Shown: piece after piece, positions 1 through 64,000 of the stretch | Layout: the number at the start of each line of letters is the position of its first letter | Position numbering within the stretch: the stretch's first letter is position 1 | Virus record (IMG/VR): IMGVR_UViG_3300030117_004654 | Span: 27,866-91,865 of that record | Direction: 5' to 3' (one strand) | Length of the DNA: 64,000 bases | Origin: a virus | Notes under the pieces: generated by a model | What the model saw: only the letters and a program-made list of their open reading frames with translations | Told to the model about the DNA's origin: nothing | The model's database searches: none | Made by a program: the position numbers and the translations under genes

Positions 1-37
1 CATTTCGGATGCAAAATCTAGAGTATCAATTTCCATA

Positions 38-676
38 TCATTTACCTCCGGGCGGTTTTTGTTCTAAAGAGTAAATAAACTTTCTGTGCTTTTGTCCATA
101 TCGAGCAAGCATTTGTTTTGCTGATTGTGGAAATTTATCTTTATTCCAATCTTTTAATTCTTTTCTTGCAAGCAATTCTAATCTAGTTAACTTATTTTTT
201 TGTCTATGAGTTTTTGCCCAACGATTAACATAATTGATAAGTCTAGCAATTTTAGCGGGCATTTCTTTATGTGTTAATTCTTGACTAAGGCCTAGAATAT
301 AAGCGAACTTATTAAAATCTTGCTTTATTGTGTCTGGATGTTCAAGAAATTCTTTTAATGCAACATAAGGATTTTCAGGAAACATTCCCATATAAGCCAC
401 ATATTCTTTCTTTCTATTAGGATGCCAATAAAACTCTTCATCGGCTGCGTCGTGGGCTGCATGAGTTGATTCGTGCATAATCACTCTTTTAACATATTCC
501 ATTAATTCCTTTTCAGTTGGTTCTCTACCCAATTTAGTTTTTACAAAATCATAAATCTTTTTATGATTAATTTGGATATTACTAAATTCTGGCATATTAC
601 CCCAAGATTCATAATGACCTAATCCTTTAGGTTCATCACTAAAGTCAATATCAACCTTAAGAATATCCCACCACAT
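38..676 (-). CDS. Putative zincin-like metallopeptidase with N-terminal WxxILK tag
   Basis: IMHESTHAAH (HExxH) followed by KKEYVAY (candidate third Glu ligand); begins MWWDILK. Confidence 0.6.
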   Translation of the reverse strand: MWWDILKVDIDFSDEPKGLGHYESWGNMPEFSNIQINHKKIYDFVKTKLGREPTEKELMEYVKRVIMHESTHAAHDAADEEFYWHPNRKKEYVAYMGMFPENPYVALKEFLEHPDTIKQDFNKFAYILGLSQELTHKEMPAKIARLINYVNRWAKTHRQKNKLTRLELLARKELKDWNKDKFPQSAKQMLARYGQKHRKFIYSLEQKPPGGK

Positions 677-688
677 AATTATATCCCC

Positions 689-1225
689 TTATATCGAAGC
701 CCCTGCTCTACTTTCTACTAGGAAAATCTCATCTGATTCTATACCGTATTTTTTACCATCTATTGCGGGAGTTTCTTTATCTAATATAACCTGCTCAAAG
801 TCAACGTATCTTTCTTCAGGCTTCCAATCCATATCAAGTTCTATCAATTCTCTCTTCTTTTCTTCAGGTGTTTGGTTCTCTAAAAACTCTAATGGGTCAC
901 GGATATATTTTACACTACCAAATGAACTTAATATTTTACCGTTGTAATTTTCTTTGAACCATTCTATTAATGTTTTAAGATTTTTAGCATAAATAGTTTT
1001 ACCTACACCAACCACAACACCGGTTTTATACCCATCGTAATCGGAATTACTGTAATCAAATTGACTAGAATCAAATGTAACATATTGTCCAGCAGGAACA
1101 TATGTAAATTTCATTCCATATTCTTCTTCTTTTATTTTAATAACTTTATGATTAGGTATAAGAATTCGTTTTTTGGGTTCAGGGTCTTGTCCCCCTCTTC
1201 TTCTTTTCAAAATATCAAACCACAT
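689..1225 (-). CDS. Hypothetical protein, WxxILK-tag family
   Basis: 178-aa ORF beginning MWFDILK; GGTGA upstream; start overlaps upstream stop (TAATG). Confidence 0.75.
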   Translation of the reverse strand: MWFDILKRRRGGQDPEPKKRILIPNHKVIKIKEEEYGMKFTYVPAGQYVTFDSSQFDYSNSDYDGYKTGVVVGVGKTIYAKNLKTLIEWFKENYNGKILSSFGSVKYIRDPLEFLENQTPEEKKRELIELDMDWKPEERYVDFEQVILDKETPAIDGKKYGIESDEIFLVESRAGASI

Positions 1226-1590
1226 TATTCATCACCATATGTATATTCATACCAATCCCAATGAACCATATCAAGTAATTCTTCAAAATCTGCCGCTATC
1301 TTATCCCATTCAACATCTGCTAAAGCATGAGTTTGAGTAAACTCTTCAAGCATTAATTGGTAAGTCAAGCCCATATGAGGCGAATTTAGAATATTATGTA
1401 AATTCTTGGCTAACCACATTTCAGTTTGTTCAGGTGTTATGTTTTTTTCATTAGGATGTGGGTATTCCGGCGAGTCAGGGTCTAAAGCAATTGATAAAAG
1501 ATGTTTTGCCATCTCCCCATCTTCAACAAATATCTTACTATACATAGCCTGAGTAGCAGCGTTGCCTGTTTTTAATATATTAAACCACAT
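1225..1590 (-). CDS. Hypothetical protein, WxxILK-tag family (start reassigned to 1590)
   Basis: Internal Met gives MWFNILK with a GGTGA RBS just upstream. Confidence 0.7.
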   Translation of the reverse strand: MWFNILKTGNAATQAMYSKIFVEDGEMAKHLLSIALDPDSPEYPHPNEKNITPEQTEMWLAKNLHNILNSPHMGLTYQLMLEEFTQTHALADVEWDKIAADFEELLDMVHWDWYEYTYGDE

Positions 1591-1591
1591 A

Positions 1592-2197
1592 TTATTCACC
1601 AACAGGTTCGTAATCAATCAATAATGCTCTCCAAGTTTTCTCAAAACTATCACTATATTTCTTTACTGCCCATGCTGCATTAGGGTCATTTTCATATCTA
1701 TTTTTAAACCATTGAATGGTTTTTTCTGGTATACCCGGAAATTGTTCTAAAGCCTTTTCTGAAGGATTAATAATCCAATTAAATCTACCTCTTTGCATAT
1801 TTAAATATTTTCCGAGTGGAGTCGCTTTTGGCTTCAATCCTGCAATTTTAGGAACAACTATATTAGCATCTCTAGTATCTGCTAATCTAGAATAAACACC
1901 TCTAACCCCATTTGTTGTTCGATATTTAGGTATAACATAAGCATCACCAAAGAAAGCATAATCTCCTGCTAATTGATACCCAATAAAACCGACAGGTTTT
2001 CCTTTATCTTCAACATTAAAGTTATCATCATTATGAATTGCAACAATATATCTATTAATAGGATACATTTCAGATAATTCTGGATTTCTGGGGTCTAATT
2101 TTTTACCCCAAGATTCCTGCCAACGAGAAGCGATAGTACTTTTATCAGAATTTTGAAATCGAATCTCTAATTCGTGCATTTGATTTTCTTCAGTCAT
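1592..2197 (-). CDS. Putative GNAT-family acetyltransferase
   Basis: PVGFIG...FFGDAYVIPKYRTTNGVRGVYSRL resembles GNAT motif A (V.P.YR..G); C-terminal EKTWRALL. Confidence 0.5.
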   Translation of the reverse strand: MTEENQMHELEIRFQNSDKSTIASRWQESWGKKLDPRNPELSEMYPINRYIVAIHNDDNFNVEDKGKPVGFIGYQLAGDYAFFGDAYVIPKYRTTNGVRGVYSRLADTRDANIVVPKIAGLKPKATPLGKYLNMQRGRFNWIINPSEKALEQFPGIPEKTIQWFKNRYENDPNAAWAVKKYSDSFEKTWRALLIDYEPVGE

Positions 2198-4689
2198 CTA
2201 CACAACCCCTTAATCTTATAAATGATTTCTCCGCTAAGACCATAATTAGAAGAAAGATTTTGCATAGAGTCATGAGATTTAACTATTGAATCAATTTCAA
2301 TTGTAGTAACTTCGACCTTATCTTCTTTATGAATTCTATTTATTAGATAATCCATATCAGAAATATCATCAGTAAATAACTCACCATAATAAATTTTTAA
2401 TCCAGCCGATTTTCTGATAACATCATAAGCATTCATAATAGCATCATTGATTTCATCAGACTTTCTAACAGAAGGACTACTGACCTCTAAAAATTTATTA
2501 ACAAGTTCTTGTAATTTTTTACCACTAATCTCTCTAAACTTTTGTTCCTTTCTTAAAATTTGATTCATTTGTTCAGAAGAGAGTAATGTACGAAGTCTAG
2601 TAATAGGTTTCCTAGAATCTAATTTATCATACTCACTTAAGTTCTTACCCATAAAATTAATGGTACTAAGGTCAACATCAGGATAATTTCTTGTAGCAAT
2701 AGTTGAAGCATAGTCAGCCGCCCAATTTCTATTATCTTCTTCAAATTTTTCAGGTAATAATTCATCTAATATTTCAACAATATCTTCTAACGCTTGAATA
2801 AATATCGGCCAACTTTCTTCTCCACCCTTTCTAATAGTTTCAAAGAAATTAATAAGTTCTTGCAAATCAGTAATAGTAATATTTTCAGCATATCCATCCA
2901 AGATTTCTTGTTCTGCCTTAACCTCATCAGTTTGTGAAAAATTCATTTTAAGATTTCTAAAATCATAATTTCTAACATCTTCTGCAAAATCAGGTTTCTC
3001 ATCTTCAGCAAACATATTAGAAGTTAATGGACCGAAATAATATTTATCCATAGATTCTATCAAATTTTTAATAGCAGTATTAAATGTTTCTTCATCAAAC
3101 TTTCTCTTAATTGATGGTCTAAATGGTTGCGCTCTATCCATTCTCATTCCTGTTTTTGGAGGCGTTTTCTTACCTGCTTGTAATGGTGGTGCGCCGCTTC
3201 CACTCATAACATCACTAACACTTTGAGAAACCATAAATTGACCCTTACTTTCAATTAAAACATCATTAAGGAAAGCAAAGAAATCTTCAGCACTTTGATT
3301 TAAATTAGCATAATCCTGTTGTTTTATGGTTCCATCTTCACCTTCCATTAATTCAACTAACCAATCAGTGTAAGGAAGATAAACCGAATCATATTCGCTT
3401 TCAGCAGATGTTTCCATAATTTGTTCCCAAATATTCATTGCGTTTTTATATTCAGAATCTGTTGATTTTTCATAAGCATATTGTAAAAATTCTTTCATGT
3501 ATTCTTTGAAGAAATCTGACTCATCAAATGCAATAGGGATAGATATGTCATCAAATAATTGAGCCTCAATAATGTAATATAAAATAGGGTCAACCTTTTT
3601 ATTTTTAGTTAACAAATCAGTTTCTTCTAACGCAAGTTCACTCATTTGGCCTCTAACTTTACCTAATTTTTCTTTCCAATCTCTAGCAGTTCTTCCAAAA
3701 ATATCTTCCATATCTGAACTAGAAATTGCTTTTGGTGCATCCCGTATAACAACAGATTCTCCAACAACAGGCTCATTAATTCTTTGTCCCTGTTCAGTAT
3801 TAGGTCCGGGCCTTTGTAATTGAGTTAAATAATTTTTTGCTTCGTTTCTTGCACCTTCTTCATATTCTTTAAGATTCATACCAAGAGGTAATTTACCACC
3901 TAACATTTCCATTACTTTTAATAGACGCAATTGTTCTTTTTCTAATTTAATTCTAGGTGATTTAACATTAATTACATATTTAGGCAATTCTGGAATAGTT
4001 AACCCATGTTCCTCATTTGACCAAAAATCAGTATTTTTTAATTCTTTTGTAAATTGTTTCCAAGAGGTTTCTAACGCAGACCATTCATCATTAACCTTAT
4101 CCCAAAAAGTGTAGATAGTATCTCTATCTTTAGATAATGTTATATCAACATCATTAATTTCATCTAGCATACCATCAATAGTTAGTGTAACTTTCTTTAA
4201 TTTAGAAGGGTCAGGCATATTTGCTACATCTGCTGATAATTTAATCATTACTTGTTGTAATTGGGAAACACCTTCCATGCCCTGCTTTGATAACAATTGC
4301 TCAACAATTTCTAATTGTCCTAATAATTCTTCTAAATCGTCATCATCCTTAATGTATGTAAAATTGGGAGTAACCTTATTGACATTAAAGTTAGAAATTA
4401 AATTATTGTATTTCAAGTTACCTGAACCATATTTAATGTTCTTAAAATACTGTTTATCAATTTTATCAATTTGAGCAGGAGGGAAATACTGTGGCCCAGC
4501 GTCAGCAGACTTATCTCCTTCAGAAATAATTTCATCTAAATATTCATCAAAATCTAAACCTTCTGCTTCAATTGCATCTTCATAATCATCTTGGAAATCA
4601 TCAGACCAACGAGATACTTTATTTTGTATTTTGGCTTGTTTATAAGCCTCTATAAATTCTTGTTTTCTTTCTTCAAAACTCATATTCAT
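2194..4689 (-). CDS. Large acidic hypothetical protein, possible C-terminal HTH-like segment
   Basis: 831-aa ORF coupled to neighbours by ATGA overlaps; C-terminus SMQNLSSNYGLSGEIIYKIKG. Confidence 0.75.
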   Translation of the reverse strand: MNMSFEERKQEFIEAYKQAKIQNKVSRWSDDFQDDYEDAIEAEGLDFDEYLDEIISEGDKSADAGPQYFPPAQIDKIDKQYFKNIKYGSGNLKYNNLISNFNVNKVTPNFTYIKDDDDLEELLGQLEIVEQLLSKQGMEGVSQLQQVMIKLSADVANMPDPSKLKKVTLTIDGMLDEINDVDITLSKDRDTIYTFWDKVNDEWSALETSWKQFTKELKNTDFWSNEEHGLTIPELPKYVINVKSPRIKLEKEQLRLLKVMEMLGGKLPLGMNLKEYEEGARNEAKNYLTQLQRPGPNTEQGQRINEPVVGESVVIRDAPKAISSSDMEDIFGRTARDWKEKLGKVRGQMSELALEETDLLTKNKKVDPILYYIIEAQLFDDISIPIAFDESDFFKEYMKEFLQYAYEKSTDSEYKNAMNIWEQIMETSAESEYDSVYLPYTDWLVELMEGEDGTIKQQDYANLNQSAEDFFAFLNDVLIESKGQFMVSQSVSDVMSGSGAPPLQAGKKTPPKTGMRMDRAQPFRPSIKRKFDEETFNTAIKNLIESMDKYYFGPLTSNMFAEDEKPDFAEDVRNYDFRNLKMNFSQTDEVKAEQEILDGYAENITITDLQELINFFETIRKGGEESWPIFIQALEDIVEILDELLPEKFEEDNRNWAADYASTIATRNYPDVDLSTINFMGKNLSEYDKLDSRKPITRLRTLLSSEQMNQILRKEQKFREISGKKLQELVNKFLEVSSPSVRKSDEINDAIMNAYDVIRKSAGLKIYYGELFTDDISDMDYLINRIHKEDKVEVTTIEIDSIVKSHDSMQNLSSNYGLSGEIIYKIKGLCR

Positions 4690-6965
4690 TCCTCCGTTAA
4701 GAACCCTTCCTTGACTAAATCATCTAATAATTCAGGATATGTAGAATTTATTGCATCCATTTGATTATTTTTAATTTTCTCTAATCTTTTTTTAACAAGC
4801 CCTTTTATTCCATCTCTAATATTTTCCAAAGCCGTTTGCAAAGTTTTAGAAAAATCATCAACATCACTATCTAATTCTCCATCTAAAATATTTCTTAGTC
4901 TTTCTTTTTCTGGAATCTTTTCTTGATACTTATCATTTAATGTATGAAGAAGTGGTCTTAAAACTTTTTGGTCAGCAACTTCTTTTTCAACCTTTCCTAA
5001 AAAATCTATCACAGATATAAAATTAGAATTAGATAATTTTAGTTTTTCTTCCGGAGAAGAAGTAATTATTCCATTTGGACCTGTTAAATCTGAGGATGTA
5101 TAATACACATCGAATAAAGTGTATGCTATTGTTTTTTCTAGAGGAGAACCACTTTTAAGTTTATTTGCATCCTTAAATGTGCCTTCTTCTATATTACCAA
5201 CAAGACCTTGAAGGTGAAACTCTTTAGTTAAATGCCTATTATCAGGATTACGTCTAAAGGTTCTAAACCTACTTCTTAACGCCCTCCAATTACTAGGTGG
5301 ATTATCTAAATATAGATAGTTATGTAACTCTCTAACTATTTCCGAATATTTATCCGAACCTTCAGGTAATTTATACAACCCAACGACCTGTTTTGCACCG
5401 CCCTCTTTGGTCTGTGTGGGGGATTTTTCGCCACCGACCACCCCGAAACCACTGTTCTGACGGCCCTGTTTTTTTGAAATGAAATCAGAACGTTCTTCAG
5501 GAGAATAAGCGCGTAAAAACGCATCTACAAGTTTTTTATTATCGCCTTGAGGGTTCGCTTCTTGAAGTGCCGAGGCCAATAGGTCAATAAAATCAACGAA
5601 ATCTTTAGTAACTGAATTTCTAATTCTAGAAATCTTATCCTTCATACTTTGAACATATTTATCTCTAGACTCATTATAGATATTTTTATCTGGACTATTT
5701 AATTGAGCATTAAGAATAGTTTTATATTGTTTTTCATCTAAGTTATCTCTACCAAGTATTGTTAGAATACCGTCATCATCTTTATTACCGGTATTATATT
5801 TATTCCAAGATTGATTAACATAATCTTCTTTTACTGCATCTTCTCGTATAACAATACTAGATAATTCTGAAAACCATTCATTAGCAAGAGTATTTTCTAC
5901 TTCAGTATTTTGTTTCATAATTCCTTCTAGTAGAGGATTTAGCCACATCCTTTGATTTTTTTCCTGTTTACCTTTTAAGAATTTATTTAGACCTAATCCC
6001 ACCTTTAAATATCCTCTAATGGGATTGCCTCTAATTTTCTTTTTAGTTGCAAATTTTCTAAGATAAGTTAATGCTTCTCGTGGTGTAATATCATTAACTT
6101 GGTATTTTTTGATTTCTACATCTTGCTTAAGATGGCCAAAGAAAGCCTTAAGTTTTGGAGTATCTTCTGGAACATATTGAATAAGAGTTTGTACTGTTTC
6201 ATCACCAAGAGAACTTATTAGTAATACTTTATCTCTTCTTTTTGGTTGTAAACTTTTATAATTTTTAGCCATTAAAGTTTCAATTTCATCCCAATCTGGA
6301 GTTTGATTTGCCTTCAATGTTTCTGCCGCATCTTTGAGTAAATCTACTAATTGAGCATGGGCTAATTTTTGAGTTTGTGGTGGAGAACTCCTACCACCAT
6401 GAGTTGAATCATGTTCTTTGAACTTCTCCATCAATGGTTGTAATTTAACATAATTCTCTTTAACTAAATTTCTATTTTCTTTAAATTCGGCCCTATCAGT
6501 TTTTCTCTCAGAAAATGGAATTAAATCTTTTGCCGCAGAATTTTCATTCCATTCAAAGAATTTTTTATAAGTAATAGTTGGCTGCATAAATCCAGCAAAA
6601 GCATACTTATCAAATGTTTTTTCAAACAATTGTAGTTGTAAATCAAATGATATATCTGTAAGAAGTTTCCTCCACTTAGAATTATTTCTTCCGGGCAATT
6701 GTAATTTAGTAACAGATTTTTCTGACTTAAGCATCTTGTTTTCTTTAGTCATCTCGTCTAACCAATCTCTTGCATACTTAACAAAAAAATCTACTTCCTT
6801 TTCAGAATGCATTTTAATTAATTCTAGAATATAACTATTAATAAGATTATACCAATTAGGGTTTATTTTTTTAGCCTTACGCCAAATTTCAGGGGCGGCA
6901 TCATAAACCTCTTTCAATTTAGAAAGATTAGTTTTTTCTACCTTTAGAATATTTGCCCAATTCAT
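4686..6965 (-). CDS. Large hypothetical protein, WxxILK-tag family
   Basis: 759-aa ORF beginning MNWANILK. Confidence 0.8.
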   Translation of the reverse strand: MNWANILKVEKTNLSKLKEVYDAAPEIWRKAKKINPNWYNLINSYILELIKMHSEKEVDFFVKYARDWLDEMTKENKMLKSEKSVTKLQLPGRNNSKWRKLLTDISFDLQLQLFEKTFDKYAFAGFMQPTITYKKFFEWNENSAAKDLIPFSERKTDRAEFKENRNLVKENYVKLQPLMEKFKEHDSTHGGRSSPPQTQKLAHAQLVDLLKDAAETLKANQTPDWDEIETLMAKNYKSLQPKRRDKVLLISSLGDETVQTLIQYVPEDTPKLKAFFGHLKQDVEIKKYQVNDITPREALTYLRKFATKKKIRGNPIRGYLKVGLGLNKFLKGKQEKNQRMWLNPLLEGIMKQNTEVENTLANEWFSELSSIVIREDAVKEDYVNQSWNKYNTGNKDDDGILTILGRDNLDEKQYKTILNAQLNSPDKNIYNESRDKYVQSMKDKISRIRNSVTKDFVDFIDLLASALQEANPQGDNKKLVDAFLRAYSPEERSDFISKKQGRQNSGFGVVGGEKSPTQTKEGGAKQVVGLYKLPEGSDKYSEIVRELHNYLYLDNPPSNWRALRSRFRTFRRNPDNRHLTKEFHLQGLVGNIEEGTFKDANKLKSGSPLEKTIAYTLFDVYYTSSDLTGPNGIITSSPEEKLKLSNSNFISVIDFLGKVEKEVADQKVLRPLLHTLNDKYQEKIPEKERLRNILDGELDSDVDDFSKTLQTALENIRDGIKGLVKKRLEKIKNNQMDAINSTYPELLDDLVKEGFLTEE

Positions 6966-8953
6966 GACTGTTCCTCCGGTTCAGGCTCATCAGGTTTCAT
7001 TTCTTCTTCCTTTTCTTCTTCCGCAAAAGTTTCTTTAGGCGGTTGAGTTGTTTCATCACTAATTGTTAATTCTTCTTCAGGTTCTTTTTCTTCAGGTTCT
7101 TCTGCCTGTTGTTCTTTTTCTTCAGGTGTTGGGTCAGGTGTTGGGTCAACTGCTCTTTCATGTGCATTTGATACCCAATCGCGTTCTGCTGCATTATATT
7201 TCCATTGACCATCAGGAGATAATTCGCCGTCTTTAGGGGCAGGTTTACCCATACTTCCTTCTTTCCAATCTCCCCCTTCTTGTGTTTCTGATTCAGGGAC
7301 TTCTCGCAACGGTGTCCTTTCTCGTAATCCATATTTCTGCTTAAATTCGCCTAATTTTCTTTTATGCCAAGGTGTAGTTTGTCGCATTACTTGTTTTTTA
7401 TTTCTTTGCAACATCTCTCTCCAATCATATAAATCTCTAGTTGGCATTTTAAATTCTGCCTCATTTTCTGGAAGTGCTTCGCCTTCTGCCCCAAATTTCT
7501 TTTCCCAATTAATAGGGATTTTTCTATCTAAACTTCTTATTGTTTTTCTCCAACCTTGAGGTCTTTCACTTTCAGCAACATCCATAATTTTCTTTTTTTG
7601 TTCAACTGCGTCAATAATCTTTTTCTTCTTTCTTTCTCTACCTCTTTGGATAGCACTGTCTTGGTCAGCAACATTACCCATCATACGCATTTCTTGCTCA
7701 AATCTTTTTTGATGCCATTTATCAGAACCGGGAGTATATTTAGAAGTTTTTAGTTGTTCTTTCCATCTACCAAGTTTTTCTTTACCAGCACCATATAATT
7801 CTTTACCCTTTTCTTTACCGGTATCATATAATTCTTTACCTGCATCAAAAACCATTTGAGCAGCATCACCTTGAACATTTCTCATTTGCGTTCTTGCTGC
7901 TGGGCCTAATCTTTCTTCTCTTTCTCTACGTTGTGCTTCCAACATATCTCTACGTTCATTTTCATCAGTAGCCTCATCAAACGCTTGATTAAACTCATCT
8001 CTTCTTAATTTATCTTGCCACCTATCATAAGCCTGTTTATGATGTTCTTTACCCCTTTGTTCTTTAGCAGGTTTATCTACCATTTCTCCTCTTAGGGCTT
8101 CTAATAATCTATTTCTATTTTGTTCTTGAGAAGAAGTTCTTTTATCAGAAACATCCCTAAATGCTTCTGTTAATCTTTCTAAATTTTTAGGTTGTGATGC
8201 TATTGTTTTTTCACGTAATTGTTGCAATCTTGATTTAGGAACAGGTTTATCTAATAACCTTTCTACTGCTGTTTTACCCCTTGGTTTATCAACTAAAGCA
8301 GATAAAGCAGGTGTTTTTTCCTTTCTCCATTCTTCGGGAGATAATGATGCTAATCTCTCTTTTTCTGCAATTTCTTCATCTTCTCTTTGAATATCTTCTT
8401 CAATTTCTGTAAGCCACTCATCGCCTACTTTATTTCTTCTTTTAGTATCTGCACCACGACGGGCGGCTTCTGAGCGTTTATCGGCTAATGCCTCTTGTTC
8501 GCCCTCTTCTACTAATCTACGTTGTTCTAGAATATCTTCTCCGCGAAGACGATTTCTTTCCTCTTCTTTTTCTCTTCTTCTTGCAGACTCTATTCCTCTT
8601 TGTTCTAATTTGGCTTGTTCCGCACGTTCACCTTCAAGGAATTTTTCTCTATTTGCTGCATCTAATTCTAATCCACTTAATTGTTGTTCTCCTCTTGAAC
8701 GTGGACCAAAACCTAATGCTCTTATAGCCCTTTGTGACCAAGTTTCTTTAGGAAGTTCTCCTTCCCCTGACCTTGCTCTTTCCATTCTTTCTTTTCTTTC
8801 AGCAGCAACTCTTTCTTTTTCTGCTTCTCTAGCCATATAGTCACTAAATTCATCTTCAGTCATATCTGAATCAGATGCTTCTTGAATTCTTCTCATTGTA
8901 TCTTGATGAGCCCTTCGGCTTTTTTCGATGTTTAATGTATCTTTCCAAGTCAT
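6962..8953 (-). CDS. Highly charged coiled-coil/low-complexity protein, degenerate WxxILK tag
   Basis: 663 aa, E/R/K-rich, begins MTWKDTLN; short repeat GKELYDTGKEKGKELYGAGKEK; acidic Pro-rich tail. Confidence 0.8.
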   Translation of the reverse strand: MTWKDTLNIEKSRRAHQDTMRRIQEASDSDMTEDEFSDYMAREAEKERVAAERKERMERARSGEGELPKETWSQRAIRALGFGPRSRGEQQLSGLELDAANREKFLEGERAEQAKLEQRGIESARRREKEEERNRLRGEDILEQRRLVEEGEQEALADKRSEAARRGADTKRRNKVGDEWLTEIEEDIQREDEEIAEKERLASLSPEEWRKEKTPALSALVDKPRGKTAVERLLDKPVPKSRLQQLREKTIASQPKNLERLTEAFRDVSDKRTSSQEQNRNRLLEALRGEMVDKPAKEQRGKEHHKQAYDRWQDKLRRDEFNQAFDEATDENERRDMLEAQRREREERLGPAARTQMRNVQGDAAQMVFDAGKELYDTGKEKGKELYGAGKEKLGRWKEQLKTSKYTPGSDKWHQKRFEQEMRMMGNVADQDSAIQRGRERKKKKIIDAVEQKKKIMDVAESERPQGWRKTIRSLDRKIPINWEKKFGAEGEALPENEAEFKMPTRDLYDWREMLQRNKKQVMRQTTPWHKRKLGEFKQKYGLRERTPLREVPESETQEGGDWKEGSMGKPAPKDGELSPDGQWKYNAAERDWVSNAHERAVDPTPDPTPEEKEQQAEEPEEKEPEEELTISDETTQPPKETFAEEEKEEEMKPDEPEPEEQS

Positions 8954-9090
8954 TGCTCATCACCCCAATACCATTCATAAATTTTATCTATTATATCTTT
9001 ATGTTCGTTCTTATGGTCGCGCCAAATTTTCTTTTTATTTAAGTTTTTATATCCTTCAAGTTGAGCGTTCCAATAGTCCCAATTGAACAT
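8950..9090 (-). CDS. Small Trp-rich hypothetical protein (46 aa, not in ORF track)
   Basis: MFNWDYWNAQLEGYKNLNKKKIWRDHKNEHKDIIDKIYEWYWGDEQ; ATGA overlap with the next gene. Confidence 0.55.
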   Translation of the reverse strand: MFNWDYWNAQLEGYKNLNKKKIWRDHKNEHKDIIDKIYEWYWGDEQ

Positions 9091-9162
9091 TATAATCCTT
9101 TTCCCCATACTGTATATCTTGGCAAATACTGTGCGTATTTAGATAACCATGTTGCTAATTTA

Positions 9163-9477
9163 TCAATCACTTTCTTCGCCTAACCAATTAAGTAAAATTT
9201 TCTTATTTGCTTCTTTGTCTGCAAATCTACCGTGTAAGGAAGGGGCTAAATCATATTCCCTAAGCATCATTTGAATTTGTTTAAGCACCATTCTAGCGGT
9301 TTCAGGGTCTTCTGCTGACATATATGTTTTTATCATATTCAAAAGAACAGGTCGCATTCTTTCTTTCATAGCCGCCTGAACTTCTTTTTCTGCTTCTCTT
9401 ACATCTTTTGGTGCAAATCTTCTTGCATCAGATATAGCATCCTTTGTGCTAATTTTTAATATATCTTCCCAACTCAT
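9163..9477 (-). CDS. Hypothetical protein, WxxILK-tag family
   Basis: Begins MSWEDILK. Confidence 0.75.
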   Translation of the reverse strand: MSWEDILKISTKDAISDARRFAPKDVREAEKEVQAAMKERMRPVLLNMIKTYMSAEDPETARMVLKQIQMMLREYDLAPSLHGRFADKEANKKILLNWLGEESD

Positions 9478-9938
9478 TGTAATTCCTCCTTAATTTCATC
9501 TATCCGTCTTTTTAATTCAGACATTTCTCTTTCTCTAGATGCCCCATACCTTTTGTAATCAACATTATTCTTACGTTTAGTATGTGAATGAACATTTTTA
9601 ATCCTATCATATTCTTTTTGAAGACGTTTTAACTCTCTCATTAACGGGTCACGTTTAGTAGATTCTATTAATTCTCTAGCCCTAACGTCAACATCACTTT
9701 TAAGTGTCTCTGCGGTTTCTAAACTTTTATCCGGTTCAATTCTTTCAAACTTTGTCCATAAACTGGGATTAGTTCTTCCATCAAACGGGTCATCATATAA
9801 ATTAGAAAACCAATATGTTCCATTTATTTTATGAAATAAGTAAACAGTTTTACCTGAAGAATTTGCTAATTTTTGTGCTTCTGCTCTAGTAGAATCTAAA
9901 TCGCTACTTTCTTTTCTAAGAATATCTTCCCAACTCAT
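9474..9938 (-). CDS. Hypothetical protein, WxxILK-tag family
   Basis: Begins MSWEDILRK; C-terminal coiled coil. Confidence 0.75.
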   Translation of the reverse strand: MSWEDILRKESSDLDSTRAEAQKLANSSGKTVYLFHKINGTYWFSNLYDDPFDGRTNPSLWTKFERIEPDKSLETAETLKSDVDVRARELIESTKRDPLMRELKRLQKEYDRIKNVHSHTKRKNNVDYKRYGASREREMSELKRRIDEIKEELQ

Positions 9939-10597
9939 TGTAACTTCCTTTCCATTTCTTTCTTAACATCTAACCAGACATTAGGGTGTTGTTGAGCCAA
10001 GACTTCTTTAACAATTTGCATCTGTGCAATAACAATAGTATCCTGTCTTTTGTGAATAAGTTTACCTTTGAATTCCATAAGGTATTTTAGGCTCTCTCTA
10101 ACTTCTCTCGCTAACTTAGTTAATGAGTCAATCTGTTTAGCGTCTAAAACTTCCTCTTGGAAAATCTCATCTAATTTAATATCTAATTTCTGAATGTTCT
10201 TTGAAAGTAATTCAATTTCATCTAACTCTTTCTTAGCAATAATAGTGGCTGCTGATTTCTGAACAACAGGTTGAAGGTGACTTTTCATGTGAACTGCAAT
10301 TTGTTCTCTTGTTGTCCCTAATGTTTCTGCAAGAGCCTTTGAAGATAAAGTCCCATCTTTAACTCCTTTTTCAAAAATATCTCTCATAGGGTGAGTGCAA
10401 ACTTTACATCGAGGATTAGCCTTTTCTTCATATTCTCCAATATGATTCCTTAAATGTCTACTTGATACACCTGAAGGCCAACCCATTTTTTTATCTAATT
10501 CATCAGGTGTAATAGATAAAGAATTTAACGAATTTTCTAATTCTTCTCTGTCATCATGTTGACAAAGGCGACAATGCTTACGGGTTTTCTTACTCAT
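9935..10597 (-). CDS. Putative terminase small subunit-like Zn/HTH DNA-binding protein
   Basis: Two tandem CxxCxH...HxxxH units (CRLCQH...RHLRNH; CKVCTH...HMKSH), each with an HTH-like core, then a helical C-terminal region. Confidence 0.5.
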   Translation of the reverse strand: MSKKTRKHCRLCQHDDREELENSLNSLSITPDELDKKMGWPSGVSSRHLRNHIGEYEEKANPRCKVCTHPMRDIFEKGVKDGTLSSKALAETLGTTREQIAVHMKSHLQPVVQKSAATIIAKKELDEIELLSKNIQKLDIKLDEIFQEEVLDAKQIDSLTKLAREVRESLKYLMEFKGKLIHKRQDTIVIAQMQIVKEVLAQQHPNVWLDVKKEMERKLQ

Positions 10598-10740
10598 TCG
10601 TGGTCCACCTTTACAATAAATTTAGCAATCTTCATTAATTTGTTCCAACCCTCTTCATCATCATTATCAAAATGTTCAAGCAATAAACTAATATGACCAC
10701 GCAATTCTTTATTTGCTTTACAATAATCCATTTTACTCAT
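10594..10740 (-). CDS. Small hypothetical protein (48 aa, not in ORF track)
   Basis: MSKMDYCKANKELRGHISLLLEHFDNDDEEGWNKLMKIAKFIVKVDHE; ATGA overlaps on both sides. Confidence 0.6.
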   Translation of the reverse strand: MSKMDYCKANKELRGHISLLLEHFDNDDEEGWNKLMKIAKFIVKVDHE

Positions 10741-12014
10741 AAGTAATCTCTCCATAAATGTTGTGACCATGATTTTTTAACATTACCTCCACCTTCAGGC
10801 GGTTCATCAGGTAATGCCCATCTTGGAATAGTTAGCCCTTCTTGCTTTGCTCGTTTTAATTCAGCATTAAATAATTCCTTTCTTTTTTCTTGGACTCTAG
10901 CAGCATCGAACAAAAATATACCTGTCTTCCCATCGTGCTTGAAAGTATCTAAAGTATAACGACCTAAATCCATTTGAGAAATAATAGTTCTAATTAATGA
11001 ATTAGAAATCCCTTGAATATAAAATGATTCTAATTGTCCTGCCAAATCTGCATTACCTGAAGCACGTAAAACCAAGTCACTTAGTTTTTCATCATTAGGG
11101 TCAATAATAAATTTAGTTTCCATTAACTTACGACGGTAAGCATTAAAGTTAATCTGCAATCTTTTGAATGGGGCATTAGCACTATGATAAACTGATTGGT
11201 CTTTAAGAATAACTTGCATTGTTTCAATTACTGCTGGAACTTGTTGTAATAATTCCCTTTGTCCTCTACCTTTAATCTGTAATTCTTCTAAAGGTTGTTC
11301 CTCAATCTCTTCTTCAAGTTTTCTCAATAAAGGTAATAGCCCTGTTGTAATAACATCACCGTCACCATCTGCAAAAAGGGCTTGCCAAAAAGGAGGCTTT
11401 GCTGTATTAGGACTTCTCTTAATCCAATCATCACCCATTTCAATATTAGGCTCATTTTTACCTTTAACTTCCTCTCTATACTTTACATAGGTAGGAGTTC
11501 TATAATGACCATAAACAGTTTCCCATTCATCTACACCATCAGCAGTTAAAGATTTAGGAACAGTAAATGGAATATTTCTAGGATTAGTTTTCTCATCTCT
11601 CTCAATCTCTTCTAAATCTTCAATGAAATCTTCTATCGCTAAAAGTTCCTTTGTCTTAAATGCATGAACATCCCCAATCATTTCCATTACTGAATCAATA
11701 ATATCCATAGAACCCTGTCTTTCAGGTTGTCCGGCTCTTTGATAACCACTATCAATATGTCTAGTAATATGTTCTAACAAACTCCTACTACCATGTTTAC
11801 CTGTAACACCAATAGAGTTCATAGTCTTACTTCTACAAGTATTATACCATGCAGTAATTTCTTTTTTAATTTTATTTAAAGAACTAGTAGTAATAACTTT
11901 TACTTTATCGCCACTATCTAATGTTTCTTCAGCAGCACCTTTCTTAGCCTTCTTAGTAGACTTTACAATAAAGTCCTCTAAAGCATAAGACTTTAGAACT
12001 TGTTGCCATGCCAT
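10737..12014 (-). CDS. Hypothetical protein, WxxILK-tag family (N- and C-terminal copies)
   Basis: Start MAWQQVLKS; C-terminus KKSWSQHLWRDYL. Confidence 0.75.
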   Translation of the reverse strand: MAWQQVLKSYALEDFIVKSTKKAKKGAAEETLDSGDKVKVITTSSLNKIKKEITAWYNTCRSKTMNSIGVTGKHGSRSLLEHITRHIDSGYQRAGQPERQGSMDIIDSVMEMIGDVHAFKTKELLAIEDFIEDLEEIERDEKTNPRNIPFTVPKSLTADGVDEWETVYGHYRTPTYVKYREEVKGKNEPNIEMGDDWIKRSPNTAKPPFWQALFADGDGDVITTGLLPLLRKLEEEIEEQPLEELQIKGRGQRELLQQVPAVIETMQVILKDQSVYHSANAPFKRLQINFNAYRRKLMETKFIIDPNDEKLSDLVLRASGNADLAGQLESFYIQGISNSLIRTIISQMDLGRYTLDTFKHDGKTGIFLFDAARVQEKRKELFNAELKRAKQEGLTIPRWALPDEPPEGGGNVKKSWSQHLWRDYL

Positions 12015-12019
12015 AATAA

Positions 12020-12280
12020 TCACTCAAATCCTTCATACATACTACAATAACCTTTTTCATTAACATCAACAAAATTTAATTGACATTCTCCATAGGCATT
12101 ATGTTTACAGGTTCTTGCTTCACACTTTCTAACCTTACATTTATCTTTTCCACCAAAACCTGCTTTTTGGTTTTTGGGTGGTTTATCATAAGATGCTGCT
12201 TTATCTTCTCTACGTTGACGCATCTCACGTAAATCATATTCACGTTCAGATTTTGGGTGCAATTGTTCTTTCCAACTCAT
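12020..12280 (-). CDS. Small Cys-rich (DUF1540-like) protein with degenerate tag
   Basis: MSWKEQL...; CEARTCKHNAYGEC...GYCSMY pattern. Confidence 0.55.
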   Translation of the reverse strand: MSWKEQLHPKSEREYDLREMRQRREDKAASYDKPPKNQKAGFGGKDKCKVRKCEARTCKHNAYGECQLNFVDVNEKGYCSMYEGFE

Positions 12281-12564
12281 ATTACACCACCTGTCCTAGT
12301 TACTTCATAAACCACTTTATTATCACCTTGTGATTTTAATTTAAAATGATATACTTCATAATAATCTCTACTCTCTTCTTCAATTTTAAATTCCTTAATA
12401 GGTTTACCTTTTTTCGCTCTCACAATTTTATCGGCTTTACCTTCTACGCCACTAAAAAGTCCCTCTTCAATTGGATTATTTCTATCATATACCCATTCTC
12501 CGATTGCACCTTTAGGGCCGGGTTTAAAATTAATTCTTGATTTTAATATGTCTTCCCAACTCAT
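12277..12564 (-). CDS. Hypothetical protein, WxxILK-tag family (start reassigned to 12564)
   Basis: MSWEDILKS with a GGTGA RBS upstream. Confidence 0.7.
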   Translation of the reverse strand: MSWEDILKSRINFKPGPKGAIGEWVYDRNNPIEEGLFSGVEGKADKIVRAKKGKPIKEFKIEEESRDYYEVYHFKLKSQGDNKVVYEVTRTGGVI

Positions 12565-12565
12565 T

Positions 12566-12913
12566 TTAATCACCAATTCTATCATATAGTGGCTGAATAT
12601 CTTCTTCAGCATGATTAAGACCTATTATTGGATAGTCTATTGTTTCCATTGGTAATGTAGCAAAATTTTCTAATTCCCTCATAATTTTTTTTATTTTATT
12701 CACATCATTAATTGGGTCTAATTTGTAAAGTGGATTTGTTATTTTATCAAATTGTTTCGCCCAATAAGCATCGCTACCATCTGAATACATTTCAAACGTT
12801 TGAATGCCATAACCTTCAAGTTCATTGTAGAGCCAATCCTTCCAAAGTTTTCTTATCATTTCCTCCAATGGAGGATATTCGGCATCTGTTTTCAATATAT
12901 CCTTCCAACTCAT
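12566..12913 (-). CDS. Hypothetical protein, WxxILK-tag family
   Basis: Begins MSWKDILKT. Confidence 0.75.
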   Translation of the reverse strand: MSWKDILKTDAEYPPLEEMIRKLWKDWLYNELEGYGIQTFEMYSDGSDAYWAKQFDKITNPLYKLDPINDVNKIKKIMRELENFATLPMETIDYPIIGLNHAEEDIQPLYDRIGD

Positions 12914-12914
12914 T

Positions 12915-14429
12915 TCAATCCCTCCAAAAATCTAATTCTTTAGGAACAATCAACTGTTCGTTTTCTTCTTCCTTTTTAGTTTTCTTTTTCTTTTTTCCAA
13001 CTACTTTATTGTTTATTAATCCGGGTGTTGAATTAGAAGCAGTTACAGGACCACCTTGTTTAAGAGCATCAAACCATGATTTTTCCATATTCTCCACATC
13101 ATCTTTTCTTCTTCCTCTATGTCCTCTTACAGGTCCACGCTGTTTCATTCTAATAGCCGCCTTACGCCTTTTTTCTTGTTCATCCTTAGTTCTTACTCTT
13201 TCTTCTTGTTTATCCGTGTCTGCTAAAAACTGTTGATAATTTTGTTGAATGGATGATAAACGAGATTTTTCTTTTTCTTTTTGTTCTCTATAATATCTAT
13301 CTCTTTTTTCTTGTTCTTCTCGCTTTTTACGTGCCAATCTTCTTTCAGATATTTCTGATAATTTTTTAGCATACTTGTCTAAATCTTGAGAAGAAGGTAA
13401 ACTATCACTTAACATCTTTTCATATTTTTCAAGAGCAGGTTGCACTGATTCCATTATTGCTGGTTCAGCAACTCTTTGAATTAAAAGTGTATCAATTAAT
13501 CTCCAAGGAGGGGTTTCATAAAGTTCCCAAAGATTTCTAACAGTAGAATCATCTAATGCTTCTTCATAAGCCTTTTTCCAAAAACCATTGAGAATTTCTA
13601 ATCTTTTTTCTTCTTTAGTAGAGATAGCATTAACAATATCACTTCTATAATATCTACTCTCTAAAGGTAAAAATGAGCCTAACGCACCACCTGTTCTAGT
13701 GAGTATTATATTAATATTTGACTCATGTTGTTTTCTGTTATCATCAGCCATTTTTTGAGACTTAGAAAGAAAATCCTGCATAGCAATTTTAACCCTACCT
13801 TTGCTAGAACCAACAAAGCGAAGAATTCTTGGGGAAGACTTAAGTGCATAATCCTTTAATGATTTCATATCATTAATACCTTTTGCTTCTTTTTCTGCCT
13901 CATGCTTTGCTCGCTTCTCTGTATCTAAAGCACCAATATTTCCGGGATGAAGAGGTTCTCTTTCTGGATATTTTCTTCTTTGACCCTGCATTATTTCTCT
14001 ACTTGGTTTAATAATATATTCAGTTGCATCAGGAAACTTATCACCTAATTGTGCTTCAATTTCAGATTTAACTTGAGCCTGTCTTTGTTTTCTAGGAACT
14101 TCAAATTTATAACCTGCGCGGATTAATTTCTGGTGTAAACTATCTTTACCTCTAGCGCGAGTAATAGGTCTATTTGTAACAAACTTAAAACCCCAATCAA
14201 GGTTCTTTTTAGCACCTCTCGGTGATTCAGTTAAAACCCCTTCTTCAGTAATTACTGCGGGGTCAACTTTTTGAATAGTGGGTCCACGAATAATACGAAT
14301 ATCTTCTTCACCTCTATCCCATGATTCTAGAATACTAATTAACACTTCTGGATTATATTCAAAATTAACTCTACGGCTCTTTTCGTCAAATTCAACAAGA
14401 GGTCTTTTAATAATATTTTCCCAACTCAT
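12915..14429 (-). CDS. Basic coiled-coil hypothetical protein, WxxILK-tag family
   Basis: Begins MSWENIIK; internal MEKSWFDALKQ near the C-terminus; poly-Lys tail. Confidence 0.8.
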   Translation of the reverse strand: MSWENIIKRPLVEFDEKSRRVNFEYNPEVLISILESWDRGEEDIRIIRGPTIQKVDPAVITEEGVLTESPRGAKKNLDWGFKFVTNRPITRARGKDSLHQKLIRAGYKFEVPRKQRQAQVKSEIEAQLGDKFPDATEYIIKPSREIMQGQRRKYPEREPLHPGNIGALDTEKRAKHEAEKEAKGINDMKSLKDYALKSSPRILRFVGSSKGRVKIAMQDFLSKSQKMADDNRKQHESNINIILTRTGGALGSFLPLESRYYRSDIVNAISTKEEKRLEILNGFWKKAYEEALDDSTVRNLWELYETPPWRLIDTLLIQRVAEPAIMESVQPALEKYEKMLSDSLPSSQDLDKYAKKLSEISERRLARKKREEQEKRDRYYREQKEKEKSRLSSIQQNYQQFLADTDKQEERVRTKDEQEKRRKAAIRMKQRGPVRGHRGRRKDDVENMEKSWFDALKQGGPVTASNSTPGLINNKVVGKKKKKTKKEEENEQLIVPKELDFWRD

Positions 14430-15070
14430 TTCTTACCACCTTTTATTCTTAAGATTCTATTTTTAAATGTAAGGGTTAAAAAGTTCCATTTTCTTTCCGC
14501 TTCCTGCCCAATAACATTTGCTAAATTTCTTTGAATAGGTTTTAATTCAAATCTTAACAAATCTTCAACCATATCTTCAATGCGACCCATCATATCATAA
14601 TTGTCTTTCAATTCTGCATATTTTAAATTCTTCTCACTAGAATAGGCAAACAACTCTTCCATAAATAACATTTCAGTATAATCGCCAACTAATCTTTTTA
14701 ACTCTTTTTGGCTACTAACAAAATTGTTAACATCTACATCTTTAACTAATTTTTTTAATTCCTTCTCAAACTTATTATATCTAGGTTGCATTTCACTTGC
14801 CATAGCCTGATGAGTAACTTCATGTGTATCTATATCAATTAGTAATTCAATAAAATCATCAATATCATTTGCGGTAACACCATCTTCTATTACACTTTCC
14901 CATACATTATCTAAAAATACTACCGCCCTATCTGTTTTTTCATCATATACCCCTAAAGATACAATAGGTTCTTTTGCAGTAGTGTTTGGATTAGTATCAT
15001 ATATTCCATCTTTTCTATCTAATTCACGTAATGATGTAGAAAGTTCAGCCTTCAATATATCTGTCCACAA
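14426..15070 (-). CDS. Putative zincin-like metallopeptidase, WxxILK-tag family
   Basis: TTG start with GGTGA RBS; MWTDILKA; DTHEVTHQAM (HExxH) and downstream EELFAY. Confidence 0.6.
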   Translation of the reverse strand: MWTDILKAELSTSLRELDRKDGIYDTNPNTTAKEPIVSLGVYDEKTDRAVVFLDNVWESVIEDGVTANDIDDFIELLIDIDTHEVTHQAMASEMQPRYNKFEKELKKLVKDVDVNNFVSSQKELKRLVGDYTEMLFMEELFAYSSEKNLKYAELKDNYDMMGRIEDMVEDLLRFELKPIQRNLANVIGQEAERKWNFLTLTFKNRILRIKGGKK

Positions 15071-15100
15071 AATATCACCAAATTTTTGGGGGAAATTTTT

Positions 15101-15418
15101 TTAAACAGGATGTTTTCCTACTTTAATTATACACGACATATACATATCGGACAATTTTCTAAATTTTTCTAAACTAGGATGAGTATAATCTTCTGTCATA
15201 TGGTCTTTGTATGCCGGAGGGTCATATTCACCTGTACGAGTATTAAAGGAATATTTATCATCCCATTCAATTAGGAAATCTTCAATATTACCCCATACTT
15301 TTTCAGCACCTTCAAGAGTTAAATCATGATTCGTATTAAACATTTTATTATATTCAGTAATAAGTTGTTTTTCACAAGGTCCGAATTCTTCATTTTTAAG
15401 TATATCCATCCAATTCAT
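15101..15418 (-). CDS. Hypothetical protein, WxxILK-tag family; first gene of the left-arm block
   Basis: Begins MNWMDILK; GGTGA RBS. Confidence 0.75.
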   Translation of the reverse strand: MNWMDILKNEEFGPCEKQLITEYNKMFNTNHDLTLEGAEKVWGNIEDFLIEWDDKYSFNTRTGEYDPPAYKDHMTEDYTHPSLEKFRKLSDMYMSCIIKVGKHPV

Positions 15419-15937
15419 CTAAAATCACCTTTATTTCTCAAAATTTGGGCTGTAATTTATGAGGCACTAGCAAAAATTTTTTTAAGTTAATTATTCTATT
15501 TCCAGTATAAGAACTAATGTTTATAAGAACGTAGTTTAAAAGTAAAGATTATAATCATTATATTTGAAAGTAAACATTAGTTTAATCATATTTAATGTTG
15601 GAATACTTGTAATGGTATGCAAACCTTATGGCCGAAGTTTGTTTTAAAGTTAACTTAATAAGTGTTTAATATAAACAATACGTGTAATATAATATAAATG
15701 TATAATGCACATTTGCCATAAGTGATACGACTTACAGTATGCGATATTGACTACCCTTCATATAGTCTTGCATAATACAGACAATATTTTATGTGCAAAA
15801 TAGCAAATAAGTCATTATTCCGCATTAATTTTAATTAAATAAAAAATCGGTGCAAAGCATATGGTTGTGTAAAACCTCATTTAATTTAATATACTGCTAT
15901 CATATGGTAATGTATTAACTTTGGGAAATACAATATT

Positions 15938-15950
15938 GCCCCGAAGGGCG
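15938..15950 (-). terminator. C(UUCG)G hairpin right after the stop of the minus-strand unit
   Basis: Minus strand reads taa-cgccc-ttcg-gggc. Confidence 0.55.
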
Positions 15951-16124
15951 TTATTTACAAGGATATCTTAAATCCTCTATCCGACCTCTAAATCGTTTAG
16001 GGTCGAAATTATAGTTATCAGTACCAAACATATTAACAAAAAATGTTATTGTTCGGTCTGAAGCGTCACTAAACGCTAATGTTTCAGCAATTGCCTCATA
16101 ATGCCGTCGTTGGAATTTACTCAT
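15951..16124 (-). CDS. Small phage-type hypothetical protein (start reassigned to 16124)
   Basis: MSKFQRRHYEAIAETL...DNYNFDPKRF; TAATG coupling; GGAGG upstream. Confidence 0.65.
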   Translation of the reverse strand: MSKFQRRHYEAIAETLAFSDASDRTITFFVNMFGTDNYNFDPKRFRGRIEDLRYPCK

Positions 16125-16243
16125 TAGTATTCCTCCACGCATTCAATACAGGCAAATTCGCCATCCCAGAGATAACCACCTTCAAGGTGAACTTCTATCT
16201 CTTTTCCGCAATTAGCGCATTCACAGTCATAACTTGTTGTCAT
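16124..16243 (-). CDS. 39-aa Zn-finger protein (not in ORF track)
   Basis: MTTSYDCECANCGKEIEVHLEGGYLWDGEFACIECVEEY; two CxxC; coupled on both sides. Confidence 0.6.
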   Translation of the reverse strand: MTTSYDCECANCGKEIEVHLEGGYLWDGEFACIECVEEY

Positions 16244-16428
16244 TCTTCTCCCTCCACTTCGTATTCAACTGTTGTTGGCTCATATAGTAATTTAGGCATA
16301 CCTACCTTATCCATATAATTAACGATAGCGTCAACCTGTTGCATATATTTCCAAATTGAACTGCTATACGCCTTCAAATCTGCTTTCGTCATTTCGTGCA
16401 TTTCCTCTACTGTTTTTATTTCATTCAT
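16240..16428 (-). CDS. Hypothetical protein
   Basis: 62 aa with strong AGGAGG RBS. Confidence 0.7.
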   Translation of the reverse strand: MNEIKTVEEMHEMTKADLKAYSSSIWKYMQQVDAIVNYMDKVGMPKLLYEPTTVEYEVEGEE

Positions 16429-16922
16429 ATTTACGCCTCCTTAAATTCCCAATAAATCCATTCTTCGTTCTCAATCATCATTATCAATTTGGCCATTTTA
16501 AAAGCCCCACTGTTCAAAAGGATACATTTTCATTCCTCGGCAATAAGAGCATTATTCAAATAGGTTTAGGGTGCGTGTAACCAAAGTTTACCTTACCATA
16601 TGGTATTACTTTGGAATACCTCACTAAGACATAATGTACAAATCCTCTTTATGCCCGACCGCAATCGGGTCGCTGTGCCTGAATAATTATTTAACCAATA
16701 ATAAGGGATACCTGCCAGATTCTCTAGCGAGAACGCTTCAATGCTAAAATAGTGAGAAGCAAGATTATTTTATAATCGTCATTTAGCGATGACCAGCGCA
16801 AACAAAAAAGTAACGATTTTTGGGGTAGTAAAAGTAGCCGTCGATTTCATTGGCCAAGAATGGAATTGGGGTTCGGTGAAATTTAGGGGATATGCTACCA
16901 AGGCATAATGAACCTCAGCACT

Positions 16923-16952
16923 TATTTCCTGAGCATGAAGTAAAACTGTTCA
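16923..16952 (+). ncRNA. Candidate H-type pseudoknot element, copy 1
   Basis: atttc-ctgagcat-gaagt stem/loop; loop tgagca can pair with downstream tgttca after an A-rich linker. Confidence 0.35.
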
Positions 16953-17300
16953 TTATATTCCACAGTGGGAAGAAAGAGAGTTAAAAGGCGATATTGTAAT
17001 AATAGACGACGAAGATTTATGCCCTAGTAAATTGTTGGTAACAGAAGTAGATGATTAGATGGCCATTCATTGAAGACGCAATTGAAGACGCATACCTAGT
17101 ATTCGGTATTAGCAAAAAAAGCAAACCTCTCGGACTTCCTTTTCTATTCTTAAGGCCCCATGCAGCCTTCTTGGGAAAGCCTCCCTTAATGTCTATTTAG
17201 CGATAGATGAGTAAAAGATGTGGCATTATGCATAATGGCCGTGTACGCACAGCGGGATATAAAAGGTGCAAGGCATTCATCAAATACAGGAGAAATAAAA

Positions 17301-17495
17301 ATGTTTGGAAGAAAAACAATAGCAATAGGAAATGAGCCAAAAATGACCTTAAAGGTTGGACACGATAGATATAATAATTTGATAATTAAAGAATTAAGAG
17401 TCAGCGGTGACTCAATTGATGAAGTAATTAGTCAATTAAAACAGAGCCTAGAAGAATTTAATCAAATGAAGGGAGAAATTCTTTTAGCAGAATAA
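17301..17495 (+). CDS. Hypothetical protein (start reassigned to 17301)
   Basis: MFGRKTIAIG... with AGGAG RBS and upstream TATAAAAG; followed by a ccc-ttcg-ggg hairpin. Confidence 0.65.
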   Translation: MFGRKTIAIGNEPKMTLKVGHDRYNNLIIKELRVSGDSIDEVISQLKQSLEEFNQMKGEILLAE

Positions 17496-17505
17496 CCCTT
17501 CGGGG
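17496..17505 (+). terminator. C(UUCG)G hairpin immediately after the stop
   Basis: taa-ccc-ttcg-ggg, same as the element at 15938-15950. Confidence 0.55.
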
Positions 17506-17644
17506 AATTGTTAGATTACCAAAGTTAATCACAACCATATGGTATTACTTTGGAATATTTACGTAGCCTCAATAATACATATAGAACAAATGCTCTTAAT
17601 GCAGGGCGGGTTAATACCGTTCTAATGGAGAAAATAAACAGGAG

Positions 17645-18190
17645 ATGAAAAAAATGGCAGATTATAGCATGACAGACGAAAAATGGAATAAGAACAAGTC
17701 TAAGGTAACTACATACCTTGAAAACAATGACTTGGGAGATATGGAAGCAGTTATTCGGTGGAACCTAAATCAAGGTGATACTGATGTTGATAACCGGAAA
17801 AGATTCTGGACAAGCATTACCACACTTTTTGGTATGCTACCGGACAGCCCAATTACCCGTGGGCGCGAATCGTCACTACCGGAAGAAGTCCAACAGACAA
17901 TCAATTCGATTGCTGTTCAATACGCAGAAGCGTTTTCTGCGCCTTTTGCGACGGACCCTCTTTTTGGTGAAATCGTTCGAAAGCATGGAAAGTCGGATTA
18001 CGCGGCTTATGATGATTCAGACGAATATGCAGAGGTATTGAAGAATTCAATGCGAAACTCTTTAACGAGTTATTACCGAAACCACATTAAGGGCAACGAT
18101 GGCCCACAGTGGGATGGTACAATGACTGACGGAATGGTAACAATTAACGTTATTTCGTCAGAATCTTCTTCACAGGAGGAAGAGGAGTAA
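17645..18190 (+). CDS. Cassette protein, paralog family A
   Basis: Shares W..I, SP..RG..S.LP, KHGK and W.G motifs with 19648..20136. Confidence 0.8.
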   Translation: MKKMADYSMTDEKWNKNKSKVTTYLENNDLGDMEAVIRWNLNQGDTDVDNRKRFWTSITTLFGMLPDSPITRGRESSLPEEVQQTINSIAVQYAEAFSAPFATDPLFGEIVRKHGKSDYAAYDDSDEYAEVLKNSMRNSLTSYYRNHIKGNDGPQWDGTMTDGMVTINVISSESSSQEEEE

Positions 18191-18219
18191 GGGTGGTAAA
18201 ATCCGCCCTGCACCCTTTA

Positions 18220-18259
18220 GAGGGTTATCGGCCTTAATCACAATAGGCCGGTAACTCTC
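18220..18259 (+). terminator. Long RNA hairpin after the cassette gene
   Basis: gagggttatcggcct/aggccggtaactctc, 15 bp including two G-U pairs. Confidence 0.55.
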
Positions 18260-18347
18260 AAATTGGGGCTACGCGTTATTCTCCAAAGTAGAACCATATG
18301 GTCATGCATTTATGCATATGACCTCAAAAATAGGGTATCTTAAAAAT

Positions 18348-18491
18348 ATGTACGAAAAACACGGCGAAAGAATTATAGAAGCATCTGTCTACATTCTATT
18401 TATTGCTGTATGTATTTATTACTTAGTAATAAATCCTGTTGAATGCACTAACCCAGATGGTTCAATGAATTCACTGTGTTATCCTCCATAA
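18348..18491 (+). CDS. 47-aa single-pass membrane protein (not in ORF track)
   Basis: MYEKHGERIIEASVYILFIAVCIYYLVINPVECTNPDGSMNSLCYPP; fills the gap between two palindromes. Confidence 0.55.
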   Translation: MYEKHGERIIEASVYILFIAVCIYYLVINPVECTNPDGSMNSLCYPP

Positions 18492-18584
18492 TCACTTAAT
18501 ACCATATGGTAATGAAAACTTTGTAACAGCACCCTAAGACATTAGACATTTTTGCCCTTAATACCCAAAGGGGGTTAACAAAAT

Positions 18585-18992
18585 ATGGAGATTGAGAAGT
18601 TTAACGAGCAAGTAGGCCGAATTAGTGAGTGGTTGGATAACATTGAGGATGATTCAATGGCGATTGCCATGCTAAGGCAACAAATTGATATTGAACCAGC
18701 AGATAACGATAAAGCCCGAAAGAAGCACATGGCAGGTTTGAAGACTTTGCTACAAATGAGCGAAAGAACTGATTTGCCCTCAGTAACTCGTTCACGCGGT
18801 CCACACCGTGAAGAGGTTTATGCTGAATCTGCAAACATCACAGAAAAAGCAGAAGCACTCTTTGAAGCCGCAGGTGCATTTATGCATAAATGGGACACCA
18901 AGGAGGAATATAGCGAGTGGTTTGTCAAGAATATCGCAGAAAGCCACCACAGACACCAAACAAAGACAGAAAACACCTCAAAGGGGGCTTAA
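18585..18992 (+). CDS. Cassette protein, probable distant member of paralog family A
   Basis: N-terminal EKFNEQVGRISEWLDN resembles EKWNKNKSKVTTYLEN; followed by a tgaccct/agggtca hairpin. Confidence 0.7.
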   Translation: MEIEKFNEQVGRISEWLDNIEDDSMAIAMLRQQIDIEPADNDKARKKHMAGLKTLLQMSERTDLPSVTRSRGPHREEVYAESANITEKAEALFEAAGAFMHKWDTKEEYSEWFVKNIAESHHRHQTKTENTSKGA

Positions 18993-19647
18993 TTGCCTCC
19001 TGACCCTTTTTAGGGTCAAAATATCTTTACCCCAAAGTTAGTAGATAAGACCATATGGTTGTAAATGAAATATATGATATTTCTCCGTCAGAAGGGCTTC
19101 TTTGCCCGTTTGAAATCTAACCAATATAAAAGGGGTACTGCGAGCCACAGAAAAATAATTGTCTGAAAATATGGGGGCTAAACTAAAGGTACGGCCCAAT
19201 TGACATATACGATATAGGATAGTATATCTGATAAGTATAATGATATATGATATTAAGATACTATACCACCCGCACAACATTAGAGTGCTTCTACCGGAGT
19301 ATTTACATGGGAGAGCCTTTTGTAAAATAAACAAAAGAATCTTTTAACCTAAAATGGCTGAGTGAAAAGATGAGATGAGAAGTTCAAATATGCCCTTCGC
19401 ACGTTCAAACTACATATTATCTCCTACATTTTGTACACGATAACGATGAAGTTCATACGCATTATGATGAAGATATTACGAAGAATAGGCTAAAGGTTAT
19501 TCTCTAATTATCATTATTATCAAATGATGTTTAAACTAAACCTTCATATACTCTACTATGGATGCAGACTTGCCCCGCAGGGGCCAATCAATACATAAGG
19601 ATTAAAACAAGATATAGAATTAAATTGATTGTATTTTTGAAACAAAG

Positions 19648-20136
19648 GTGAAGAAAATGGAAGGTTGGACAGCAAGAACAGAAGAAGTAAGCGATTTTAT
19701 TGCAACTGAAGGATTTGACGAGCAATTGCGACAAGTTATTCAGTTCCAATTAAATTTTGGAAATGAGAACCCCGCACAACAAGAGCGAGTTTGGGACAGT
19801 ATTAAGTCTATGATTCGTGGATTGGATGGTTCTCCTGTAAGAAGAGGAAAGAAGAGCAATTTGCCTGCAAGTGTAAATGTAGCAGTTGACCAAGTTTGTG
19901 CTGAAGTGGCATCACTTCATGCAAACCTATTTGACAGCAATCCGCTACTACAAGCAGTATTGCTAAAACACGGAAAAGCCGGTGGCGGTTCATACGAAAG
20001 TGGGGCTTCATACGGTAAAGCAGTTAGCAAGAAAACTCGTACTCTTCTAAAGAAGATGTATGCAGAAGATTCATGGAACGGTGAATACAGTGGTTTAACC
20101 GCTACTGTCGCTATTTCCCATGATGAAGAAGAGTGA
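19648..20136 (+). CDS. Protein of paralog family A
   Basis: Clear similarity to 17645..18190 (GSPVRRGKKSNLP vs DSPITRGRESSLP; LLKHGK vs VRKHGK). Confidence 0.8.
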   Translation: MKKMEGWTARTEEVSDFIATEGFDEQLRQVIQFQLNFGNENPAQQERVWDSIKSMIRGLDGSPVRRGKKSNLPASVNVAVDQVCAEVASLHANLFDSNPLLQAVLLKHGKAGGGSYESGASYGKAVSKKTRTLLKKMYAEDSWNGEYSGLTATVAISHDEEE

Positions 20137-20177
20137 ATTAAAAACTCATTCTAAAACTGATTGATTGATGACGTAAC

Positions 20178-20235
20178 GGGGGATAGTAGGGGTTTGGCTT
20201 TCGGGTCATTATCCCTGCTATTCCCCTAATTTTTA
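20178..20235 (+). terminator. Long hairpin plus T-rich tail
   Basis: ggggatagtaggg...ccctgctattcccc followed by aatttttattt. Confidence 0.55.
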
Positions 20236-20687
20236 TTTAACATATCATTAAAATGATATTAATCTTTTTCTAAATGTTACAAAAGCAGATGGGGTCGCGC
20301 CCTATAACCTACGAGCCGATTCCCCATATTGAGCAAACAGTGATTATTTCCATTATTCTCAATGTTTTCATAGAGTGAAAAAAACAAATTGATGGGGATA
20401 AGGCATAGTATCTTATACATTTTGTTTATTATTTATTATTTTTATTATTATCAATACTACTACTACTTGAACACCCTCAATCTCACAGACACAGAAAGAC
20501 ACACCCCCTGATAATTATGATAATCGAGAATCGAGAGGTATCTGCTACAAAATGCACACGATAATGGGGGTTTTCGTACACATATTGTCATTATCACGGC
20601 CTGTAATAATTTGATAATTACCAAACCGGATATGACTTTTCACTTAATCAAATTAATTTAATACAGAAATAAAAGGAGAAATGAAAG

Positions 20688-21236
20688 ATGACAAAACATT
20701 GGATGACAAAGAAAGCAATTGTGGTTATGTTTGAAATTAAACCTAGCCATTTAGATAAACTAAGAAAGAATGGCGCAGTTAGAACAAGATATGTTCCTCG
20801 TAAAGAAGGACAACGTGGGCGAAATCCATTAGTGTTTAATTGTGCAGATGTAAAGGCTTTTCTAAAAATGGATAAAGATGTAAGAAAGGTTACACTTAAT
20901 ATCAGCAAACATAGAAAGGCTTTAGGAGAAAAATCTTTGAAAGGTTCAAAGGATTTAGATGATGCAATAAACGATTTTAATAAATCTCATTGGCACTATA
21001 AAAAAGATAACTCAGCATGGGACAGTCTTAAAAAGATGCCTGAAGAAATGGTAAATCATCCTAAACATTATAATCCCGGAAAGATTGAAGTTATTGATGC
21101 AATTGAAGATTGGCGTCTTGACTTTAATGAAGGAAATGTAATTAAATATATTGTTCGTGCAAAACGCAAAAATAATAGAAAGCAAGATTTACAAAAGGCT
21201 CTTTGGTATATCCAAAGAATGCTAGATAATTTGTGA
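20688..21236 (+). CDS. DUF3310 (SaV-like) domain protein with N-terminal HTH-like region
   Basis: VNHPKHYN..IEVIDAI...FNEGNVIKY..RA..K...DLQKALWY. Confidence 0.75.
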   Translation: MTKHWMTKKAIVVMFEIKPSHLDKLRKNGAVRTRYVPRKEGQRGRNPLVFNCADVKAFLKMDKDVRKVTLNISKHRKALGEKSLKGSKDLDDAINDFNKSHWHYKKDNSAWDSLKKMPEEMVNHPKHYNPGKIEVIDAIEDWRLDFNEGNVIKYIVRAKRKNNRKQDLQKALWYIQRMLDNL

Positions 21237-21244
21237 TTCATCTA

Positions 21245-21577
21245 CGAAGGTAGGTGTGTTCCACGATGTTTTTTATAAAAGGCGAAAGTAAGAGAAATCC
21301 ATTTATGAGTATTTCGATGACCTACTGATAGTAACCTTAGTATTAAACAGTTAAAACCAATAAGGGGATTGGATAATAAGTGATTGTCGCCCCATAGTTA
21401 TGAGATAGTATCAAATATCTACGGACAACCTTCGCGGAACAAATTAAATTCTAGGGGTAATTCGGGAGAGTAGGGTGAAATAAAGTTCGGCCCGTATGAT
21501 GTGTTCCCTACACAGAATTCATGTTAATTACCCCTTTTGTTTGTTAATAATTTGGTTGCCCGGCAAATTTAACAAAC
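21245..21577 (+). ncRNA. Candidate structured non-coding RNA(s) upstream of the tRNA cluster
   Basis: No ORF of 60 aa or more; stems cgaag/cttcg (21245/21434), gtaggt/acctac, and a perfect 10-bp aggggtaatt/aattacccct (21453/21535). Confidence 0.4.
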
Positions 21578-21631
21578 TAGTCCTGAGCAAAGAATAGAGC
21601 GAAATATTCTTTTTAGACGATAAAAGGCTCA
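21578..21631 (+). ncRNA. Candidate pseudoknot element, copy 2
   Basis: gtc-ctgagca-[inserted hairpin]-gac, A-rich linker, gctca pairing with tgagc. Confidence 0.35.
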
Positions 21632-21642
21632 ATCCCATTCAT

Positions 21643-21716
21643 GGGCCATTGGCGCAGTTAGGTAGCGCAACGGGCTTTTAACCCGTTGGTCAAGGGTTCG
21701 AATCCCTTATGGCCCG
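21643..21716 (+). tRNA. tRNA-Lys(UUU)
   Basis: Cloverleaf: gggccat/atggccc acceptor, acggg-cttttaa-cccgt anticodon arm, GTTCGAATC T-loop; no encoded CCA. Confidence 0.95.
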
Positions 21717-21757
21717 TTATATTCATTTGTCAAACAAAGACATTAAAATAAACAAAA

Positions 21758-21841
21758 GGCGGGATTTCAGAGTTTGGCCAAATGAGCAGGACTTAAGATT
21801 CTGTGCGAAATGCTTCGTGGGTTCAAATCCCACTCCCGCCA
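21758..21841 (+). tRNA. tRNA-Leu(UAA)
   Basis: ggcggga/tcccgcc acceptor, cagga-cttaaga-ttctg anticodon arm, long variable arm, GTTCAAATC. Confidence 0.9.
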
Positions 21842-21845
21842 CTTT

Positions 21846-21919
21846 GGGCAATTAGTGTAGTCTGGAAATCACTTTGGCCTTCTAAGCCGAAAACAGGGGT
21901 TCGAATCCTCTATTGCCCG
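21846..21919 (+). tRNA. tRNA-Arg(UCU)
   Basis: gggcaat/attgccc acceptor, ttggc-cttctaa-gccga anticodon arm, GTTCGAATC. Confidence 0.92.
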
Positions 21920-21951
21920 CCTTATTCAATAAAACAAAAGGAGATATAAAA

Positions 21952-22176
21952 ATGAAGAAAAAAGATATGAAAAAAATGATAGAAGAAATAGAGCGGCTTG
22001 GTGTCCTTGTTAAGGACTTTGAGTTAAGTAAACACATTAAGTTGTGGATAGAAAATAAAAACACAGGAACTATTAAATTAGTTACTGTGTCTGCCACACC
22101 AAAATGTAAAGGAAAATATGCATTAGTAAAATCTAGTGTTAGAAAAGTATTTAGAAAAATAGGTGAAGAAATATGA
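21952..22176 (+). CDS. Small basic protein, HicA-like fold possible
   Basis: AGGAG RBS; ...SKHIKLWI...VTVSATP pattern. Confidence 0.4.
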   Translation: MKKKDMKKMIEEIERLGVLVKDFELSKHIKLWIENKNTGTIKLVTVSATPKCKGKYALVKSSVRKVFRKIGEEI

Positions 22177-22406
22177 AAGAACAAGATGAACAAATGACGA
22201 AGTTTGATATGGTAACAAAGAACCAAAAGAAGAAGTATGAAAATGAAATTGAATATAGAGAAGAATTAGGCGCGTGTAAAGGTGGACTTGAAGCGGCCTA
22301 TGAAATTTTTATGGTGAATCCATCATCAATGAATTTTAGTATTCTAGAATCAAAGATGATGCGATATCAGAATATTACTTGCAATTGTTATTATGGAGAT
22401 GAGTAA
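22173..22406 (+). CDS. Hypothetical protein
   Basis: Coupled ORF in the plus-strand block. Confidence 0.6.
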   Translation: MKEQDEQMTKFDMVTKNQKKKYENEIEYREELGACKGGLEAAYEIFMVNPSSMNFSILESKMMRYQNITCNCYYGDE

Positions 22407-22719
22407 TATGACAGGAAGAAAAATGTATTTTGGTGTAAGTAGTTTAATTGGTGGCGGTGTATTTTATTTTAACATTGAACAAGTTTCAACAGTTAGAATT
22501 GTGCATTGTCATAAGGAATCAAAGATGTTTCAAACGTATTTAGAAATGTGTGAAGATAAAGGTATTGAACCTTGTAAGAATGTGTATTTCTTAAATGTTG
22601 GTGCAAAGGGCGCAAAAGAAAGTTTTTTGATTAGTGATACAAAACGAAAGACTTTAATTAAAAAGATGAAACACGTAATGTTTGAATTGCCTACTGAATA
22701 TGGAGATGAGGAAGAATGA
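22393..22719 (+). CDS. Hypothetical protein
   Basis: Coupled ORF ending GDEEE. Confidence 0.6.
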   Translation: MEMSNMTGRKMYFGVSSLIGGGVFYFNIEQVSTVRIVHCHKESKMFQTYLEMCEDKGIEPCKNVYFLNVGAKGAKESFLISDTKRKTLIKKMKHVMFELPTEYGDEEE

Positions 22720-22880
22720 GTATTGAAGAACAATATGATGATATGTTAGATGATTGTTGGGGAGAAATTAATATTTGTGGCATGATGTGGTGTGCCTCAA
22801 CAGTTTTGAAGAGAGTAGACCCAATTGCATATAGAGTTGGATTAGCAGATTATGAATCTTTCTTGGAGGAAGAAGAATGA
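22716..22880 (+). CDS. 54-aa very acidic protein (not in ORF track)
   Basis: MSIEEQYDDMLDDCWGEINICGMMWCASTVLKRVDPIAYRVGLADYESFLEEEE; ATGA overlaps. Confidence 0.6.
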   Translation: MSIEEQYDDMLDDCWGEINICGMMWCASTVLKRVDPIAYRVGLADYESFLEEEE

Positions 22881-23189
22881 ATGCACCAACAGAAGAAAGG
22901 TTTTTGATAGAGTTTGCAAAACTTATTGATTCCTATGGGGGCGTAATTGATTATGAATTTAATCTTGGTACATTCTGGTGGGAAAATGAACACGGTCAAG
23001 TTTACACAATGATAATTCAAGGATTGGATGAGTAATGCTAGAAAAGTTAGAGAAAGTAGAAAATAAATGGATGACAATGCGTGAGTATTTATCACCAAGT
23101 CAACGTAGATATTGGAAAGAAAGTTTCCTAAATAAGACAGTTCTAGAAGTTAGAAATGAAATAAAGAGACATTTAAAGAGGAATAAGAA

Positions 23190-23762
23190 ATGAATATATT
23201 TGTATTACATAAAGATGCAACAGAAGCGGCTAATTATATGTTGGATAAACATATTGTAAAAATGCCAACAGAAACAATGCAGATGATGTGTACTAATCTA
23301 GCCCATCTAGGTTATACAGGTTGGTTGCCAATGAAGTCAGTAATGCTTAATCATCCATCAACTATTTGGATGAGGCAAAGTTACGGTAATTGGTTATGGT
23401 GTATTGAACACCTAGAATCAATGCTTAACAATTATACTCATACCTATGATAAGATTCATATGGTTGAAAAACATTGGGATAAAATGTCTGATGATGTTTA
23501 TGCATTTTTGCTTGAAGAATATCATGCAGATGAAAATGAAGATTATGAACCAACACCATTTGCTATGGCTATGCCTGATAAATACAGAAATGATGATGTA
23601 GTCAAAGCCTATCGTGATTATTACTTAGGTGATAAGTGGGAATTTGCTACATGGAAAGCAAGAAGAATTCCTGATTGGTGGCCGCATGACCATATTCAAA
23701 ATAAAAAACAAGAAATGCTTGACAAGTTTAATAAGCAATTTGGCGCGAGTGTGAAACTATGA
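23190..23762 (+). CDS. Pyrimidine-dimer DNA glycosylase (DenV-like family)
   Basis: MNIFVL...DKHIVKMPTETMQM...NHPSTIW...AMPDKY...VKAYRDYY...W..R..P.W. Confidence 0.8.
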   Translation: MNIFVLHKDATEAANYMLDKHIVKMPTETMQMMCTNLAHLGYTGWLPMKSVMLNHPSTIWMRQSYGNWLWCIEHLESMLNNYTHTYDKIHMVEKHWDKMSDDVYAFLLEEYHADENEDYEPTPFAMAMPDKYRNDDVVKAYRDYYLGDKWEFATWKARRIPDWWPHDHIQNKKQEMLDKFNKQFGASVKL

Positions 23763-24023
23763 GATATGGAAGAATTGTAACATTTAAAATTGAGTCAAAT
23801 GATTTGAAGGATTTGAAAGCCTTTATTTCTGGACTAAAGGGATATGCCGAAGGTAACATAATTAACCGTAGGACTAATATTTCTTATATAACAGAAGAAC
23901 CTTGTGTAGAAAGGAGAGATGAAGAATGATTGAATGTATAGTATGTAGAGAATTAACCTTCAGCATAGACGAAGAAATATGTCTGAAGTGTGGAAGTAGT
24001 ATGAATTTATGGAGTGAAGAAAA

Positions 24024-24248
24024 ATGAAGCCACATGAAAAGATTGAAGAGATGATTAAGAACGCAGAAAAGAAAGTCCATGCCGGAGAATGGTTGAGAAT
24101 TGAACAAGTTAGAACACTAATGAACCAATTTGGTATTTGGATGATTGAAAGAGAACAAGAGGAATTGAAAAACCTCAAGCATAATATATTGGAAGATATA
24201 CGACAAATAGGTGAAAAAGAATATAGAACATTGGGGGAAGAAGAATGA
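24024..24248 (+). CDS. Hypothetical protein
   Basis: Coupled ORF. Confidence 0.6.
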   Translation: MKPHEKIEEMIKNAEKKVHAGEWLRIEQVRTLMNQFGIWMIEREQEELKNLKHNILEDIRQIGEKEYRTLGEEE

Positions 24249-24589
24249 AAGATTATGAAAAGAAATTTGATTATAGTGAACTAAGTGATGAGTTAGATAA
24301 ATCTGTAATGGATTCAGACTTGCCGGAAGAAGCAAAGAATTTTCTATTTGATTTGAATGGTGATGTGCTAGAATATACACAAGCCTATGAAGATTTTCTA
24401 GTAAATTCTACTAAAGAAGAATTGCTTGGTTTTGTGCGAGGATTTGATAATATGATGATTTTATATTTTGAATCTGTATTACTAGAATTGGGAATTGATT
24501 ATTTTCAAGCACCATTTCCCCTACATTTCTATAATATATCTATGGGAAATGATATTATTGAGAAATGGCATGGAAGTGAAGAAGAATGA
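24245..24589 (+). CDS. Acidic hypothetical protein
   Basis: Coupled ORF, 114 aa. Confidence 0.65.
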   Translation: MKDYEKKFDYSELSDELDKSVMDSDLPEEAKNFLFDLNGDVLEYTQAYEDFLVNSTKEELLGFVRGFDNMMILYFESVLLELGIDYFQAPFPLHFYNISMGNDIIEKWHGSEEE

Positions 24590-24727
24590 GAATTAATTTA
24601 GAAGGAGATTACCTAGAAATAGGTATATTCGGGATGGTACTAATCGGCATCCTTGAATTAGCATTTTGGGGTTGGATGTTTAGAATCGGCTCAAAACGAT
24701 TAGGACAAATTTATAAAATAATGGAGA

Positions 24728-24994
24728 GTGATGAAAGTGAGTGAATTATTTAAAGATGATAGACATATTGTAGAATACAGAGTGGTTAATGATGAAAATC
24801 TACCACCAATTGTAATTACTATGACAGAAGATGATGAGGTGAAGGTTGTAATGAATCAGCATCATAAAATTTGGCTATGCTTGCATAGAAAAGAAATTGC
24901 AGGTTCAGCAAACTCATTGTTTGAGAAGATTGATATGATTTTGACAGGGTTTTTGTCAGAACAAAGAGAATACGAAAGGATGGATAATGAATGA
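24728..24994 (+). CDS. Hypothetical protein
   Basis: Coupled ORF. Confidence 0.65.
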   Translation: MMKVSELFKDDRHIVEYRVVNDENLPPIVITMTEDDEVKVVMNQHHKIWLCLHRKEIAGSANSLFEKIDMILTGFLSEQREYERMDNE

Positions 24995-25314
24995 AATGTA
25001 AAATATGTAAGGGAGAAGGGTTCTATAAGGTTGATGATAATGTAATCAATCGTTGCTCAATTTGTGATGGGACCGGAGAAGTAACAAAATGTCGTAATTG
25101 TAACGGTGTAGGAACTTTTACCCGTTCATTTGTAACTGAATGGAGAATTGTCCCTTGCATGACTTGTATTGGGAATGGTATTGTCCCAAAACGTTTATAT
25201 GATTGCCAGAACTGTGATAATACAGGAATAACAATGAATAGTCATACTGTTTATTATGATGATGGAAGTAGAGAAATAATTTATGAACCCGATATATGCG
25301 GGTGTAAAGAATAG
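24991..25314 (+). CDS. DnaJ-type CxxCxGxG zinc-finger protein
   Basis: CKICKGEG, CSICDGTG, CRNCNGVG, CMTCIGNG, CQNCDNTG. Confidence 0.75.
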   Translation: MKCKICKGEGFYKVDDNVINRCSICDGTGEVTKCRNCNGVGTFTRSFVTEWRIVPCMTCIGNGIVPKRLYDCQNCDNTGITMNSHTVYYDDGSREIIYEPDICGCKE

Positions 25315-25325
25315 GAAGTGAAAAA

Positions 25326-26600
25326 ATGGATAGAGAATATGAAGAATTATTGCCCCGTAGGGCATTAGGCGAAGGTCATTGGGACCGAAGATTAAAAGAA
25401 AGAATGGTTGATTTGTCAGTAGCAGATAACTATGATGATTGTAAACACGAATGGATTGTTACCGAAAATGTTTGGTATATTCCATTTGGTGAAGATGCGA
25501 ATGTAGTTTTACCTGACGTTCATTGTCATGGAGAAAATGCTCATGCACACGAATGTTTATGTGGTCATCCTATTGTTTGGCATTTTGAGATTGAGAATAC
25601 TGAAAACGGTAATAAGCAAATTGTCGGTTCAGAACATATTGAATCTTACATGGTCATTCGATATTTTGAGAAGAAGGGATATGACCCTGAAGCGGTTACT
25701 GAAGAAATGATTGAAGAATGGATTCAAGAGCGTGTTAAATCTCTTAAAGCCCAATGGTGGTGGGATTTGCATGGTGAACAGTTTACTGAATGGTTTGAAG
25801 AAATTCGTGAATTGGATTTAAGAGTAAATCAACGAAGAAAGGGTAGTGTTTATTCTCAAACAACTAGACGTTATGAACCCCAATATGTTATTCGTAAGAA
25901 AGCCGAAGGTAAATTTGGTCAAGCAGGATATAAAATGGCATCTATTGTTTGGAGATGGAATCATCCTAACAATAGTCGTCGTCAAATTGAAACACGCGGT
26001 TATCCAAATGAGCGTTTGTGGAATGATTTGCAGATTTTCTATATTACTCAACAACAATATAGACAACAGATTCAACAAGAAGATGCTGAAATTGCAAGAA
26101 GGGTTGAAGAATTGGCTGAGCAGGATAGATTGGCAGAAGTTCGCCGTCGAGAAAGAGATGAAGAATATAGGCGTCAACGTATTGAAAGGGAAAAACGAAT
26201 GGAAGAGAGAAGAATGCAGGAAGCGGAACTTGAAGGAATTCAAGAAGAAAAGCGTCTTGCTAATCTTATGAAAAATAGATTAGATGCTGAATCAGCAGAA
26301 ACCACATTTGTTCAGATGTGTGAGTATTATGATGTGCCTGTTTTTACCAGAGATAATGGTGCGAATGATTGGGAAAGAAGATTTTTAGGAGACCTTATTA
26401 TTAGAATGGGTCAAGGTAAAAATCTATCCAATAGTCAATTGAACCATCTTAGAAATATTGTGGTTGATGAGCCATTACCTGCAACTGATAAGCAGATTTG
26501 GTATATCCAAAAATTGGCCGGAGATGATTTTGAAATCCCTGAAGGACTAAATAGAGTCACGGCTAGTGAATTAATTTCAATGTTGAAGGAGGAAGAATAA
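25326..26600 (+). CDS. Hypothetical protein with Zn-binding N-terminal motif, coiled coil and short C-terminal helical module
   Basis: CLCGHPI...NGNKQIVGSEHI; E/R-rich coil; PATDKQIWYIQKL...TASELI. Confidence 0.7.
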   Translation: MDREYEELLPRRALGEGHWDRRLKERMVDLSVADNYDDCKHEWIVTENVWYIPFGEDANVVLPDVHCHGENAHAHECLCGHPIVWHFEIENTENGNKQIVGSEHIESYMVIRYFEKKGYDPEAVTEEMIEEWIQERVKSLKAQWWWDLHGEQFTEWFEEIRELDLRVNQRRKGSVYSQTTRRYEPQYVIRKKAEGKFGQAGYKMASIVWRWNHPNNSRRQIETRGYPNERLWNDLQIFYITQQQYRQQIQQEDAEIARRVEELAEQDRLAEVRRRERDEEYRRQRIEREKRMEERRMQEAELEGIQEEKRLANLMKNRLDAESAETTFVQMCEYYDVPVFTRDNGANDWERRFLGDLIIRMGQGKNLSNSQLNHLRNIVVDEPLPATDKQIWYIQKLAGDDFEIPEGLNRVTASELISMLKEEE

Positions 26601-26815
26601 TGACAGAGTATTGTTTAGAAGCAGGAAGTAATTTGGAATTGGCGTTTTTCTTATCATTCTTTGTATTACTTGGTCATATACTAATTCATTATTGGTTGCC
26701 AAGGCGACCATATATCCCTAAACAATTTAGGGAAACTGACGGTAATACAGATGAGGCACTAAGGAGTGTATCATTATTTAGACAGATTTTAGAAGAAGGA
26801 AGTGAAAAGAAATGA
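26600..26815 (+). CDS. Small membrane protein
   Basis: Hydrophobic LAFFLSFFVLLGHILIHYWL. Confidence 0.6.
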   Translation: MTEYCLEAGSNLELAFFLSFFVLLGHILIHYWLPRRPYIPKQFRETDGNTDEALRSVSLFRQILEEGSEKK

Positions 26816-27027
26816 GTAAAACAAAACAAGAGTTAGTAGAAGAGTTAGATGCTCTTCAAAAGAATTTTGCAGATGAGAAGAAAACAATAGGTGAAACATT
26901 AAACACCTTATCATCTAATCTAGCAACAGAACAAGCCCTTAGAATGAATTTAGAATTGATGATGGTTCAATATGAAAAGACCATCTTAATTCTAACTAAG
27001 CGATTAATGGAGGCGAGGGAGGCTTAA
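26812..27027 (+). CDS. Coiled-coil hypothetical protein
   Basis: Coupled ORF. Confidence 0.6.
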   Translation: MSKTKQELVEELDALQKNFADEKKTIGETLNTLSSNLATEQALRMNLELMMVQYEKTILILTKRLMEAREA

Positions 27028-27101
27028 TATATGACCCCCTTCATGGCTACTTGCCTCGGACAAAAGGTATGCCAAACTATAAAAAACAGGAAGTGAAAAG
27101 A

Positions 27102-27302
27102 ATGAAATTAAGAATTTTGAATGAAACAGGACACACGGAATTAGAAGTATCTGCAAGTGAAGTTATTGAACACATTAACGACCATCCTACACATTGGGTG
27201 TTTGTTGATGGTGAAATGGTTTCACGCGAAGAAGTCACATCACTTAATTGGGATGAAGTTGCTTCAGTAGATTTAACACCCGCGATTGTCGGTGGTTATT
27301 AA
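27102..27302 (+). CDS. Ubiquitin-like (beta-grasp, ThiS/MoaD/SAMP-like) protein ending GG-Y
   Basis: 66 aa: MKLRIL...ELEV...VFVDGEMV...VDLTPAIVGGY; own TATA-like box (~27024), GGAAGTGA RBS, downstream terminator. Confidence 0.75.
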   Translation: MKLRILNETGHTELEVSASEVIEHINDHPTHWVFVDGEMVSREEVTSLNWDEVASVDLTPAIVGGY

Positions 27303-27349
27303 GTCTAAAATAGACTGAAAGCCCCCTTCAACCCATTATGGGTGTATTT

Positions 27350-27402
27350 GGGGGAGAGAGGAGTTTAAATTTATTCCTCTCTTCCCCTCTTTTTTTTGTT
27401 TT
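27350..27402 (+). terminator. Hairpin plus poly-T terminator after the Ubl gene
   Basis: ggggagagagga...tcctctcttcccc followed by a T run. Confidence 0.75.
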
Positions 27403-27873
27403 GTGAAAACAAAAACTCAAAAAACAATAGGGGTGGCTATCGTCGGAATTTCGGGTGTTATTATGAAACCAGATAATAAGAATTATATGTCTGAAGATGT
27501 GTTAAAAATCATTTTAGAACAATTAGGTTGGTCTTATACAGGGACATTAACGGATATATTAAGAGAACATAATTTAAATGGGCCTATTGTGCCTATTCGG
27601 GCAGATTTTTACCCTATTGGGTGGAAACTCGCTTCGTCGAATAAAGCCATTATTATATGTGATGGTTATAAAAGTGTTATTCACTATAAAAATGAAAGAT
27701 TCCTCACAGGTTGGGGGATTTATGATAGATTCGGGCTTGAAGGTCTGAACGATATAGAAAATTGGAATTTTGAAGAAGAAATGGAATGGTTAATTAAAAA
27801 GTATAATGGGGATTTGATTACCTCATTTACTCAGTTAACTGATTGTCCGTTTAGAACAAGTATAAGGTGTTAA
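27403..27873 (+). CDS. Hypothetical protein (likely start ~27463)
   Basis: ORF preceding the RNR gene. Confidence 0.55.
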   Translation: MKTKTQKTIGVAIVGISGVIMKPDNKNYMSEDVLKIILEQLGWSYTGTLTDILREHNLNGPIVPIRADFYPIGWKLASSNKAIIICDGYKSVIHYKNERFLTGWGIYDRFGLEGLNDIENWNFEEEMEWLIKKYNGDLITSFTQLTDCPFRTSIRC

Positions 27874-30026
27874 AAATGTTACCAAGTGAAAAAGAATGGA
27901 TTCAAAACTTATTGAAACAAAGATATTATCAAGCAGATGAAAATACATGGCCCCAAGTTTGTCAAAGAGTGGCTAAATTAGGCAAGACGCCTGAAGACCA
28001 AGCGGCATTTTTTAATTATTTGTTGCATTGTGATTTCCTACCTAACAGTCCCACATTATTTAATGCGGGAACAGGTAAAGGAAATCTTTCGGCTTGCTAT
28101 GTGTTACCAATGAAAGATTCTTTAGAAGAAATCTTTGATACTGCTAAAAATACGGCATTAATTCATAAATATGGTGGAGGAACAGGTTTCGATTTTACCA
28201 GAATTAGACCTGAAGATGCTACTGTTGGTGGAACAAATCAAGTTGCATCAGGACCACTCTCTTTTATGAGAGTTATTGATGCTAATACTCAAGAAATTAA
28301 GCAAGGTGGAAAACGTCGTGGGGCTAATATGGCCGAACTGCGAATTGACCATCCTGATATTGTAAAGTTTATTAAGATGAAAACAGCAGATGATGGAACA
28401 TTAACTAATTTTAATATTAGTGTTAGTGTAACAGATTCTTTTATGGAAAAACTTCAGAAATATCCAGATGACCCTTGCTTTTTTCATTGGAATGATTATG
28501 CATATCTAATTAATAATGAAACAGACGAAGTAGAGATGGAGAGTACTGATTCTACATTTGATGATAAATACACTTATCGTCAAGTTTGGGACTTAATTGC
28601 ACAATCAGCATGGGAATGTGCAGACCCCGGAATTATCTTTATTGATAGAATTAATAAACAAATGCCAGCAAATTACTTGGCTCATCCTGAATACTTGAAT
28701 GAAACAGGAGATGATTTGACTATACGCGCAACTAATCCCTGTGGTGAACAGCCGTTGCCCGATTATGGTTCATGTAATCTTGTTGCATTAAACTTGGGTA
28801 ATTTTGTTTCTAAGGGCAAAATGGATTGGAATAGGCTTCAAGATGCAGTTAAGTATGCTTATCGTTTAGGTGAAGCAGTAATTGATGAGAATGTTTACCC
28901 TATTCCTGAAATCGAAAAGCATAGTCGTGCATATAGGAACATTGGTATTGGTGTTATGGGATATGCTGATGCCTGTATTCTCATGGGTATGCGATATGGA
29001 GAAGAAGATGCTTTAGCCTTTGGTGAAGAAGTAATGCGTTTTATCTATAAATGGACATTTGTTGAGTCAGTGGAATATGCTGAAGAATATGGTTGCTTCA
29101 AAGGGTGGGAATACGGAGATTATAAGCCACTTATTGATGGTCGCCAATTACCACCAGAAACTCGCAAGAAGTATAAAAAGACAGGTTTAAGAAATATTTG
29201 TATTACAACAATCGCACCAACAGGTAGCATTGGGTATATTGCAGATTGTTCTACGGGAATTGAACCTCATTATGCTGATAAGGTGTTTAGAGTTGACCAA
29301 TCTAATCCTGAAGGAACATGGATTACTACACCATTAGCGGCTAAATACCCTGAAGTATTCGTTGCGGCTACTGAATTAGATGTAGATGCTCATGTTGCAG
29401 TTCAAGCGGTATTTCAAAAGTGGGTTGATTCAGGAATCAGTAAGACGATTAATATGGATAATAGTGTTACAGTTGATGATGTTAAGCGAGCATATATGTT
29501 GGCTTGGGATTCAAATTGTAAAGGTGTAACAATTTATAGGGATGGTTCAAAGTCTATACAGGTTTTGAATACTTCAGAAAAAAGTAATTTGAAACCTAAA
29601 GACTTAGACGATATTAGTGAAGCAGTTAGATTTAGATTGCCGGCTGAAGGTCTTGATGATGAATACATTTACATTACAGTATCACACTATGAGAATAAAC
29701 CTATTGAGATGTTTGTGAATTATCCATATCTAAATAGACCAACAATAGAACACACTCAACGTCGAGAACAATTAGACAGTATTTCTAGACTTATTTCTGT
29801 TGGATTGCGTTATCATATCCCATTGGATAAATTGATTGAGCAATTGGAAAAATCAAAAGGTTCAATGAGAGGTACTGTTGCACAAATTTCAAATGTATTG
29901 AAAGAATTTGCATCGAGAAGTGATGACCCTTACACTGAATCTTGTGTAGAATGTGATAATGGAAATATGGTTTTCCAAGGTGGATGTGCAACCTGTGATG
30001 TTTGCGGTCATTCCGAGTGTGGTTAA
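27867..30026 (+). CDS. nrdJ: Class II (adenosylcobalamin) ribonucleotide reductase with C-terminal TSCPD-like domain and Zn ribbon
   Basis: PNSPTLFNAG, SACYV, GGGTG, TNPCGEQPL, TTIAPTGS, ISKTIN, KGVTIYRDGS; C-terminal CxxC...CxxC..SECG; no NrdB seen. Confidence 0.92.
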   Translation: MLKMLPSEKEWIQNLLKQRYYQADENTWPQVCQRVAKLGKTPEDQAAFFNYLLHCDFLPNSPTLFNAGTGKGNLSACYVLPMKDSLEEIFDTAKNTALIHKYGGGTGFDFTRIRPEDATVGGTNQVASGPLSFMRVIDANTQEIKQGGKRRGANMAELRIDHPDIVKFIKMKTADDGTLTNFNISVSVTDSFMEKLQKYPDDPCFFHWNDYAYLINNETDEVEMESTDSTFDDKYTYRQVWDLIAQSAWECADPGIIFIDRINKQMPANYLAHPEYLNETGDDLTIRATNPCGEQPLPDYGSCNLVALNLGNFVSKGKMDWNRLQDAVKYAYRLGEAVIDENVYPIPEIEKHSRAYRNIGIGVMGYADACILMGMRYGEEDALAFGEEVMRFIYKWTFVESVEYAEEYGCFKGWEYGDYKPLIDGRQLPPETRKKYKKTGLRNICITTIAPTGSIGYIADCSTGIEPHYADKVFRVDQSNPEGTWITTPLAAKYPEVFVAATELDVDAHVAVQAVFQKWVDSGISKTINMDNSVTVDDVKRAYMLAWDSNCKGVTIYRDGSKSIQVLNTSEKSNLKPKDLDDISEAVRFRLPAEGLDDEYIYITVSHYENKPIEMFVNYPYLNRPTIEHTQRREQLDSISRLISVGLRYHIPLDKLIEQLEKSKGSMRGTVAQISNVLKEFASRSDDPYTESCVECDNGNMVFQGGCATCDVCGHSECG

Positions 30027-30332
30027 ATGATGAGGGAAAGTTGGTCTAAATTTTTAAAAGATTTTAAAGAAGCAAAGATGCTAATTATTGAATTAGAAAT
30101 GGAACGTAGAGGAAAATACGAACCTGCATATGTTTGGGATTCTATTATAGAGAGAATGTATGGAATAGAAATGAGTGATAATAGAGATGTAGATAAAATT
30201 ACACTCTTAATGACTGATGTTTGTAGACACTTATTATTACCACAAACAATGTTTCCTAAATCATGGTTAATTAAAAAGTTACCAGAATTAAGGGATAGAA
30301 TGAATTATTATAAATATAATGAAGAGGAATAA
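30027..30332 (+). CDS. Hypothetical protein
   Basis: Coupled ORF. Confidence 0.6.
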   Translation: MMRESWSKFLKDFKEAKMLIIELEMERRGKYEPAYVWDSIIERMYGIEMSDNRDVDKITLLMTDVCRHLLLPQTMFPKSWLIKKLPELRDRMNYYKYNEEE

Positions 30333-30334
30333 AG

Positions 30335-30607
30335 ATGTTTAAAGGAAAAGAAGAATTAGAAGGAATGTATAAAAGTGAAGTTTTGGAATTTATGAAAGAT
30401 ATTGTATTTCCAAATAGAACAAAGGGAGGTTTAATTATGGCTAATGGTTTTACTAAAGAAATCATTGGAACCAATATGTCAGCACATAGGCCAATTATTG
30501 ATGGTGTTGAATATACATGGAATTATTTAGAAACTTACCCTAATCCCTTACTAAGGGTGTTGGCATATAGATTATGGAGTAGTTATAATGGAGGTGAAGA
30601 AGAATGA
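30335..30607 (+). CDS. Hypothetical protein
   Basis: Coupled ORF. Confidence 0.6.
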   Translation: MFKGKEELEGMYKSEVLEFMKDIVFPNRTKGGLIMANGFTKEIIGTNMSAHRPIIDGVEYTWNYLETYPNPLLRVLAYRLWSSYNGGEEE

Positions 30608-30789
30608 ATGAAGAAGAAGTAAATGTAAAGTATAGATTTAGAATTACTATATTGAGAGCAAGCGGTAGTGTATGGGTTGAAGATTATAATTCAATCCCTG
30701 CTATGCTTGAAGGTGCAGGGGAATTGATTGCTCAATATCCTCACTTAGTATTGTCTAAGCAAAGAATTGTATTACAGGAAGATGAGTAA
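30604..30789 (+). CDS. Hypothetical protein
   Basis: Coupled ORF. Confidence 0.55.
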   Translation: MNEEEVNVKYRFRITILRASGSVWVEDYNSIPAMLEGAGELIAQYPHLVLSKQRIVLQEDE

Positions 30790-30958
30790 AATGACCAAAG
30801 ACCCTGAATATGTAGAAAGTAGAATTTCTTATATGAAAAGAATTGCTACTAGATGCAGAATTTGTGGTGGTCAATTAACTGACCCTGAAGATGCAAAACA
30901 TGAAATGCACGAAAAGTGTTTAAAAAATTATAAAAAGAAGAGTTATGGAGTTAGATAG
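30767..30958 (+). CDS. Small Zn-finger protein
   Basis: CRICG...HEKC. Confidence 0.6.
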   Translation: MYYRKMSKMTKDPEYVESRISYMKRIATRCRICGGQLTDPEDAKHEMHEKCLKNYKKKSYGVR

Positions 30959-32198
30959 AATGGAAACTATATTTGATAATGAAATTAAAATATATACGGC
31001 TGATGATTCAAGTAGATATAATTCTGCATGGCTAACAATTAAAAGTGATATGACATATGAATATAGTAATTCTGATTATAATTGGAGGCGTCACTATGAT
31101 TCAGATTGTGTTATGCCCAACAGGTTTACATCTGAACCTGAACCGACTATTGCGGCAATAAAGCATTTTCTTAATAGAAAACTTAAACTAAATAGAAAAG
31201 GAAAAAGTGATTTTAACACGTATATTACAATAGGTGATAAAAAGGAACCCCTAACTATTTTGTTTAGTAAAATTGGTGTTAGGTATTATTTGATGGGCGA
31301 AATGCAATCAAAAGATACTGTATTATCTGCAATATGTAGAGTAATTTATAGGTCATGTTTTGAATCTGACCAATCTAAATTATATAATTATATGCTACAT
31401 CATCTAAGATTGCCAGAAAATGTATCATATGCTTTAGAAAATCGCGCACCTTTTCATTGGTATGTTAAGGCTAAAAGGATTGAAGTTAGATTTAACATCA
31501 AAATGATTGGAGATGATGAATGTGCTATGGAAATTTCTGATGGTATTTGGGCCCCTATTTCAGTAAAGAATTTAAACGTTTATATGAATTATTATTGGAA
31601 GGGACAAGATAGAGGTTCTTGGAAATTTTTGTCACCAAGGAAACTTTGGACAAAGTTAATGAAAGAAGAACCTTCTGAAACGCAATTGAAAATGATGATT
31701 GCATTTTTAGGACAAAATAGAACTGATGATTTAGTACAGAGCAGGGCGGTCCAACTTGTAAAGGATATGTCAACCCAATATAAAAATAAAATGAAGGTTT
31801 TATGGTATGATGCAGGTGCTTCTAATAAGCAACGAATTAAAGCAATTTTAGTTAAAGGTTCGTTAGCCGATTGGATTATAACAGATAATGAATTTAAATC
31901 TGATATTCAGGCAGTTTCTACATTTATCTATAAGAATGATGCAGGGGGTTCTGAAAAGAAATTCTTGGATGGTTACGTTGCAGGGCCAATTTGTATTGAT
32001 AACATGACGAAAAACTCATCAGTTGGCGACCAATTTGCGGCAAGAACTATGGCATTATTTAATGATAAGTTAACTGTTAGTCTTGTTAATACGATTAAAA
32101 GATATTTGGATGATGTTCATGTTGAAGGACAATATTTATGTAGAATAGATTTTGATGATTTCAACCATCAGACAATTGATGATATGTTGGGGAATTAA
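30945..32198 (+). CDS. Hypothetical protein; C-terminal GPICIDN motif reminiscent of the E2 active site
   Basis: 417-aa ORF upstream of TFIIB/ThiF; CDS is solid, E2 resemblance is weak. Confidence 0.7.
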   Translation: MELDRMETIFDNEIKIYTADDSSRYNSAWLTIKSDMTYEYSNSDYNWRRHYDSDCVMPNRFTSEPEPTIAAIKHFLNRKLKLNRKGKSDFNTYITIGDKKEPLTILFSKIGVRYYLMGEMQSKDTVLSAICRVIYRSCFESDQSKLYNYMLHHLRLPENVSYALENRAPFHWYVKAKRIEVRFNIKMIGDDECAMEISDGIWAPISVKNLNVYMNYYWKGQDRGSWKFLSPRKLWTKLMKEEPSETQLKMMIAFLGQNRTDDLVQSRAVQLVKDMSTQYKNKMKVLWYDAGASNKQRIKAILVKGSLADWIITDNEFKSDIQAVSTFIYKNDAGGSEKKFLDGYVAGPICIDNMTKNSSVGDQFAARTMALFNDKLTVSLVNTIKRYLDDVHVEGQYLCRIDFDDFNHQTIDDMLGN

Positions 32199-32342
32199 TA
32201 TGAATAATGTTAAATTTATTACCGTAATGGTAGAATACGAAAGTGACGAAATATGGGAAGAGTCACTTAAAGATATAGAAGAATTAATATCAATGATGAA
32301 CAATATTAGTAGGCAAGCCACTATTATTGAAATTAAGGAGGA

Positions 32343-33308
32343 ATGAAAATGAGAGTAGAAGATACAACAAAGTGTAAAGAGTGCAATAGTAGAAACTTAG
32401 TTGAAGATATTAAGCGAGGAGAATTATATTGCGCTGATTGTGGTTCAGTTTTAGATGAAAAGCAAATTGAACGAAAAACATCGGGTCGAGAAAAAGATGG
32501 CGACCCAAATTCAGCAAGAATTTATGAACCAAATGACCCTGCATGGGTTTTGGGTTCTCAAGTTGGTATTAGAAATACTGATGGTTCGATTGACAGAACA
32601 AAAATTGGCAGAGCGTTAAGAAAAGAAAATAAAAGGCAGTTACCAAGCCATGTTAGAAATCAACAGAAAGGGATAGTGCAAGTTAAAATGCTTCTTGCAG
32701 ATTTAGGCGCACCTCTTGATTTTCAAAAACAAGCAGTTTGGAACTATAAGCGACTAAATCAACTTAGAGTTTTTAATGGTATGCCTTTGGAAACTAGAGC
32801 CGCCGCAGTAGTTTATTTTACTTATAGGGATAATAATATTTTAAGGTCTATTGAAGAAGTAGCAGAAGCAAATTCTTCTCATCCTAGACAAGTTGCTAAG
32901 TTATCTAGAAAAATTGCTTCGGCATTTAGACGACCTTGGGTATTGTCTAGAAAAAATATGCAGGATGAGATTCTAAAATATTGTAATCTACTTAAGATGA
33001 ATCAGAATGATATTGCATCTATACTTGAATTATCTGTTCCTGTGGAACAAATGGCTGACGGCCTTTACTATCAAAAAGGAGTAGGATTAACTGCGGCTCT
33101 TATTTATCTAGGTATTAGGTTAATTCCAAATGGTTCATATAGAACCCAAAGGGATATTTCAGAGGTTTGTAGAATTACAGAAGTTACCTTAAGAAACAAC
33201 TACAAACTTATACTTAAGGGATTAAATATAGACAAGTCAAGTGTTGACCATCAAGGTTTTACTATTGACGACATTATAAGTGGGGCGTATAGAAATGAAG
33301 AAGAATAA
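32343..33308 (+). CDS. tfb: Transcription initiation factor TFIIB/TFB homolog
   Basis: Zn ribbon CKECNS...GELYCADCGSVL; cyclin repeats with AAAVVY and AALIY...RTQRDISEVCRITEVTLRNNYK. Confidence 0.92.
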   Translation: MKMRVEDTTKCKECNSRNLVEDIKRGELYCADCGSVLDEKQIERKTSGREKDGDPNSARIYEPNDPAWVLGSQVGIRNTDGSIDRTKIGRALRKENKRQLPSHVRNQQKGIVQVKMLLADLGAPLDFQKQAVWNYKRLNQLRVFNGMPLETRAAAVVYFTYRDNNILRSIEEVAEANSSHPRQVAKLSRKIASAFRRPWVLSRKNMQDEILKYCNLLKMNQNDIASILELSVPVEQMADGLYYQKGVGLTAALIYLGIRLIPNGSYRTQRDISEVCRITEVTLRNNYKLILKGLNIDKSSVDHQGFTIDDIISGAYRNEEE

Positions 33309-33855
33309 AATATTAGTTATTGGTGCAGGTGGAATAGGTTCGTATTTAATTGAAGTGTTAAATCGAACTGAATGTTATGATATTGTTGTAGCAGACCCAG
33401 ATAAATATGAGAAAAAGAATCTAACATATCAATTTTGCACAACTGATGAAATTGGGACAAATAAAGCCTCAGCGACAACAGGTAAATATCATAATGTTAA
33501 GAGCATTAAATATCCAATTTTAACTGCGAAGCAGATTGAAGGATTTGATTTGGTGGTCTGTTGTGCAGACAATTTAGATGTTAGGCGACTTCTATATCGT
33601 GAAAATTGTGCATGGTTAGACTTGAGAGCGCAAGGTAGAAATTGTGCATATATTTCATATCGTGCAGATAGGAATAAACATGATGTATTATTGGCCGGAC
33701 CTGAAGGTTCATTTAGTTGTCAAGGGGATTCATGGGATGGTTCAGCAAAAGCACAACATTTTTCACATATTATTGCGGCAGGAATGGGCGCACAATGGAT
33801 TCACCGATATTTTGCAGGTGATGATGTAGCGGATTTTAAGGTTGTGAATGTATGA
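33295..33855 (+). CDS. ThiF/E1-like Ubl-activating enzyme
   Basis: ILVIGAGGIGS, D.D....KNLTYQ, GTNKA, DLVVCCADNLDVR, candidate Cys in GSFSCQ. Confidence 0.88.
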   Translation: MKKNKILVIGAGGIGSYLIEVLNRTECYDIVVADPDKYEKKNLTYQFCTTDEIGTNKASATTGKYHNVKSIKYPILTAKQIEGFDLVVCCADNLDVRRLLYRENCAWLDLRAQGRNCAYISYRADRNKHDVLLAGPEGSFSCQGDSWDGSAKAQHFSHIIAAGMGAQWIHRYFAGDDVADFKVVNV

Positions 33856-33958
33856 GTATGATGGATGAAACAAATGTTCTATTGGAAAAGTTAAATGTTC
33901 TGATAGAAAAAACAAATAGAATTATTATTACAGTCAATGTAGTGAACATTGTTACGTT

Positions 33959-34249
33959 GTGTGTATTATTGATGGTGGTATTGAAATGAGAGAGAGAATG
34001 AAAAATTTAGTAAAATATGAATGTAAGAATAGTAAGTGTGGTAAACTATGGGGATTGACGCCAGATATGGTCGTTCTTAGTGACGAGCGTATTTTTTGTG
34101 GTTTTGATTTTCAAGGTAGAAAGAAATGGAGAAAGAGCGGCGAATGCACTTGTGGTACACCGTTTGATTATCCATCAATTAAAATTAAAGATTTACAAGA
34201 CAGTTATGGAAGTGCTTGGAAATCTAATCAAGCAAAAGGAAGTGAATGA
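33959..34249 (+). CDS. Zn-ribbon protein
   Basis: CKNSKCG...CTCG. Confidence 0.55.
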   Translation: MCIIDGGIEMRERMKNLVKYECKNSKCGKLWGLTPDMVVLSDERIFCGFDFQGRKKWRKSGECTCGTPFDYPSIKIKDLQDSYGSAWKSNQAKGSE

Positions 34250-34453
34250 ATGAAAGAAGTATTTACAGCAAAAAATGGTAGACCTTATATTAAGGATGAG
34301 AATGGTAGAGTTAAGTTTATCAGTGATAAACAAGCGGAAGAATACCTTCAAGAAGAAGAAACTAAGAAAGAGGGAATGATTTTTATTACAACAGCATTTA
34401 TTGTTATAGCATCAATTGTTGCCATTAGTGATTACGGAGTAGGATTAATATGA
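34250..34453 (+). CDS. Small C-terminally anchored membrane protein
   Basis: Hydrophobic MIFITTAFIVIASIVAI. Confidence 0.6.
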   Translation: MKEVFTAKNGRPYIKDENGRVKFISDKQAEEYLQEEETKKEGMIFITTAFIVIASIVAISDYGVGLI

Positions 34454-34932
34454 TTTCAAGTGATAGCATTGTAGTTATGCAAGCAGATTGGGATGACCAA
34501 ATTAAGAATGCTTGGGCTTATGGTGGGTTTGATTACAGAAATCAGGAATTCTTAGATACTATTTGGGAGATGAGTTTAACCGCTTTTGATATTGGCCGTG
34601 AGGTACAAGTGGTTATTGATGGTAAAATGAATATTTATATTTCTGCGGGTGACCCCGGATTTGTTTGGTTTAAGGAACCACCAAAAGGAATGTGTTTGCC
34701 TATTGAATGTTGGATTCATACTCACCCATTTGGTTCAGCATATTTTTCTGGAACAGATTGGGCAACAATTAAAACGTGGGAACCTGTAATGAATTGTGCA
34801 ATTGTTTTAGGTGATAAACAACAAATGGATTGGGTAAAGGGTTCAGAATACACTGTGTTTTATCAACAACATGATATTCCTGATTGGGCCAATACACAAA
34901 TGACTCTTGATGATTTTATGGAGGAAGAGTAA
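34450..34932 (+). CDS. JAB/JAMM (MPN+) metalloprotease
   Basis: REVQV...WIHTHPFGSAYFSGTD = E...HxH(x7)SxxD JAMM motif. Confidence 0.88.
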   Translation: MISSDSIVVMQADWDDQIKNAWAYGGFDYRNQEFLDTIWEMSLTAFDIGREVQVVIDGKMNIYISAGDPGFVWFKEPPKGMCLPIECWIHTHPFGSAYFSGTDWATIKTWEPVMNCAIVLGDKQQMDWVKGSEYTVFYQQHDIPDWANTQMTLDDFMEEE

Positions 34933-35120
34933 TGGGACATTTTTATGAAATTGAAATGACATTTACTCCAGAACAGTTAGACCATATTAATTATATTGTC
35001 GATACAACCGGTGCAAGTTTTAATGACGTTGTTGTATTTCTAATTAAGTTAGGAATGGAAACTGAACAAGAGTGGCAAGATGCTTTAATTAAAGAATTTG
35101 AAGGAGAGGAAGAAGAATGA
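34932..35120 (+). CDS. Small hypothetical protein, possible ribbon-helix-helix
   Basis: IEMTFTPEQLDHINYIVDTTGASFNDVVVFLIKLG. Confidence 0.5.
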   Translation: MGHFYEIEMTFTPEQLDHINYIVDTTGASFNDVVVFLIKLGMETEQEWQDALIKEFEGEEEE

Positions 35121-35384
35121 ATAGAGATTTAGTAACGGCAGTAGCAAATAAAGTAAGTGACAAGGATTCAGTAATCCTTTTTGATATTTTGAAAAAGACA
35201 CGAACTGAAGATTGGTGGAATTTACATGAGGATACACTTTATCAGTTGTGTCTTAAAATGTTAGAAGATATGGAGAGTGAGGAAGAATGATAACAGGAGA
35301 TATTTGCCCGTGTTGTAATAAGATGTTACCAGAATGGAGAAATTATTGTAAAACAACTAAAACTTGTAGAGTGGTGGTGATGAA

Positions 35385-35627
35385 ATGATTAGCGCACAGG
35401 GAGATTGGGTAGTTTTAATTTATGAACATAAAATTTCGGATTCTGGTATTATTACAAATGAAGGAAATTCTGCCACTGTTATTTCAGTAGGTAGTAATTG
35501 CCCCGATGACATTCAGGAATTACAGGGGAAGCGTGTAGTGTTTTCCCAAAAGAGAACATTGATTGAAATCAAAGAGTATATGGTTATTGATTGGCGAGAT
35601 ATTTTGTATGTGGAGGAAGAAGAATGA
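35385..35627 (+). CDS. groES: GroES/Cpn10-like co-chaperonin
   Basis: GDWVVL..SGII...ATVISVG...GKRVVF...YMVIDWRDIL; directly upstream of GroEL. Confidence 0.8.
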   Translation: MISAQGDWVVLIYEHKISDSGIITNEGNSATVISVGSNCPDDIQELQGKRVVFSQKRTLIEIKEYMVIDWRDILYVEEEE

Positions 35628-37150
35628 TTTTACATGGAGAAGAAGCGAGGGAAAAATTGATGCAAGGTGTTGATTTAGTGGCAGATACTGTTGTTGGAAC
35701 ATTAGGTCCAAAGGCGAAAACTGTCGTTATTAAGCAGAACGGAAGACCCGTTGTAATTAACGATGGTGTTACTATTGCTAAGGCAGTATTTAGTGATGAC
35801 CCATTTATTCAAATGGGTGTAGAATTAGTACAAGAAGTTGCTTCTCAAGCACAGAATAAATCTGGTGATGGAACAACAACGTCTATTATTTTGGCTAGAG
35901 AACTTTGCAGAAGTGGTCTAAAGGACATAAAAGCAGGTATTGACCCTGTTCTTCTTAAGAAAGAATTGGACAGTGTTGCTAATGATATTATTGAACATCT
36001 TAATTCTATTGCTAAGCCTGTTAACGGTAGAGGCGATTTAGAAAATGTAGCGACTATTGCGGCAAATAATGATGCTGAATTGGGATTACTAATTGCAGAT
36101 ATTGTTGAAGAAATTGGAAAGGATGGTGTTATTTCTGTTGAGGATGGTCAAAATGCTGAAACAACTTATAGCGTAATTGATGGAATGGAATTAGATAGAG
36201 GATATGTCCATCATGTTATGGTAAATAAGCCCGATGAAGGTTACTGTGAATTTGAAGATGCTTTAGTTTTAATGACAAACGACACACTAAATAATTTTGA
36301 GGATATTTATAATATTTTAGATATGTCGGTAAAGGAAAAGAAACCTTTGTTAATTATTGCTAAAGAAATTGAAGGTTCAGCATTGAATAATATCTTACTT
36401 AATCTTGCAGGTGAAAGAATTAGAGCCTGTGCAATTCGCGCCCCTGATTGGGGAGATGACCAAGTAGAAGTATTGAATGATATTTCTACCCTTTTAGGTG
36501 GAAAGGTTTTTAATTCTACGGTCGGTGATGATTTTTCAAAGGCTAAGTTAGAAGATTTAGGTATTGCAACAAAGGTTAGGGTTAGTAGAACAACAACAAT
36601 GCTAATTAATGATAATGCTATCCAAGAACATATTAATGAAAGAGTTGCACTTTTGTCATCTCAATTAGATAATCAAACTAACGATTGGTTTCGCGAAAAG
36701 ATTCATAGAAGAATTGGTAAATTAACGGGAGGCGTAGCGGTTGTAAAGGTTGGTGCGGCTACTGAAACAGAATTAAGAGAAAGAAAAGAAAGATTGGATG
36801 ATGCTCTTAATGCCACTAAATGTGCAGTTCAAGAAGGAATCGTTGTTGGTGGTGGAATGGCATTATATGATTGGGTTCTTAAACAGAAGCCTTCACCAAT
36901 TAACTCAGCGTTTTCTGCACCAACTAATGTTATTGCTTCAAATGCGGGTGTTTCATTGAATTCAAATAAATTGCTAGAAGGTCTAGGTTTTAATGCTAAC
37001 ACTAATAAGTATCAGAATTTGCTTGAAGCAGGTGTTATTGACCCTGTTAAGGTAACAAAGAATGCAGTATTAACTGCCACTTCTATTGCAGGTCTTGTTT
37101 TAACAACAAACGTTTTAGTAGGAGAAAAGGAGGAACCCCAATGGGGTTAA
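35624..37150 (+). CDS. groEL: Group I chaperonin GroEL
   Basis: TLGPK, INDGVTIAK, GDGTTT, GGVAVVKVGAATETELRERKERLDDALNAT, GVIDPVKVT. Confidence 0.97.
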   Translation: MILHGEEAREKLMQGVDLVADTVVGTLGPKAKTVVIKQNGRPVVINDGVTIAKAVFSDDPFIQMGVELVQEVASQAQNKSGDGTTTSIILARELCRSGLKDIKAGIDPVLLKKELDSVANDIIEHLNSIAKPVNGRGDLENVATIAANNDAELGLLIADIVEEIGKDGVISVEDGQNAETTYSVIDGMELDRGYVHHVMVNKPDEGYCEFEDALVLMTNDTLNNFEDIYNILDMSVKEKKPLLIIAKEIEGSALNNILLNLAGERIRACAIRAPDWGDDQVEVLNDISTLLGGKVFNSTVGDDFSKAKLEDLGIATKVRVSRTTTMLINDNAIQEHINERVALLSSQLDNQTNDWFREKIHRRIGKLTGGVAVVKVGAATETELRERKERLDDALNATKCAVQEGIVVGGGMALYDWVLKQKPSPINSAFSAPTNVIASNAGVSLNSNKLLEGLGFNANTNKYQNLLEAGVIDPVKVTKNAVLTATSIAGLVLTTNVLVGEKEEPQWG

Positions 37151-37386
37151 AGGATTCTGAAATTAGGGGCCGTATTGCCCGAAGCGCAATAGATGAAGTT
37201 ATCATTGAAAAGGGTAGATATTGGAATATTGATGTTGTTGATATTAGATGGTACAAAGATGGGAAGGCTACTAGTAAAGGAATTAGAGTTAACATGAATG
37301 AGTTAGTGCATATGCACAATATATTAGGAAGGATTTTAGATGGTGAGCATACGAGAAGTAGAGAGAATAATCAAGAGAAAGAATAA
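37141..37386 (+). CDS. PC4-like ssDNA-binding protein
   Basis: VVDIRWY....TSKGIRVN. Confidence 0.75.
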   Translation: MGLKDSEIRGRIARSAIDEVIIEKGRYWNIDVVDIRWYKDGKATSKGIRVNMNELVHMHNILGRILDGEHTRSRENNQEKE

Positions 37387-37582
37387 TGGTATTCATTGGA
37401 CAGGTAAAGCCAAAAAACAATTTGCTGAAACAATGCAATTAGTTATGGCTATGATGGTCGATAGAATAGAATATGAAAACTTTCTCTCTAATGATAAAAA
37501 GAGAGTTGGTGAATTAGCAGTAAAGGCAGTAATGTGTCATATTGTAGAAAAAATTAATAAAGGTGATGAAGATGAAGTTTGA
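37340..37582 (+). CDS. Histone-fold-like protein
   Basis: VERIIKR...WTGKAKKQFAE...long helix...KKRVGELAV. Confidence 0.45.
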   Translation: MVSIREVERIIKRKNNGIHWTGKAKKQFAETMQLVMAMMVDRIEYENFLSNDKKRVGELAVKAVMCHIVEKINKGDEDEV

Positions 37583-37772
37583 AGAAATTATTAAGCATAT
37601 TCAAGAAGCACAATTGTTTGTTGAAAGTGAAGTGAACGAAGAGTTTGATGAAATTGTTGAAAAGTCTTACGAAACATTAGAATTCGTAGCAGGTCACATT
37701 GTTGGAATGAGAGATGCTATGGTTATGGTGCAGACAATTTTAGCAAGAAGTGTACTAGGTGAAGAAGAATGA
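37563..37772 (+). CDS. Hypothetical protein
   Basis: Coupled ORF. Confidence 0.55.
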   Translation: MMKMKFEEIIKHIQEAQLFVESEVNEEFDEIVEKSYETLEFVAGHIVGMRDAMVMVQTILARSVLGEEE

Positions 37773-38119
37773 GCCAATGGCTAAGAAAGAAGATTATATC
37801 CTTCATGGGTAATGTTTATGTGTGGTTAGATAAAGGACTTAAGCATGAAACAAGTCCTATTCTTGGTGTTAATATTCATTCTGATTTTCAGGATATGAAT
37901 AGACGAGAGTTATGCCAACATATTGCTGATAAATTTGGTTGGGAAAAGGATGCGTTTTGGAATCTTGAATCAACACAGAAGATTAGGTTGTGTTGCCAAC
38001 AGGCAAGAAATATGGAAACAGCGCATAAAGAAAGTATTAAGATGATGGTATTATTGGATGACGTTAAAGATAGGCACGACCTAAGAAATTGGGAAGAATT
38101 AAGAGGTGAGGAAGAATGA
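37769..38119 (+). CDS. Hypothetical protein
   Basis: Coupled ORF. Confidence 0.65.
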   Translation: MSQWLRKKIISFMGNVYVWLDKGLKHETSPILGVNIHSDFQDMNRRELCQHIADKFGWEKDAFWNLESTQKIRLCCQQARNMETAHKESIKMMVLLDDVKDRHDLRNWEELRGEEE

Positions 38120-38195
38120 CCGAAATAGTTTGGTGTATGTTATTTTTATGGGGAACATTTGCATGGTTAATGATAAGAGAATGGAGGGAAGATAA

Positions 38196-39725
38196 TTGAG
38201 TTGGGCAAGATTTTCTAGACTAAATCAAGCGATAGAAGATTTGTCGCCTACGGCTTCGATTGTTCAAGTTAAGAGAGCATGGGATTTATTTGATGATAAG
38301 GAAGCATTAGTTTCCTTATTGACATTAGAATACCCAATGAATAACTTAGGACAAAAGAAAGCAGTAAAGTGGGTAACAAAGTTTTATGAAGCGTTTGATG
38401 ATGAAATTGAACAGTATGCAGATATGTATGGTGATTTGGGAGAAGGTATTTATTTCTTTGATGAAGGTGGTGAAGATAGTAATTTTTCAATAACTGCTGT
38501 TTATAATCTAATTATACAGGATTGTAGTAGAATTGAAAGTAATACATTTGACAATTTTGATTCTATGTTTGAAGAAATGTCTGCTCTTGAAAAGAAGTGG
38601 TTTTTACGCTATTGGCTTAGAACACCTCGTCATGGATTTGGTGCAGGTAATGTTGTAAAGGCCTTGGCTAAAATTTATGATAAGAAACAAGCAGAAGTAA
38701 AAAAGCATTGTAATTTCAATACTTATAGTAATGTTGTATCTGCTTATGAAAGTGGCGAAACGCCTTCAATGGATTTAACTGTTGGTTCGTATGTTGCACC
38801 GATGTTGGCTAAAGCAGTTCCTAAGAATAAATGGCCAAGAGAGAAACTTGTTGAATATAAGTATGATGGTGCAAGATATCAAATTCATCGAGATAATGAC
38901 ACTGTAATCATATTCAACCGAAAAGGTGTAATTGTAACAGAACAATTCCCTGATGTTGTCACAAAGGTACGTTCATGGGAAATTTCTCCCTTTATTGTGG
39001 ATTCAGAGATTTATCCAATTAATGAAGATGGTTCACCCGCGAAATTTCAACTGATGAATGCTCGCTTCCATAGCAAGGATGCGAATGAGGCCGTGAATAA
39101 ATGCCCCGTTGCGATTGCAATTTTTGATTGTTTAATGATAAGGGGGAATGGGCTTATTGATACCCCATTAAAGGATAGAATTCAATTTATCGAAATGTTT
39201 CCTGACCAAGCCGTGAGGGTCTTGAACCCCGACAACTCGATTCCATTTTATTCAGAAGCGATTTCTAAAGGGTTTGAAGGTATAATGATTAAAGACCTTA
39301 ATGCTTGTTATGAATCAGGAAAACGTTCAGTTAAGTGGGCAAAATACAAACCGCCCACAATAGAATTAGACGTAGTTATTACAGGTGCTAGATATGGAGA
39401 TGGAAAAAGGGCTAATGTAATGGCTTCATATGATATGGCGGTTTCAGATTCAGAAGGTGGATTTATTTCTATTGGGGCCGTTGGAACAGGTTTTTCTGAT
39501 TCTGACTTTTTAAGTTTAACTAGACAACTTAAACCAATTGTAACTCATTTGGATGGTGATACTCATAAGGTTACACCAAGGATTGTTTTACAAGTAAAGG
39601 CTGATTTAGTCACTTCTAATGAAAAGGGGGAATATGGATTAAGGTTTCCTCGTAAAACTAGAATTAGAAACGATAAGCCCGTTAGTGATATTAACACAAT
39701 TGATGATATGAAGGGGATGATGTAA
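38196..39725 (+). CDS. lig: ATP-dependent DNA ligase
   Basis: PMLA, EYKYDGARYQIH, FDCL, EGIMIK, WAKYK, VGTGFSD, LRFPR..IRNDK. Confidence 0.96.
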   Translation: MSWARFSRLNQAIEDLSPTASIVQVKRAWDLFDDKEALVSLLTLEYPMNNLGQKKAVKWVTKFYEAFDDEIEQYADMYGDLGEGIYFFDEGGEDSNFSITAVYNLIIQDCSRIESNTFDNFDSMFEEMSALEKKWFLRYWLRTPRHGFGAGNVVKALAKIYDKKQAEVKKHCNFNTYSNVVSAYESGETPSMDLTVGSYVAPMLAKAVPKNKWPREKLVEYKYDGARYQIHRDNDTVIIFNRKGVIVTEQFPDVVTKVRSWEISPFIVDSEIYPINEDGSPAKFQLMNARFHSKDANEAVNKCPVAIAIFDCLMIRGNGLIDTPLKDRIQFIEMFPDQAVRVLNPDNSIPFYSEAISKGFEGIMIKDLNACYESGKRSVKWAKYKPPTIELDVVITGARYGDGKRANVMASYDMAVSDSEGGFISIGAVGTGFSDSDFLSLTRQLKPIVTHLDGDTHKVTPRIVLQVKADLVTSNEKGEYGLRFPRKTRIRNDKPVSDINTIDDMKGMM

Positions 39726-40135
39726 TGCCTGTTGGTTCAAGTAAAGGATTTACAGTGTGGACTAAAACCAATCAGATTTGGCAATATCATTTATTACAAT
39801 TTATCATAGAAAGAGAATTTGTAACGGCTGAAGAAATATACTTAGAATCAATTAAAAAGAATCCAGATTCTAATTCAAGAACACCAAGAGGAACTTGGGG
39901 ACAATTACAACCTAATAAACATCAAATATGGAATTTTCTAAAACATAAATGTACATGGATAGTAGAAAGTGATAAAAAGTTATATCCTGAATGCGTAGGA
40001 AGTAGACCTACAAAAAGTAAAACTATATTGTGGGAATTGGCTGAAGATTGGCCTATAAAATTTGGACAATATGCTCAAGATAAAATGATAAGAGCGGATA
40101 AATTAAAAGAACATGGAACGGTGAAATATACATGA
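39725..40135 (+). CDS. Putative winged-helix protein (family W)
   Basis: VTAEEIY...PNKHQIWNFLK...ILWEL. Confidence 0.5.
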   Translation: MPVGSSKGFTVWTKTNQIWQYHLLQFIIEREFVTAEEIYLESIKKNPDSNSRTPRGTWGQLQPNKHQIWNFLKHKCTWIVESDKKLYPECVGSRPTKSKTILWELAEDWPIKFGQYAQDKMIRADKLKEHGTVKYT

Positions 40136-40629
40136 AGAGTCAAAAAGTTGGAGATATTGTACCTATTGGTGCAGATATTTATATGATTGAAAAAATTGAA
40201 AATGGTTGGGTATATATGAGGCAACCAAATGCTAGAGGAAAGTCCAAAAAAATGTATTGGAGAGAAGTACCTTATTTTAATGAAGGTAAATTGGTTATTC
40301 CAACAATGGAAAAGTTACCAAAATTTAATTCTAAAATACATTTGGGTTCATTCTTTAAGAAAAACTCTGGTGATGATTTTCAAATTTCTAAGGAATATGT
40401 TGCATTTGCATATGAAATGATTGATGATTTACTTCATCGAATTTTAGATGATTCAATTGCTAATGCTGTTGCTAATGGAGATAGAAGATTAATGCCTGCT
40501 CATTTTAGACCTATTGATTTTTATAATAGATATACATATTATGAAGAGGACCAAAACGATTATGCTAGAAAGGAATCAGTTTGGCTTCAAGTTGATGAAA
40601 TTAGACGAGAGGCTGAAAGAGATGAATGA
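40132..40629 (+). CDS. Protein with N-terminal beta domain and C-terminal histone-fold-like domain
   Basis: FQISKEYVAFAYEMIDDLLHRILDDSIANAVANGDRRLMPAHF matches the histone L1-alpha2-L2 pattern. Confidence 0.6.
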   Translation: MKSQKVGDIVPIGADIYMIEKIENGWVYMRQPNARGKSKKMYWREVPYFNEGKLVIPTMEKLPKFNSKIHLGSFFKKNSGDDFQISKEYVAFAYEMIDDLLHRILDDSIANAVANGDRRLMPAHFRPIDFYNRYTYYEEDQNDYARKESVWLQVDEIRREAERDE

Positions 40630-41005
40630 GGAAGAATTTGATGATTTTACTGTAAAGGCATGGTTAGATGAATATGGTACTGTTACAGGTTACACTTGGA
40701 TGGTTTATGGCCCAATGACAATTAAAGATGATGCTATAATTAACAAAGGACTAACTCTTTCATTGATGGAAGAAGGTTATGGCGAATTAAGGTATATTCA
40801 AATAATTGAAGAAGTTGATGCTGAAAAAGCAGAACTATATATGGTAAGTCGTGGATGGAATATCCAATGGATTTTTCCCGGAATTGTAGACCAAAAGGCT
40901 GGGATTATTATTACCAAAACTGTTGAGGAAGGTTTAGATTTTTTGAAATTATCTTATCAATTTTTAGGAACAATGGGTGGAAATGGAAGTGTGCGTTATG
41001 TTTAA
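40622..41005 (+). CDS. Hypothetical protein
   Basis: Likely start MNEEEF overlapping the previous stop. Confidence 0.6.
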   Translation: MNEEEFDDFTVKAWLDEYGTVTGYTWMVYGPMTIKDDAIINKGLTLSLMEEGYGELRYIQIIEEVDAEKAELYMVSRGWNIQWIFPGIVDQKAGIIITKTVEEGLDFLKLSYQFLGTMGGNGSVRYV

Positions 41006-41399
41006 TGAAGATATGATAAAAGGTATTCTTTGTTCTATTGGTAGACCTGAATTAACTATTTATCGTAATGACAAAAAACATATTGGCTATGAAATTAGGA
41101 TTAGAGTTAGTGTGAGGGCGGATAATGAAGAATTTTTAGTTAATGTCAAAGACGCACTTCAAAATTTGAACATTAACTGTAAACTAAAACCTTCTGAAAG
41201 TAAAGTGCGCCCTAAACCAATTCTTTGGATTTCTGGAATAGTTAATGTTGTAAGGGTTTGTGAATTAATTTCTACAATGACTACATCTAAAAATGGTTGG
41301 TCTAACTTCAAAGAAGCGGCTAATATAATTTACAGAGGGGAACACCAAAACCAAGAAGGGTTTGATGAAATTCTAAAATTAAAAGGTGAAATACAATGA
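40998..41399 (+). CDS. Degenerate single-domain LAGLIDADG-like protein
   Basis: IKGILCSIG helix, GYEIRIRVSV strands, C-terminal EHQNQEGFDEILKLK. Confidence 0.65.
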   Translation: MFNEDMIKGILCSIGRPELTIYRNDKKHIGYEIRIRVSVRADNEEFLVNVKDALQNLNINCKLKPSESKVRPKPILWISGIVNVVRVCELISTMTTSKNGWSNFKEAANIIYRGEHQNQEGFDEILKLKGEIQ

Positions 41400-42238
41400 G
41401 TATGTTGGGATTAAAAACAACACAACCAATTTTATTAGTTGGTAAACCTATGACAGGAAAAACAACGGGCGCAATTAGTAAATTAGGTGACCCAATTATA
41501 ATGTATGCAAATGATATACCTAATGATATTTACTCATTACCTCCTGATAAAGGGTTGTTAATTGAAGAAGTGCATTATAAGGCAGATGTTACCGCCATAT
41601 TAGAATTACTTAGAACATATAAAGGAGAAATAATTCTTACATCTAACAATCAAAAAGATGTTCCCACTAAGATTAAAAATAAATGTAAAATGTCTAGAGC
41701 CACTAGAAAGTGGGGTGCTGAATATATTTCTAATATTGCACCGAATAGTGAAAGCCCTGATAATTTAGAAAGGTCTATGTATGATATAATGCGTCAATAC
41801 CTTCAAGATAAAGATAGGGATGCAATAGCGAAACTACTTAAGCACAATAAACCTGCTGACAATTATTTAATGTTATGGTTGTCTTATAATGTTAATCCAA
41901 ATTCAATTGTATTTTTAGACGGACACGTTAAGCGTCGATGGTCGAACAACTATTTTTATGAATTAGCGGCTTATTCTATTAATGGCACGAATCATTCTAG
42001 ATTAAACCCTCCTTCAAAAGGAAGTTATAGTAACTTGGTTAAAATTTGTAGGGGGTTAGGTCTTAAGGGAAGAGAAAGTCATTTATTATTTGATTTATTA
42101 AATGATGATGGTTTTTTGAAAAAGGCCAAAACTAAAATTAGTAATGCTGATTGGCGTAAATTAGGTTTAGGTGAAAAGAAAATGAGAAAAAATAAAAAAT
42201 ATTTTGTTGAGTCTTCCTCAACATTGGAGGAATGGTAA
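41396..42238 (+). CDS. Clamp-loader (RFC) large-subunit-like ATPase
   Basis: Walker A VGKPMTGKT, LLIEEVH, IILTSN; adjacent to RFC small subunit. Confidence 0.65.
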   Translation: MSMLGLKTTQPILLVGKPMTGKTTGAISKLGDPIIMYANDIPNDIYSLPPDKGLLIEEVHYKADVTAILELLRTYKGEIILTSNNQKDVPTKIKNKCKMSRATRKWGAEYISNIAPNSESPDNLERSMYDIMRQYLQDKDRDAIAKLLKHNKPADNYLMLWLSYNVNPNSIVFLDGHVKRRWSNNYFYELAAYSINGTNHSRLNPPSKGSYSNLVKICRGLGLKGRESHLLFDLLNDDGFLKKAKTKISNADWRKLGLGEKKMRKNKKYFVESSSTLEEW

Positions 42239-42552
42239 TGCCAAAGGGTTCTATTGAAGGAAGAATTCCTCTTCATGTTGGTATGGTGAAAGCCCCAAGA
42301 ATTTTAGGCATGATAATAATGGCCTTAGAAGAAGGGCCGGGAACCGCAGAAGATATAATTAGTAGATTAAGAAATAAATATAGATATTACCCTGATAAGA
42401 AAAAAATAGCGGCTATGTGTTCTAAATATAAAACTATATTTAAGGCACTTGATGATGCTAAAATTAATAATAATGGTAATAGATACAAAGTAAAAAGATG
42501 GGCCTTGAGAGATGATAGATATGCTATGGACAGAGAAATACAGACCGAGTAA
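42232..42552 (+). CDS. Putative winged-helix protein (family W)
   Basis: GTAEDIISRL...YPDKKKIAAMC...KRWAL. Confidence 0.5.
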   Translation: MVMPKGSIEGRIPLHVGMVKAPRILGMIIMALEEGPGTAEDIISRLRNKYRYYPDKKKIAAMCSKYKTIFKALDDAKINNNGNRYKVKRWALRDDRYAMDREIQTE

Positions 42553-43426
42553 GTTAAATGAAATAATTGGACAAACTTCTTTTTGTGAAGATGCCCAAAA
42601 TTGGGTTATTAACAAAGAGATGCCTAATGTATTATTTCATGGACCGGCAGGTACAGGAAAAACTAGTGCGGGTATAGCATTAGCAAAAGATATGTTAGGT
42701 GAAGACTTCGATTTTAATTTTATCGAACTGAATGCTAGTGACGATAGAAAATTAGAGACAGTGCGAACAAAAATTAAAGAGTTTGCTTCAACAGGAAAAA
42801 TGGGAGATTGCCCATTTAAAATATGTTTATTAGATGAAATTGAAGGAATGACTATTGATGCACAAAATGCTCTTAAGCGCATTATGGAAAAGTATGCAGT
42901 AAACATTCGTTTTGTTGTTACGTGTAATGATAGAAATAAAATTATCTTACCCTTGCAATCAAGGTGTGCAAACTACTTTTTTAGATTAGTCAGTGATGAC
43001 TTAATTTATATGACATTAAGTAGAATACTGAAAAATGAAGGGTTACAGGAACCTGATAATCTAGAACAATTTATTAGAAGTTTTAATGGAGATTTAAGAA
43101 GATGTATAAGCGAATTACAGGCCGCTGTTTCTAGTGGTAAAAACTTAAAACTTCAAGTAGAAAGTTCTTTAGAAAGATGGACAGGGATAATTAATGCTAT
43201 TATAGCAAATGAACAAAACGTTGTTAATGATAGTTTACACGCTATGTTATATACAGGCGTGACAGTTAAGGATATTTGTAATGGATTGCATGATGCGATA
43301 TTACATGGAAGTTATGATAGAGGAACAAAGTATAAGTTATTGAGAGTTATAGGGGAAACTGAATATAGAAGTGTGAGCATGACACCGCGAGTAGTAATTT
43401 CGTGGATGGTTGCTCAAACATTGTAA
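42512..43426 (+). CDS. rfcS: Replication factor C small subunit
   Basis: WTEKYRP, GPAGTGKT, ELNASDDR, LDEIE, AQNALKRIME, LQSRC, GDLRR. Confidence 0.95.
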   Translation: MIDMLWTEKYRPSKLNEIIGQTSFCEDAQNWVINKEMPNVLFHGPAGTGKTSAGIALAKDMLGEDFDFNFIELNASDDRKLETVRTKIKEFASTGKMGDCPFKICLLDEIEGMTIDAQNALKRIMEKYAVNIRFVVTCNDRNKIILPLQSRCANYFFRLVSDDLIYMTLSRILKNEGLQEPDNLEQFIRSFNGDLRRCISELQAAVSSGKNLKLQVESSLERWTGIINAIIANEQNVVNDSLHAMLYTGVTVKDICNGLHDAILHGSYDRGTKYKLLRVIGETEYRSVSMTPRVVISWMVAQTL

Positions 43427-43443
43427 AAAGGAAGTGAAGAAAA

Positions 43444-44691
43444 ATGAATGAAAAAGTGACAAATGAATTGAACAAAGCCGCAGAACTTTTGGGTATGACC
43501 CAAGATGATGTAAATGCTAAGTGGAATAAGATTGTTGAGGATAACACTCTCAATCTTCAAGTTGAAGCCGAAGTTAATTTGGGTTTGACTTTATTCCGCC
43601 AATGGTTTACAGGAATGCGCCGCGTTCAACAATCAGGAGAAGAAGTAAAAACAAATTCTGGCGATTCTCTCGTTAAGAATGGTTTTGGTGTTGTAGTAGC
43701 AGTAGAAGAAGTTAGAGATTTTGAAGAATACTCAAGAAATCAACTTGTTGCTGAATTTATGCGTGACCGAAATGCCACGTATAATGCAGGAAAGTTTGCT
43801 TATGCAAATAAGTTAGAAAATGGTAACTACAAAATCAGCCAGATTTTTGAGAATGAATTGAAGGAACGAACAGAAAACAGTCAAGGACAACCTTATACTG
43901 AATTGCCTCCATCTACTATGGAAATTGATGGACAAACTGTTATTCCTCTTGATGAAAGAAAGGTATTGCCTTGGGGTGATGCAAATAAGGGATATGGTCA
44001 ACCTAAACCCGCCCATAATTATCGAAGAACTGTACATTTTATTGGTGAAGTGAATGATGGCGGAATTAAATATTGGCGCATTATGGCTAAGGATGATGTT
44101 GCAAATAATTGGGACATTAAGCCCCAAGAGTTTGTAAATCTAAATTTGATTTGGGATGCAGAAAAGGGAGAAGCATATCCTGTAAAGGACAGTCTTGAAA
44201 CTGCTACTTACAATAAAGATATGCCAAATCCAGTTGACACAAGTAGTGTAAATCTATCAGACTTAGTTGTTGAAAACTTAAAGGACAAGGTATCACCGTT
44301 GATTAACCTCGAACAATACCACAATTCTATTCAACAATTGCCCCAAAAGGCTAGAATTGTTGTTACTGATGGTAATGTAACAAACATGAACATGAACCCG
44401 TCTGAAAAAACAGGTAACAGAACCTTGAGAATTTCAGACATTAATGCTGATTTCAGTTATGAAAGTGATGGTGAGGTTTCAACCGCGTGTTGGGTTCCGC
44501 CACATATTGATATTGATTTCGGAATTACAAGTCATGTACTGGTTATTGGAAAAACTAGTCAAAGCAGAAATTCTGAGACAGGAGAATTAAGACCTGTGAG
44601 TATTAATGTTTCAGGATTAGTTGTTCTTGATAAGCGTGGAAATCCAACCACGGTGCAAGATTCTGGAGAAACTTACACAGGCTGGTTCTGA
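43444..44691 (+). CDS. Putative OB-fold ssDNA-binding (RPA-like) protein
   Basis: Position in the replisome block; beta-rich C-terminal region (VLVIGKTSQ...SINVSGL); aromatic C-terminal tail. Confidence 0.5.
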   Translation: MNEKVTNELNKAAELLGMTQDDVNAKWNKIVEDNTLNLQVEAEVNLGLTLFRQWFTGMRRVQQSGEEVKTNSGDSLVKNGFGVVVAVEEVRDFEEYSRNQLVAEFMRDRNATYNAGKFAYANKLENGNYKISQIFENELKERTENSQGQPYTELPPSTMEIDGQTVIPLDERKVLPWGDANKGYGQPKPAHNYRRTVHFIGEVNDGGIKYWRIMAKDDVANNWDIKPQEFVNLNLIWDAEKGEAYPVKDSLETATYNKDMPNPVDTSSVNLSDLVVENLKDKVSPLINLEQYHNSIQQLPQKARIVVTDGNVTNMNMNPSEKTGNRTLRISDINADFSYESDGEVSTACWVPPHIDIDFGITSHVLVIGKTSQSRNSETGELRPVSINVSGLVVLDKRGNPTTVQDSGETYTGWF

Positions 44692-44805
44692 TTGTAATTT
44701 CTTTTACGGTTTGTCGAATAATAAGGGGAAAATCGCATTTCAAGTCTCACTCGAAATAGTGGTATTCGTACGCCATGAACCCCTTTCCGTAATTGAGGTG
44801 ATATT

Positions 44806-45015
44806 ATGAATCATTATAGATTAAATAGATTGACGATTGATTTAGATGAAGTGGAATCTATTGAATGGTCAAACGTGTCTAATGAAACATTAGATGAAAA
44901 TCCTGATTTATATCAGGTAGTCCTACATATGAAGAGTGGAAAGAAATTTACACGAAGAGTATATAGGAAACAATTTGAAGAATTGATTGAAGAATTTGAA
45001 GGTGAAGAAGAATGA
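44806..45015 (+). CDS. Hypothetical protein
   Basis: GAGGTGA RBS; coupled ORF. Confidence 0.65.
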   Translation: MNHYRLNRLTIDLDEVESIEWSNVSNETLDENPDLYQVVLHMKSGKKFTRRVYRKQFEELIEEFEGEEE

Positions 45016-45863
45016 GTTGGAGTAATGTAAAAACAGGTGAAGCAGTTTCTAAAGAAAGTTCATTAGAGATTGCAAAAGCATTAGTAAGAACAAAGATACA
45101 AAGAATGCAAGAGCGTGATAGAGCGCATCTTTGCACATTGTTATATGGAGAAGCAAAATGTGGCAAAAGTGGTTTAGCACTAGATAGTAGAACCCCCGAA
45201 CAAATTGAAAATAATTGTTTAGTTATGGTTTTGGATTTTGATAATGGTTGTGAACCTACATGGAGGCAGAATTGGGATTCAGACCCAAACATTATGATTC
45301 TAAATCCGGTTGTGCGAGATGAAGAAGGCTATCCAAATTTAGATGAAACTACACTATTAGCAGAAGCGTTTATTTCTTTGGCTAATGATTATGTAGAAGA
45401 AGGTAAAGAAATTAAATTTGTTTTTGATGGTGTAGATAGATGGGAACAATTGTGTTTTTTAACAATGTCTGAAGATAAGAGGTCCACACAAGTAAAATTT
45501 ATGCCTATGTTGTGGGGAAAAAGAAATAGACATTTTGATGGCTTAATTGAAAAAATTACTGATGGGCTAGATTGTGATAGATTCTTTATTACACATATGA
45601 AAGATGTTTATGAAGGAATTAACAACCCAAACCCAACAGGAAAAATTCCTGCTCTTGACAGCAGGGGGGCGACGATTGCTAAAATGAATCAAGTAATTGA
45701 AGTTTCTAGACTTGATATTGGAAACAAATCAACATATAGTGCAAAGGTCCATGATAGTAAAACAAATACTAAGTTAATTAACACAACTTATAATTTCCTT
45801 ACTGTTGAGGATAAAAATGTAGAATGGACTTCAATCGAAGACCTACAAAAAGGTGAACTTTGA
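45012..45863 (+). CDS. RecA-superfamily (Sak4/AAA_24-like) ATPase, putative recombinase
   Basis: YGEAKCGKS, VLDFDNG, FVFDGVD, FITH. Confidence 0.75.
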   Translation: MSWSNVKTGEAVSKESSLEIAKALVRTKIQRMQERDRAHLCTLLYGEAKCGKSGLALDSRTPEQIENNCLVMVLDFDNGCEPTWRQNWDSDPNIMILNPVVRDEEGYPNLDETTLLAEAFISLANDYVEEGKEIKFVFDGVDRWEQLCFLTMSEDKRSTQVKFMPMLWGKRNRHFDGLIEKITDGLDCDRFFITHMKDVYEGINNPNPTGKIPALDSRGATIAKMNQVIEVSRLDIGNKSTYSAKVHDSKTNTKLINTTYNFLTVEDKNVEWTSIEDLQKGEL

Positions 45864-45872
45864 GGTGAGAAA

Positions 45873-46643
45873 ATGGAATTTTCATATGATAGTAAACTTC
45901 TAAATAATATTTTGGATATAGTTTCCATGAAAGGTAAGTGGCTTGGTTCAACAGGTTTAACTAATGATTCATTAGGTGAATATGTAAAGGTAATCAAAAC
46001 TAATGAGGGTTTTAGAACAGGCTTATATTTTTTGAATGCAAATGCTTCAACCTATGTTAGTTACTATATTCCTGAAGTTGTAGAAAAAGAAGAAGAATAT
46101 GTAATAGAAATTGCAAAATTCCAGAAGTATCTTAAATCAATGGATAATGACGTAACGGTGACAATTGCGGAAGGGGGATGCCAAATAACAAATGAAAACA
46201 AGGCCGCATCATTTCCTTCTGCAATTGTCCACCCAAATGAATCTGCGATAAATATGTTTTTCAAATCAAAAGACACCGCTTTTTTTGGTGGGGAAGCAGA
46301 ACCCTTAACTTGGGGAAAAACTGTTCTAGAATCTTCAGTTGTATTATTAGCCGAAGAATTTATTGATGCTATGAAAGCACTAGAAAATGTTGGTCACGGA
46401 ATATACAGTATGTCCATTAGAGAAAATTCATTAAATTTTACTACAAATAAAGATAATAGAGAAGGATTTTCAACATCTTATGTCGCTCAAACTATTGGTG
46501 ATGCGGTTGTAGATTTTACAGGTCCACTCTATAAAAGTTTACCAAAAACTGAATCATTGAGTATTAACTTTAATGACGATAGTGTAATTGTAATTTGTAC
46601 ACCAAATGTAACAATTGGTCGTGCGCCTTATGTGGTGGTCTAA
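45873..46643 (+). CDS. PCNA-like sliding clamp
   Basis: 256 aa with two-domain alternating beta/alpha pattern ending IGRAPY; in the RFC/PolB cluster. Confidence 0.65.
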   Translation: MEFSYDSKLLNNILDIVSMKGKWLGSTGLTNDSLGEYVKVIKTNEGFRTGLYFLNANASTYVSYYIPEVVEKEEEYVIEIAKFQKYLKSMDNDVTVTIAEGGCQITNENKAASFPSAIVHPNESAINMFFKSKDTAFFGGEAEPLTWGKTVLESSVVLLAEEFIDAMKALENVGHGIYSMSIRENSLNFTTNKDNREGFSTSYVAQTIGDAVVDFTGPLYKSLPKTESLSINFNDDSVIVICTPNVTIGRAPYVVV

Positions 46644-46919
46644 ATGAAAGAAGAGAAAGAAGATAACAGAAAACCTTGGCAAATTAGATATAATGAAATT
46701 GTTAGAAGTAGATTAACTGAAGCAAAGAAGAATCGAAGAGGTGCTATACGTAAAACTAAAGCAGGACACTTGACCGGAAATACTAAGCAAGAAAATGTTT
46801 CTACTAGGAAAAAAAATTGTATTATGTGTGGTATAAGAAAACACGTAAGAGATATGCATATAACTGAAACAGTATTACATTACTGCCAAAAATGTGCTAA
46901 ATCAAGAGGATTGATATAA
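46644..46919 (+). CDS. Basic Zn-finger protein
   Basis: CIMCG...CQKC. Confidence 0.6.
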   Translation: MKEEKEDNRKPWQIRYNEIVRSRLTEAKKNRRGAIRKTKAGHLTGNTKQENVSTRKKNCIMCGIRKHVRDMHITETVLHYCQKCAKSRGLI

Positions 46920-47164
46920 TGCCAAAAGAACTGAGTGACCATCAAGATAGTGAACATTTTACTTACGATAGGTCTTGGGGCGAAATTGAACAAATGTTAG
47001 ACAAGGCAGAAAAGAAACTCAATTTCCACAAAACAGAATCTTATGGTTCTCTTAAGCGTCAAGATAAGATATACCACATTAGAAATTATAAGGCACTACA
47101 AGGTGTCGTAAAAACTCTCCGTTGGGTTCTAGGAGATATAAAAATAAATGACCCATTGGAGTGA
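46919..47164 (+). CDS. Hypothetical protein
   Basis: Coupled ORF. Confidence 0.65.
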   Translation: MPKELSDHQDSEHFTYDRSWGEIEQMLDKAEKKLNFHKTESYGSLKRQDKIYHIRNYKALQGVVKTLRWVLGDIKINDPLE

Positions 47165-47170
47165 GTTATT

Positions 47171-48841
47171 ATGATTATATGTTATACTGATGCTAACAGA
47201 GCAATAAACTTAAGATGGCGTGATGAAGAGGGGAATAGACAAGAATCTACGATTACAGATTTCGACCCATATTTCTATATCTATGCTTTAGAGGATGAGC
47301 CGGAAGCCTATACCACATCGGTATCGGTCAATGGGAAGCGTATTAAATTAGAATATCCTTTTCGTTATGAAGAAGGTGAATGGTATAATCTTCAGAAAAA
47401 GAAGTTGAAGAAGGTTAAAGTCCTCAAACCTGATGACGTTAAGTATGCTCGTAAGATGTGGCCTAAGACGTATGAGGGGGATGTTCCATTTATTAATCGT
47501 TATTGCGTTGATAATCTAAATGAAATAAAAGAATACAATCTACGTAAATGGTATTGGGATATGGAATGGCTTAATGATGACCCTAATGAGGGGGATGCGA
47601 TTACTGCTATTGTAGTATATGATAACTATGATGATAAGTATATTGTTTACACTTGGAACCCTTACCTTAATGAAGATAAATTTCCTGAATATAATAATAA
47701 TAGTGTAATTTTTACTTTTCATTCTGAATTTGAAATGCTTAGAGGATTTATGAAACAGATTCAGGAATGTGACCCTGATATGCTCATATCATGGTTCGGT
47801 TCAAAATTCGATTTGCCTAAGTTGATTCATAGACTTCATTATAGGGGCATTGACCCAAGAGGGCTTTCTCCTTATAATGATGTAAAGGGGGTTGAAGGTG
47901 GTGAGATTTCTAATTATGTCGATAATTATTCTCCGGTTGGACAACCTATACGCGGTAGAATTGTTCTAAATTTAGACCTCGCTTTTGAGCGTCAATGGAA
48001 TGATTCACAACGCGGTACATTACCGTCATTGGCTCTTGACTTTGTATCGGAATTAGTATTGGATGCTAAGAAGTTAGTATCGCCTAAATTTCCAGATAAG
48101 AATGAATTCTTTAGAAGAGGTTGGTTAGAAGATACTAAAAATTATCTTGAGTATGCAAGAGTAGACGTTGAATTATTGAAACGTTTAGATGATGAAATGG
48201 TTTTATCAGAAGGAGTATTGGCCCTACAAAGATTACTAGTTGCACCATTTGATGCTTGCTTTTACGCATCAAACATGGGTAGTATTTATTTTATGCGTAA
48301 CGCTTGGTGGAAAGCACCAACAGGTGATAAATCTAAAATGCGTGAAGCATACGATGGTGCATTGATTTATGAACCTAAAGAGTATGGTACACAAGGATTA
48401 TATCAGAATGTCGCGGCATTTGATTTTGCAGGTCTATACCCATCAATGATGATTGCTAGAAACATTTCATGGGAAACTAGAAGTCCAACACCAACTGAAT
48501 TTAAAGTAAATATTTCTACTCCAAGAGATTTAAGTCCCATAAAAGAAGAAAAGTGGGTATATTTTAAGACTGATGAGTTAGGTCTTTTACCTCGTTCAGT
48601 TTTAGAGTTAAAAACTTTGCGTGATGAATATAAGCGAAGAAAGAAAAATGCAACCACTGATGCAGAAAAATTAAATTGGGATAATAACCAATTAGCAGTT
48701 AAAAGATTAATGGCGTCATTTTACGGCGTATTGGCCTATCAAGGATTTGGTTGGGCTGATGTTACATTAGCCGCATCAATTACTGCAAGTGCAAGAGAAG
48801 CAACAAGATTAGCGGCATTTACAGCACAGGAGATGGAGTAA
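47171..48841 (+). CDS. polB: Family B DNA polymerase, N-terminal part (exonuclease plus motifs A and B)
   Basis: WDMEW, FDLP, YARVD exonuclease motifs; FDFAGLYPSMMIARNIS; KRLMASFYG. Confidence 0.95.
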   Translation: MIICYTDANRAINLRWRDEEGNRQESTITDFDPYFYIYALEDEPEAYTTSVSVNGKRIKLEYPFRYEEGEWYNLQKKKLKKVKVLKPDDVKYARKMWPKTYEGDVPFINRYCVDNLNEIKEYNLRKWYWDMEWLNDDPNEGDAITAIVVYDNYDDKYIVYTWNPYLNEDKFPEYNNNSVIFTFHSEFEMLRGFMKQIQECDPDMLISWFGSKFDLPKLIHRLHYRGIDPRGLSPYNDVKGVEGGEISNYVDNYSPVGQPIRGRIVLNLDLAFERQWNDSQRGTLPSLALDFVSELVLDAKKLVSPKFPDKNEFFRRGWLEDTKNYLEYARVDVELLKRLDDEMVLSEGVLALQRLLVAPFDACFYASNMGSIYFMRNAWWKAPTGDKSKMREAYDGALIYEPKEYGTQGLYQNVAAFDFAGLYPSMMIARNISWETRSPTPTEFKVNISTPRDLSPIKEEKWVYFKTDELGLLPRSVLELKTLRDEYKRRKKNATTDAEKLNWDNNQLAVKRLMASFYGVLAYQGFGWADVTLAASITASAREATRLAAFTAQEME

Positions 48842-49092
48842 TGGTTAGGCATAAAGTAATTAAAGATAGAATTAATAAAGAAGCAAAAATACTTGGACAA
48901 TTTACTACAAGAGAAATATTAGAAATTCTTAATAATTACCCTAATCAAGATGGTATTATGGGAAGAACCCAATACCACATTGGTACTTCTAGGCTAACTA
49001 ATTTTCTTAGGGCTAACAAAAATATTGGAAAATTACCAAAAGTAAATCCAAAAAATAGAAAAGAATTAAATATATGGGTGTGGAAAGAATGA
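48841..49092 (+). CDS. Putative winged-helix protein (family W) lying between the PolB halves
   Basis: FTTREIL...TSRLTNFLR...IWVW; TAATG and ATGA couplings. Confidence 0.55.
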   Translation: MVRHKVIKDRINKEAKILGQFTTREILEILNNYPNQDGIMGRTQYHIGTSRLTNFLRANKNIGKLPKVNPKNRKELNIWVWKE

Positions 49093-49877
49093 AAGTAGTA
49101 TATGCACATACAGATTCAGTATATATTCCTATTGAAAGTGTAGATAAAGCACAAATAATTTGTAAAGAAATTAATGCTAAGGTACAAGAGGCATTTCCTA
49201 ACATATTAGGTTTGGAAAACCATCCTGTTCAATTAGAATTTGAAAAGTTTTATAAGACATTGGGTGTAGGAATTAAGAAAAATAGAAATGCAGGGTTTAT
49301 ATCTTGGAAAGATGGCTATTACCTTGATGAACCCGAATTTGTTGTAACAGGATATTCAATGAAGAGAAGAAGCGAAAGTAAAATTTGTCGTGATTTTCAA
49401 AAAGAATTGTTGCAAAGGTGGGTTTCTGAAGAAACTCAAGATGAAATAAATACTTTTTGTAAAAGGGTGTTTAATGATACAAAGAAAGGCAGATATGATT
49501 TAACTGATATTGTAAAAAGAAGTAGAGTTAGAAGAAATTTAGATGAATATAAATCTATTTCAGGAGGAATAAGTGGGGTTTGCTATTATAATCAGCATAT
49601 TAACCCTAATAATCCTATTGATGATTCTTTTTTCCATATCCAATGTTCAAATATTATTGGCCCTCAATTTATTATTTTACCAAATGGTAAAGAAAGAAGA
49701 GCAAGTTTTATTGCGGTGAAAGAAATGAAAGAATTTAATGAGAATTATACCCCAGATTGGGGCGCGTATGCCAACGCAATTGTTAAAAAGGCAAAACCTA
49801 TATACGATGCTATGGGTTGGAATGTAAAGGATTTTATGGTAGATGAAAACCAAACAAGTTTAGGAGAGTGGATGTAA
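49089..49877 (+). CDS. polB: Family B DNA polymerase, C-terminal part (motif C plus thumb)
   Basis: MKVVYAHTDSVY, LEFEK, KKNRNAG; C-terminal PIP-like QTSLGEW. Confidence 0.92.
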   Translation: MKVVYAHTDSVYIPIESVDKAQIICKEINAKVQEAFPNILGLENHPVQLEFEKFYKTLGVGIKKNRNAGFISWKDGYYLDEPEFVVTGYSMKRRSESKICRDFQKELLQRWVSEETQDEINTFCKRVFNDTKKGRYDLTDIVKRSRVRRNLDEYKSISGGISGVCYYNQHINPNNPIDDSFFHIQCSNIIGPQFIILPNGKERRASFIAVKEMKEFNENYTPDWGAYANAIVKKAKPIYDAMGWNVKDFMVDENQTSLGEWM

Positions 49878-50801
49878 ATGACATATATAAGAGAATACGG
49901 ACATGAAGGAGAAAATGGAGAATGGGTTAGACCCGTTCCAAAACCAACTGATGAGTTTACTTATCAATGGAATTCAGAATGGGTAGATGACCCATCAAAG
50001 CCAATTTTGAAGATAACTAAATCTTCACTTGGCTCATTTAAGTGGTGTAAACAACAATATGAATATTCATATATTGATAGACGACCTCAAGACCAAACTG
50101 AGGCTATGCTAAAAGGAACTATTTTACATGACTCATATGAGAAGTTTTATGATGATTTAGATATTAAGAAAGCAGAAAATATGACATTTTTTGAATTAAA
50201 GGATTACTTTACATCATTGTTTCCAATTGATGATTATATTGAGTTAAGTGAAACTGTTGCAACATTTGAGGCACAAAGATTTGTTGATGCTAGAGATGCA
50301 GACACCCTAGATAAATTTGTTCCTGTCGGTAATGAATTACAATTAGATGGTCAAATTATGGTCGGGATGAATGATAATCCAAAATATCCTTTAAGTAGAA
50401 ATTATATTGTACATGTTCAAGGTATTATTGATAGAATTTATCAAGAAGGTGATTTCTTTATCCCCTTTGAATTTAAGACAGGGGTTTGGAAGGATAGCAA
50501 AAAAACAACAATGAGAAGAGAAATGTCATTTTACAAAATGTTAATGGAAGCATCTGATGATTGGGAAGGAGATGTTACACATTGGGGTTGGTATTATCCA
50601 GCATCAAATTATGTTGAAGTAGAAGAAGTAAATAAGCGTTCAGAAGGTGCTATGAAAAAAGCAATTGCTGAGTTATTATATGCTTATGAGAATAATACAT
50701 TCCCTCCATCTTATTTTCATAAGAAATGCGTTCATTGTTCCTTTGCAGGTATTTGTCCTGCGGCGGTCGATGCAAATATGAATACAGGTGGTTGGTTATG
50801 A
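49878..50801 (+). CDS. Cas4-like PD-(D/E)XK nuclease
   Basis: WC, GTILH, GIIDRI, EFKTG, CVHCSFAGIC. Confidence 0.85.
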   Translation: MTYIREYGHEGENGEWVRPVPKPTDEFTYQWNSEWVDDPSKPILKITKSSLGSFKWCKQQYEYSYIDRRPQDQTEAMLKGTILHDSYEKFYDDLDIKKAENMTFFELKDYFTSLFPIDDYIELSETVATFEAQRFVDARDADTLDKFVPVGNELQLDGQIMVGMNDNPKYPLSRNYIVHVQGIIDRIYQEGDFFIPFEFKTGVWKDSKKTTMRREMSFYKMLMEASDDWEGDVTHWGWYYPASNYVEVEEVNKRSEGAMKKAIAELLYAYENNTFPPSYFHKKCVHCSFAGICPAAVDANMNTGGWL

Positions 50802-51205
50802 AAGAAAAAATTGATAAGATTGTAAAGGAAGGCAATTGGGAATTTGCTAAATTGCTTAAACTAAAGGAAATTTGTCAAGAATTGGCTGATGAAATGTATA
50901 GTGAGTTATCAACAGAAGAAATTCTAGAGATGGTGTGGCATTCAAAGATTGATGCAGAGAATACTTTTGGTCAAGTAATCCGAATTGAATGTAGAAGGCT
51001 ATTACAAGAAGAATTTATGGATTCTTTTCAAAAGTCATTTGAAACCGCAACAGTCAAATTTGAATCACCTTCTCAAGAAAAGCACACCCAAGAGTCTATA
51101 AATGAAGAACTGCCCCCTCTACCAAAGGCCAAAGAAAACAAACCCCTGAAAACTTTCAAAAGTGATGATGGGACAGATATGCCTAAAGGTGTGAAAAGAG
51201 TATGA
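50798..51205 (+). CDS. Hypothetical protein
   Basis: Likely start MKEKIDK overlapping the previous stop. Confidence 0.65.
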   Translation: MKEKIDKIVKEGNWEFAKLLKLKEICQELADEMYSELSTEEILEMVWHSKIDAENTFGQVIRIECRRLLQEEFMDSFQKSFETATVKFESPSQEKHTQESINEELPPLPKAKENKPLKTFKSDDGTDMPKGVKRV

Positions 51206-52209
51206 AGTTTCCTAGAGAAGTATGGGCAGGTAGTCATTTAACTAGAAAACAACAAATGAAACGACAAATTGTATCTTCAAGGGAAGAATTTAAAGTATTT
51301 CTTGAAAGGTTCAATAATAAAATGAACTGTTATACTAGTGTATATGACTATAAAAGATTTGGTGATAATCAGGCAGTAGTTTCTTCAGTTATACTTGATA
51401 GATTATTTCTTGATTTTGACTCTCATGGTAAGCCATTAGATTTATCTTTACAAGATACTAAATTGGTTGTAAATTATCTAAATGATATGGATTACGAATA
51501 TGAAATATTTTTTAGTGGAAACGGCTTTCATGTTTTTGTTTATGGAGAAGTTTCAGATAATATTAGGGATATTCAACAGTTTTTCTATAAGTTATATCCT
51601 ATTGCAGTAAATGGGACATTAGATAAATCGGGTGTTCAAACGAGAAGATTGCGTAGAATACCTAATACTGTTAATATGAATACTGAAGAGTTTTTATATT
51701 GTATTCCCCTATCAAGGCAACAATTGACTACTATGGATGATATAATTGCTTTAGCAAAGAATCCTCCTTTCTCTTCGCCGTATCGCTATGGAAATCGTAA
51801 GGTCGGGTGGCCTAAAGCCCCCTCTATTGGGAATGCCCCACTAGAAATTAGTGAGGTAAAGAGGGTAGGAAAACTACCAATTCTACCTTGTTTGAATAAT
51901 AGCATAATGGTGGAGAATCCGACACATGAGGCAAGATATTACCTTGTTTCTTGGTTTAGGACATTATTAGCAGAAAATAAGAAATGTTATGATGCTGATA
52001 AAAACGCGCAAATTATGGATATGATAATTGATGAAATTAAAAAAATTGCATCCCATGATAATGTTTGGTTAGATTGGGATGAAGAAACTACACGCTATCA
52101 TTCTTGGTACACTGTAAACAATGATGGTGGGTATATGGCCCCTACTTGTGAAAAATTAATTAGTGAGGGTTATTGTGTAGGAAAATGTTGGAGATTTCCG
52201 GAGGTATGA
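51202..52209 (+). CDS. Archaeo-eukaryotic primase with fused PriL-like Cys domain
   Basis: FLDFD, FSGNGFHV, RLRRIPNT; C-terminal LPC...PTCEKL...YCVGKC. Confidence 0.88.
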   Translation: MKFPREVWAGSHLTRKQQMKRQIVSSREEFKVFLERFNNKMNCYTSVYDYKRFGDNQAVVSSVILDRLFLDFDSHGKPLDLSLQDTKLVVNYLNDMDYEYEIFFSGNGFHVFVYGEVSDNIRDIQQFFYKLYPIAVNGTLDKSGVQTRRLRRIPNTVNMNTEEFLYCIPLSRQQLTTMDDIIALAKNPPFSSPYRYGNRKVGWPKAPSIGNAPLEISEVKRVGKLPILPCLNNSIMVENPTHEARYYLVSWFRTLLAENKKCYDADKNAQIMDMIIDEIKKIASHDNVWLDWDEETTRYHSWYTVNNDGGYMAPTCEKLISEGYCVGKCWRFPEV

Positions 52210-52904
52210 AAATGTTATTAATAGATAGTAGAGAAAATTCTGATTTGGCAAAGTTAATTATAACTAAAGCAAATAGAATGAATATACAACATGAAAAGAA
52301 ATGGCTTGAGGTTGGAGATTATGTTATAGGCGATGTTTGTTTTGAAGCAAAGTCGGCTATGGATTTTCTTAATTCAGTAATTAGTAGAAGAATTTGGACT
52401 CAAGTAGACAATATGGATAGGAGTTATAACAAAAATTTTGTTGTAATTTATGGTTCAGTTGAACAGGCTTTAGGTGCTATGAAATACATTAAGTCATTTA
52501 ATGATGCAAACCCTGAAGCAAAAAAGAATATGTATAGAATGCAATTTAAAGGGGCTATTGGTAGACTTAGATTGGATTATGATATTGGTGTAATATGGAG
52601 AGATAGTGTTGAGGATATAGCAGATGAAATAATAACTTTAGCAAAAATGGCCCCTGTTGACCGAAAGGTTATTATGCCAAGCATTCCTCGTAGAATAGCA
52701 ACGAATGATGTTAGAATTGATATGCTAACTACAATTAAAGGAGTTAGTGAATCAAAGGCTAAAGAATTATTGAAACTTAACGGTTCAATAATGGAAATAG
52801 GCGATAGCAATACAGATGAATTGACTATTGCCAAAGGTATTGGCAACACGGTTGCTGATAGGATACTTGATGTATTAAACTCAGAAAAGAAGGTGAAACA
52901 ATGA
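52206..52904 (+). CDS. XPF/ERCC4 (Hef-like) nuclease with HhH motifs
   Basis: IDSRE, GDYVI, FEAKS..DF..S, IKGVS...A..LL, KGIG. Confidence 0.88.
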   Translation: MKMLLIDSRENSDLAKLIITKANRMNIQHEKKWLEVGDYVIGDVCFEAKSAMDFLNSVISRRIWTQVDNMDRSYNKNFVVIYGSVEQALGAMKYIKSFNDANPEAKKNMYRMQFKGAIGRLRLDYDIGVIWRDSVEDIADEIITLAKMAPVDRKVIMPSIPRRIATNDVRIDMLTTIKGVSESKAKELLKLNGSIMEIGDSNTDELTIAKGIGNTVADRILDVLNSEKKVKQ

Positions 52905-54313
52905 ATACAGATGAAGATGAATACTATGCAATTGAAAATCCAATGGATATACAAGGTGATGAACAGTTACCTAACTTAGTTAGGGATTGGGTAGAAACTT
53001 TTGGTAAGGTTTCTCGTTATAATGAATTCCCTGCAACATTGGCGTATTTTAATATATTAGGAGAAATTATTAAGGATTATGTTTGGATTCCTTATGGATA
53101 TACAATGGAAGATACAAGATTTCATGTAGCGCATATTCAAACAGCAAGAAGTGGGAAGTCGGTTTTAAATGATTTTTATTCACAAATTGTAGAAAAAACA
53201 TTTGAGTATATCAATGCTGTTCATGGTACAGAATTTAATATGTTTGATATTGTAGATTATACAGATGCGGCATTAATTGGTTCAACAAGAAAAGTCCCTA
53301 ATCCAGAATTTGGTGAAGAAGGTGAACCAAGAGAAATTGATGAACAAGTAGATGGTGCGCTTGAAGGTAGCGGAATTGCTTTATTCGATGAGTTTGAAGC
53401 AAGTGGTGTATTTAAGAAAGGGGCGCATAAAGAAAATGTAATTACTTATTTTCAAAAATTAATGAATACATTAACTACTGATGGTTATTTAATTAAAAAG
53501 AAATTAGCACATGGTCCAGTTATTACTTGTGATTGTCAAAGAGCAGTTTGGGCAACAACTTATGTTCCCGAACATTTAACAGAAGTTATTGCAACTAAAG
53601 GTGTGCTTCAACGAATGTTTATGTATGTTAGAGAAGTTCCACAATATATTCTTGATGAAATGAGAAAGACTTTAATTCACGATATTGGTAGCATTAAGAA
53701 AAGAGAAGTGCCTCAAAATAAATTTGCTAAAGCCCTACTAACAATTTTTAATGTTGTAAAGGAAAGAGCAGACCATACTGAAAAATACCAAATGGTTGAA
53801 TTTACTGACGGTATTCACGAATTAATTGAAATGGAATATGATAATATGATTAAGTATTTGAGCAAAGTCCCAGAAGAAGTAAGAAAAATTGTTAGTTTGT
53901 TTGAAACAAATTCACTTATTTATATTACTAAACTTGCAGTATTATGTGCTATTACAGAAACGCCCGGAAGAGCCGAAAATGAAAAATGGAAGGTTTTTCC
54001 GCGTAATGTAAGACAGGCGGCGTGGATTGTCCGACAAGGTTATATGAGTCTTGTTGCTTGGATGATTGTAGCACTTAAGGTTAGGAGAAGTTCTATTGCT
54101 GAAGAAGCGGGACTTCACGACTATATTGAAGCATATAACGCTATGGATAAAAAGGAAGATTGGGTCAATAAGGCAGAGTTAAGAGTATTTTGTGAAGAAT
54201 ATAAAAATATACCCCAAGCGAAATTTTATAGAGTTTGGCCTAAATTAGAACATAAGTTTGATATTAAGAAAGAAGGTAGAACAGTATATGTTAAACTAAA
54301 GGAGGAAAATTAA
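52901..54313 (+). CDS. MCM-like AAA+ replicative helicase (putative)
   Basis: ARSGKS, TDAALIG, FDEFE, GVLQR, FPRN; C-terminal wHTH-like region. Confidence 0.65.
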   Translation: MNTDEDEYYAIENPMDIQGDEQLPNLVRDWVETFGKVSRYNEFPATLAYFNILGEIIKDYVWIPYGYTMEDTRFHVAHIQTARSGKSVLNDFYSQIVEKTFEYINAVHGTEFNMFDIVDYTDAALIGSTRKVPNPEFGEEGEPREIDEQVDGALEGSGIALFDEFEASGVFKKGAHKENVITYFQKLMNTLTTDGYLIKKKLAHGPVITCDCQRAVWATTYVPEHLTEVIATKGVLQRMFMYVREVPQYILDEMRKTLIHDIGSIKKREVPQNKFAKALLTIFNVVKERADHTEKYQMVEFTDGIHELIEMEYDNMIKYLSKVPEEVRKIVSLFETNSLIYITKLAVLCAITETPGRAENEKWKVFPRNVRQAAWIVRQGYMSLVAWMIVALKVRRSSIAEEAGLHDYIEAYNAMDKKEDWVNKAELRVFCEEYKNIPQAKFYRVWPKLEHKFDIKKEGRTVYVKLKEEN

Positions 54314-54314
54314 A

Positions 54315-54554
54315 ATGAAAGTAAGTTATGAGGTAGACTATATTGTTTTTGATGTAACAAAAGGTCCAAAAGCAATAGTTGAAGTTCTAAATGATAGAGG
54401 AACAAAAGGTTGGTATCCAGCAAATAGTGTAAATGTTGCTGGAACCAATTTAGTGTTTTTCTTAGTAAAACCAACGTTTGATATGCCTGAAACAAAATCG
54501 GCAGATGAACAGCATTTAAACAAACTATGGGGAAATAAGTCCGGTAGTGAATAA
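54315..54554 (+). CDS. Small hypothetical protein (DUF4177-like)
   Basis: YEVDYI...LNDRGTKGW...FFLVKP. Confidence 0.5.
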   Translation: MKVSYEVDYIVFDVTKGPKAIVEVLNDRGTKGWYPANSVNVAGTNLVFFLVKPTFDMPETKSADEQHLNKLWGNKSGSE

Positions 54555-55149
54555 TATGGTGGTAGCACTTGATATTGAAACTAAAAACCTTTCTACGGAA
54601 ATCGGTGGTTGGGGTAATACGCATATGTTTCTCGTATCGACGGTGGCAACGTGGGATGGACAAATTGGCAAAATATATGTGGATGAAGATGTAACTGATA
54701 AAATAGTTACTAAATCTAATACACAAGTATTGCCTTTGAGACAACTAAAATATGACTTAGATGATATGCTTAAATCAGGTACTAAGTTATTAGGACACAA
54801 TATTGCTGCATTTGATTTACCTGTTTTAAGAGATTCAATGGATATTTATTGTGTTAGAAAATTCTTATCAGAAGGTCAATATATTGATACTAGTAAAGAA
54901 ATTGTAAAACAATATGGTGAAAGAATTAGCCTTCAAAATCTAGTTGATAACACATTAGGGGAAACTAAATCTTTAGAAAGTATAATGGCCCCTGCTATGT
55001 GGAAATCTGGAGAATATCAAGCAGTAGTAGATTATTGTCTAAAGGATTGTAAGTTGGTATATGATTTGTATAAACATGGATTAGATAATGTAGTAAAGGC
55101 TTTTAGTATAGAGCAAGAAAAAGATGTTGAATTAAAAATGGAATGGTGA
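54547..55149 (+). CDS. DEDD/RNase H-like 3'-5' exonuclease
   Basis: LDIET, GHNIAAFDLPVL, YCLKD. Confidence 0.85.
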   Translation: MNNMVVALDIETKNLSTEIGGWGNTHMFLVSTVATWDGQIGKIYVDEDVTDKIVTKSNTQVLPLRQLKYDLDDMLKSGTKLLGHNIAAFDLPVLRDSMDIYCVRKFLSEGQYIDTSKEIVKQYGERISLQNLVDNTLGETKSLESIMAPAMWKSGEYQAVVDYCLKDCKLVYDLYKHGLDNVVKAFSIEQEKDVELKMEW

Positions 55150-55310
55150 AAAAAAATGGAAACAGGCGAAGTATTTGCATGGTTGATTTTCTCAATTGTA
55201 ATTACCTTATTGTTCTTTGCGGCATTTGGTCAAAGTAATATCACTGAAGACACAATTGAAGAATATATGGAAAACATTATGCAAAAAGTTAGAAGAGGCG
55301 AGAGATAATT

Positions 55311-55496
55311 ATGGGGTTAAAAACTAATTGTCCTAAATGCGGATTGAAAACAATTCCAAGAAGGATAATTGGGGTTTATGTTGGTTCAGCAGACTCTATC
55401 AAAATATGGGAATGTCGAGAGTGTTTAGCACTTTGGACTAATTCACAACATAGACAGAAAATAAAGGTCGGGGAAGTTCACGCTTCCTCGGCCTAA
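55311..55496 (+). CDS. Small Zn-ribbon protein
   Basis: CPKCG...WECRECLALW. Confidence 0.6.
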   Translation: MGLKTNCPKCGLKTIPRRIIGVYVGSADSIKIWECRECLALWTNSQHRQKIKVGEVHASSA

Positions 55497-55508
55497 AATT
55501 TTTTTTTG
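55465..55508 (+). terminator. Hairpin plus poly-T ending the plus-strand block
   Basis: aggtcggggaag-ttcacg-cttcctcggcct followed by a T run. Confidence 0.7.
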
Positions 55509-55723
55509 GTTATTTTTAACGTGTTATTTTTTGGGGTCATTTTGTAACACATTTTTTGACCTCTGATATTGTGGTTTTGACCCCTTCAGATTTGCCCCTT
55601 AGAGGGGTCAGGGATGCCCTGTAAGGCTCTCCTTTGAATCAGGGGTTGTCCACCTACCACCACTGATTTAGAGGGCTTGTAATGCTAGTATATGGGGCTA
55701 AGTTTTTAATTCATTTTAAACTA

Positions 55724-57724
55724 TTATGCGTTACTTCCCTTAAATACTTCCCACATAGATTCAGCAGCAATATAAACAACTGTTGCATATTGCGCTACAT
55801 CGAGAACAAGAGTATTTGCCGTTCCACCCATGCCCGCATCAATTACTCTAAATTCGTCACTACCTGCTCTAGTAAGTGTAACTTGACCTGCATTTATGTT
55901 TTTAAATGTGTATGTTCTACCTTCTACACCTGCGGGCATTGTCGCTGCAACCGCTGAACCATTACTAAAAACAACATACCTATAATCTTCAAATGTAGAT
56001 GCAGCATTTGAAGTAGAAGTAAGTTTAACAATTTTATTTCCTTGATTACCACCAAAATCAATTGTATTTAATGGGGCCATAGCAAGCCCGATTTTATCAA
56101 CATCAGCATCAACTGTAATCATATTTGTATTTGAATCTCCTTCTACTCGGAAATTAATATCTGCACCGCCTTCATTAAAACAGGCTTCAGTGGAAGTCAT
56201 TCTAAATACTTCTTGACCATCTGTTCCGGCCTTAGTTAAATAGAATAAGAATCTACCATCTTCTGTTCCAGCATCAGCATCATGTGAATCAGCCATTAAA
56301 TAGGCATAAGTGTGAATAGAACCACCTTTATCCATAGCCTTAAATCTAATAATTCCAATATCATCGCTATCTGCTACTTCAGAATGGCCACTGATAGGGT
56401 TCTTGAAAAATGTAATACCTGCTTCTTGGGAATCATCATTTTGGTTTTCAATTAGAAGAACAGGTTTACTACCCTCGATACTAACTAAATGTAATAATTC
56501 TTCAGGTGTTTGTGTTCCAATACCTACATTACCACCAACTAATGTTGCAGCATAATTTGTATCTGCCCCCATAACAACGGCATTTATTCCTACATTTTTT
56601 TGTGTTCCTGAAGTTCCACCTGTCATTGAAACATCAATACCTGTATTATTCACAGTTCCAACCATTGTTGGTGAATCAGAATTTAAATCTAAATCTAAAC
56701 CAATATTTGTAGCAGTTTGTCCTGATGCAGTAATACCTGTTGCATCAAAATCAATAAATGCCCCTTTTGTTGTAGCAGTAGTGGTTCCTGAAAAATCAGT
56801 ATCAACTGTTAATGTAGTTCCATCAAAAGTTAATTTTGCTTCACCATTCAATGCGTCAGCAGAACTAAATGTTGCTATTCTATCATTTGAGCCATTAGCA
56901 ACTGCTGAAACTACACCACCGCCTGTAACCCAAGATAAAACACCTGAAGAATCAGATTGTAAAGTTCTATCTCCACCGGGAAATGCTGCTGGCATTGTAT
57001 AAACTGAATTAGAAGTTACCGCCGCAGGTGCTTTAAATCCAGTATAATGTGCGCCATTATCCGTATCTTCTAAAAACCTTAATTCACCGGCATTAGTAGC
57101 ACCATTACCTAATGACATAAAGGGTGTTGTTACAATAGTTGCTGTTGTTCCAGCAATACTTAATCCTGACCCACTTGCGGTTAATGACCCTTTTTCAGTA
57201 TAACCACTATTATCATAACCAATACTAACTGAATTATCTGTAACATTTTGTGTAAACATTTGAAATGACCTATTTGTAGCATCATCCGCAGAACCAGCCT
57301 CAATATTAACTAATGCAACAGGAATATAACCGTCTGCAATATCTTTAACTCTTGGTGAAGAATAAATATTGGTTTCTATACTTAATTCTATATGTGGTGT
57401 GCCTCCACCATTAATATCCAATAATACCCATGCATACCTAGAATATGTTCCATTAGATACATGAGTAGAAGTTTGGTCAACTGTTAATGTTCCTGAATGA
57501 GAATATACTTTACCATCATAAATATACTGAGGGTCAACTAATGAATATCTTGTATAGCCTCCTGAAGAACTTAATGTAAAAGTTCCAGACTTAATAATCA
57601 TTCTCCCTTTAGCCATAATTTCTAATGCTTTGATAATTCCTGTATGTAATGAGTCTATTCCATCAACCATGCCGGTTGTTGGGGATGCTGCTAAATTTGT
57701 TATTCTACCTAAATTTGATACCAT
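55724..57724 (-). CDS. Tail fibre/spike-like structural protein
   Basis: G/S/T-rich; GELRFLEDTDNG..Y.GFKAP, GNVGIGT, FNEGGADINFRVEG motifs of phage fibres. Confidence 0.75.
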   Translation of the reverse strand: MVSNLGRITNLAASPTTGMVDGIDSLHTGIIKALEIMAKGRMIIKSGTFTLSSSGGYTRYSLVDPQYIYDGKVYSHSGTLTVDQTSTHVSNGTYSRYAWVLLDINGGGTPHIELSIETNIYSSPRVKDIADGYIPVALVNIEAGSADDATNRSFQMFTQNVTDNSVSIGYDNSGYTEKGSLTASGSGLSIAGTTATIVTTPFMSLGNGATNAGELRFLEDTDNGAHYTGFKAPAAVTSNSVYTMPAAFPGGDRTLQSDSSGVLSWVTGGGVVSAVANGSNDRIATFSSADALNGEAKLTFDGTTLTVDTDFSGTTTATTKGAFIDFDATGITASGQTATNIGLDLDLNSDSPTMVGTVNNTGIDVSMTGGTSGTQKNVGINAVVMGADTNYAATLVGGNVGIGTQTPEELLHLVSIEGSKPVLLIENQNDDSQEAGITFFKNPISGHSEVADSDDIGIIRFKAMDKGGSIHTYAYLMADSHDADAGTEDGRFLFYLTKAGTDGQEVFRMTSTEACFNEGGADINFRVEGDSNTNMITVDADVDKIGLAMAPLNTIDFGGNQGNKIVKLTSTSNAASTFEDYRYVVFSNGSAVAATMPAGVEGRTYTFKNINAGQVTLTRAGSDEFRVIDAGMGGTANTLVLDVAQYATVVYIAAESMWEVFKGSNA

Positions 57725-57725
57725 T

Positions 57726-58154
57726 TTATTCTACCTCCACTGTAAATGTAAAATTTAATACGTCTGTTGATTGAAAGGGGCCGATTGCATCAAAAACTAC
57801 TCTAGCCAACATACTTGTTTCTGTTGCGGCTTCTGTTCCATTTGAATCTGCTGGTTGAACACCTTCAGTTATCATAACACCGAATTGAGTATCATTTGTC
57901 GGCATATTTTCGCTAAAGATACCAAATTCTCTTACAGTATTACCTAATAATAATCCACCATTAGTAGATAATACAAAATCAATAGTAGTGTCATCAGATT
58001 TAGAATTTGATGTTGAAGTGTTTACGCTTAAAATTGGAACATCTAAATCTGTTGCGGTTGGAAACGTTGCATTTCCGCCAGCCCCTACATTTCCTTTATT
58101 ATAGAAATTTTTTAAGAAATGTGCTACCTTTATTTTTGCTTCATCTACAATCAT
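57726..58154 (-). CDS. Putative tail/baseplate-associated protein
   Basis: VREFGIF...MLARVVF pattern typical of fibre-attachment proteins; lies between tail genes. Confidence 0.55.
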   Translation of the reverse strand: MIVDEAKIKVAHFLKNFYNKGNVGAGGNATFPTATDLDVPILSVNTSTSNSKSDDTTIDFVLSTNGGLLLGNTVREFGIFSENMPTNDTQFGVMITEGVQPADSNGTEAATETSMLARVVFDAIGPFQSTDVLNFTFTVEVE

Positions 58155-61100
58155 TTATATTCCTCCCATAATACATCTTCATTGACTAAATTTCCAATAG
58201 CCTGTGTAGTATCGACTGATGCTTGAGTATTTAACCCTGCCGCAGTATTTCCTTGTGTTACTTGCCTTGTCATACTAAGTTTAATTGGTTTTAACCTCAT
58301 TGTATCATAATGCATACTATCTACCTTACTTGATTTAAATTTATCTTTTCTTAAAAATGATGATAGTTTCTTTTGTGATATAATTAAACTAGCAAGATGA
58401 TTATCTAGTGTTTTATTATAACCACCACATTCTAAAGTTAATTGTCCCATAGTATCATGTCTTATTTCTAGAATAATATATGATGACCTAGGTATATGTT
58501 CACTTGGATAATCTATTACAATAATATCTCCTGATTTAATTAATTCTAAATTTTCAGCAATACACTTCACTTTGATTCTATTTTGATTTATAAGAAACAG
58601 TGATAATAAACTTGTTGCTTTTTTATCAGCCTCGGTTTGAGTAGATATAGTATCATCAAATTCTTCATAAGTTATTTTTCCTAATTCTTTAATACTTTTA
58701 ACATTCCTTTTAGTAGATTTAACATCGTTCCCATAAACTATTACTTCATTGTAAAAACCAAATGCTGAATCATTTTGTTCTATTTCTATTACTTTAATAT
58801 CAGAATCATTCTCATTAATTTCTAAATTTGTAAATCTAAAGTTATCTAATTTAGATATAATTTCAATATCTTCACCGACTATGTTTATTTCTTCATCTTT
58901 TAATTTTGCTAAATAATCAATAGAATTATATAAATCTCCTCCTTGAATATTAGGGGCAGTAATATATAATTTATCTTTATCTTTTTTAGTATAGATTATA
59001 TTATTTTCTTCTAATAATTCATTTACAATATTATGTGTATCTTGACCAATTCTAACACCTACACCGATAGAAGCAGTTAAAGGATTTTTAATATTAATTT
59101 TTGTGCTAGTTTTTAAAGTAAATATTTCTCCTAATGAAACTACACCAGACATTTTTTCTTTAAAATCTCCATCAAACTGCATTGTATAATAAGGTATAGT
59201 CTGTTGATTAGGATTACCTGTTCTTGTATGGTCAGTTTTAGTTATTGTAACTGATTTTCTTTGTTTACTAATCCCATCATTAAGTAACATATCATATGTT
59301 CTCAATGGTATTCTAGTTGAAGGTTCAAAAGTATTTTTTCCGTGGTCATAATCTGTATCTCTCGGTACTAAATATCTTTCATGATTTGAAGTATAAACAT
59401 TATGATGAGGGTTAATTGGAACATACATAGATAAAATACCTTCATTATTATCAAACTCAGTTAAATCATTGTATTTGTATTGATTATTATCATTTTTTTC
59501 ACCAAATCTAAATAAAGGAATATCACCATACATTTCATCAGAATCTGCCTTTTTAGTATATCTACTACTTGGCCTCCATAAGTCAATAGTTGTAGGGGAG
59601 TTTTTCCAAAAACAAACTTGATTTGGTCTAAATACTCTAAAATAATTATTTTCATCTGTATCAAAATTATCAATAACAAATTCATGATATTCAACTGAAC
59701 CTGTTCTAACAATTTCATGCGATATAATTTTATGTATTGATTGTGGTATTTTTTCTGCTAAAGATTTCTTTCGGTCATTAGTATCATCATCTGTATTATT
59801 ATCTACGGTTCTTAATCCCGTGTATGCTGAAGTATCACCTAACACTGTTGCTGCGGCCTCAATAGAAACTAAATAACAACCTGTTAAATTGGGACTATAT
59901 TTTACCCAATGGTTACATTCTAAATTACCAAGATTTGAATAAACAGGATTTTTACCTGTTGTATCTACTCTAAATTTAAAATATTTATTTGAGTGACCAT
60001 CTAAACTATTGATATTCTCTCCAATACTTTGACTAGTTCCTGCTGAGGTTGTCGCTGTTCCTTGTGTTATATATAACATTGGTTTAAAAACAAAATCTCC
60101 ACCATCACAAATAGTGTTTGAGCCGTCACCCTCATTTTTTACGTAATTTCCATCACTATCTTTTGTTACTTTAAATTTAGCAAATTCTCCTCTCCAATCA
60201 TTAGAAACGCTAGTAACTGAAGTTTTATTAGTTTTAGTATCAAATAATCTAACATTTAAAGTAAAGGGTGTAATATCCTTTATTGATTCATCGGTATCAG
60301 TTCCAATTTTATAATTTAATTGGTTAATATTTGGGTCACCAGCATTACTTCCTGTATAACCCGTAGCAGACCAATTACCTTTTTCTTGTGTAGTAAGCCA
60401 TGACATACCTTCTTTTAATTTAAACCCTTCTGAATTTTCCATACCTCTCCTTCTTAAGCAAGTAAATCTCATCATATAATAAGGTATTGTATTATCAGGA
60501 ATATCTTCAAACCATGATTTTCTACTTGCTGCTGTACTATGAGTATGGTGTTTATATAATTGATAATTAGATAATGAATCTAAAATTTTAGAAGGGTGAA
60601 TTAATTCTGCATCTGCTATACTTGAACCTACTGACAATGTTCCGAAATCTGGCCTACAATGTGTGCCTAAAAGTTCTTTTGGTGCTAAAGGATGACCGGC
60701 AGTATGATTTGTTCCACTTGTTAAAGTTGGACCACCCACTACTCTTCTTTTAAAATTAAAAGTTAATCCTGAAGCAGTTGCACCCTGATTAGCATTTAAT
60801 GTACAAATTCTAGTAGAACCTGTTTGACCAGACGCATAATCAGTAACAGTACCAATGAAAGTACTACCATTGTAAACTTTCATACCAAATTCAACAACAT
60901 CATCCATATTTATTGTGACAGTGTTACTACCAATACCTTCATCAACAGTTGTAGTTGCAGGGAATCGTATAATTCTAGGATTATCACCAAAAGTAGTTCC
61001 TAAACCGGTAGTTGCAGTATTATTTGTTTCTCCACTGCCTATACTAAATAAAAGTCTTTCTGGAACAGTGCATAATAAAGTTCCAAAATTATGACCGGAA

Positions 61101-64000
61101 TCTCTTTCATCTGCACCATCTTTCCATAATTTATTTACAGTATCTCTTATGGATTCATAAAGAATAATAACCATTTCTGTATTTGAACCACCACCTGTAT
61201 AATCATCATGGTCAGTAACAGAATAATAAGTTCCAACAAATACTCCATTATCTGTAAAAATTTGGTCGCCCGCAGAAAGAAGACTTCCTGCAATAAGACC
61301 TGATACACCTGTTATTGCAAGAGTACTAACAGCATTTGTGTATAATGCTTGTCCTGTTAAATCATCTCCTTGAATTGCTGTAATATCCCCACCACCGGGA
61401 TAAGTTTGTGTTCCTCCTTCAGTTACTTGTTCATCATTACCAGATGGTCGACATAAATATAATCTATGACCACTAGTACCATTTTGATATAACTTTTGTA
61501 ATTGAATTCCTTGCATAACAATTGGTAAACTAATATGATTTAAAAAACCTTGATTGGCTAACCCTTCATGGGGGAAATCCATTTTTCTCATAAAAACTTT
61601 TTTATATTCTGAATCTGCATTGAAACCATAACCTTCATCATTAAAATTCATATTTGAACTAGTAGAATCATTATCACTATCCCCTGTTGATAAATAACCA
61701 TTAAAAATATGACCTTGTAACATATTAATATCTAATGGGGTATTATTAAAGTTATTATTTAATGAAACACTATCATCATGTGATTCTCTTGAAAAATTAG
61801 AAAATGTCGATTTATTTCCCCAACCCCCAATATTAAACCTAGGTGAAGCAGAATTTAAAATATTACCTTTTTCAATATAAAACAAATTACCTGTTGCATC
61901 AGCACCATTTACTTTGGGTATAGTAGTAGTACAAACTAAATTTACATTACCAACCCCTCCAATACTTGAAACTTTTCCTAGATATCTACCATTACCATCA
62001 AAAACATAAGTTCCTGTTTTAAATTTAGTTGAGTCAACAGCGTTAGTGCAAACAATAATGTTACTAGAAATACTTGAAATTGTTTCACCACTATCAATTA
62101 GTTTATTTTGCCTAACATATTCAAAATAAGGAACTAAATTTTCCGTACCTTTTCTTGGTCTTTCTGGGTCAACTTCGTTAAAATGCCAATCTAAAGTTAA
62201 TTCAGTTAATCTCATTAAGCCAAAACATTTCATTTCATTAGTTTTAATTGAACCTTCTGATATATTTAACAATTGGTAAGAATCATCTGTTGCTTCTAAT
62301 TGATTCACCATGCCTTCATAATGATAATGAGAAACGTTACTTTTTGCACTAGATTCTTTAGATTTAATCATAATACTATAATCAGCAAAATCTCTTTCTA
62401 TATTTCCTATATGGTTAGGTCTAGCCATACTATCAGGGTATAAATCCGCAGTTGTAAATAAATGGGTTCTAACAACTTTGGGGTCAATGTGTTCAAATGC
62501 GGCTCTAGCATTTTTAACAGAATTTGCTCTTGCCCCACCAATACGATGATTAAGGTCACCATCTCCTGCAATATGGTTTCCTCTATTTGTTATACCCCAA
62601 GCACCACCCATTAATTCAGCCTCTTTTCTTGGCAATAAATAAGAATCTCTAACTAAAGATGCTGGGTATTTATCATAATCAAAGAAATTACTTCCTGAAG
62701 TTGGATAAATTCCTCTAGTTTCTGGAGAACCATATTGTTGATAAGAATTGGTAAAATCATTATCAGTACCAAATGCAGTAATGATGGGTTCATTTATTAT
62801 TCCCGGAGAAACTCTAATTATAGGGGCATAAGCATTGAATTCACTAGTATCTTGATAATAGTGTCTAGATATTTCTAAATCAGTATCATATTTAATATAA
62901 TTTAGAGAACCTTTATCTCCTTTCTGTAAATCAAAATATCTCCACATAAATGAACCATATCTATCTATGGCACAATGATGACCACTATCAACATAAGTTC
63001 CATAAGCAGTTAAATGTTGATTAAACATTACAGGCATAGCAGAAGAACCAACTGTTCCCGCTTGATTTCTTGCAGTTAATTCAGAGGCAGCAAATTGTAT
63101 TATTCCACCATTTCTTAAACCTTGGGTATTAATTAAATATAATCCATGAGTTTTATCAGTGGAAGTATAAAGATATTCTGAAGCAGAAAGAGCCGCACCT
63201 AATGGTCTATCTAAAAGAATATAACATACAGAAGTGCTTGTGGTTTCTATGGCTATAATTTTTCCTAAAAGAGTTCCAGAAGAATTGTATATAAAGGTTC
63301 CAACAGGTATTGCTGAATTAACATTTGAATAAGTGTCTGATAATTCTAGTGAGCCCTTTCTACCAGCATCATAAGAAGTGCTACTAAGATTTATCGAAGT
63401 AATAGTTAATGTTTCTACTCTAGCATCTGCTGGATTTTCATCTATTCTTCCCATAATAATAGGACAATTAGGCGCAATAGATATAATTGATTCTCCCTCT
63501 TGATTATCAATATCTATAATTTCATATTCAGTTAAAGAATTAACTGTGTGAATTGTTTTATTTGTATCAGTAATTTCATCTTTCAAAGTACACATAAAAT
63601 TGTTAGTACCTAATACGCTTCTAGGTTCATTTATATCATACCCTAATGAATCTGGATGCGAATGTGATGAAGTCCCAACTAAAGAATCTAATTCAGTATC
63701 AGGTTGGTGATATGTTCCTTCTTTTAATTCCTTCCCACTTAAAAATAATAAACCTTTTCCTGATGCACCTGTTAGTGAACTTACAGTTTTAGTTAATGTT
63801 GGATTAGAAGATAATGCTTTAGAAAAACTAATTAAATTTTTACCACGGTGCGCTCTGTAAATTGAATCATTATTTACTATGGAAGTTTGATTAAATACAC
63901 TAAGACTAGTACCTGTACTTCTATTATCTGTTACATTACCTATTACAGAACCATCTTCCTTAAAAATTAAATCATATTGAAGAATATTAGTATCTGTCCA
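58151..64000 (-). CDS. Very large tail/host-recognition protein (5' end outside the window)
   Basis: Reading frame stays open from 63595 to the window edge (checked by eye); repeated G..IF...G..LG.V modules; C-terminal tail-hub-like region (NEVIVYG...KSGDIIVIDYP). Confidence 0.75.
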   Translation of the reverse strand, partial: WTDTNILQYDLIFKEDGSVIGNVTDNRSTGTSLSVFNQTSIVNNDSIYRAHRGKNLISFSKALSSNPTLTKTVSSLTGASGKGLLFLSGKELKEGTYHQPDTELDSLVGTSSHSHPDSLGYDINEPRSVLGTNNFMCTLKDEITDTNKTIHTVNSLTEYEIIDIDNQEGESIISIAPNCPIIMGRIDENPADARVETLTITSINLSSTSYDAGRKGSLELSDTYSNVNSAIPVGTFIYNSSGTLLGKIIAIETTSTSVCYILLDRPLGAALSASEYLYTSTDKTHGLYLINTQGLRNGGIIQFAASELTARNQAGTVGSSAMPVMFNQHLTAYGTYVDSGHHCAIDRYGSFMWRYFDLQKGDKGSLNYIKYDTDLEISRHYYQDTSEFNAYAPIIRVSPGIINEPIITAFGTDNDFTNSYQQYGSPETRGIYPTSGSNFFDYDKYPASLVRDSYLLPRKEAELMGGAWGITNRGNHIAGDGDLNHRIGGARANSVKNARAAFEHIDPKVVRTHLFTTADLYPDSMARPNHIGNIERDFADYSIMIKSKESSAKSNVSHYHYEGMVNQLEATDDSYQLLNISEGSIKTNEMKCFGLMRLTELTLDWHFNEVDPERPRKGTENLVPYFEYVRQNKLIDSGETISSISSNIIVCTNAVDSTKFKTGTYVFDGNGRYLGKVSSIGGVGNVNLVCTTTIPKVNGADATGNLFYIEKGNILNSASPRFNIGGWGNKSTFSNFSRESHDDSVSLNNNFNNTPLDINMLQGHIFNGYLSTGDSDNDSTSSNMNFNDEGYGFNADSEYKKVFMRKMDFPHEGLANQGFLNHISLPIVMQGIQLQKLYQNGTSGHRLYLCRPSGNDEQVTEGGTQTYPGGGDITAIQGDDLTGQALYTNAVSTLAITGVSGLIAGSLLSAGDQIFTDNGVFVGTYYSVTDHDDYTGGGSNTEMVIILYESIRDTVNKLWKDGADERDSGHNFGTLLCTVPERLLFSIGSGETNNTATTGLGTTFGDNPRIIRFPATTTVDEGIGSNTVTINMDDVVEFGMKVYNGSTFIGTVTDYASGQTGSTRICTLNANQGATASGLTFNFKRRVVGGPTLTSGTNHTAGHPLAPKELLGTHCRPDFGTLSVGSSIADAELIHPSKILDSLSNYQLYKHHTHSTAASRKSWFEDIPDNTIPYYMMRFTCLRRRGMENSEGFKLKEGMSWLTTQEKGNWSATGYTGSNAGDPNINQLNYKIGTDTDESIKDITPFTLNVRLFDTKTNKTSVTSVSNDWRGEFAKFKVTKDSDGNYVKNEGDGSNTICDGGDFVFKPMLYITQGTATTSAGTSQSIGENINSLDGHSNKYFKFRVDTTGKNPVYSNLGNLECNHWVKYSPNLTGCYLVSIEAAATVLGDTSAYTGLRTVDNNTDDDTNDRKKSLAEKIPQSIHKIISHEIVRTGSVEYHEFVIDNFDTDENNYFRVFRPNQVCFWKNSPTTIDLWRPSSRYTKKADSDEMYGDIPLFRFGEKNDNNQYKYNDLTEFDNNEGILSMYVPINPHHNVYTSNHERYLVPRDTDYDHGKNTFEPSTRIPLRTYDMLLNDGISKQRKSVTITKTDHTRTGNPNQQTIPYYTMQFDGDFKEKMSGVVSLGEIFTLKTSTKINIKNPLTASIGVGVRIGQDTHNIVNELLEENNIIYTKKDKDKLYITAPNIQGGDLYNSIDYLAKLKDEEINIVGEDIEIISKLDNFRFTNLEINENDSDIKVIEIEQNDSAFGFYNEVIVYGNDVKSTKRNVKSIKELGKITYEEFDDTISTQTEADKKATSLLSLFLINQNRIKVKCIAENLELIKSGDIIVIDYPSEHIPRSSYIILEIRHDTMGQLTLECGGYNKTLDNHLASLIISQKKLSSFLRKDKFKSSKVDSMHYDTMRLKPIKLSMTRQVTQGNTAAGLNTQASVDTTQAIGNLVNEDVLWEEYK

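Follow-up and report, generated by a model that had tools for sequence, protein, structure and literature searches.

Encapsulin cargo-loading peptides, about 10 residues long and located at a protein terminus, bring diverse cargo into an HK97-fold shell, and Duda, Oh and Hendrix reportedly described in 2013 an HK97 gp4 protease with a C-terminal capsid-targeting segment, as well as the cleavage of gp5 after Lys103. [quoted passage not shown] The SP protein of staphylococcal phage 80alpha and CpmB of SaPI1 bind coat protein through a C-terminal helix-and-hook with the sequence RIIK (PMC5644958), and in phage P1 the prohead protease Pro cuts the N-terminus off DarA, one of the anti-restriction Dar proteins (PMC12810830).

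Here we analyse a virus in which an eight-residue tag with the consensus M-x-W-x-x-I-L-K, in its fuller form M-[S/N/T]-W-x-[D/E/N]-[I/V]-[L/I]-K, is found at the N-termini of ~22 unrelated, fast-changing genes. Its replication genes (TFIIB, thermosome, ATP-dependent ligase, PolB and RNR) and a portal 26% identical to that of HVTV-1/HCTV-5 match the description of magroviruses, whose genomes of ~90-100 kb combine an archaeal-type replication module (PolB, RFC, ligase, chaperonin) with a halovirus-like head module (PMC5434244); this gene content thus identifies it as a magrovirus, that is, an ocean archaeal tailed virus of Poseidoniales. The magrovirus literature that we searched nowhere mentions an N-terminal motif, a full-text search for the peptide strings gave no match, and we found no paper that describes the tag.

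Results

The window, by which we mean the whole stretch of 64,000 nucleotides analysed, corresponds to bases 27866-91865 of a 91,865-bp contig. All 14 tagged N-termini of the original prediction are present at its minus-strand starts; 12 match M-x(0-1)-W-x-x-[IV]-[LI]-[KR], and the other two, MTWKDTLN (8953) and MSWKEQLH (12280), are degenerate. The start codon at 15070 is a TTG, and the starts at 1590, 12014 and 12564 are ATGs internal to slightly longer ORFs, each with a Shine-Dalgarno-like GGTGAT just 5' of it. The part of the contig upstream of the window adds eight tagged genes, which start at genome positions 9499, 10138, 10372, 10645, 10888, 19692, 23033 and 25093. For the strict pattern W..[IV][LI]K, composition predicts 0.7 occurrences in the proteome; 16 are observed, and all of them begin 1-3 residues after the start codon. 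By regular expression, 20 of 53 structural-arm ORFs are tagged versus 0 of 66 on the plus strand (Fisher p = 8e-9), a count that rises to 22 of 53 with the two degenerate tags spotted by eye. The full motif is missing from the plus-strand replication genes, as had been noted; the closest approach there is MSWSNVK at 45012. Conservation is concentrated at positions 3 and 6-8 of the tag, residues 1-2 being variable (MS, MW, MN, MD, MK or MT), and the polar stretch downstream of its Lys contains no conserved residue.

The main tagged block occupies about 15 kb of the minus strand. Its first gene in the direction of transcription encodes a 105-aa protein starting MNWMDILK (15101..15418) and adjoins the divergent intergenic region at the head of the minus-strand arm. 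It is followed by a TTG-initiated 214-aa protein that starts (M)WTDILK and contains HEVTH in its body (14426..15070), for which a homologue search gave only 7 close relatives, none of them named; a 504-aa protein (MSWENIIK, 12915..14429) that has no IMG/VR relative with the patterns used; proteins of 115 aa (MSWKDILK, 12566..12913) and, from the ATG at 12564, 95 aa (MSWEDILK, 12277..12564); and a Cys-rich 86-aa protein with the degenerate tag MSWKEQLH (12020..12280). The next product, 425 aa long from the ATG at 12014, starts MAWQQVLK and also has a tag-like C-terminus, VKKSWSQHL (10737..12014). Beyond it are proteins of 154 aa (MSWEDILR, 9474..9938) and 104 aa (MSWEDILK, 9163..9477), the latter joined to its upstream gene by an ATGA overlap, and two large products, of 663 aa with the degenerate tag MTWKDTLN (6962..8953) and of 759 aa with MNWANILK (4686..6965).

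Two untagged genes follow. One encodes a conserved 831-aa protein that belongs to a core family tagged in 0 of 41 loci (2194..4689); the other, of 201 aa (1592..2197), has a weak GNAT match below the Pfam cut-off, and its C-terminus, FEKTWRALLI, looks like the remnant of an internal tag, its body being fused in relatives to a tagged HExxH body. The block ends with tagged proteins of 121 aa (MWFNILK, from the ATG at 1590; 1225..1590), 178 aa (with a basic RRRGG stretch after its tag, MWFDILK; 689..1225) and 212 aa (MWWDILK, with HESTH in its body; 38..676). Only the tag and HE-x-TH are common to the two HExxH proteins. The claim that the bodies are dissimilar applies overall, with the exceptions of a marginal match between the 759-aa and 663-aa proteins (E = 0.008) and, outside the window, two genes that are paralogues of each other.

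Database comparisons give little hint of what the tagged proteins do. Searches of those of this genome against Pfam and PHROGs returned only matches under Pfam's own cut-offs, and 211 tagged-family representatives yielded scattered single Pfam matches (pentapeptide repeats, PAP2, DnaJ zinc finger, CotH, KH). The 759-, 663-, 504- and 425-aa proteins have no meaningful match in a PDB sequence search, and the first of these has none in the ESM Atlas and none to a family. Membrane-like segments are found in 0 of 113 tagged families and 0 of 450 tagged ORFs, versus 16% of untagged ORFs. Within the cargo bodies, [IV][LI]K is rarer than expected (24 observed vs 40 expected; z = -3, an optimistic score as related sequences are counted), and control motifs are not depleted.

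The tag is lineage-wide among magroviruses, where it is carried by roughly 300 unrelated, soluble ORFan families (99 distinct ones at portal loci and 198 more at tag-pattern loci), every time on the portal strand; its portability between unrelated proteins, as originally suggested, thus extends far beyond this genome. In five complete relatives, the portal strand carries 71 of 71 tags and the PolB strand 0, and a reversed-pattern control gives 0. On MCP-based loci from IMG/VR, with which spread beyond magroviruses was assessed, the tag is missing in a halovirus relative and in distant capsid-protein relatives. Where relatives have fused proteins with internal copies of the tag, a Lys precedes the W by 1-3 residues in 11 of 13.

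Confinement of the motif to a head-assembly module, another part of the original prediction, holds at the level of the structural arm and portal strand but does not extend to the hallmark head genes: in relatives, no tag is ever found on the capsid protein, portal, protease, terminase or tail tube. Nor does the 15-kb block itself qualify as such a module, since the terminase lies downstream of it, and in this virus the capsid protein, portal, protease-scaffold and terminase carry no tag. From this location beside the divergent intergenic region, the main block could be an early host-takeover cluster; some small tagged genes are, in addition, wedged between the terminase, portal and head-tail genes.

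The head genes of this virus comprise a capsid protein, a portal and a protease that matches Peptidase_S78 (HK97 type). Aligned protease-scaffold sequences show an invariant D-F-x-I-L-K before the S78 domain and an invariant K-F-D-I-L-K after it, the latter placed in an unstructured stretch after the last strand by a poor, low-confidence model (mean pLDDT 51) that served for gross domain order only. Across 14 core families just five [ILV][LI]K triplets are conserved at >=90%, three of them in the protease-scaffold, one in the capsid protein (TLLK) and one in the ligase catalytic motif. The Lys of TLLK is among 16 near-invariant columns of 114 capsid proteins that are 25-75% identical, with K at P1 in 103/114 and a hydrophobic residue at P3 in 100/114; in a model of the capsid protein, predicted to be HK97-fold (mean pLDDT 83), it falls in a disordered segment between the N-terminal helix and the HK97 core. 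The end of the tag therefore resembles three likely head-protease sites, namely the two F-x-I-L-K motifs and the hydrophobic-x-K of the capsid protein, which is without Trp.

A second resemblance involves the C-terminus of the scaffold, M-[S/D]-W-x-D-I-H-[K/N], which has two substitutions relative to the tag (H for L and, in this virus, L for K). Its W408 is invariant and is the first residue of the last helix, W408-421, in the same model of the protease-scaffold. When the lists of tag and scaffold-tail variants were compared by eye between relatives, no co-variation was seen.

Discussion

The tag is confined to accessory genes of the structural arm and ends in a motif that is conserved at the expected protease substrates. 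We tentatively favour, at slightly less than even confidence, a capsid-loading label that is cut after its Lys, analogous but not homologous to the CTS of T4. As a portable address-and-processing label, the peptide would fold into a short turn of amphipathic character, in which the W-x-x-I-L-K pattern is predicted to bring W, I and L onto one helical face, and would dock the protein inside the assembling procapsid, on either the HK97-fold capsid protein or the protease-scaffold core, in the manner expected of the C-terminal tryptophan helix of the scaffold itself. The S78 prohead protease would then cleave after the tag Lys, at the same kind of hydrophobic-x-K site that it would use to trim the N-terminus of the capsid protein and to free itself from propeptide and scaffold. 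The variable small soluble proteins, many of them very basic or very acidic, would remain in the head and probably enter the host along with the DNA. Cleavage after the tag Lys has indirect support from the F-x-I-L-K brackets, the hydrophobic-x-K of the capsid protein and the Lys before internal copies, the Lys specificity of the S78 protease being itself putative; since trypsin itself makes peptides starting after Lys, semi-tryptic N-termini would be uninformative on this cut. Several considerations count against capsid loading: the position of the main block would also suit an early host-takeover cluster; 22 cargo species, including proteins of 759, 663, 504 and 425 aa, are many for one capsid; the scaffold tail departs from the tag at two positions, and no co-variation of the two was seen between relatives; and 0.7 chance occurrences of the relaxed motif are expected per proteome. 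Possible, though more doubtful, is an extended version in which the tag defines a programmable cargo system, with labelled proteins (N-terminally, or internally in fusions) docked by mimicry of the scaffold tail, trimmed at Lys and delivered with the DNA into Poseidoniales.

It is rather unlikely that the tag is instead a docking motif for some other common partner in the cytoplasm, encoded by host or virus (for instance a chaperonin, the JAMM/ubiquitin-like system of the virus, a transcription factor or a clamp), and would serve to gather or regulate accessory host-takeover proteins. The W-x-x-[IV]-L core has the shape of many linear motifs for hydrophobic grooves, the main tagged block is transcribed first in its arm, and a JAMM protease is present in 5/5 complete tag-bearing relatives; such docking, however, would leave unexplained why the tag-end motif brackets the prohead protease domain and marks the N-terminus of the capsid protein, why small tagged genes sit among terminase, portal and head-tail genes and why a Lys precedes the internal copies. 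A virus-encoded thermosome is rejected as a required reader of the tag, being missing in 2/5 of the same relatives.

Improbable in our view is a protease site and nothing more, whereby the prohead protease or a Lys-specific host protease would remove the eight residues as a timed on/off switch with no loading. The shared hydrophobic-x-K signature at the expected protease substrates, and the similarity of internal copies to cut sites in fused two-domain proteins, would suit such a site; the prohead proteases of this family, however, work inside the procapsid (HK97, T4; PMC7411985), so that a protein cut by them must be inside as well. Moreover, an invariant Trp five residues before the Lys and the likeness to the scaffold tail would be superfluous for a bare site; the putative site of the capsid protein does without the Trp.

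Still less probable is a tag that protects or marks the N-terminus, be it as a motif for an acetyltransferase or other modifying enzyme or as a cap against host N-end degradation. Although the tag is strictly N-terminal in this genome and the conserved protein with the weak GNAT match is encoded within the tagged block, the variability of residues 1-2 implies that Met is sometimes retained and sometimes trimmed, and to our knowledge such mixed N-termini are unlike those of acetyltransferase substrates. Conservation at positions 3 and 6-8, rather than at the very N-terminus, and the internal copies in relatives argue in the same direction.

Codon usage was compared over 283 non-identical tags. 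The Lys codons AAA/AAG are used at 0.66/0.34, which is exactly background, all six Leu codons are in use and Ile is near background; on the other hand, AGT encodes 89% of the Ser residues at position 2 vs 23% in the background, 40% of tagged genes vs 13% of untagged ones start in an ATGA stop-start overlap, 69% of tagged genes have A as the first base after the ATG and early codons favour A-ending forms. Position 2, where the overlaps account for part of the AGT bias, is thus shaped at the nucleotide level too; the original argument for peptide-level selection from synonymous variation stands at I, L and K. Despite these biases around the start codon, a nucleotide element (a translation-initiation enhancer or a cassette-shuffling recombination linker) with the peptide as by-product is rejected on codon usage and close to refuted, as conserved DNA is limited to ATG-A and TGG, internal copies in fused proteins retain K-S-W with a Ser encoded by TCT rather than the AGT of gene starts, and highly expressed late genes such as that of the capsid protein have no tag. 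What is selected in the tag is its amino-acid sequence.

Few archaeal viruses of the surface ocean are as abundant as magroviruses, and most magrovirus genes are of unknown function. A single eight-residue label would place much of this dark matter into one class, candidate virion-delivered proteins, and hint at how magroviruses take over their uncultivated Poseidoniales hosts. If loading into the capsid is indeed its role, archaeal viruses and HK97-type (S78) proteases would each gain their first described capsid-targeting system; the roughly 300 ORFan families would represent a rapidly shuffled arsenal of injected effectors, and the peptide would offer a minimal means of directing proteins into an HK97-fold shell.

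Under the capsid-loading reading, the T4 internal proteins remain, as first proposed, the closest analogy, with no homology. Like the tag, the T4 CTS is a short N-terminal peptide (~10 residues) common to otherwise unrelated proteins, whose genes are small, variable and outside the core head genes, and it ends in a head-protease motif also used on the capsid protein, as the tag may do. The two peptides, however, have no sequence similarity (MKTYQEFIAE-type versus M-x-W-x-x-I-L-K); gp21 cuts after Glu in [L/I]-x-E, whereas an HK97-type S78 enzyme would here cut after Lys; and T4 has four tagged proteins, as opposed to ~22 genes per genome, and roughly 300 families in the lineage, in viruses of an archaeal host. 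In 80alpha SP and CpmB, a short amphipathic helix ending hydrophobic-hydrophobic-Lys likewise occurs in unrelated proteins and docks in a cleft of an HK97-fold coat protein, a parallel to the M-[S/D]-W-x-D-I common to scaffold tail and tag; RIIK, however, is C-terminal and includes no protease site, and coat binding by the N-terminal tag is hypothetical. HK97 gp4 is also a Peptidase_S78 brought into the procapsid by a terminal peptide, with Lys as P1 of the capsid protein, but HK97 is not known to have a tagged cargo family and uses the delta domain of its capsid protein as scaffold. Encapsulin peptides differ in being usually C-terminal and uncleaved, and they come from nanocompartments of bacteria and archaea, not from viruses. 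Finally, the P1 Dar system, in which proteins are loaded hierarchically via DarA/Hdf and for which a common short tag has not been reported, nonetheless has what is proposed here: accessory proteins that are packaged in the head, lose N-terminal residues to the head protease and are delivered along with the DNA.

A short N-terminal tag on the structural arm of a magrovirus genome

The contig is a single viral sequence of 91,865 bp, of which the window covers bases 27866-91865, and it fits what has been published on magroviruses, which infect Marine Group II archaea (PMC5434244). The plus strand carries a replication and expression set of archaeal type, comprising TFIIB, a thermosome subunit, an ATP-dependent DNA ligase, a family-B DNA polymerase and ribonucleotide reductase. 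The head and tail genes occupy a minus-strand arm that lies partly upstream of the window and encodes a tail tube protein (genome 2056-3693), an HK97-fold major capsid protein (13423-14760), a Peptidase_S78 prohead protease fused via an acidic linker to a coiled-coil scaffold (14798-16084; hereafter protease-scaffold), the portal (23038-24666) and a terminase-like gene (26459-27901). Three haloarchaeal siphoviruses, HVTV-1, HCTV-1 and HCTV-5, have a similar gene order, and their portals share 26% identity with the one here.

Inside the head module, between a 926-aa protein and the prohead protease, lies a protein of 852 aa in which Pfam recognises an ATP-dependent DNA ligase domain (E = 2e-31; genome 16103-18661, minus strand, upstream of the window; 16106-18661 in locus L001). 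Kept in 76 of 81 loci, it is a second ligase besides that of the replication module (window 38196-39725); the equivalent position in HVTV-1 is taken by a gene of 1313 aa with the annotation 'zeta toxin'. Very large untagged minus-strand ORFs lie at the contig's right end, of 1814 aa (window 58151-63595) and 666 aa (55724-57724, with no match in Pfam), possibly tail fibre or adhesin genes by which the structural arm continues across the contig ends.

All 14 N-termini that the original prediction had grouped under a shared WxxILK-type peptide are present at their positions, two of them degenerate (MTWKDTLN, MSWKEQLH) and one with a TTG start. With eight further tagged genes elsewhere in the genome, the eight-residue tag M-x-W-x-x-I-L-K occurs on about 22 of the 53 structural-arm ORFs; its reported absence from the replication genes was borne out, as none of the 66 plus-strand ORFs is tagged (Fisher p = 8e-9). 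The tag is likewise missing from the three large ORFs that the minus strand encodes at the contig's right end. The only plus-strand start that resembles it, MSWSNVKTGE of a 283-aa protein (window 45012-45863), has the W and lacks the full I-L-K. In its strict form, W..[IV][LI]K, the motif was observed 16 times in this genome against 0.7 expected, each copy lying 1-3 residues downstream of a start codon, with none in the interior of a protein. Once the tag is removed, the protein bodies are mutually unrelated, as had been claimed, except for a single pair of paralogues and a single marginal match. One tagged 84-aa gene, starting MSWQDILK, contains an assembly gap (10 N at genome 9363-9372), so that its protein sequence is incomplete.

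Distribution among relatives

When the motif search was extended to the whole genome and its relatives, tags proved confined to the portal strand and were never found on core head families. The 80 IMG/VR loci retrieved via the portal (62-84% identity) contain about 280 tagged ORFs in 99 families, every one on the portal strand; the portal, capsid protein, protease-scaffold, terminase-like, 831-aa and 852-aa families are never tagged in them. A DNA scan for encoded canonical MSWEDILK added 81 stretches, many on contigs of 85-99 kb; their 753 kb hold 450 tagged ORFs and 198 families beyond those of the portal loci. None of these stretches carries tags on both strands. Five complete relatives (90.9-99.3 kb) have 9-20 tags apiece, all on the strand of the portal and inside a region of about 27 kb surrounding it; PolB is encoded on the opposite strand, and a reversed-pattern control gave zero. 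The tag is absent from the 41 kb surrounding the HVTV-1 portal and was found in only one of 81 loci around distant capsid-protein relatives (31-51% identity to the query). The tag thus arose within this magrovirus lineage as an innovation.

Many relatives of one conserved tagged family (genome 19357-19692, minus strand, in L001; 74 loci) have a split tag (MTWDYYEEGKEFILKE...), in which W and I-L-K are both retained about 10 residues, or some three helical turns, apart.

Selection on the peptide and properties of the cargo

In a set of 283 non-identical tags, collected here and in 80 relatives, Lys codons are used at background proportions (AAA/AAG 0.66/0.34), all six Leu codons occur, and Ile and Val depart little from the background, so it is the peptide that is under selection. 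The original argument from synonymous variation therefore stands for Lys, Leu and Ile but not for position 2, where AGT encodes 89% of the Ser residues versus 23% in the background. In 69% of tagged genes the base after the ATG is an A, and ATGA overlaps with an upstream stop occur in 40% of tagged versus 13% of untagged genes; these biases are attributed to tight packing of the gene array. Downstream of the tag Lys there is no conservation, the following residues being polar and often Lys-rich.

The tagged proteins are essentially ORFans, and searches of Pfam, PHROGs, PDB sequences and the Atlas identified almost nothing. With a median length of about 106 aa they are small, some of them basic and others acidic; a membrane-like hydrophobic segment is found in none of 113 family representatives and none of 450 tagged ORFs, versus 16% of untagged ORFs, a comparison set that may contain some spurious ones. 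Within the cargo bodies [IV][LI]K is rarer than expected (24 observed versus 40), with no depletion of control motifs, although the counting of related sequences makes z = -3 optimistic. One tagged family of very basic small proteins, with poly-Lys/Arg directly after the tag and a conserved W-P-S-A-Y-A-S-G-A-L-V-Q-C-R (in relatives, for example at L077:6420-6854, L049:51-242 and L035:3963-4145), looks like DNA-binding core proteins.

Candidate protease sites share the end of the tag

Prohead proteases are known to cleave the capsid protein near its N-terminus, their own chain, and the junction with the scaffold. Across 44 aligned protease-scaffold proteins, an invariant D-F-x-I-L-K lies just N-terminal of the S78 fold and an invariant K-F-D-I-L-K just C-terminal of it, and the C-terminal end is M-[S/D]-W-x-D-I-H-[K/N] with invariant Trp (M-D-W-N-D-I-H-L in this genome). 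This scaffold tail resembles the tag in part, and chance alone would give 0.7 copies of a relaxed form of the motif per proteome. In a low-confidence model (mean pLDDT 51), K-F-D-I-L-K falls in an unstructured stretch past the last strand and the final helix begins at the tail Trp. A survey of 14 core families found just five [ILV][LI]K triplets that are at least 90% conserved: three in the protease-scaffold, one in a ligase catalytic motif, and one in T-L-L-K of the capsid protein (residues 23-26). The Lys of the latter occupies one of just 16 near-invariant columns among 114 homologues at 25-75% identity, drawn from 361 in the full HMMER search; there, P1 is K in 103 and P3 is L/I/F/V in 100, with P2 free, a conservation of the Lys that extends to distant relatives that have no tag. 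The predicted capsid protein (mean pLDDT 83, pTM 0.82) has a short helix (8-16), a disordered stretch (17-53) containing T-L-L-K, and an HK97 fold nearest to Mic1, SU10, T5 and HK97. The conserved hydrophobic-x-K signature at the capsid N-terminus and the protease-domain ends thus places the predicted sites at the known cut positions, and the tag ends with the same signature.

Tags also occur internally in relatives, as 13 distinct copies within longer ORFs resembling two-body fusions. In 11 of the 13 a Lys stands 1-3 residues ahead of the Trp, typically as hydrophobic-x-K-S-W, and the Ser is TCT rather than AGT, indicating that these copies are not freshly mutated start codons. Lys and Ser are both maintained as peptide residues, which is what a predicted cut at this point, making a new tagged N-terminus, would require. 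In this genome, degenerate remnants stand at the C-termini of a 201-aa protein (FEKTWRALLI) and a 425-aa protein (VKKSWSQHL). The untagged 201-aa protein (window 1592-2197, minus strand) has a weak GNAT match below Pfam's cut-off. In relative locus L022, a 424-aa ORF (start 5003) joins the same body via L-K-K-S-W-R-D-I-L-K to an HExxH body resembling the tagged 212-aa and 214-aa proteins of this genome; together with the degenerate tag, this suggests that genes split and fuse at tag junctions.

A proposed capsid-loading label and its known counterparts

The most economical reading, drawn by analogy, is that the tag is a capsid-loading label: it would bring the tagged protein into the capsid, whereupon the prohead protease would remove it. 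The main tagged block could instead be an early cluster, as it lies upstream of the terminase and adjoins the divergent intergenic region. Other factors may read the tag, including a JAMM protease encoded in all five complete relatives. A virus-encoded thermosome as required reader was rejected, the gene being absent from two of these five; in another complete relative, G001, the thermosome match (G001:C1:1280-2824) contains one TGA and one TAA and may be a decaying copy. For the loading label, an N-terminal peptide starting after the Lys is indistinguishable from a tryptic product, so a cut there is beyond trypsin-based proteomics.

A literature search found no paper describing the tag. The parallel originally drawn with the T4 capsid-targeting sequence is apt (PMC7411985), as analogy rather than homology, since sequence, protease family and the cleavage residue inferred here all differ. 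P1 DarA likewise is a cargo trimmed by the head protease (PMC12810830). Docking of the label may resemble the helix-and-hook of 80alpha SP/CpmB, in which an RIIK motif inserts into a cleft in the coat protein, which has the HK97 fold (PMC5644958).

Follow-up and report, generated by a model that had tools for sequence, protein, structure and literature searches.

A 10-bp palindrome at gene-cassette joints in magrovirus-like genomes as a candidate recombination site

Small-gene cassettes in the variable ('hyperplastic') block of a magrovirus-like genome meet at copies of a 10-bp palindrome, ACCATATGGT, and rearrangements among related viruses break at this core. Going by comparative sequence data, we lean towards the view that the palindrome is a recombination site at the cassette joints, the enzyme being unidentified. 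The anatomy of the element, its conservation, its occurrence as one array per genome and the breakpoints at the core were directly observed, and joining as its main function is inferred. All evidence for rearrangement is comparative and comes from metagenome assemblies, without a circular intermediate, a junction read or a binding assay.

The element was found in the IMG/VR record IMGVR_UViG_3300030117_004654 (91,865 bp, 97% complete), of which a 64,000-nucleotide stretch (positions 27,866 to 91,865), here called the window, was analyzed. In the ocean, magroviruses rank among the most abundant viruses infecting Marine Group II archaea; to our knowledge, none has been cultured, and neither their regulation nor the plasticity of their genomes is understood. 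They are tailed viruses of ~90-100 kb with a family-B DNA polymerase (PolB), archaeal-type replication proteins, a chaperonin, an ATP-dependent ligase, and a tailed-virus structural module. The record met all of these criteria. Its PolB is split, with haloarchaeal tailed viruses as the closest cultured relatives (26% identity), and it encodes an RFC-like AAA+ protein, a RecB/Cas4-like nuclease, a TFIIB/TFB homologue, a chaperonin, a ligase, RNR, an SU10-type capsid protein, and a tail tube. Judged by this gene content and without direct comparison to named magrovirus genomes, the source virus is magrovirus-like, i.e. a putative virus of Marine Group II archaea.

Exact cores were located at window positions 16595, 17534, 18293, 18501, and 19050, and one-mismatch cores at 15856 (AGCATATGGT) and 15899 (ATCATATGGT). 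The seven copies, spanning 3.2 kb, correspond to those counted in a preliminary description of this DNA, except that the first begins at 15856 rather than 15857. When one mismatch was allowed, 12 matches to the core were present in the window compared with 2.2 expected from shuffles, and none of 100 shuffles reached 12. In the whole record, the exact core occurred five times, all in this one array and within 2.5 kb rather than spread evenly, against ~0.1 copies expected by our own estimate from base composition.

The layout of the array is given in Table 1. Four units end as stop codon, hairpin, CCAAAGT, spacer, and core (one on the minus strand, ending at 15951, and three on the plus strand, ending at 17495, 18190, and 18992). 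As previously described, two of them share one hairpin, CCCTTCGGGG; its copies lie at 17497-17506 and, on the minus strand, around 15938-15949. Four units start with the core, ACTTTG(G), and a CAC(CC)TAAGAC-like block; two of these start from 16595, one on each strand, and the other two run on the plus strand from 17534 and 18501. This block had been described as promoter-like; since the host is archaeal, it is BRE/TATA-like rather than a bacterial promoter. Position 16595 is indeed the point of divergence, with promoters on both sides; the leftward one fits the family pattern RCTTTG-N4-11-ACC(C/T)TA, and the site folds into a two-armed single-stranded DNA hairpin (z -3.9). The ORFs of the leftward cassette had no match in PHROG. 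No ORF of at least 50 aa was present in 16605-17300 (~700 nt), ~670 nt of which belong to the cassette body that starts at 16631, and this body had no Rfam match. The armless mini-cassette is nested inside what appears to be a single two-armed site. At the last joint, the outward side (TGTAAATG) lacks an arm, and distal array ends in relatives are likewise often armless and read core-TGT(R).

Table 1. Elements of the cassette array, in window coordinates
Feature	Position	Strand	Details
Polar terminal site (includes the first core copy of the preliminary description)	15830..15870	+	A-rich block AAATAAAAAATCGGTG, then compact site CAAAGCATATGGTTGT
Joint after leftward cassette	15899..15924	+	One-mismatch core ATCATATGGT, inner arm ACTTTGG (15918-15924)
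Leftward cassette	15938..16428	-	Three small ORFs: 16240-16428, 16124-16243, 15951-16142
Terminator hairpin of leftward cassette	about 15938-15949	-	GCCCTTCGGGGC
Leftward promoter arm	16567..16587	-	ACTTTGG (16581-16587), then ACCCTA BRE/TATA-like box (16567-16572)
Exact core, divergence point	16595..16604		Flanked by two promoters
Rightward arm and box	16608..16630	+	ACTTTGG, TATA-like CACTAAGAC
Cassette body	16631..17495	+	Ends in small gene 17302-17495 (family F1, about 65 aa)
Full joint	17497..17553		Hairpin CCCTTCGGGG 17497-17506, CCAAAGT 17519-17525, core 17534-17543, ACTTTGG 17547-17553
Cassette	17566..18190	+	TATA-like GCCTCAATAATA (17566-17577), 181-aa gene 17645-18190 (family F0)
Joint with outer arm only	18283..18302		CCAAAGT-aga-core
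Armless mini-cassette	18303..18500	+	59-aa ORF 18312-18491, between two cores
Core, arm, and box	18501..18539	+	Arm ACTTTG (18518-18523), TATA-like CACCCTAAGA (18530-18539)
Gene and terminator	18585..19020	+	135-aa gene (18585-18992), hairpin TGACCCTTTTTAGGGTCA (19003-19020)
Last joint	19032..19059		CCAAAGT (19032-19038), 11-nt spacer, core (19050-19059)

The same element recurs across a large family of viruses. Its full form is CAAAGY-N3-10-ACCATATGGT-N3-10-RCTTTG, with a hairpin/T-run terminator on one side and, on the other, an ACC(C/T)TA(T/A)A box that lies ~25-30 nt upstream of the start codon. Related IMG/VR contigs contributed about 80 stretches, each with one array of 3-11 exact cores. 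In related stretches, 395 unique exact cores were counted, and five full records of relatives had 6-11 cores each in a single 2.4-4.9 kb cluster. As a check on ascertainment, loci were retrieved by the F0 protein alone, and all six carried 4-5 exact cores. RCTTTG was present within 22 nt of the core for 78% of all arms compared with 2% in a control window. Among sites defined by their arms, the core was near-invariant (241 exact, six with one mismatch, and none with two). Neither inner arm was present in 19 cassettes of relatives, mostly mini-cassettes of 72-274 bp, and the core is duplicated around such armless mini-inserts, including window 18293-18510. F0 was the commonest cassette family, with 82 members in arrays and 107 protein clusters, all unnamed; its AF2 model is helical (pLDDT 85), and the protein had no match in PDB or Pfam. 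In 596 Gb of prokaryote genomes, the composite element was detected in 47 stretches compared with ~44 expected by our own estimate, and is thus essentially absent there beyond chance; the single multi-site contig is probably a misbinned virus. No mention of the motif was found in the magrovirus papers searched in full text.

One end of the array carries a distinct, polar site, CAAAG(C)CATATGGTTGT, which occurs once per array in compact form. In all 48 loci having it, this site is external to the exact cores and has its TTGT side turned towards them. The consensus of its outer flank is AAATAAAAAATTTGRA-CAAAGCC, and window 15824-15868 is 91% identical to L019. This polar variant, adjoining a leftward block of WxxILK-tagged genes, may anchor one end of the array.

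Comparison of close relatives revealed reordering, inversion, gain, and loss of cassettes with every breakpoint at the palindrome, an outcome that the preliminary description had named as support for recombination. Between L108 and L076, whose flanks are 93-98% identical, one cassette is translocated across two others; all four breakpoints lie at the core, and the spacers and arms travel with the cassette. The cassette order of L076 was found again in L095, an independent assembly. L088 and L120 differ by two indels of one cassette each and by an exchange of neighboring cassettes, in every case at cores, and a single cassette is inverted between L072 and L029. Relative to the window, the F1 and F0 cassettes are in exchanged order in L173, and the F0 cassette is inverted in L174 with collinear flanks. 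Furthermore, 234 of the 370 blastn alignment ends within 200 nt of a core lay 0-40 nt past the core center. Together with the anatomy, these rearrangements support the earlier inference that the dyad joins promoter-gene-terminator modules which are self-contained. Because many of the loci derive from related samples, these counts do not represent independent events. Exchanged cassettes were also more diverged (81-85%) than the flanks (93-98%), so that some apparent moves may reflect replacement by cassettes of other viruses instead of intragenomic transposition.

In the reading that we favor, a cassette consists of a half-core, a short spacer, an RCTTTG arm, a BRE/TATA-like box, one or a few ORFan genes, a hairpin and T-run terminator, a CAAAGY arm, a second spacer, and another half-core, with adjacent cassettes having one full core, ACCATATGGT, in common. 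The core and arms would be recognized by a sequence-specific viral or host protein, which is inferred without binding data, and the crossover would fall inside the 10-bp core. A whole expression unit could then be excised, inserted, flipped, or swapped between co-infecting viruses while retaining its own promoter and terminator; flipping would be possible because the core is its own reverse complement.

It is possible, though we doubt it, that the element is instead a regulatory or insulating site and that recombination is a by-product, as in a true PeSL (promoter-early stem-loop) analogue. A dimeric viral or host protein bound to the core and arms would co-regulate the cassette promoters or stop read-through, and general or microhomology recombination would cross at the joints since the element is their only common sequence. 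Binding sites of homodimers are typically perfect palindromes like this one of 10 bp. The element is always beside a terminator and/or a promoter, the position expected of a regulatory site, which counts against the joint reading; RCTTTG lies 4-11 nt upstream of the BRE/TATA-like box, and the array-type promoter is absent from the rest of the genome, suggesting one co-regulated gene class. The T4-type PeSLs and the HGTV-1 motif offer precedents for shuffling without a dedicated recombinase (PMC2839356, PMC4122927, PMC3950731), and the recombinase search of the record, described below, was negative. By contrast, the element did not meet the criteria of an operator, namely a fixed distance to the promoter and presence at promoters only. 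The core-to-TATA distance varied from 11 to 29 nt without compensation. When 168 joints were classified by the terminator (T) or promoter (P) on each side, 56 were T/P, 55 P/T, 32 P/P, and 25 T/T; the 25 convergent joints have no promoter on either side but still carry exact cores with arms. Arms accompanied 94% of the sides with a promoter and 91% of those with a terminator, i.e. they are equally conserved on both. Moreover, the arms covary within a cassette and not within a site: the two inner arms of one cassette share CTTTG-flanking bases (60% vs 44% and 39-44% vs 26% expected), also after collapse to 114 cassette families, whereas the two arms of one site showed no such sharing. The core is far more invariant than operators usually are, and no DNA-binding candidate was found among the neighboring genes scanned. 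The operator of a dimeric regulator proposed earlier is thus weakened by the promoter-less convergent joints and the variable TATA distance but is not excluded. Microhomology or copy-choice recombination at the sole shared exact sequence also remains possible, and a 10-bp exact repeat could be a passive microhomology hotspot whatever its real function.

A stronger form of the recombination-site reading, which we regard as rather unlikely, is dedicated site-specific exchange of self-expressed cassettes with matched inverted arms, in either orientation at a palindromic core and starting from the polar site as the primary site, like an inside-out integron. The catalyst would be a non-Pfam recombinase or nuclease, possibly one of the conserved ORFans. 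The absence of an integrase from the window, remarked on before, extends to the whole record, where Phage_integrase (E<=1) and Resolvase gave no match. Searches for tyrosine and serine recombinases, Y1 and DDE(rve) transposases, HNH nucleases, Hjc, and Rad51/RadA were likewise negative, and only the RecB/Cas4-like nuclease was found, which counts against the reading that we favor.

Replication-origin iterons, or a packaging or DNA-entry signal, are an improbable explanation. The cumulative GC skew of the record has its minimum at the array, an AT-rich stretch of ~430 bp adjoins the terminal site, and the CCA..TGG dyads of the array, as we see it, loosely recall archaeal origin recognition boxes (ORBs). 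However, the skew switch coincides with the gene-strand switch. Archaeal origins have compact inverted ORBs flanking an AT-rich unwinding element beside an orc1/cdc6 initiator gene, whereas the sites here are interspersed with genes over 2.5-5 kb and differ in number and order from one close relative to another. The array, which had been placed near the genome end, is in fact mid-record (43.7-46.9 kb of 91.9 kb), so a packaging or entry signal there is unsupported. Chance repeats, or chimeric assemblies joined at short repeats, can be practically dismissed: every relative is a metagenome assembly and single-core matches in the IMG/VR scan fall within the chance range by our own estimate, but no shuffle attained the observed count, arrays occur in about 80 stretches from many samples, L076 and L095 independently share a rearranged order, and exact identity between sites extends to at most ~24 nt, which we infer is below usual assembler k-mers.

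The cis-element flags the location of the variable genes, which probably serve host takeover, in each genome of a large family, and provides sequence-level evidence on how magroviruses trade new genes. It also yields models of archaeal promoters and terminators for a virus-host pair that has not been cultured, a 40-bp bait for finding the protein that reads the element, and a simple pattern for recognizing magrovirus fragments in metagenomes, one of which lies in a bacterial MAG.

Among known systems, the PeSLs of T4-type phages are composite terminator/promoter elements that bracket small ORFan genes in a hyperplastic region, and close relatives differ by insertion, deletion, or replacement of whole cassettes at the elements, with no dedicated recombinase known (PMC2839356, PMC4122927). 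The magrovirus ORFan cassettes are similarly flanked by hairpin/T-run terminators and BRE/TATA-like boxes, and indels and replacements between relatives end in the elements. Unlike with PeSLs, the host is archaeal, and the conserved recombining sequence is not a bacterial sigma-70 early promoter; the crossover falls at a distinct, near-invariant palindrome of 10 bp that has inverted arms and lies between terminator and promoter, being neither of these itself, and the arrays show inversions and a polar end site. A PeSL-type system would also be expected to form circular cassette mini-circles during infection. The haloarchaeal tailed virus HGTV-1 has a conserved motif of a TATA box and an inverted repeat before ORFs, which a review of the original work (Sencilo et al. 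2013, via PMC3950731) likens to PeSLs, with roles in regulation and genome shuffling proposed; by that review's account, shuffling is only a suggestion, with no comparative evidence seen for it. By that description, and without sequence comparison, HGTV-1 resembles the present case as an archaeal tailed virus with a repeated intergenic TATA-like box and inverted repeat; it differs in that the magrovirus core is common to a large family.

Bacterial REP/BIME sequences share the features of short intergenic palindromes located 3' of genes, often as inverted pairs, that are hotspots of recombination or insertion. They are dispersed genome-wide and tied to RAYT (REP-associated tyrosine transposase) proteins, whereas the magrovirus element forms a single array per genome with no Y1 transposase and is strictly linked to cassette boundaries. 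In integrons, the gene for the tyrosine recombinase IntI lies beside the primary site, and promoterless cassettes are expressed from a common promoter. The magrovirus array has features analogous to the attI/attC arrangement, without a sequence or enzymatic link: it is polar with a distinct site at one end, and its cassettes end in imperfect palindromes whose inverted boxes are conserved and whose spacers vary. As in integrons, cassettes are gained, lost, and reordered at the sites. Both ends of a given cassette also match, as if they formed one site in an inferred circular intermediate. By contrast, no IntI or other tyrosine recombinase is present in the record, and the array belongs to a lytic-type archaeal virus rather than a bacterial chromosome or plasmid. 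Every magrovirus cassette has its own BRE/TATA-like promoter box and terminator, and the core is a perfect palindrome, so that cassettes occur in both orientations.

The 10-bp palindromic core, ACCATATGGT, was found in exact form at window positions 16595, 17534, 18293, 18501 and 19050, with one-mismatch copies at 15856 and 15899. Allowing up to one mismatch brought the window count to 12, a number that was not reached in any of 100 shuffles (2.2 expected). A count over the full 91,865-bp IMG/VR record (window: bases 27866-91865), proposed in the preliminary description, returned only these five exact copies in a single 2.5-kb cluster in mid-record, against ~0.1 copies estimated by chance from base composition. 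The directional units that had been described were also borne out: four units end with a stop codon, hairpin, CCAAAGT, spacer and core, four start with the core, ACTTTG(G) and a common block, and this block is present on both strands at the divergence point at 16595. Other features are listed in the table.

Location of features in the window and in related loci (L-numbers)
Feature	Location	Remark
Polar terminal site	window 15830-15870	first core copy of the preliminary description
F0 paralogues (165-220 aa)	window 17645-18190, 18585-18992, probably 19648-20136	
Armless mini-cassette	window 18293-18510	one of the 19 armless cassettes
tRNA cluster Lys(ttt), Leu(taa), Arg(tct)	window 21642-21921	just downstream of the array
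TFIIB/TFB homologue	window 32343-33308	zinc ribbon and cyclin repeat
Micro-ORF mini-cassettes in relatives	L026:474-606, L077:1459-1575, L014:8362-8481, L005:7920-8119	

We searched IMG/VR for CCAAAGT-N3-12-core and obtained more than 118 stretches, mostly on contigs of 87-100 kb; 81 of them carry 2-10 exact cores each, spaced ~400-800 bp apart. In each of five full related records, 6-11 cores were counted, all confined to a single cluster of 2.4-4.9 kb. Six loci retrieved solely via F0, a family of cassette proteins, also carry 4-5 exact cores each, so the link between the core and F0 loci is not due to the choice of loci. All relatives are metagenome assemblies, many out of related samples. 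Of the inverted flanks (arms) at 395 unique sites, 78% have RCTTTG at a distance of 3-10 nt from the core, compared with 2% in a control window, and both arms were present at 62% of the sites. On these statistics, the unit is CAAAGY-N-ACCATATGGT-N-RCTTTG. Segments picked by the two arms alone contained 241 exact cores, 6 with one mismatch and none with two. In 596 Gb of prokaryote genomes, the two-armed pattern matched 47 stretches, with ~44 estimated by chance. The only multi-site contig among these (NZ_NZTP01000027.1, 14.7 kb, from an "Altibacter sp." MAG), which has six exact cores at array spacing, is probably a piece of a magrovirus genome that was wrongly placed in a flavobacterial MAG. 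Poseidoniales genomes were absent from the matches, so the element is apparently a viral one, not a motif of the host. A literature search for the 10-mer returned cloning primers only, and a text search of magrovirus papers found no "palindrom", no "promoter" and no cis-element motif.

The polymerase of the record is a split family-B enzyme whose nearest cultured relatives are from haloarchaeal tailed viruses (26% identity). The record also encodes an RFC-like ATPase, a RecB/Cas4-like nuclease, a chaperonin, an ATP-dependent ligase, ribonucleotide reductase and, among structural genes, an SU10-type capsid protein and a tail tube. This is the gene set of magroviruses (PMC5434244, PMC5628999), and the promoters are therefore to be read as archaeal. 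The viral TFIIB/TFB homologue could divert the RNA polymerase of the host to a class of viral promoters. Bacterial sigma-70 or Bacteroidetes promoters and a crAss-like virion-RNAP early promoter were ruled out by PolB, TFB and RFC, which mark an archaeal virus.

On gene-start sides, RCTTTG is followed after 4-11 nt by (A)ACC(C/T)TA(T/A)A, and the distance from the ACC of this box to the start codon is most often 28-34 nt. The box and the start distance fit a BRE/TATA box with leaderless mRNAs, a reading made without expression data. The CAC(CC)TAAGAC block, previously called promoter-like, is this TATA-like box. In a second promoter class, the start codon is preceded by a ~70-90-nt leader containing GGAG or GGTGA. 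In the window, a ATGCTCTTAATGC-like block lies ~25 nt downstream of the TATA-like box, which we infer to be near the expected transcript start. On gene-end sides, a G+C hairpin (often CCCGAAGG-like) and a T-run precede the arm and the core.

The main rival explanation, possible but rather doubtful in our judgment, is that the element serves as a regulator or insulator site and that recombination there is merely incidental. The combination of arm and box occurs nowhere else in the genome. Arms were found on 94% of promoter sides versus 91% of terminator sides, and the 168 joints between cassettes at which both neighbouring ORFs have at least 50 aa comprised 111 tandem, 32 divergent and 25 convergent cases, the last with terminators on both sides. 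The core-to-box distance was 11-29 nt, and no spacer-length compensation was observed in a test of fixed core-TATA phasing; the correlation was positive. Local hairpins around RCTTTGY showed merely a weak excess of complementarity.

Within a cassette, the bases flanking CTTTG were shared between both inner arms at 60% versus 44% and 39-44% versus 26% by chance, and this likeness persisted after collapse to 114 cassette families. In the same comparison, the two arms of one site did not share their flanking bases. Because arms match within a cassette and not within a site, the arms behave like cassette-end inverted repeats and the sites like inter-cassette joints. Two-armed sites are able to fold as ssDNA hairpins (z -3.9, -2.05), and one-armed sites are not. 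Both inner arms are missing from 19 cassettes, most of them inserts of 72-274 bp between two cores in an otherwise two-armed site; this pattern would be expected if insertion took place at the core and duplicated it.

Relatives had been proposed as the place to look for reordering, inversion, gain and loss at the palindrome, and all were seen there, with breakpoints at cores. Between L108 and L076, whose flanks are 93-98% identical, one cassette was translocated over two others; all four breakpoints fell at the core, and spacers and arms stayed with their own cassette. Between L088 and L120 (flanks ~92% identical), there are two single-cassette indels, and two neighbouring cassettes have exchanged places, in every case at cores; a single cassette is inverted between L072 and L029. 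Compared with the window, L173 has the order of F1 (another cassette protein family) and F0 reversed, and L174 has the F0 cassette inverted between collinear flanks. When all pairs of loci were compared, 370 alignment ends came within 200 nt of a core, and 234 of these fell 0-40 nt past the core centre. The L076 order was seen again in an independent assembly, L095. Origin, packaging and artefact readings of the element are unlikely.

A compact variant, CAAAG(C)CATATGGTTGT, was present in 48 loci, once per locus and outside the exact cores. Its TTGT side pointed toward the exact cores in 48/48 loci, and a conserved A-rich block stood just before it. In the window, this terminal site has as neighbours ~430 bp of AT-rich intergenic DNA and the gene, beginning MNWMDILK, that opens the leftward block.

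Clustering the ORFs of 331 inter-core cassettes gave 69 families and 160 singletons, of which hardly any matched a database entry. The same families recur in related arrays in differing order and orientation. Most relatives have 1-3 F0 copies in each array, and F0 is represented by 107 unnamed clusters in a 5.8-billion-protein set; the GenBank phage collection contained no relative. The proteins nearest to the F0 member of the window are 77-99% identical to it, and an alignment of the family shows no conserved stretch. Its AF2 model was confident and all-helical without an informative structural match, and VIA-align gave generic helical bundles only (Z<=7). F0 as a binder of the element or an enzyme was rejected, with no Pfam, PDB-sequence or Foldseek match and a blank ESM Atlas. 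Among the other families searched against Pfam, F3 alone matched (e.g. L066:7012-7305), to Kyano_Gp96 of marine cyanomyoviruses (E 1e-13); judged from sequence, the match suggests that marine viruses of bacteria and archaea may exchange genes. No clear DNA-binding domain was found in the small genes downstream of the array. In relatives, a strong GGAGG resembling a Shine-Dalgarno sequence is found in armless mini-cassettes between duplicated cores, and the micro-ORFs behind it encode peptides that are very acidic (e.g. MYDDED, MFEDDE, VDEDEEEEQE). An EEE(E) C-terminal end is common to many cassette proteins, including that at 17645-18190.

Gene calls were simple ORFs. Two stretches of ~600-700 nt directly 3' of a core, 16605-17300 and 19060-19640, had no forward-strand ORF of at least 50 aa; the first is additionally downstream of a promoter arm, and the second is overlapped by a minus-strand 98-aa ORF with a TTG start (19038-19334). 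They have a similar 30-nt segment near their starts (16689-16718 and 19115-19144), no overall alignment to each other and almost nothing matching in relatives. Apart from the three downstream tRNAs, Rfam and tRNA searches over 15-22.5 kb gave no hits, and neither stretch matched Rfam. Both may be non-coding RNAs. A second intergenic repeat, ~ATCTNCTACATTTTGTACACGATAA, occurs at 19413-19462, 20404-20425, 20539-20583 and 22100-22125 (minus strand), downstream of the array among F0-like paralogues, a nucleotide kinase and the tRNAs, and may mark another promoter class.

No match to Phage_integrase, Resolvase, Y1_Tnp, rve, HNH, Hjc or Rad51 was found in the whole record, so the earlier remark that no integrase was visible extends to the rest of the genome, where a recombinase search had been suggested. 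In the absence of binding, expression or intermediate data, we lean modestly toward the element being a cassette-joint recombination site, read by a sequence-specific factor or used in microhomology-type exchange. The catalyst or reader of the joint would be a factor as yet unidentified, unless microhomology-type exchange takes its place.

In the haloarchaeal virus HGTV-1, a motif with a TATA and an inverted repeat has already been likened to the promoter-early stem-loop (PeSL) cassettes of T4-type phages (PMC3950731). The magrovirus system works similarly to T4-type PeSLs (PMC2839356, PMC4122927) and to integrons, yet it is a member of neither, and the record has no IntI. Its promoter is archaeal, its crossover sequence is a separate palindrome, and its cassettes are self-expressed and invertible.
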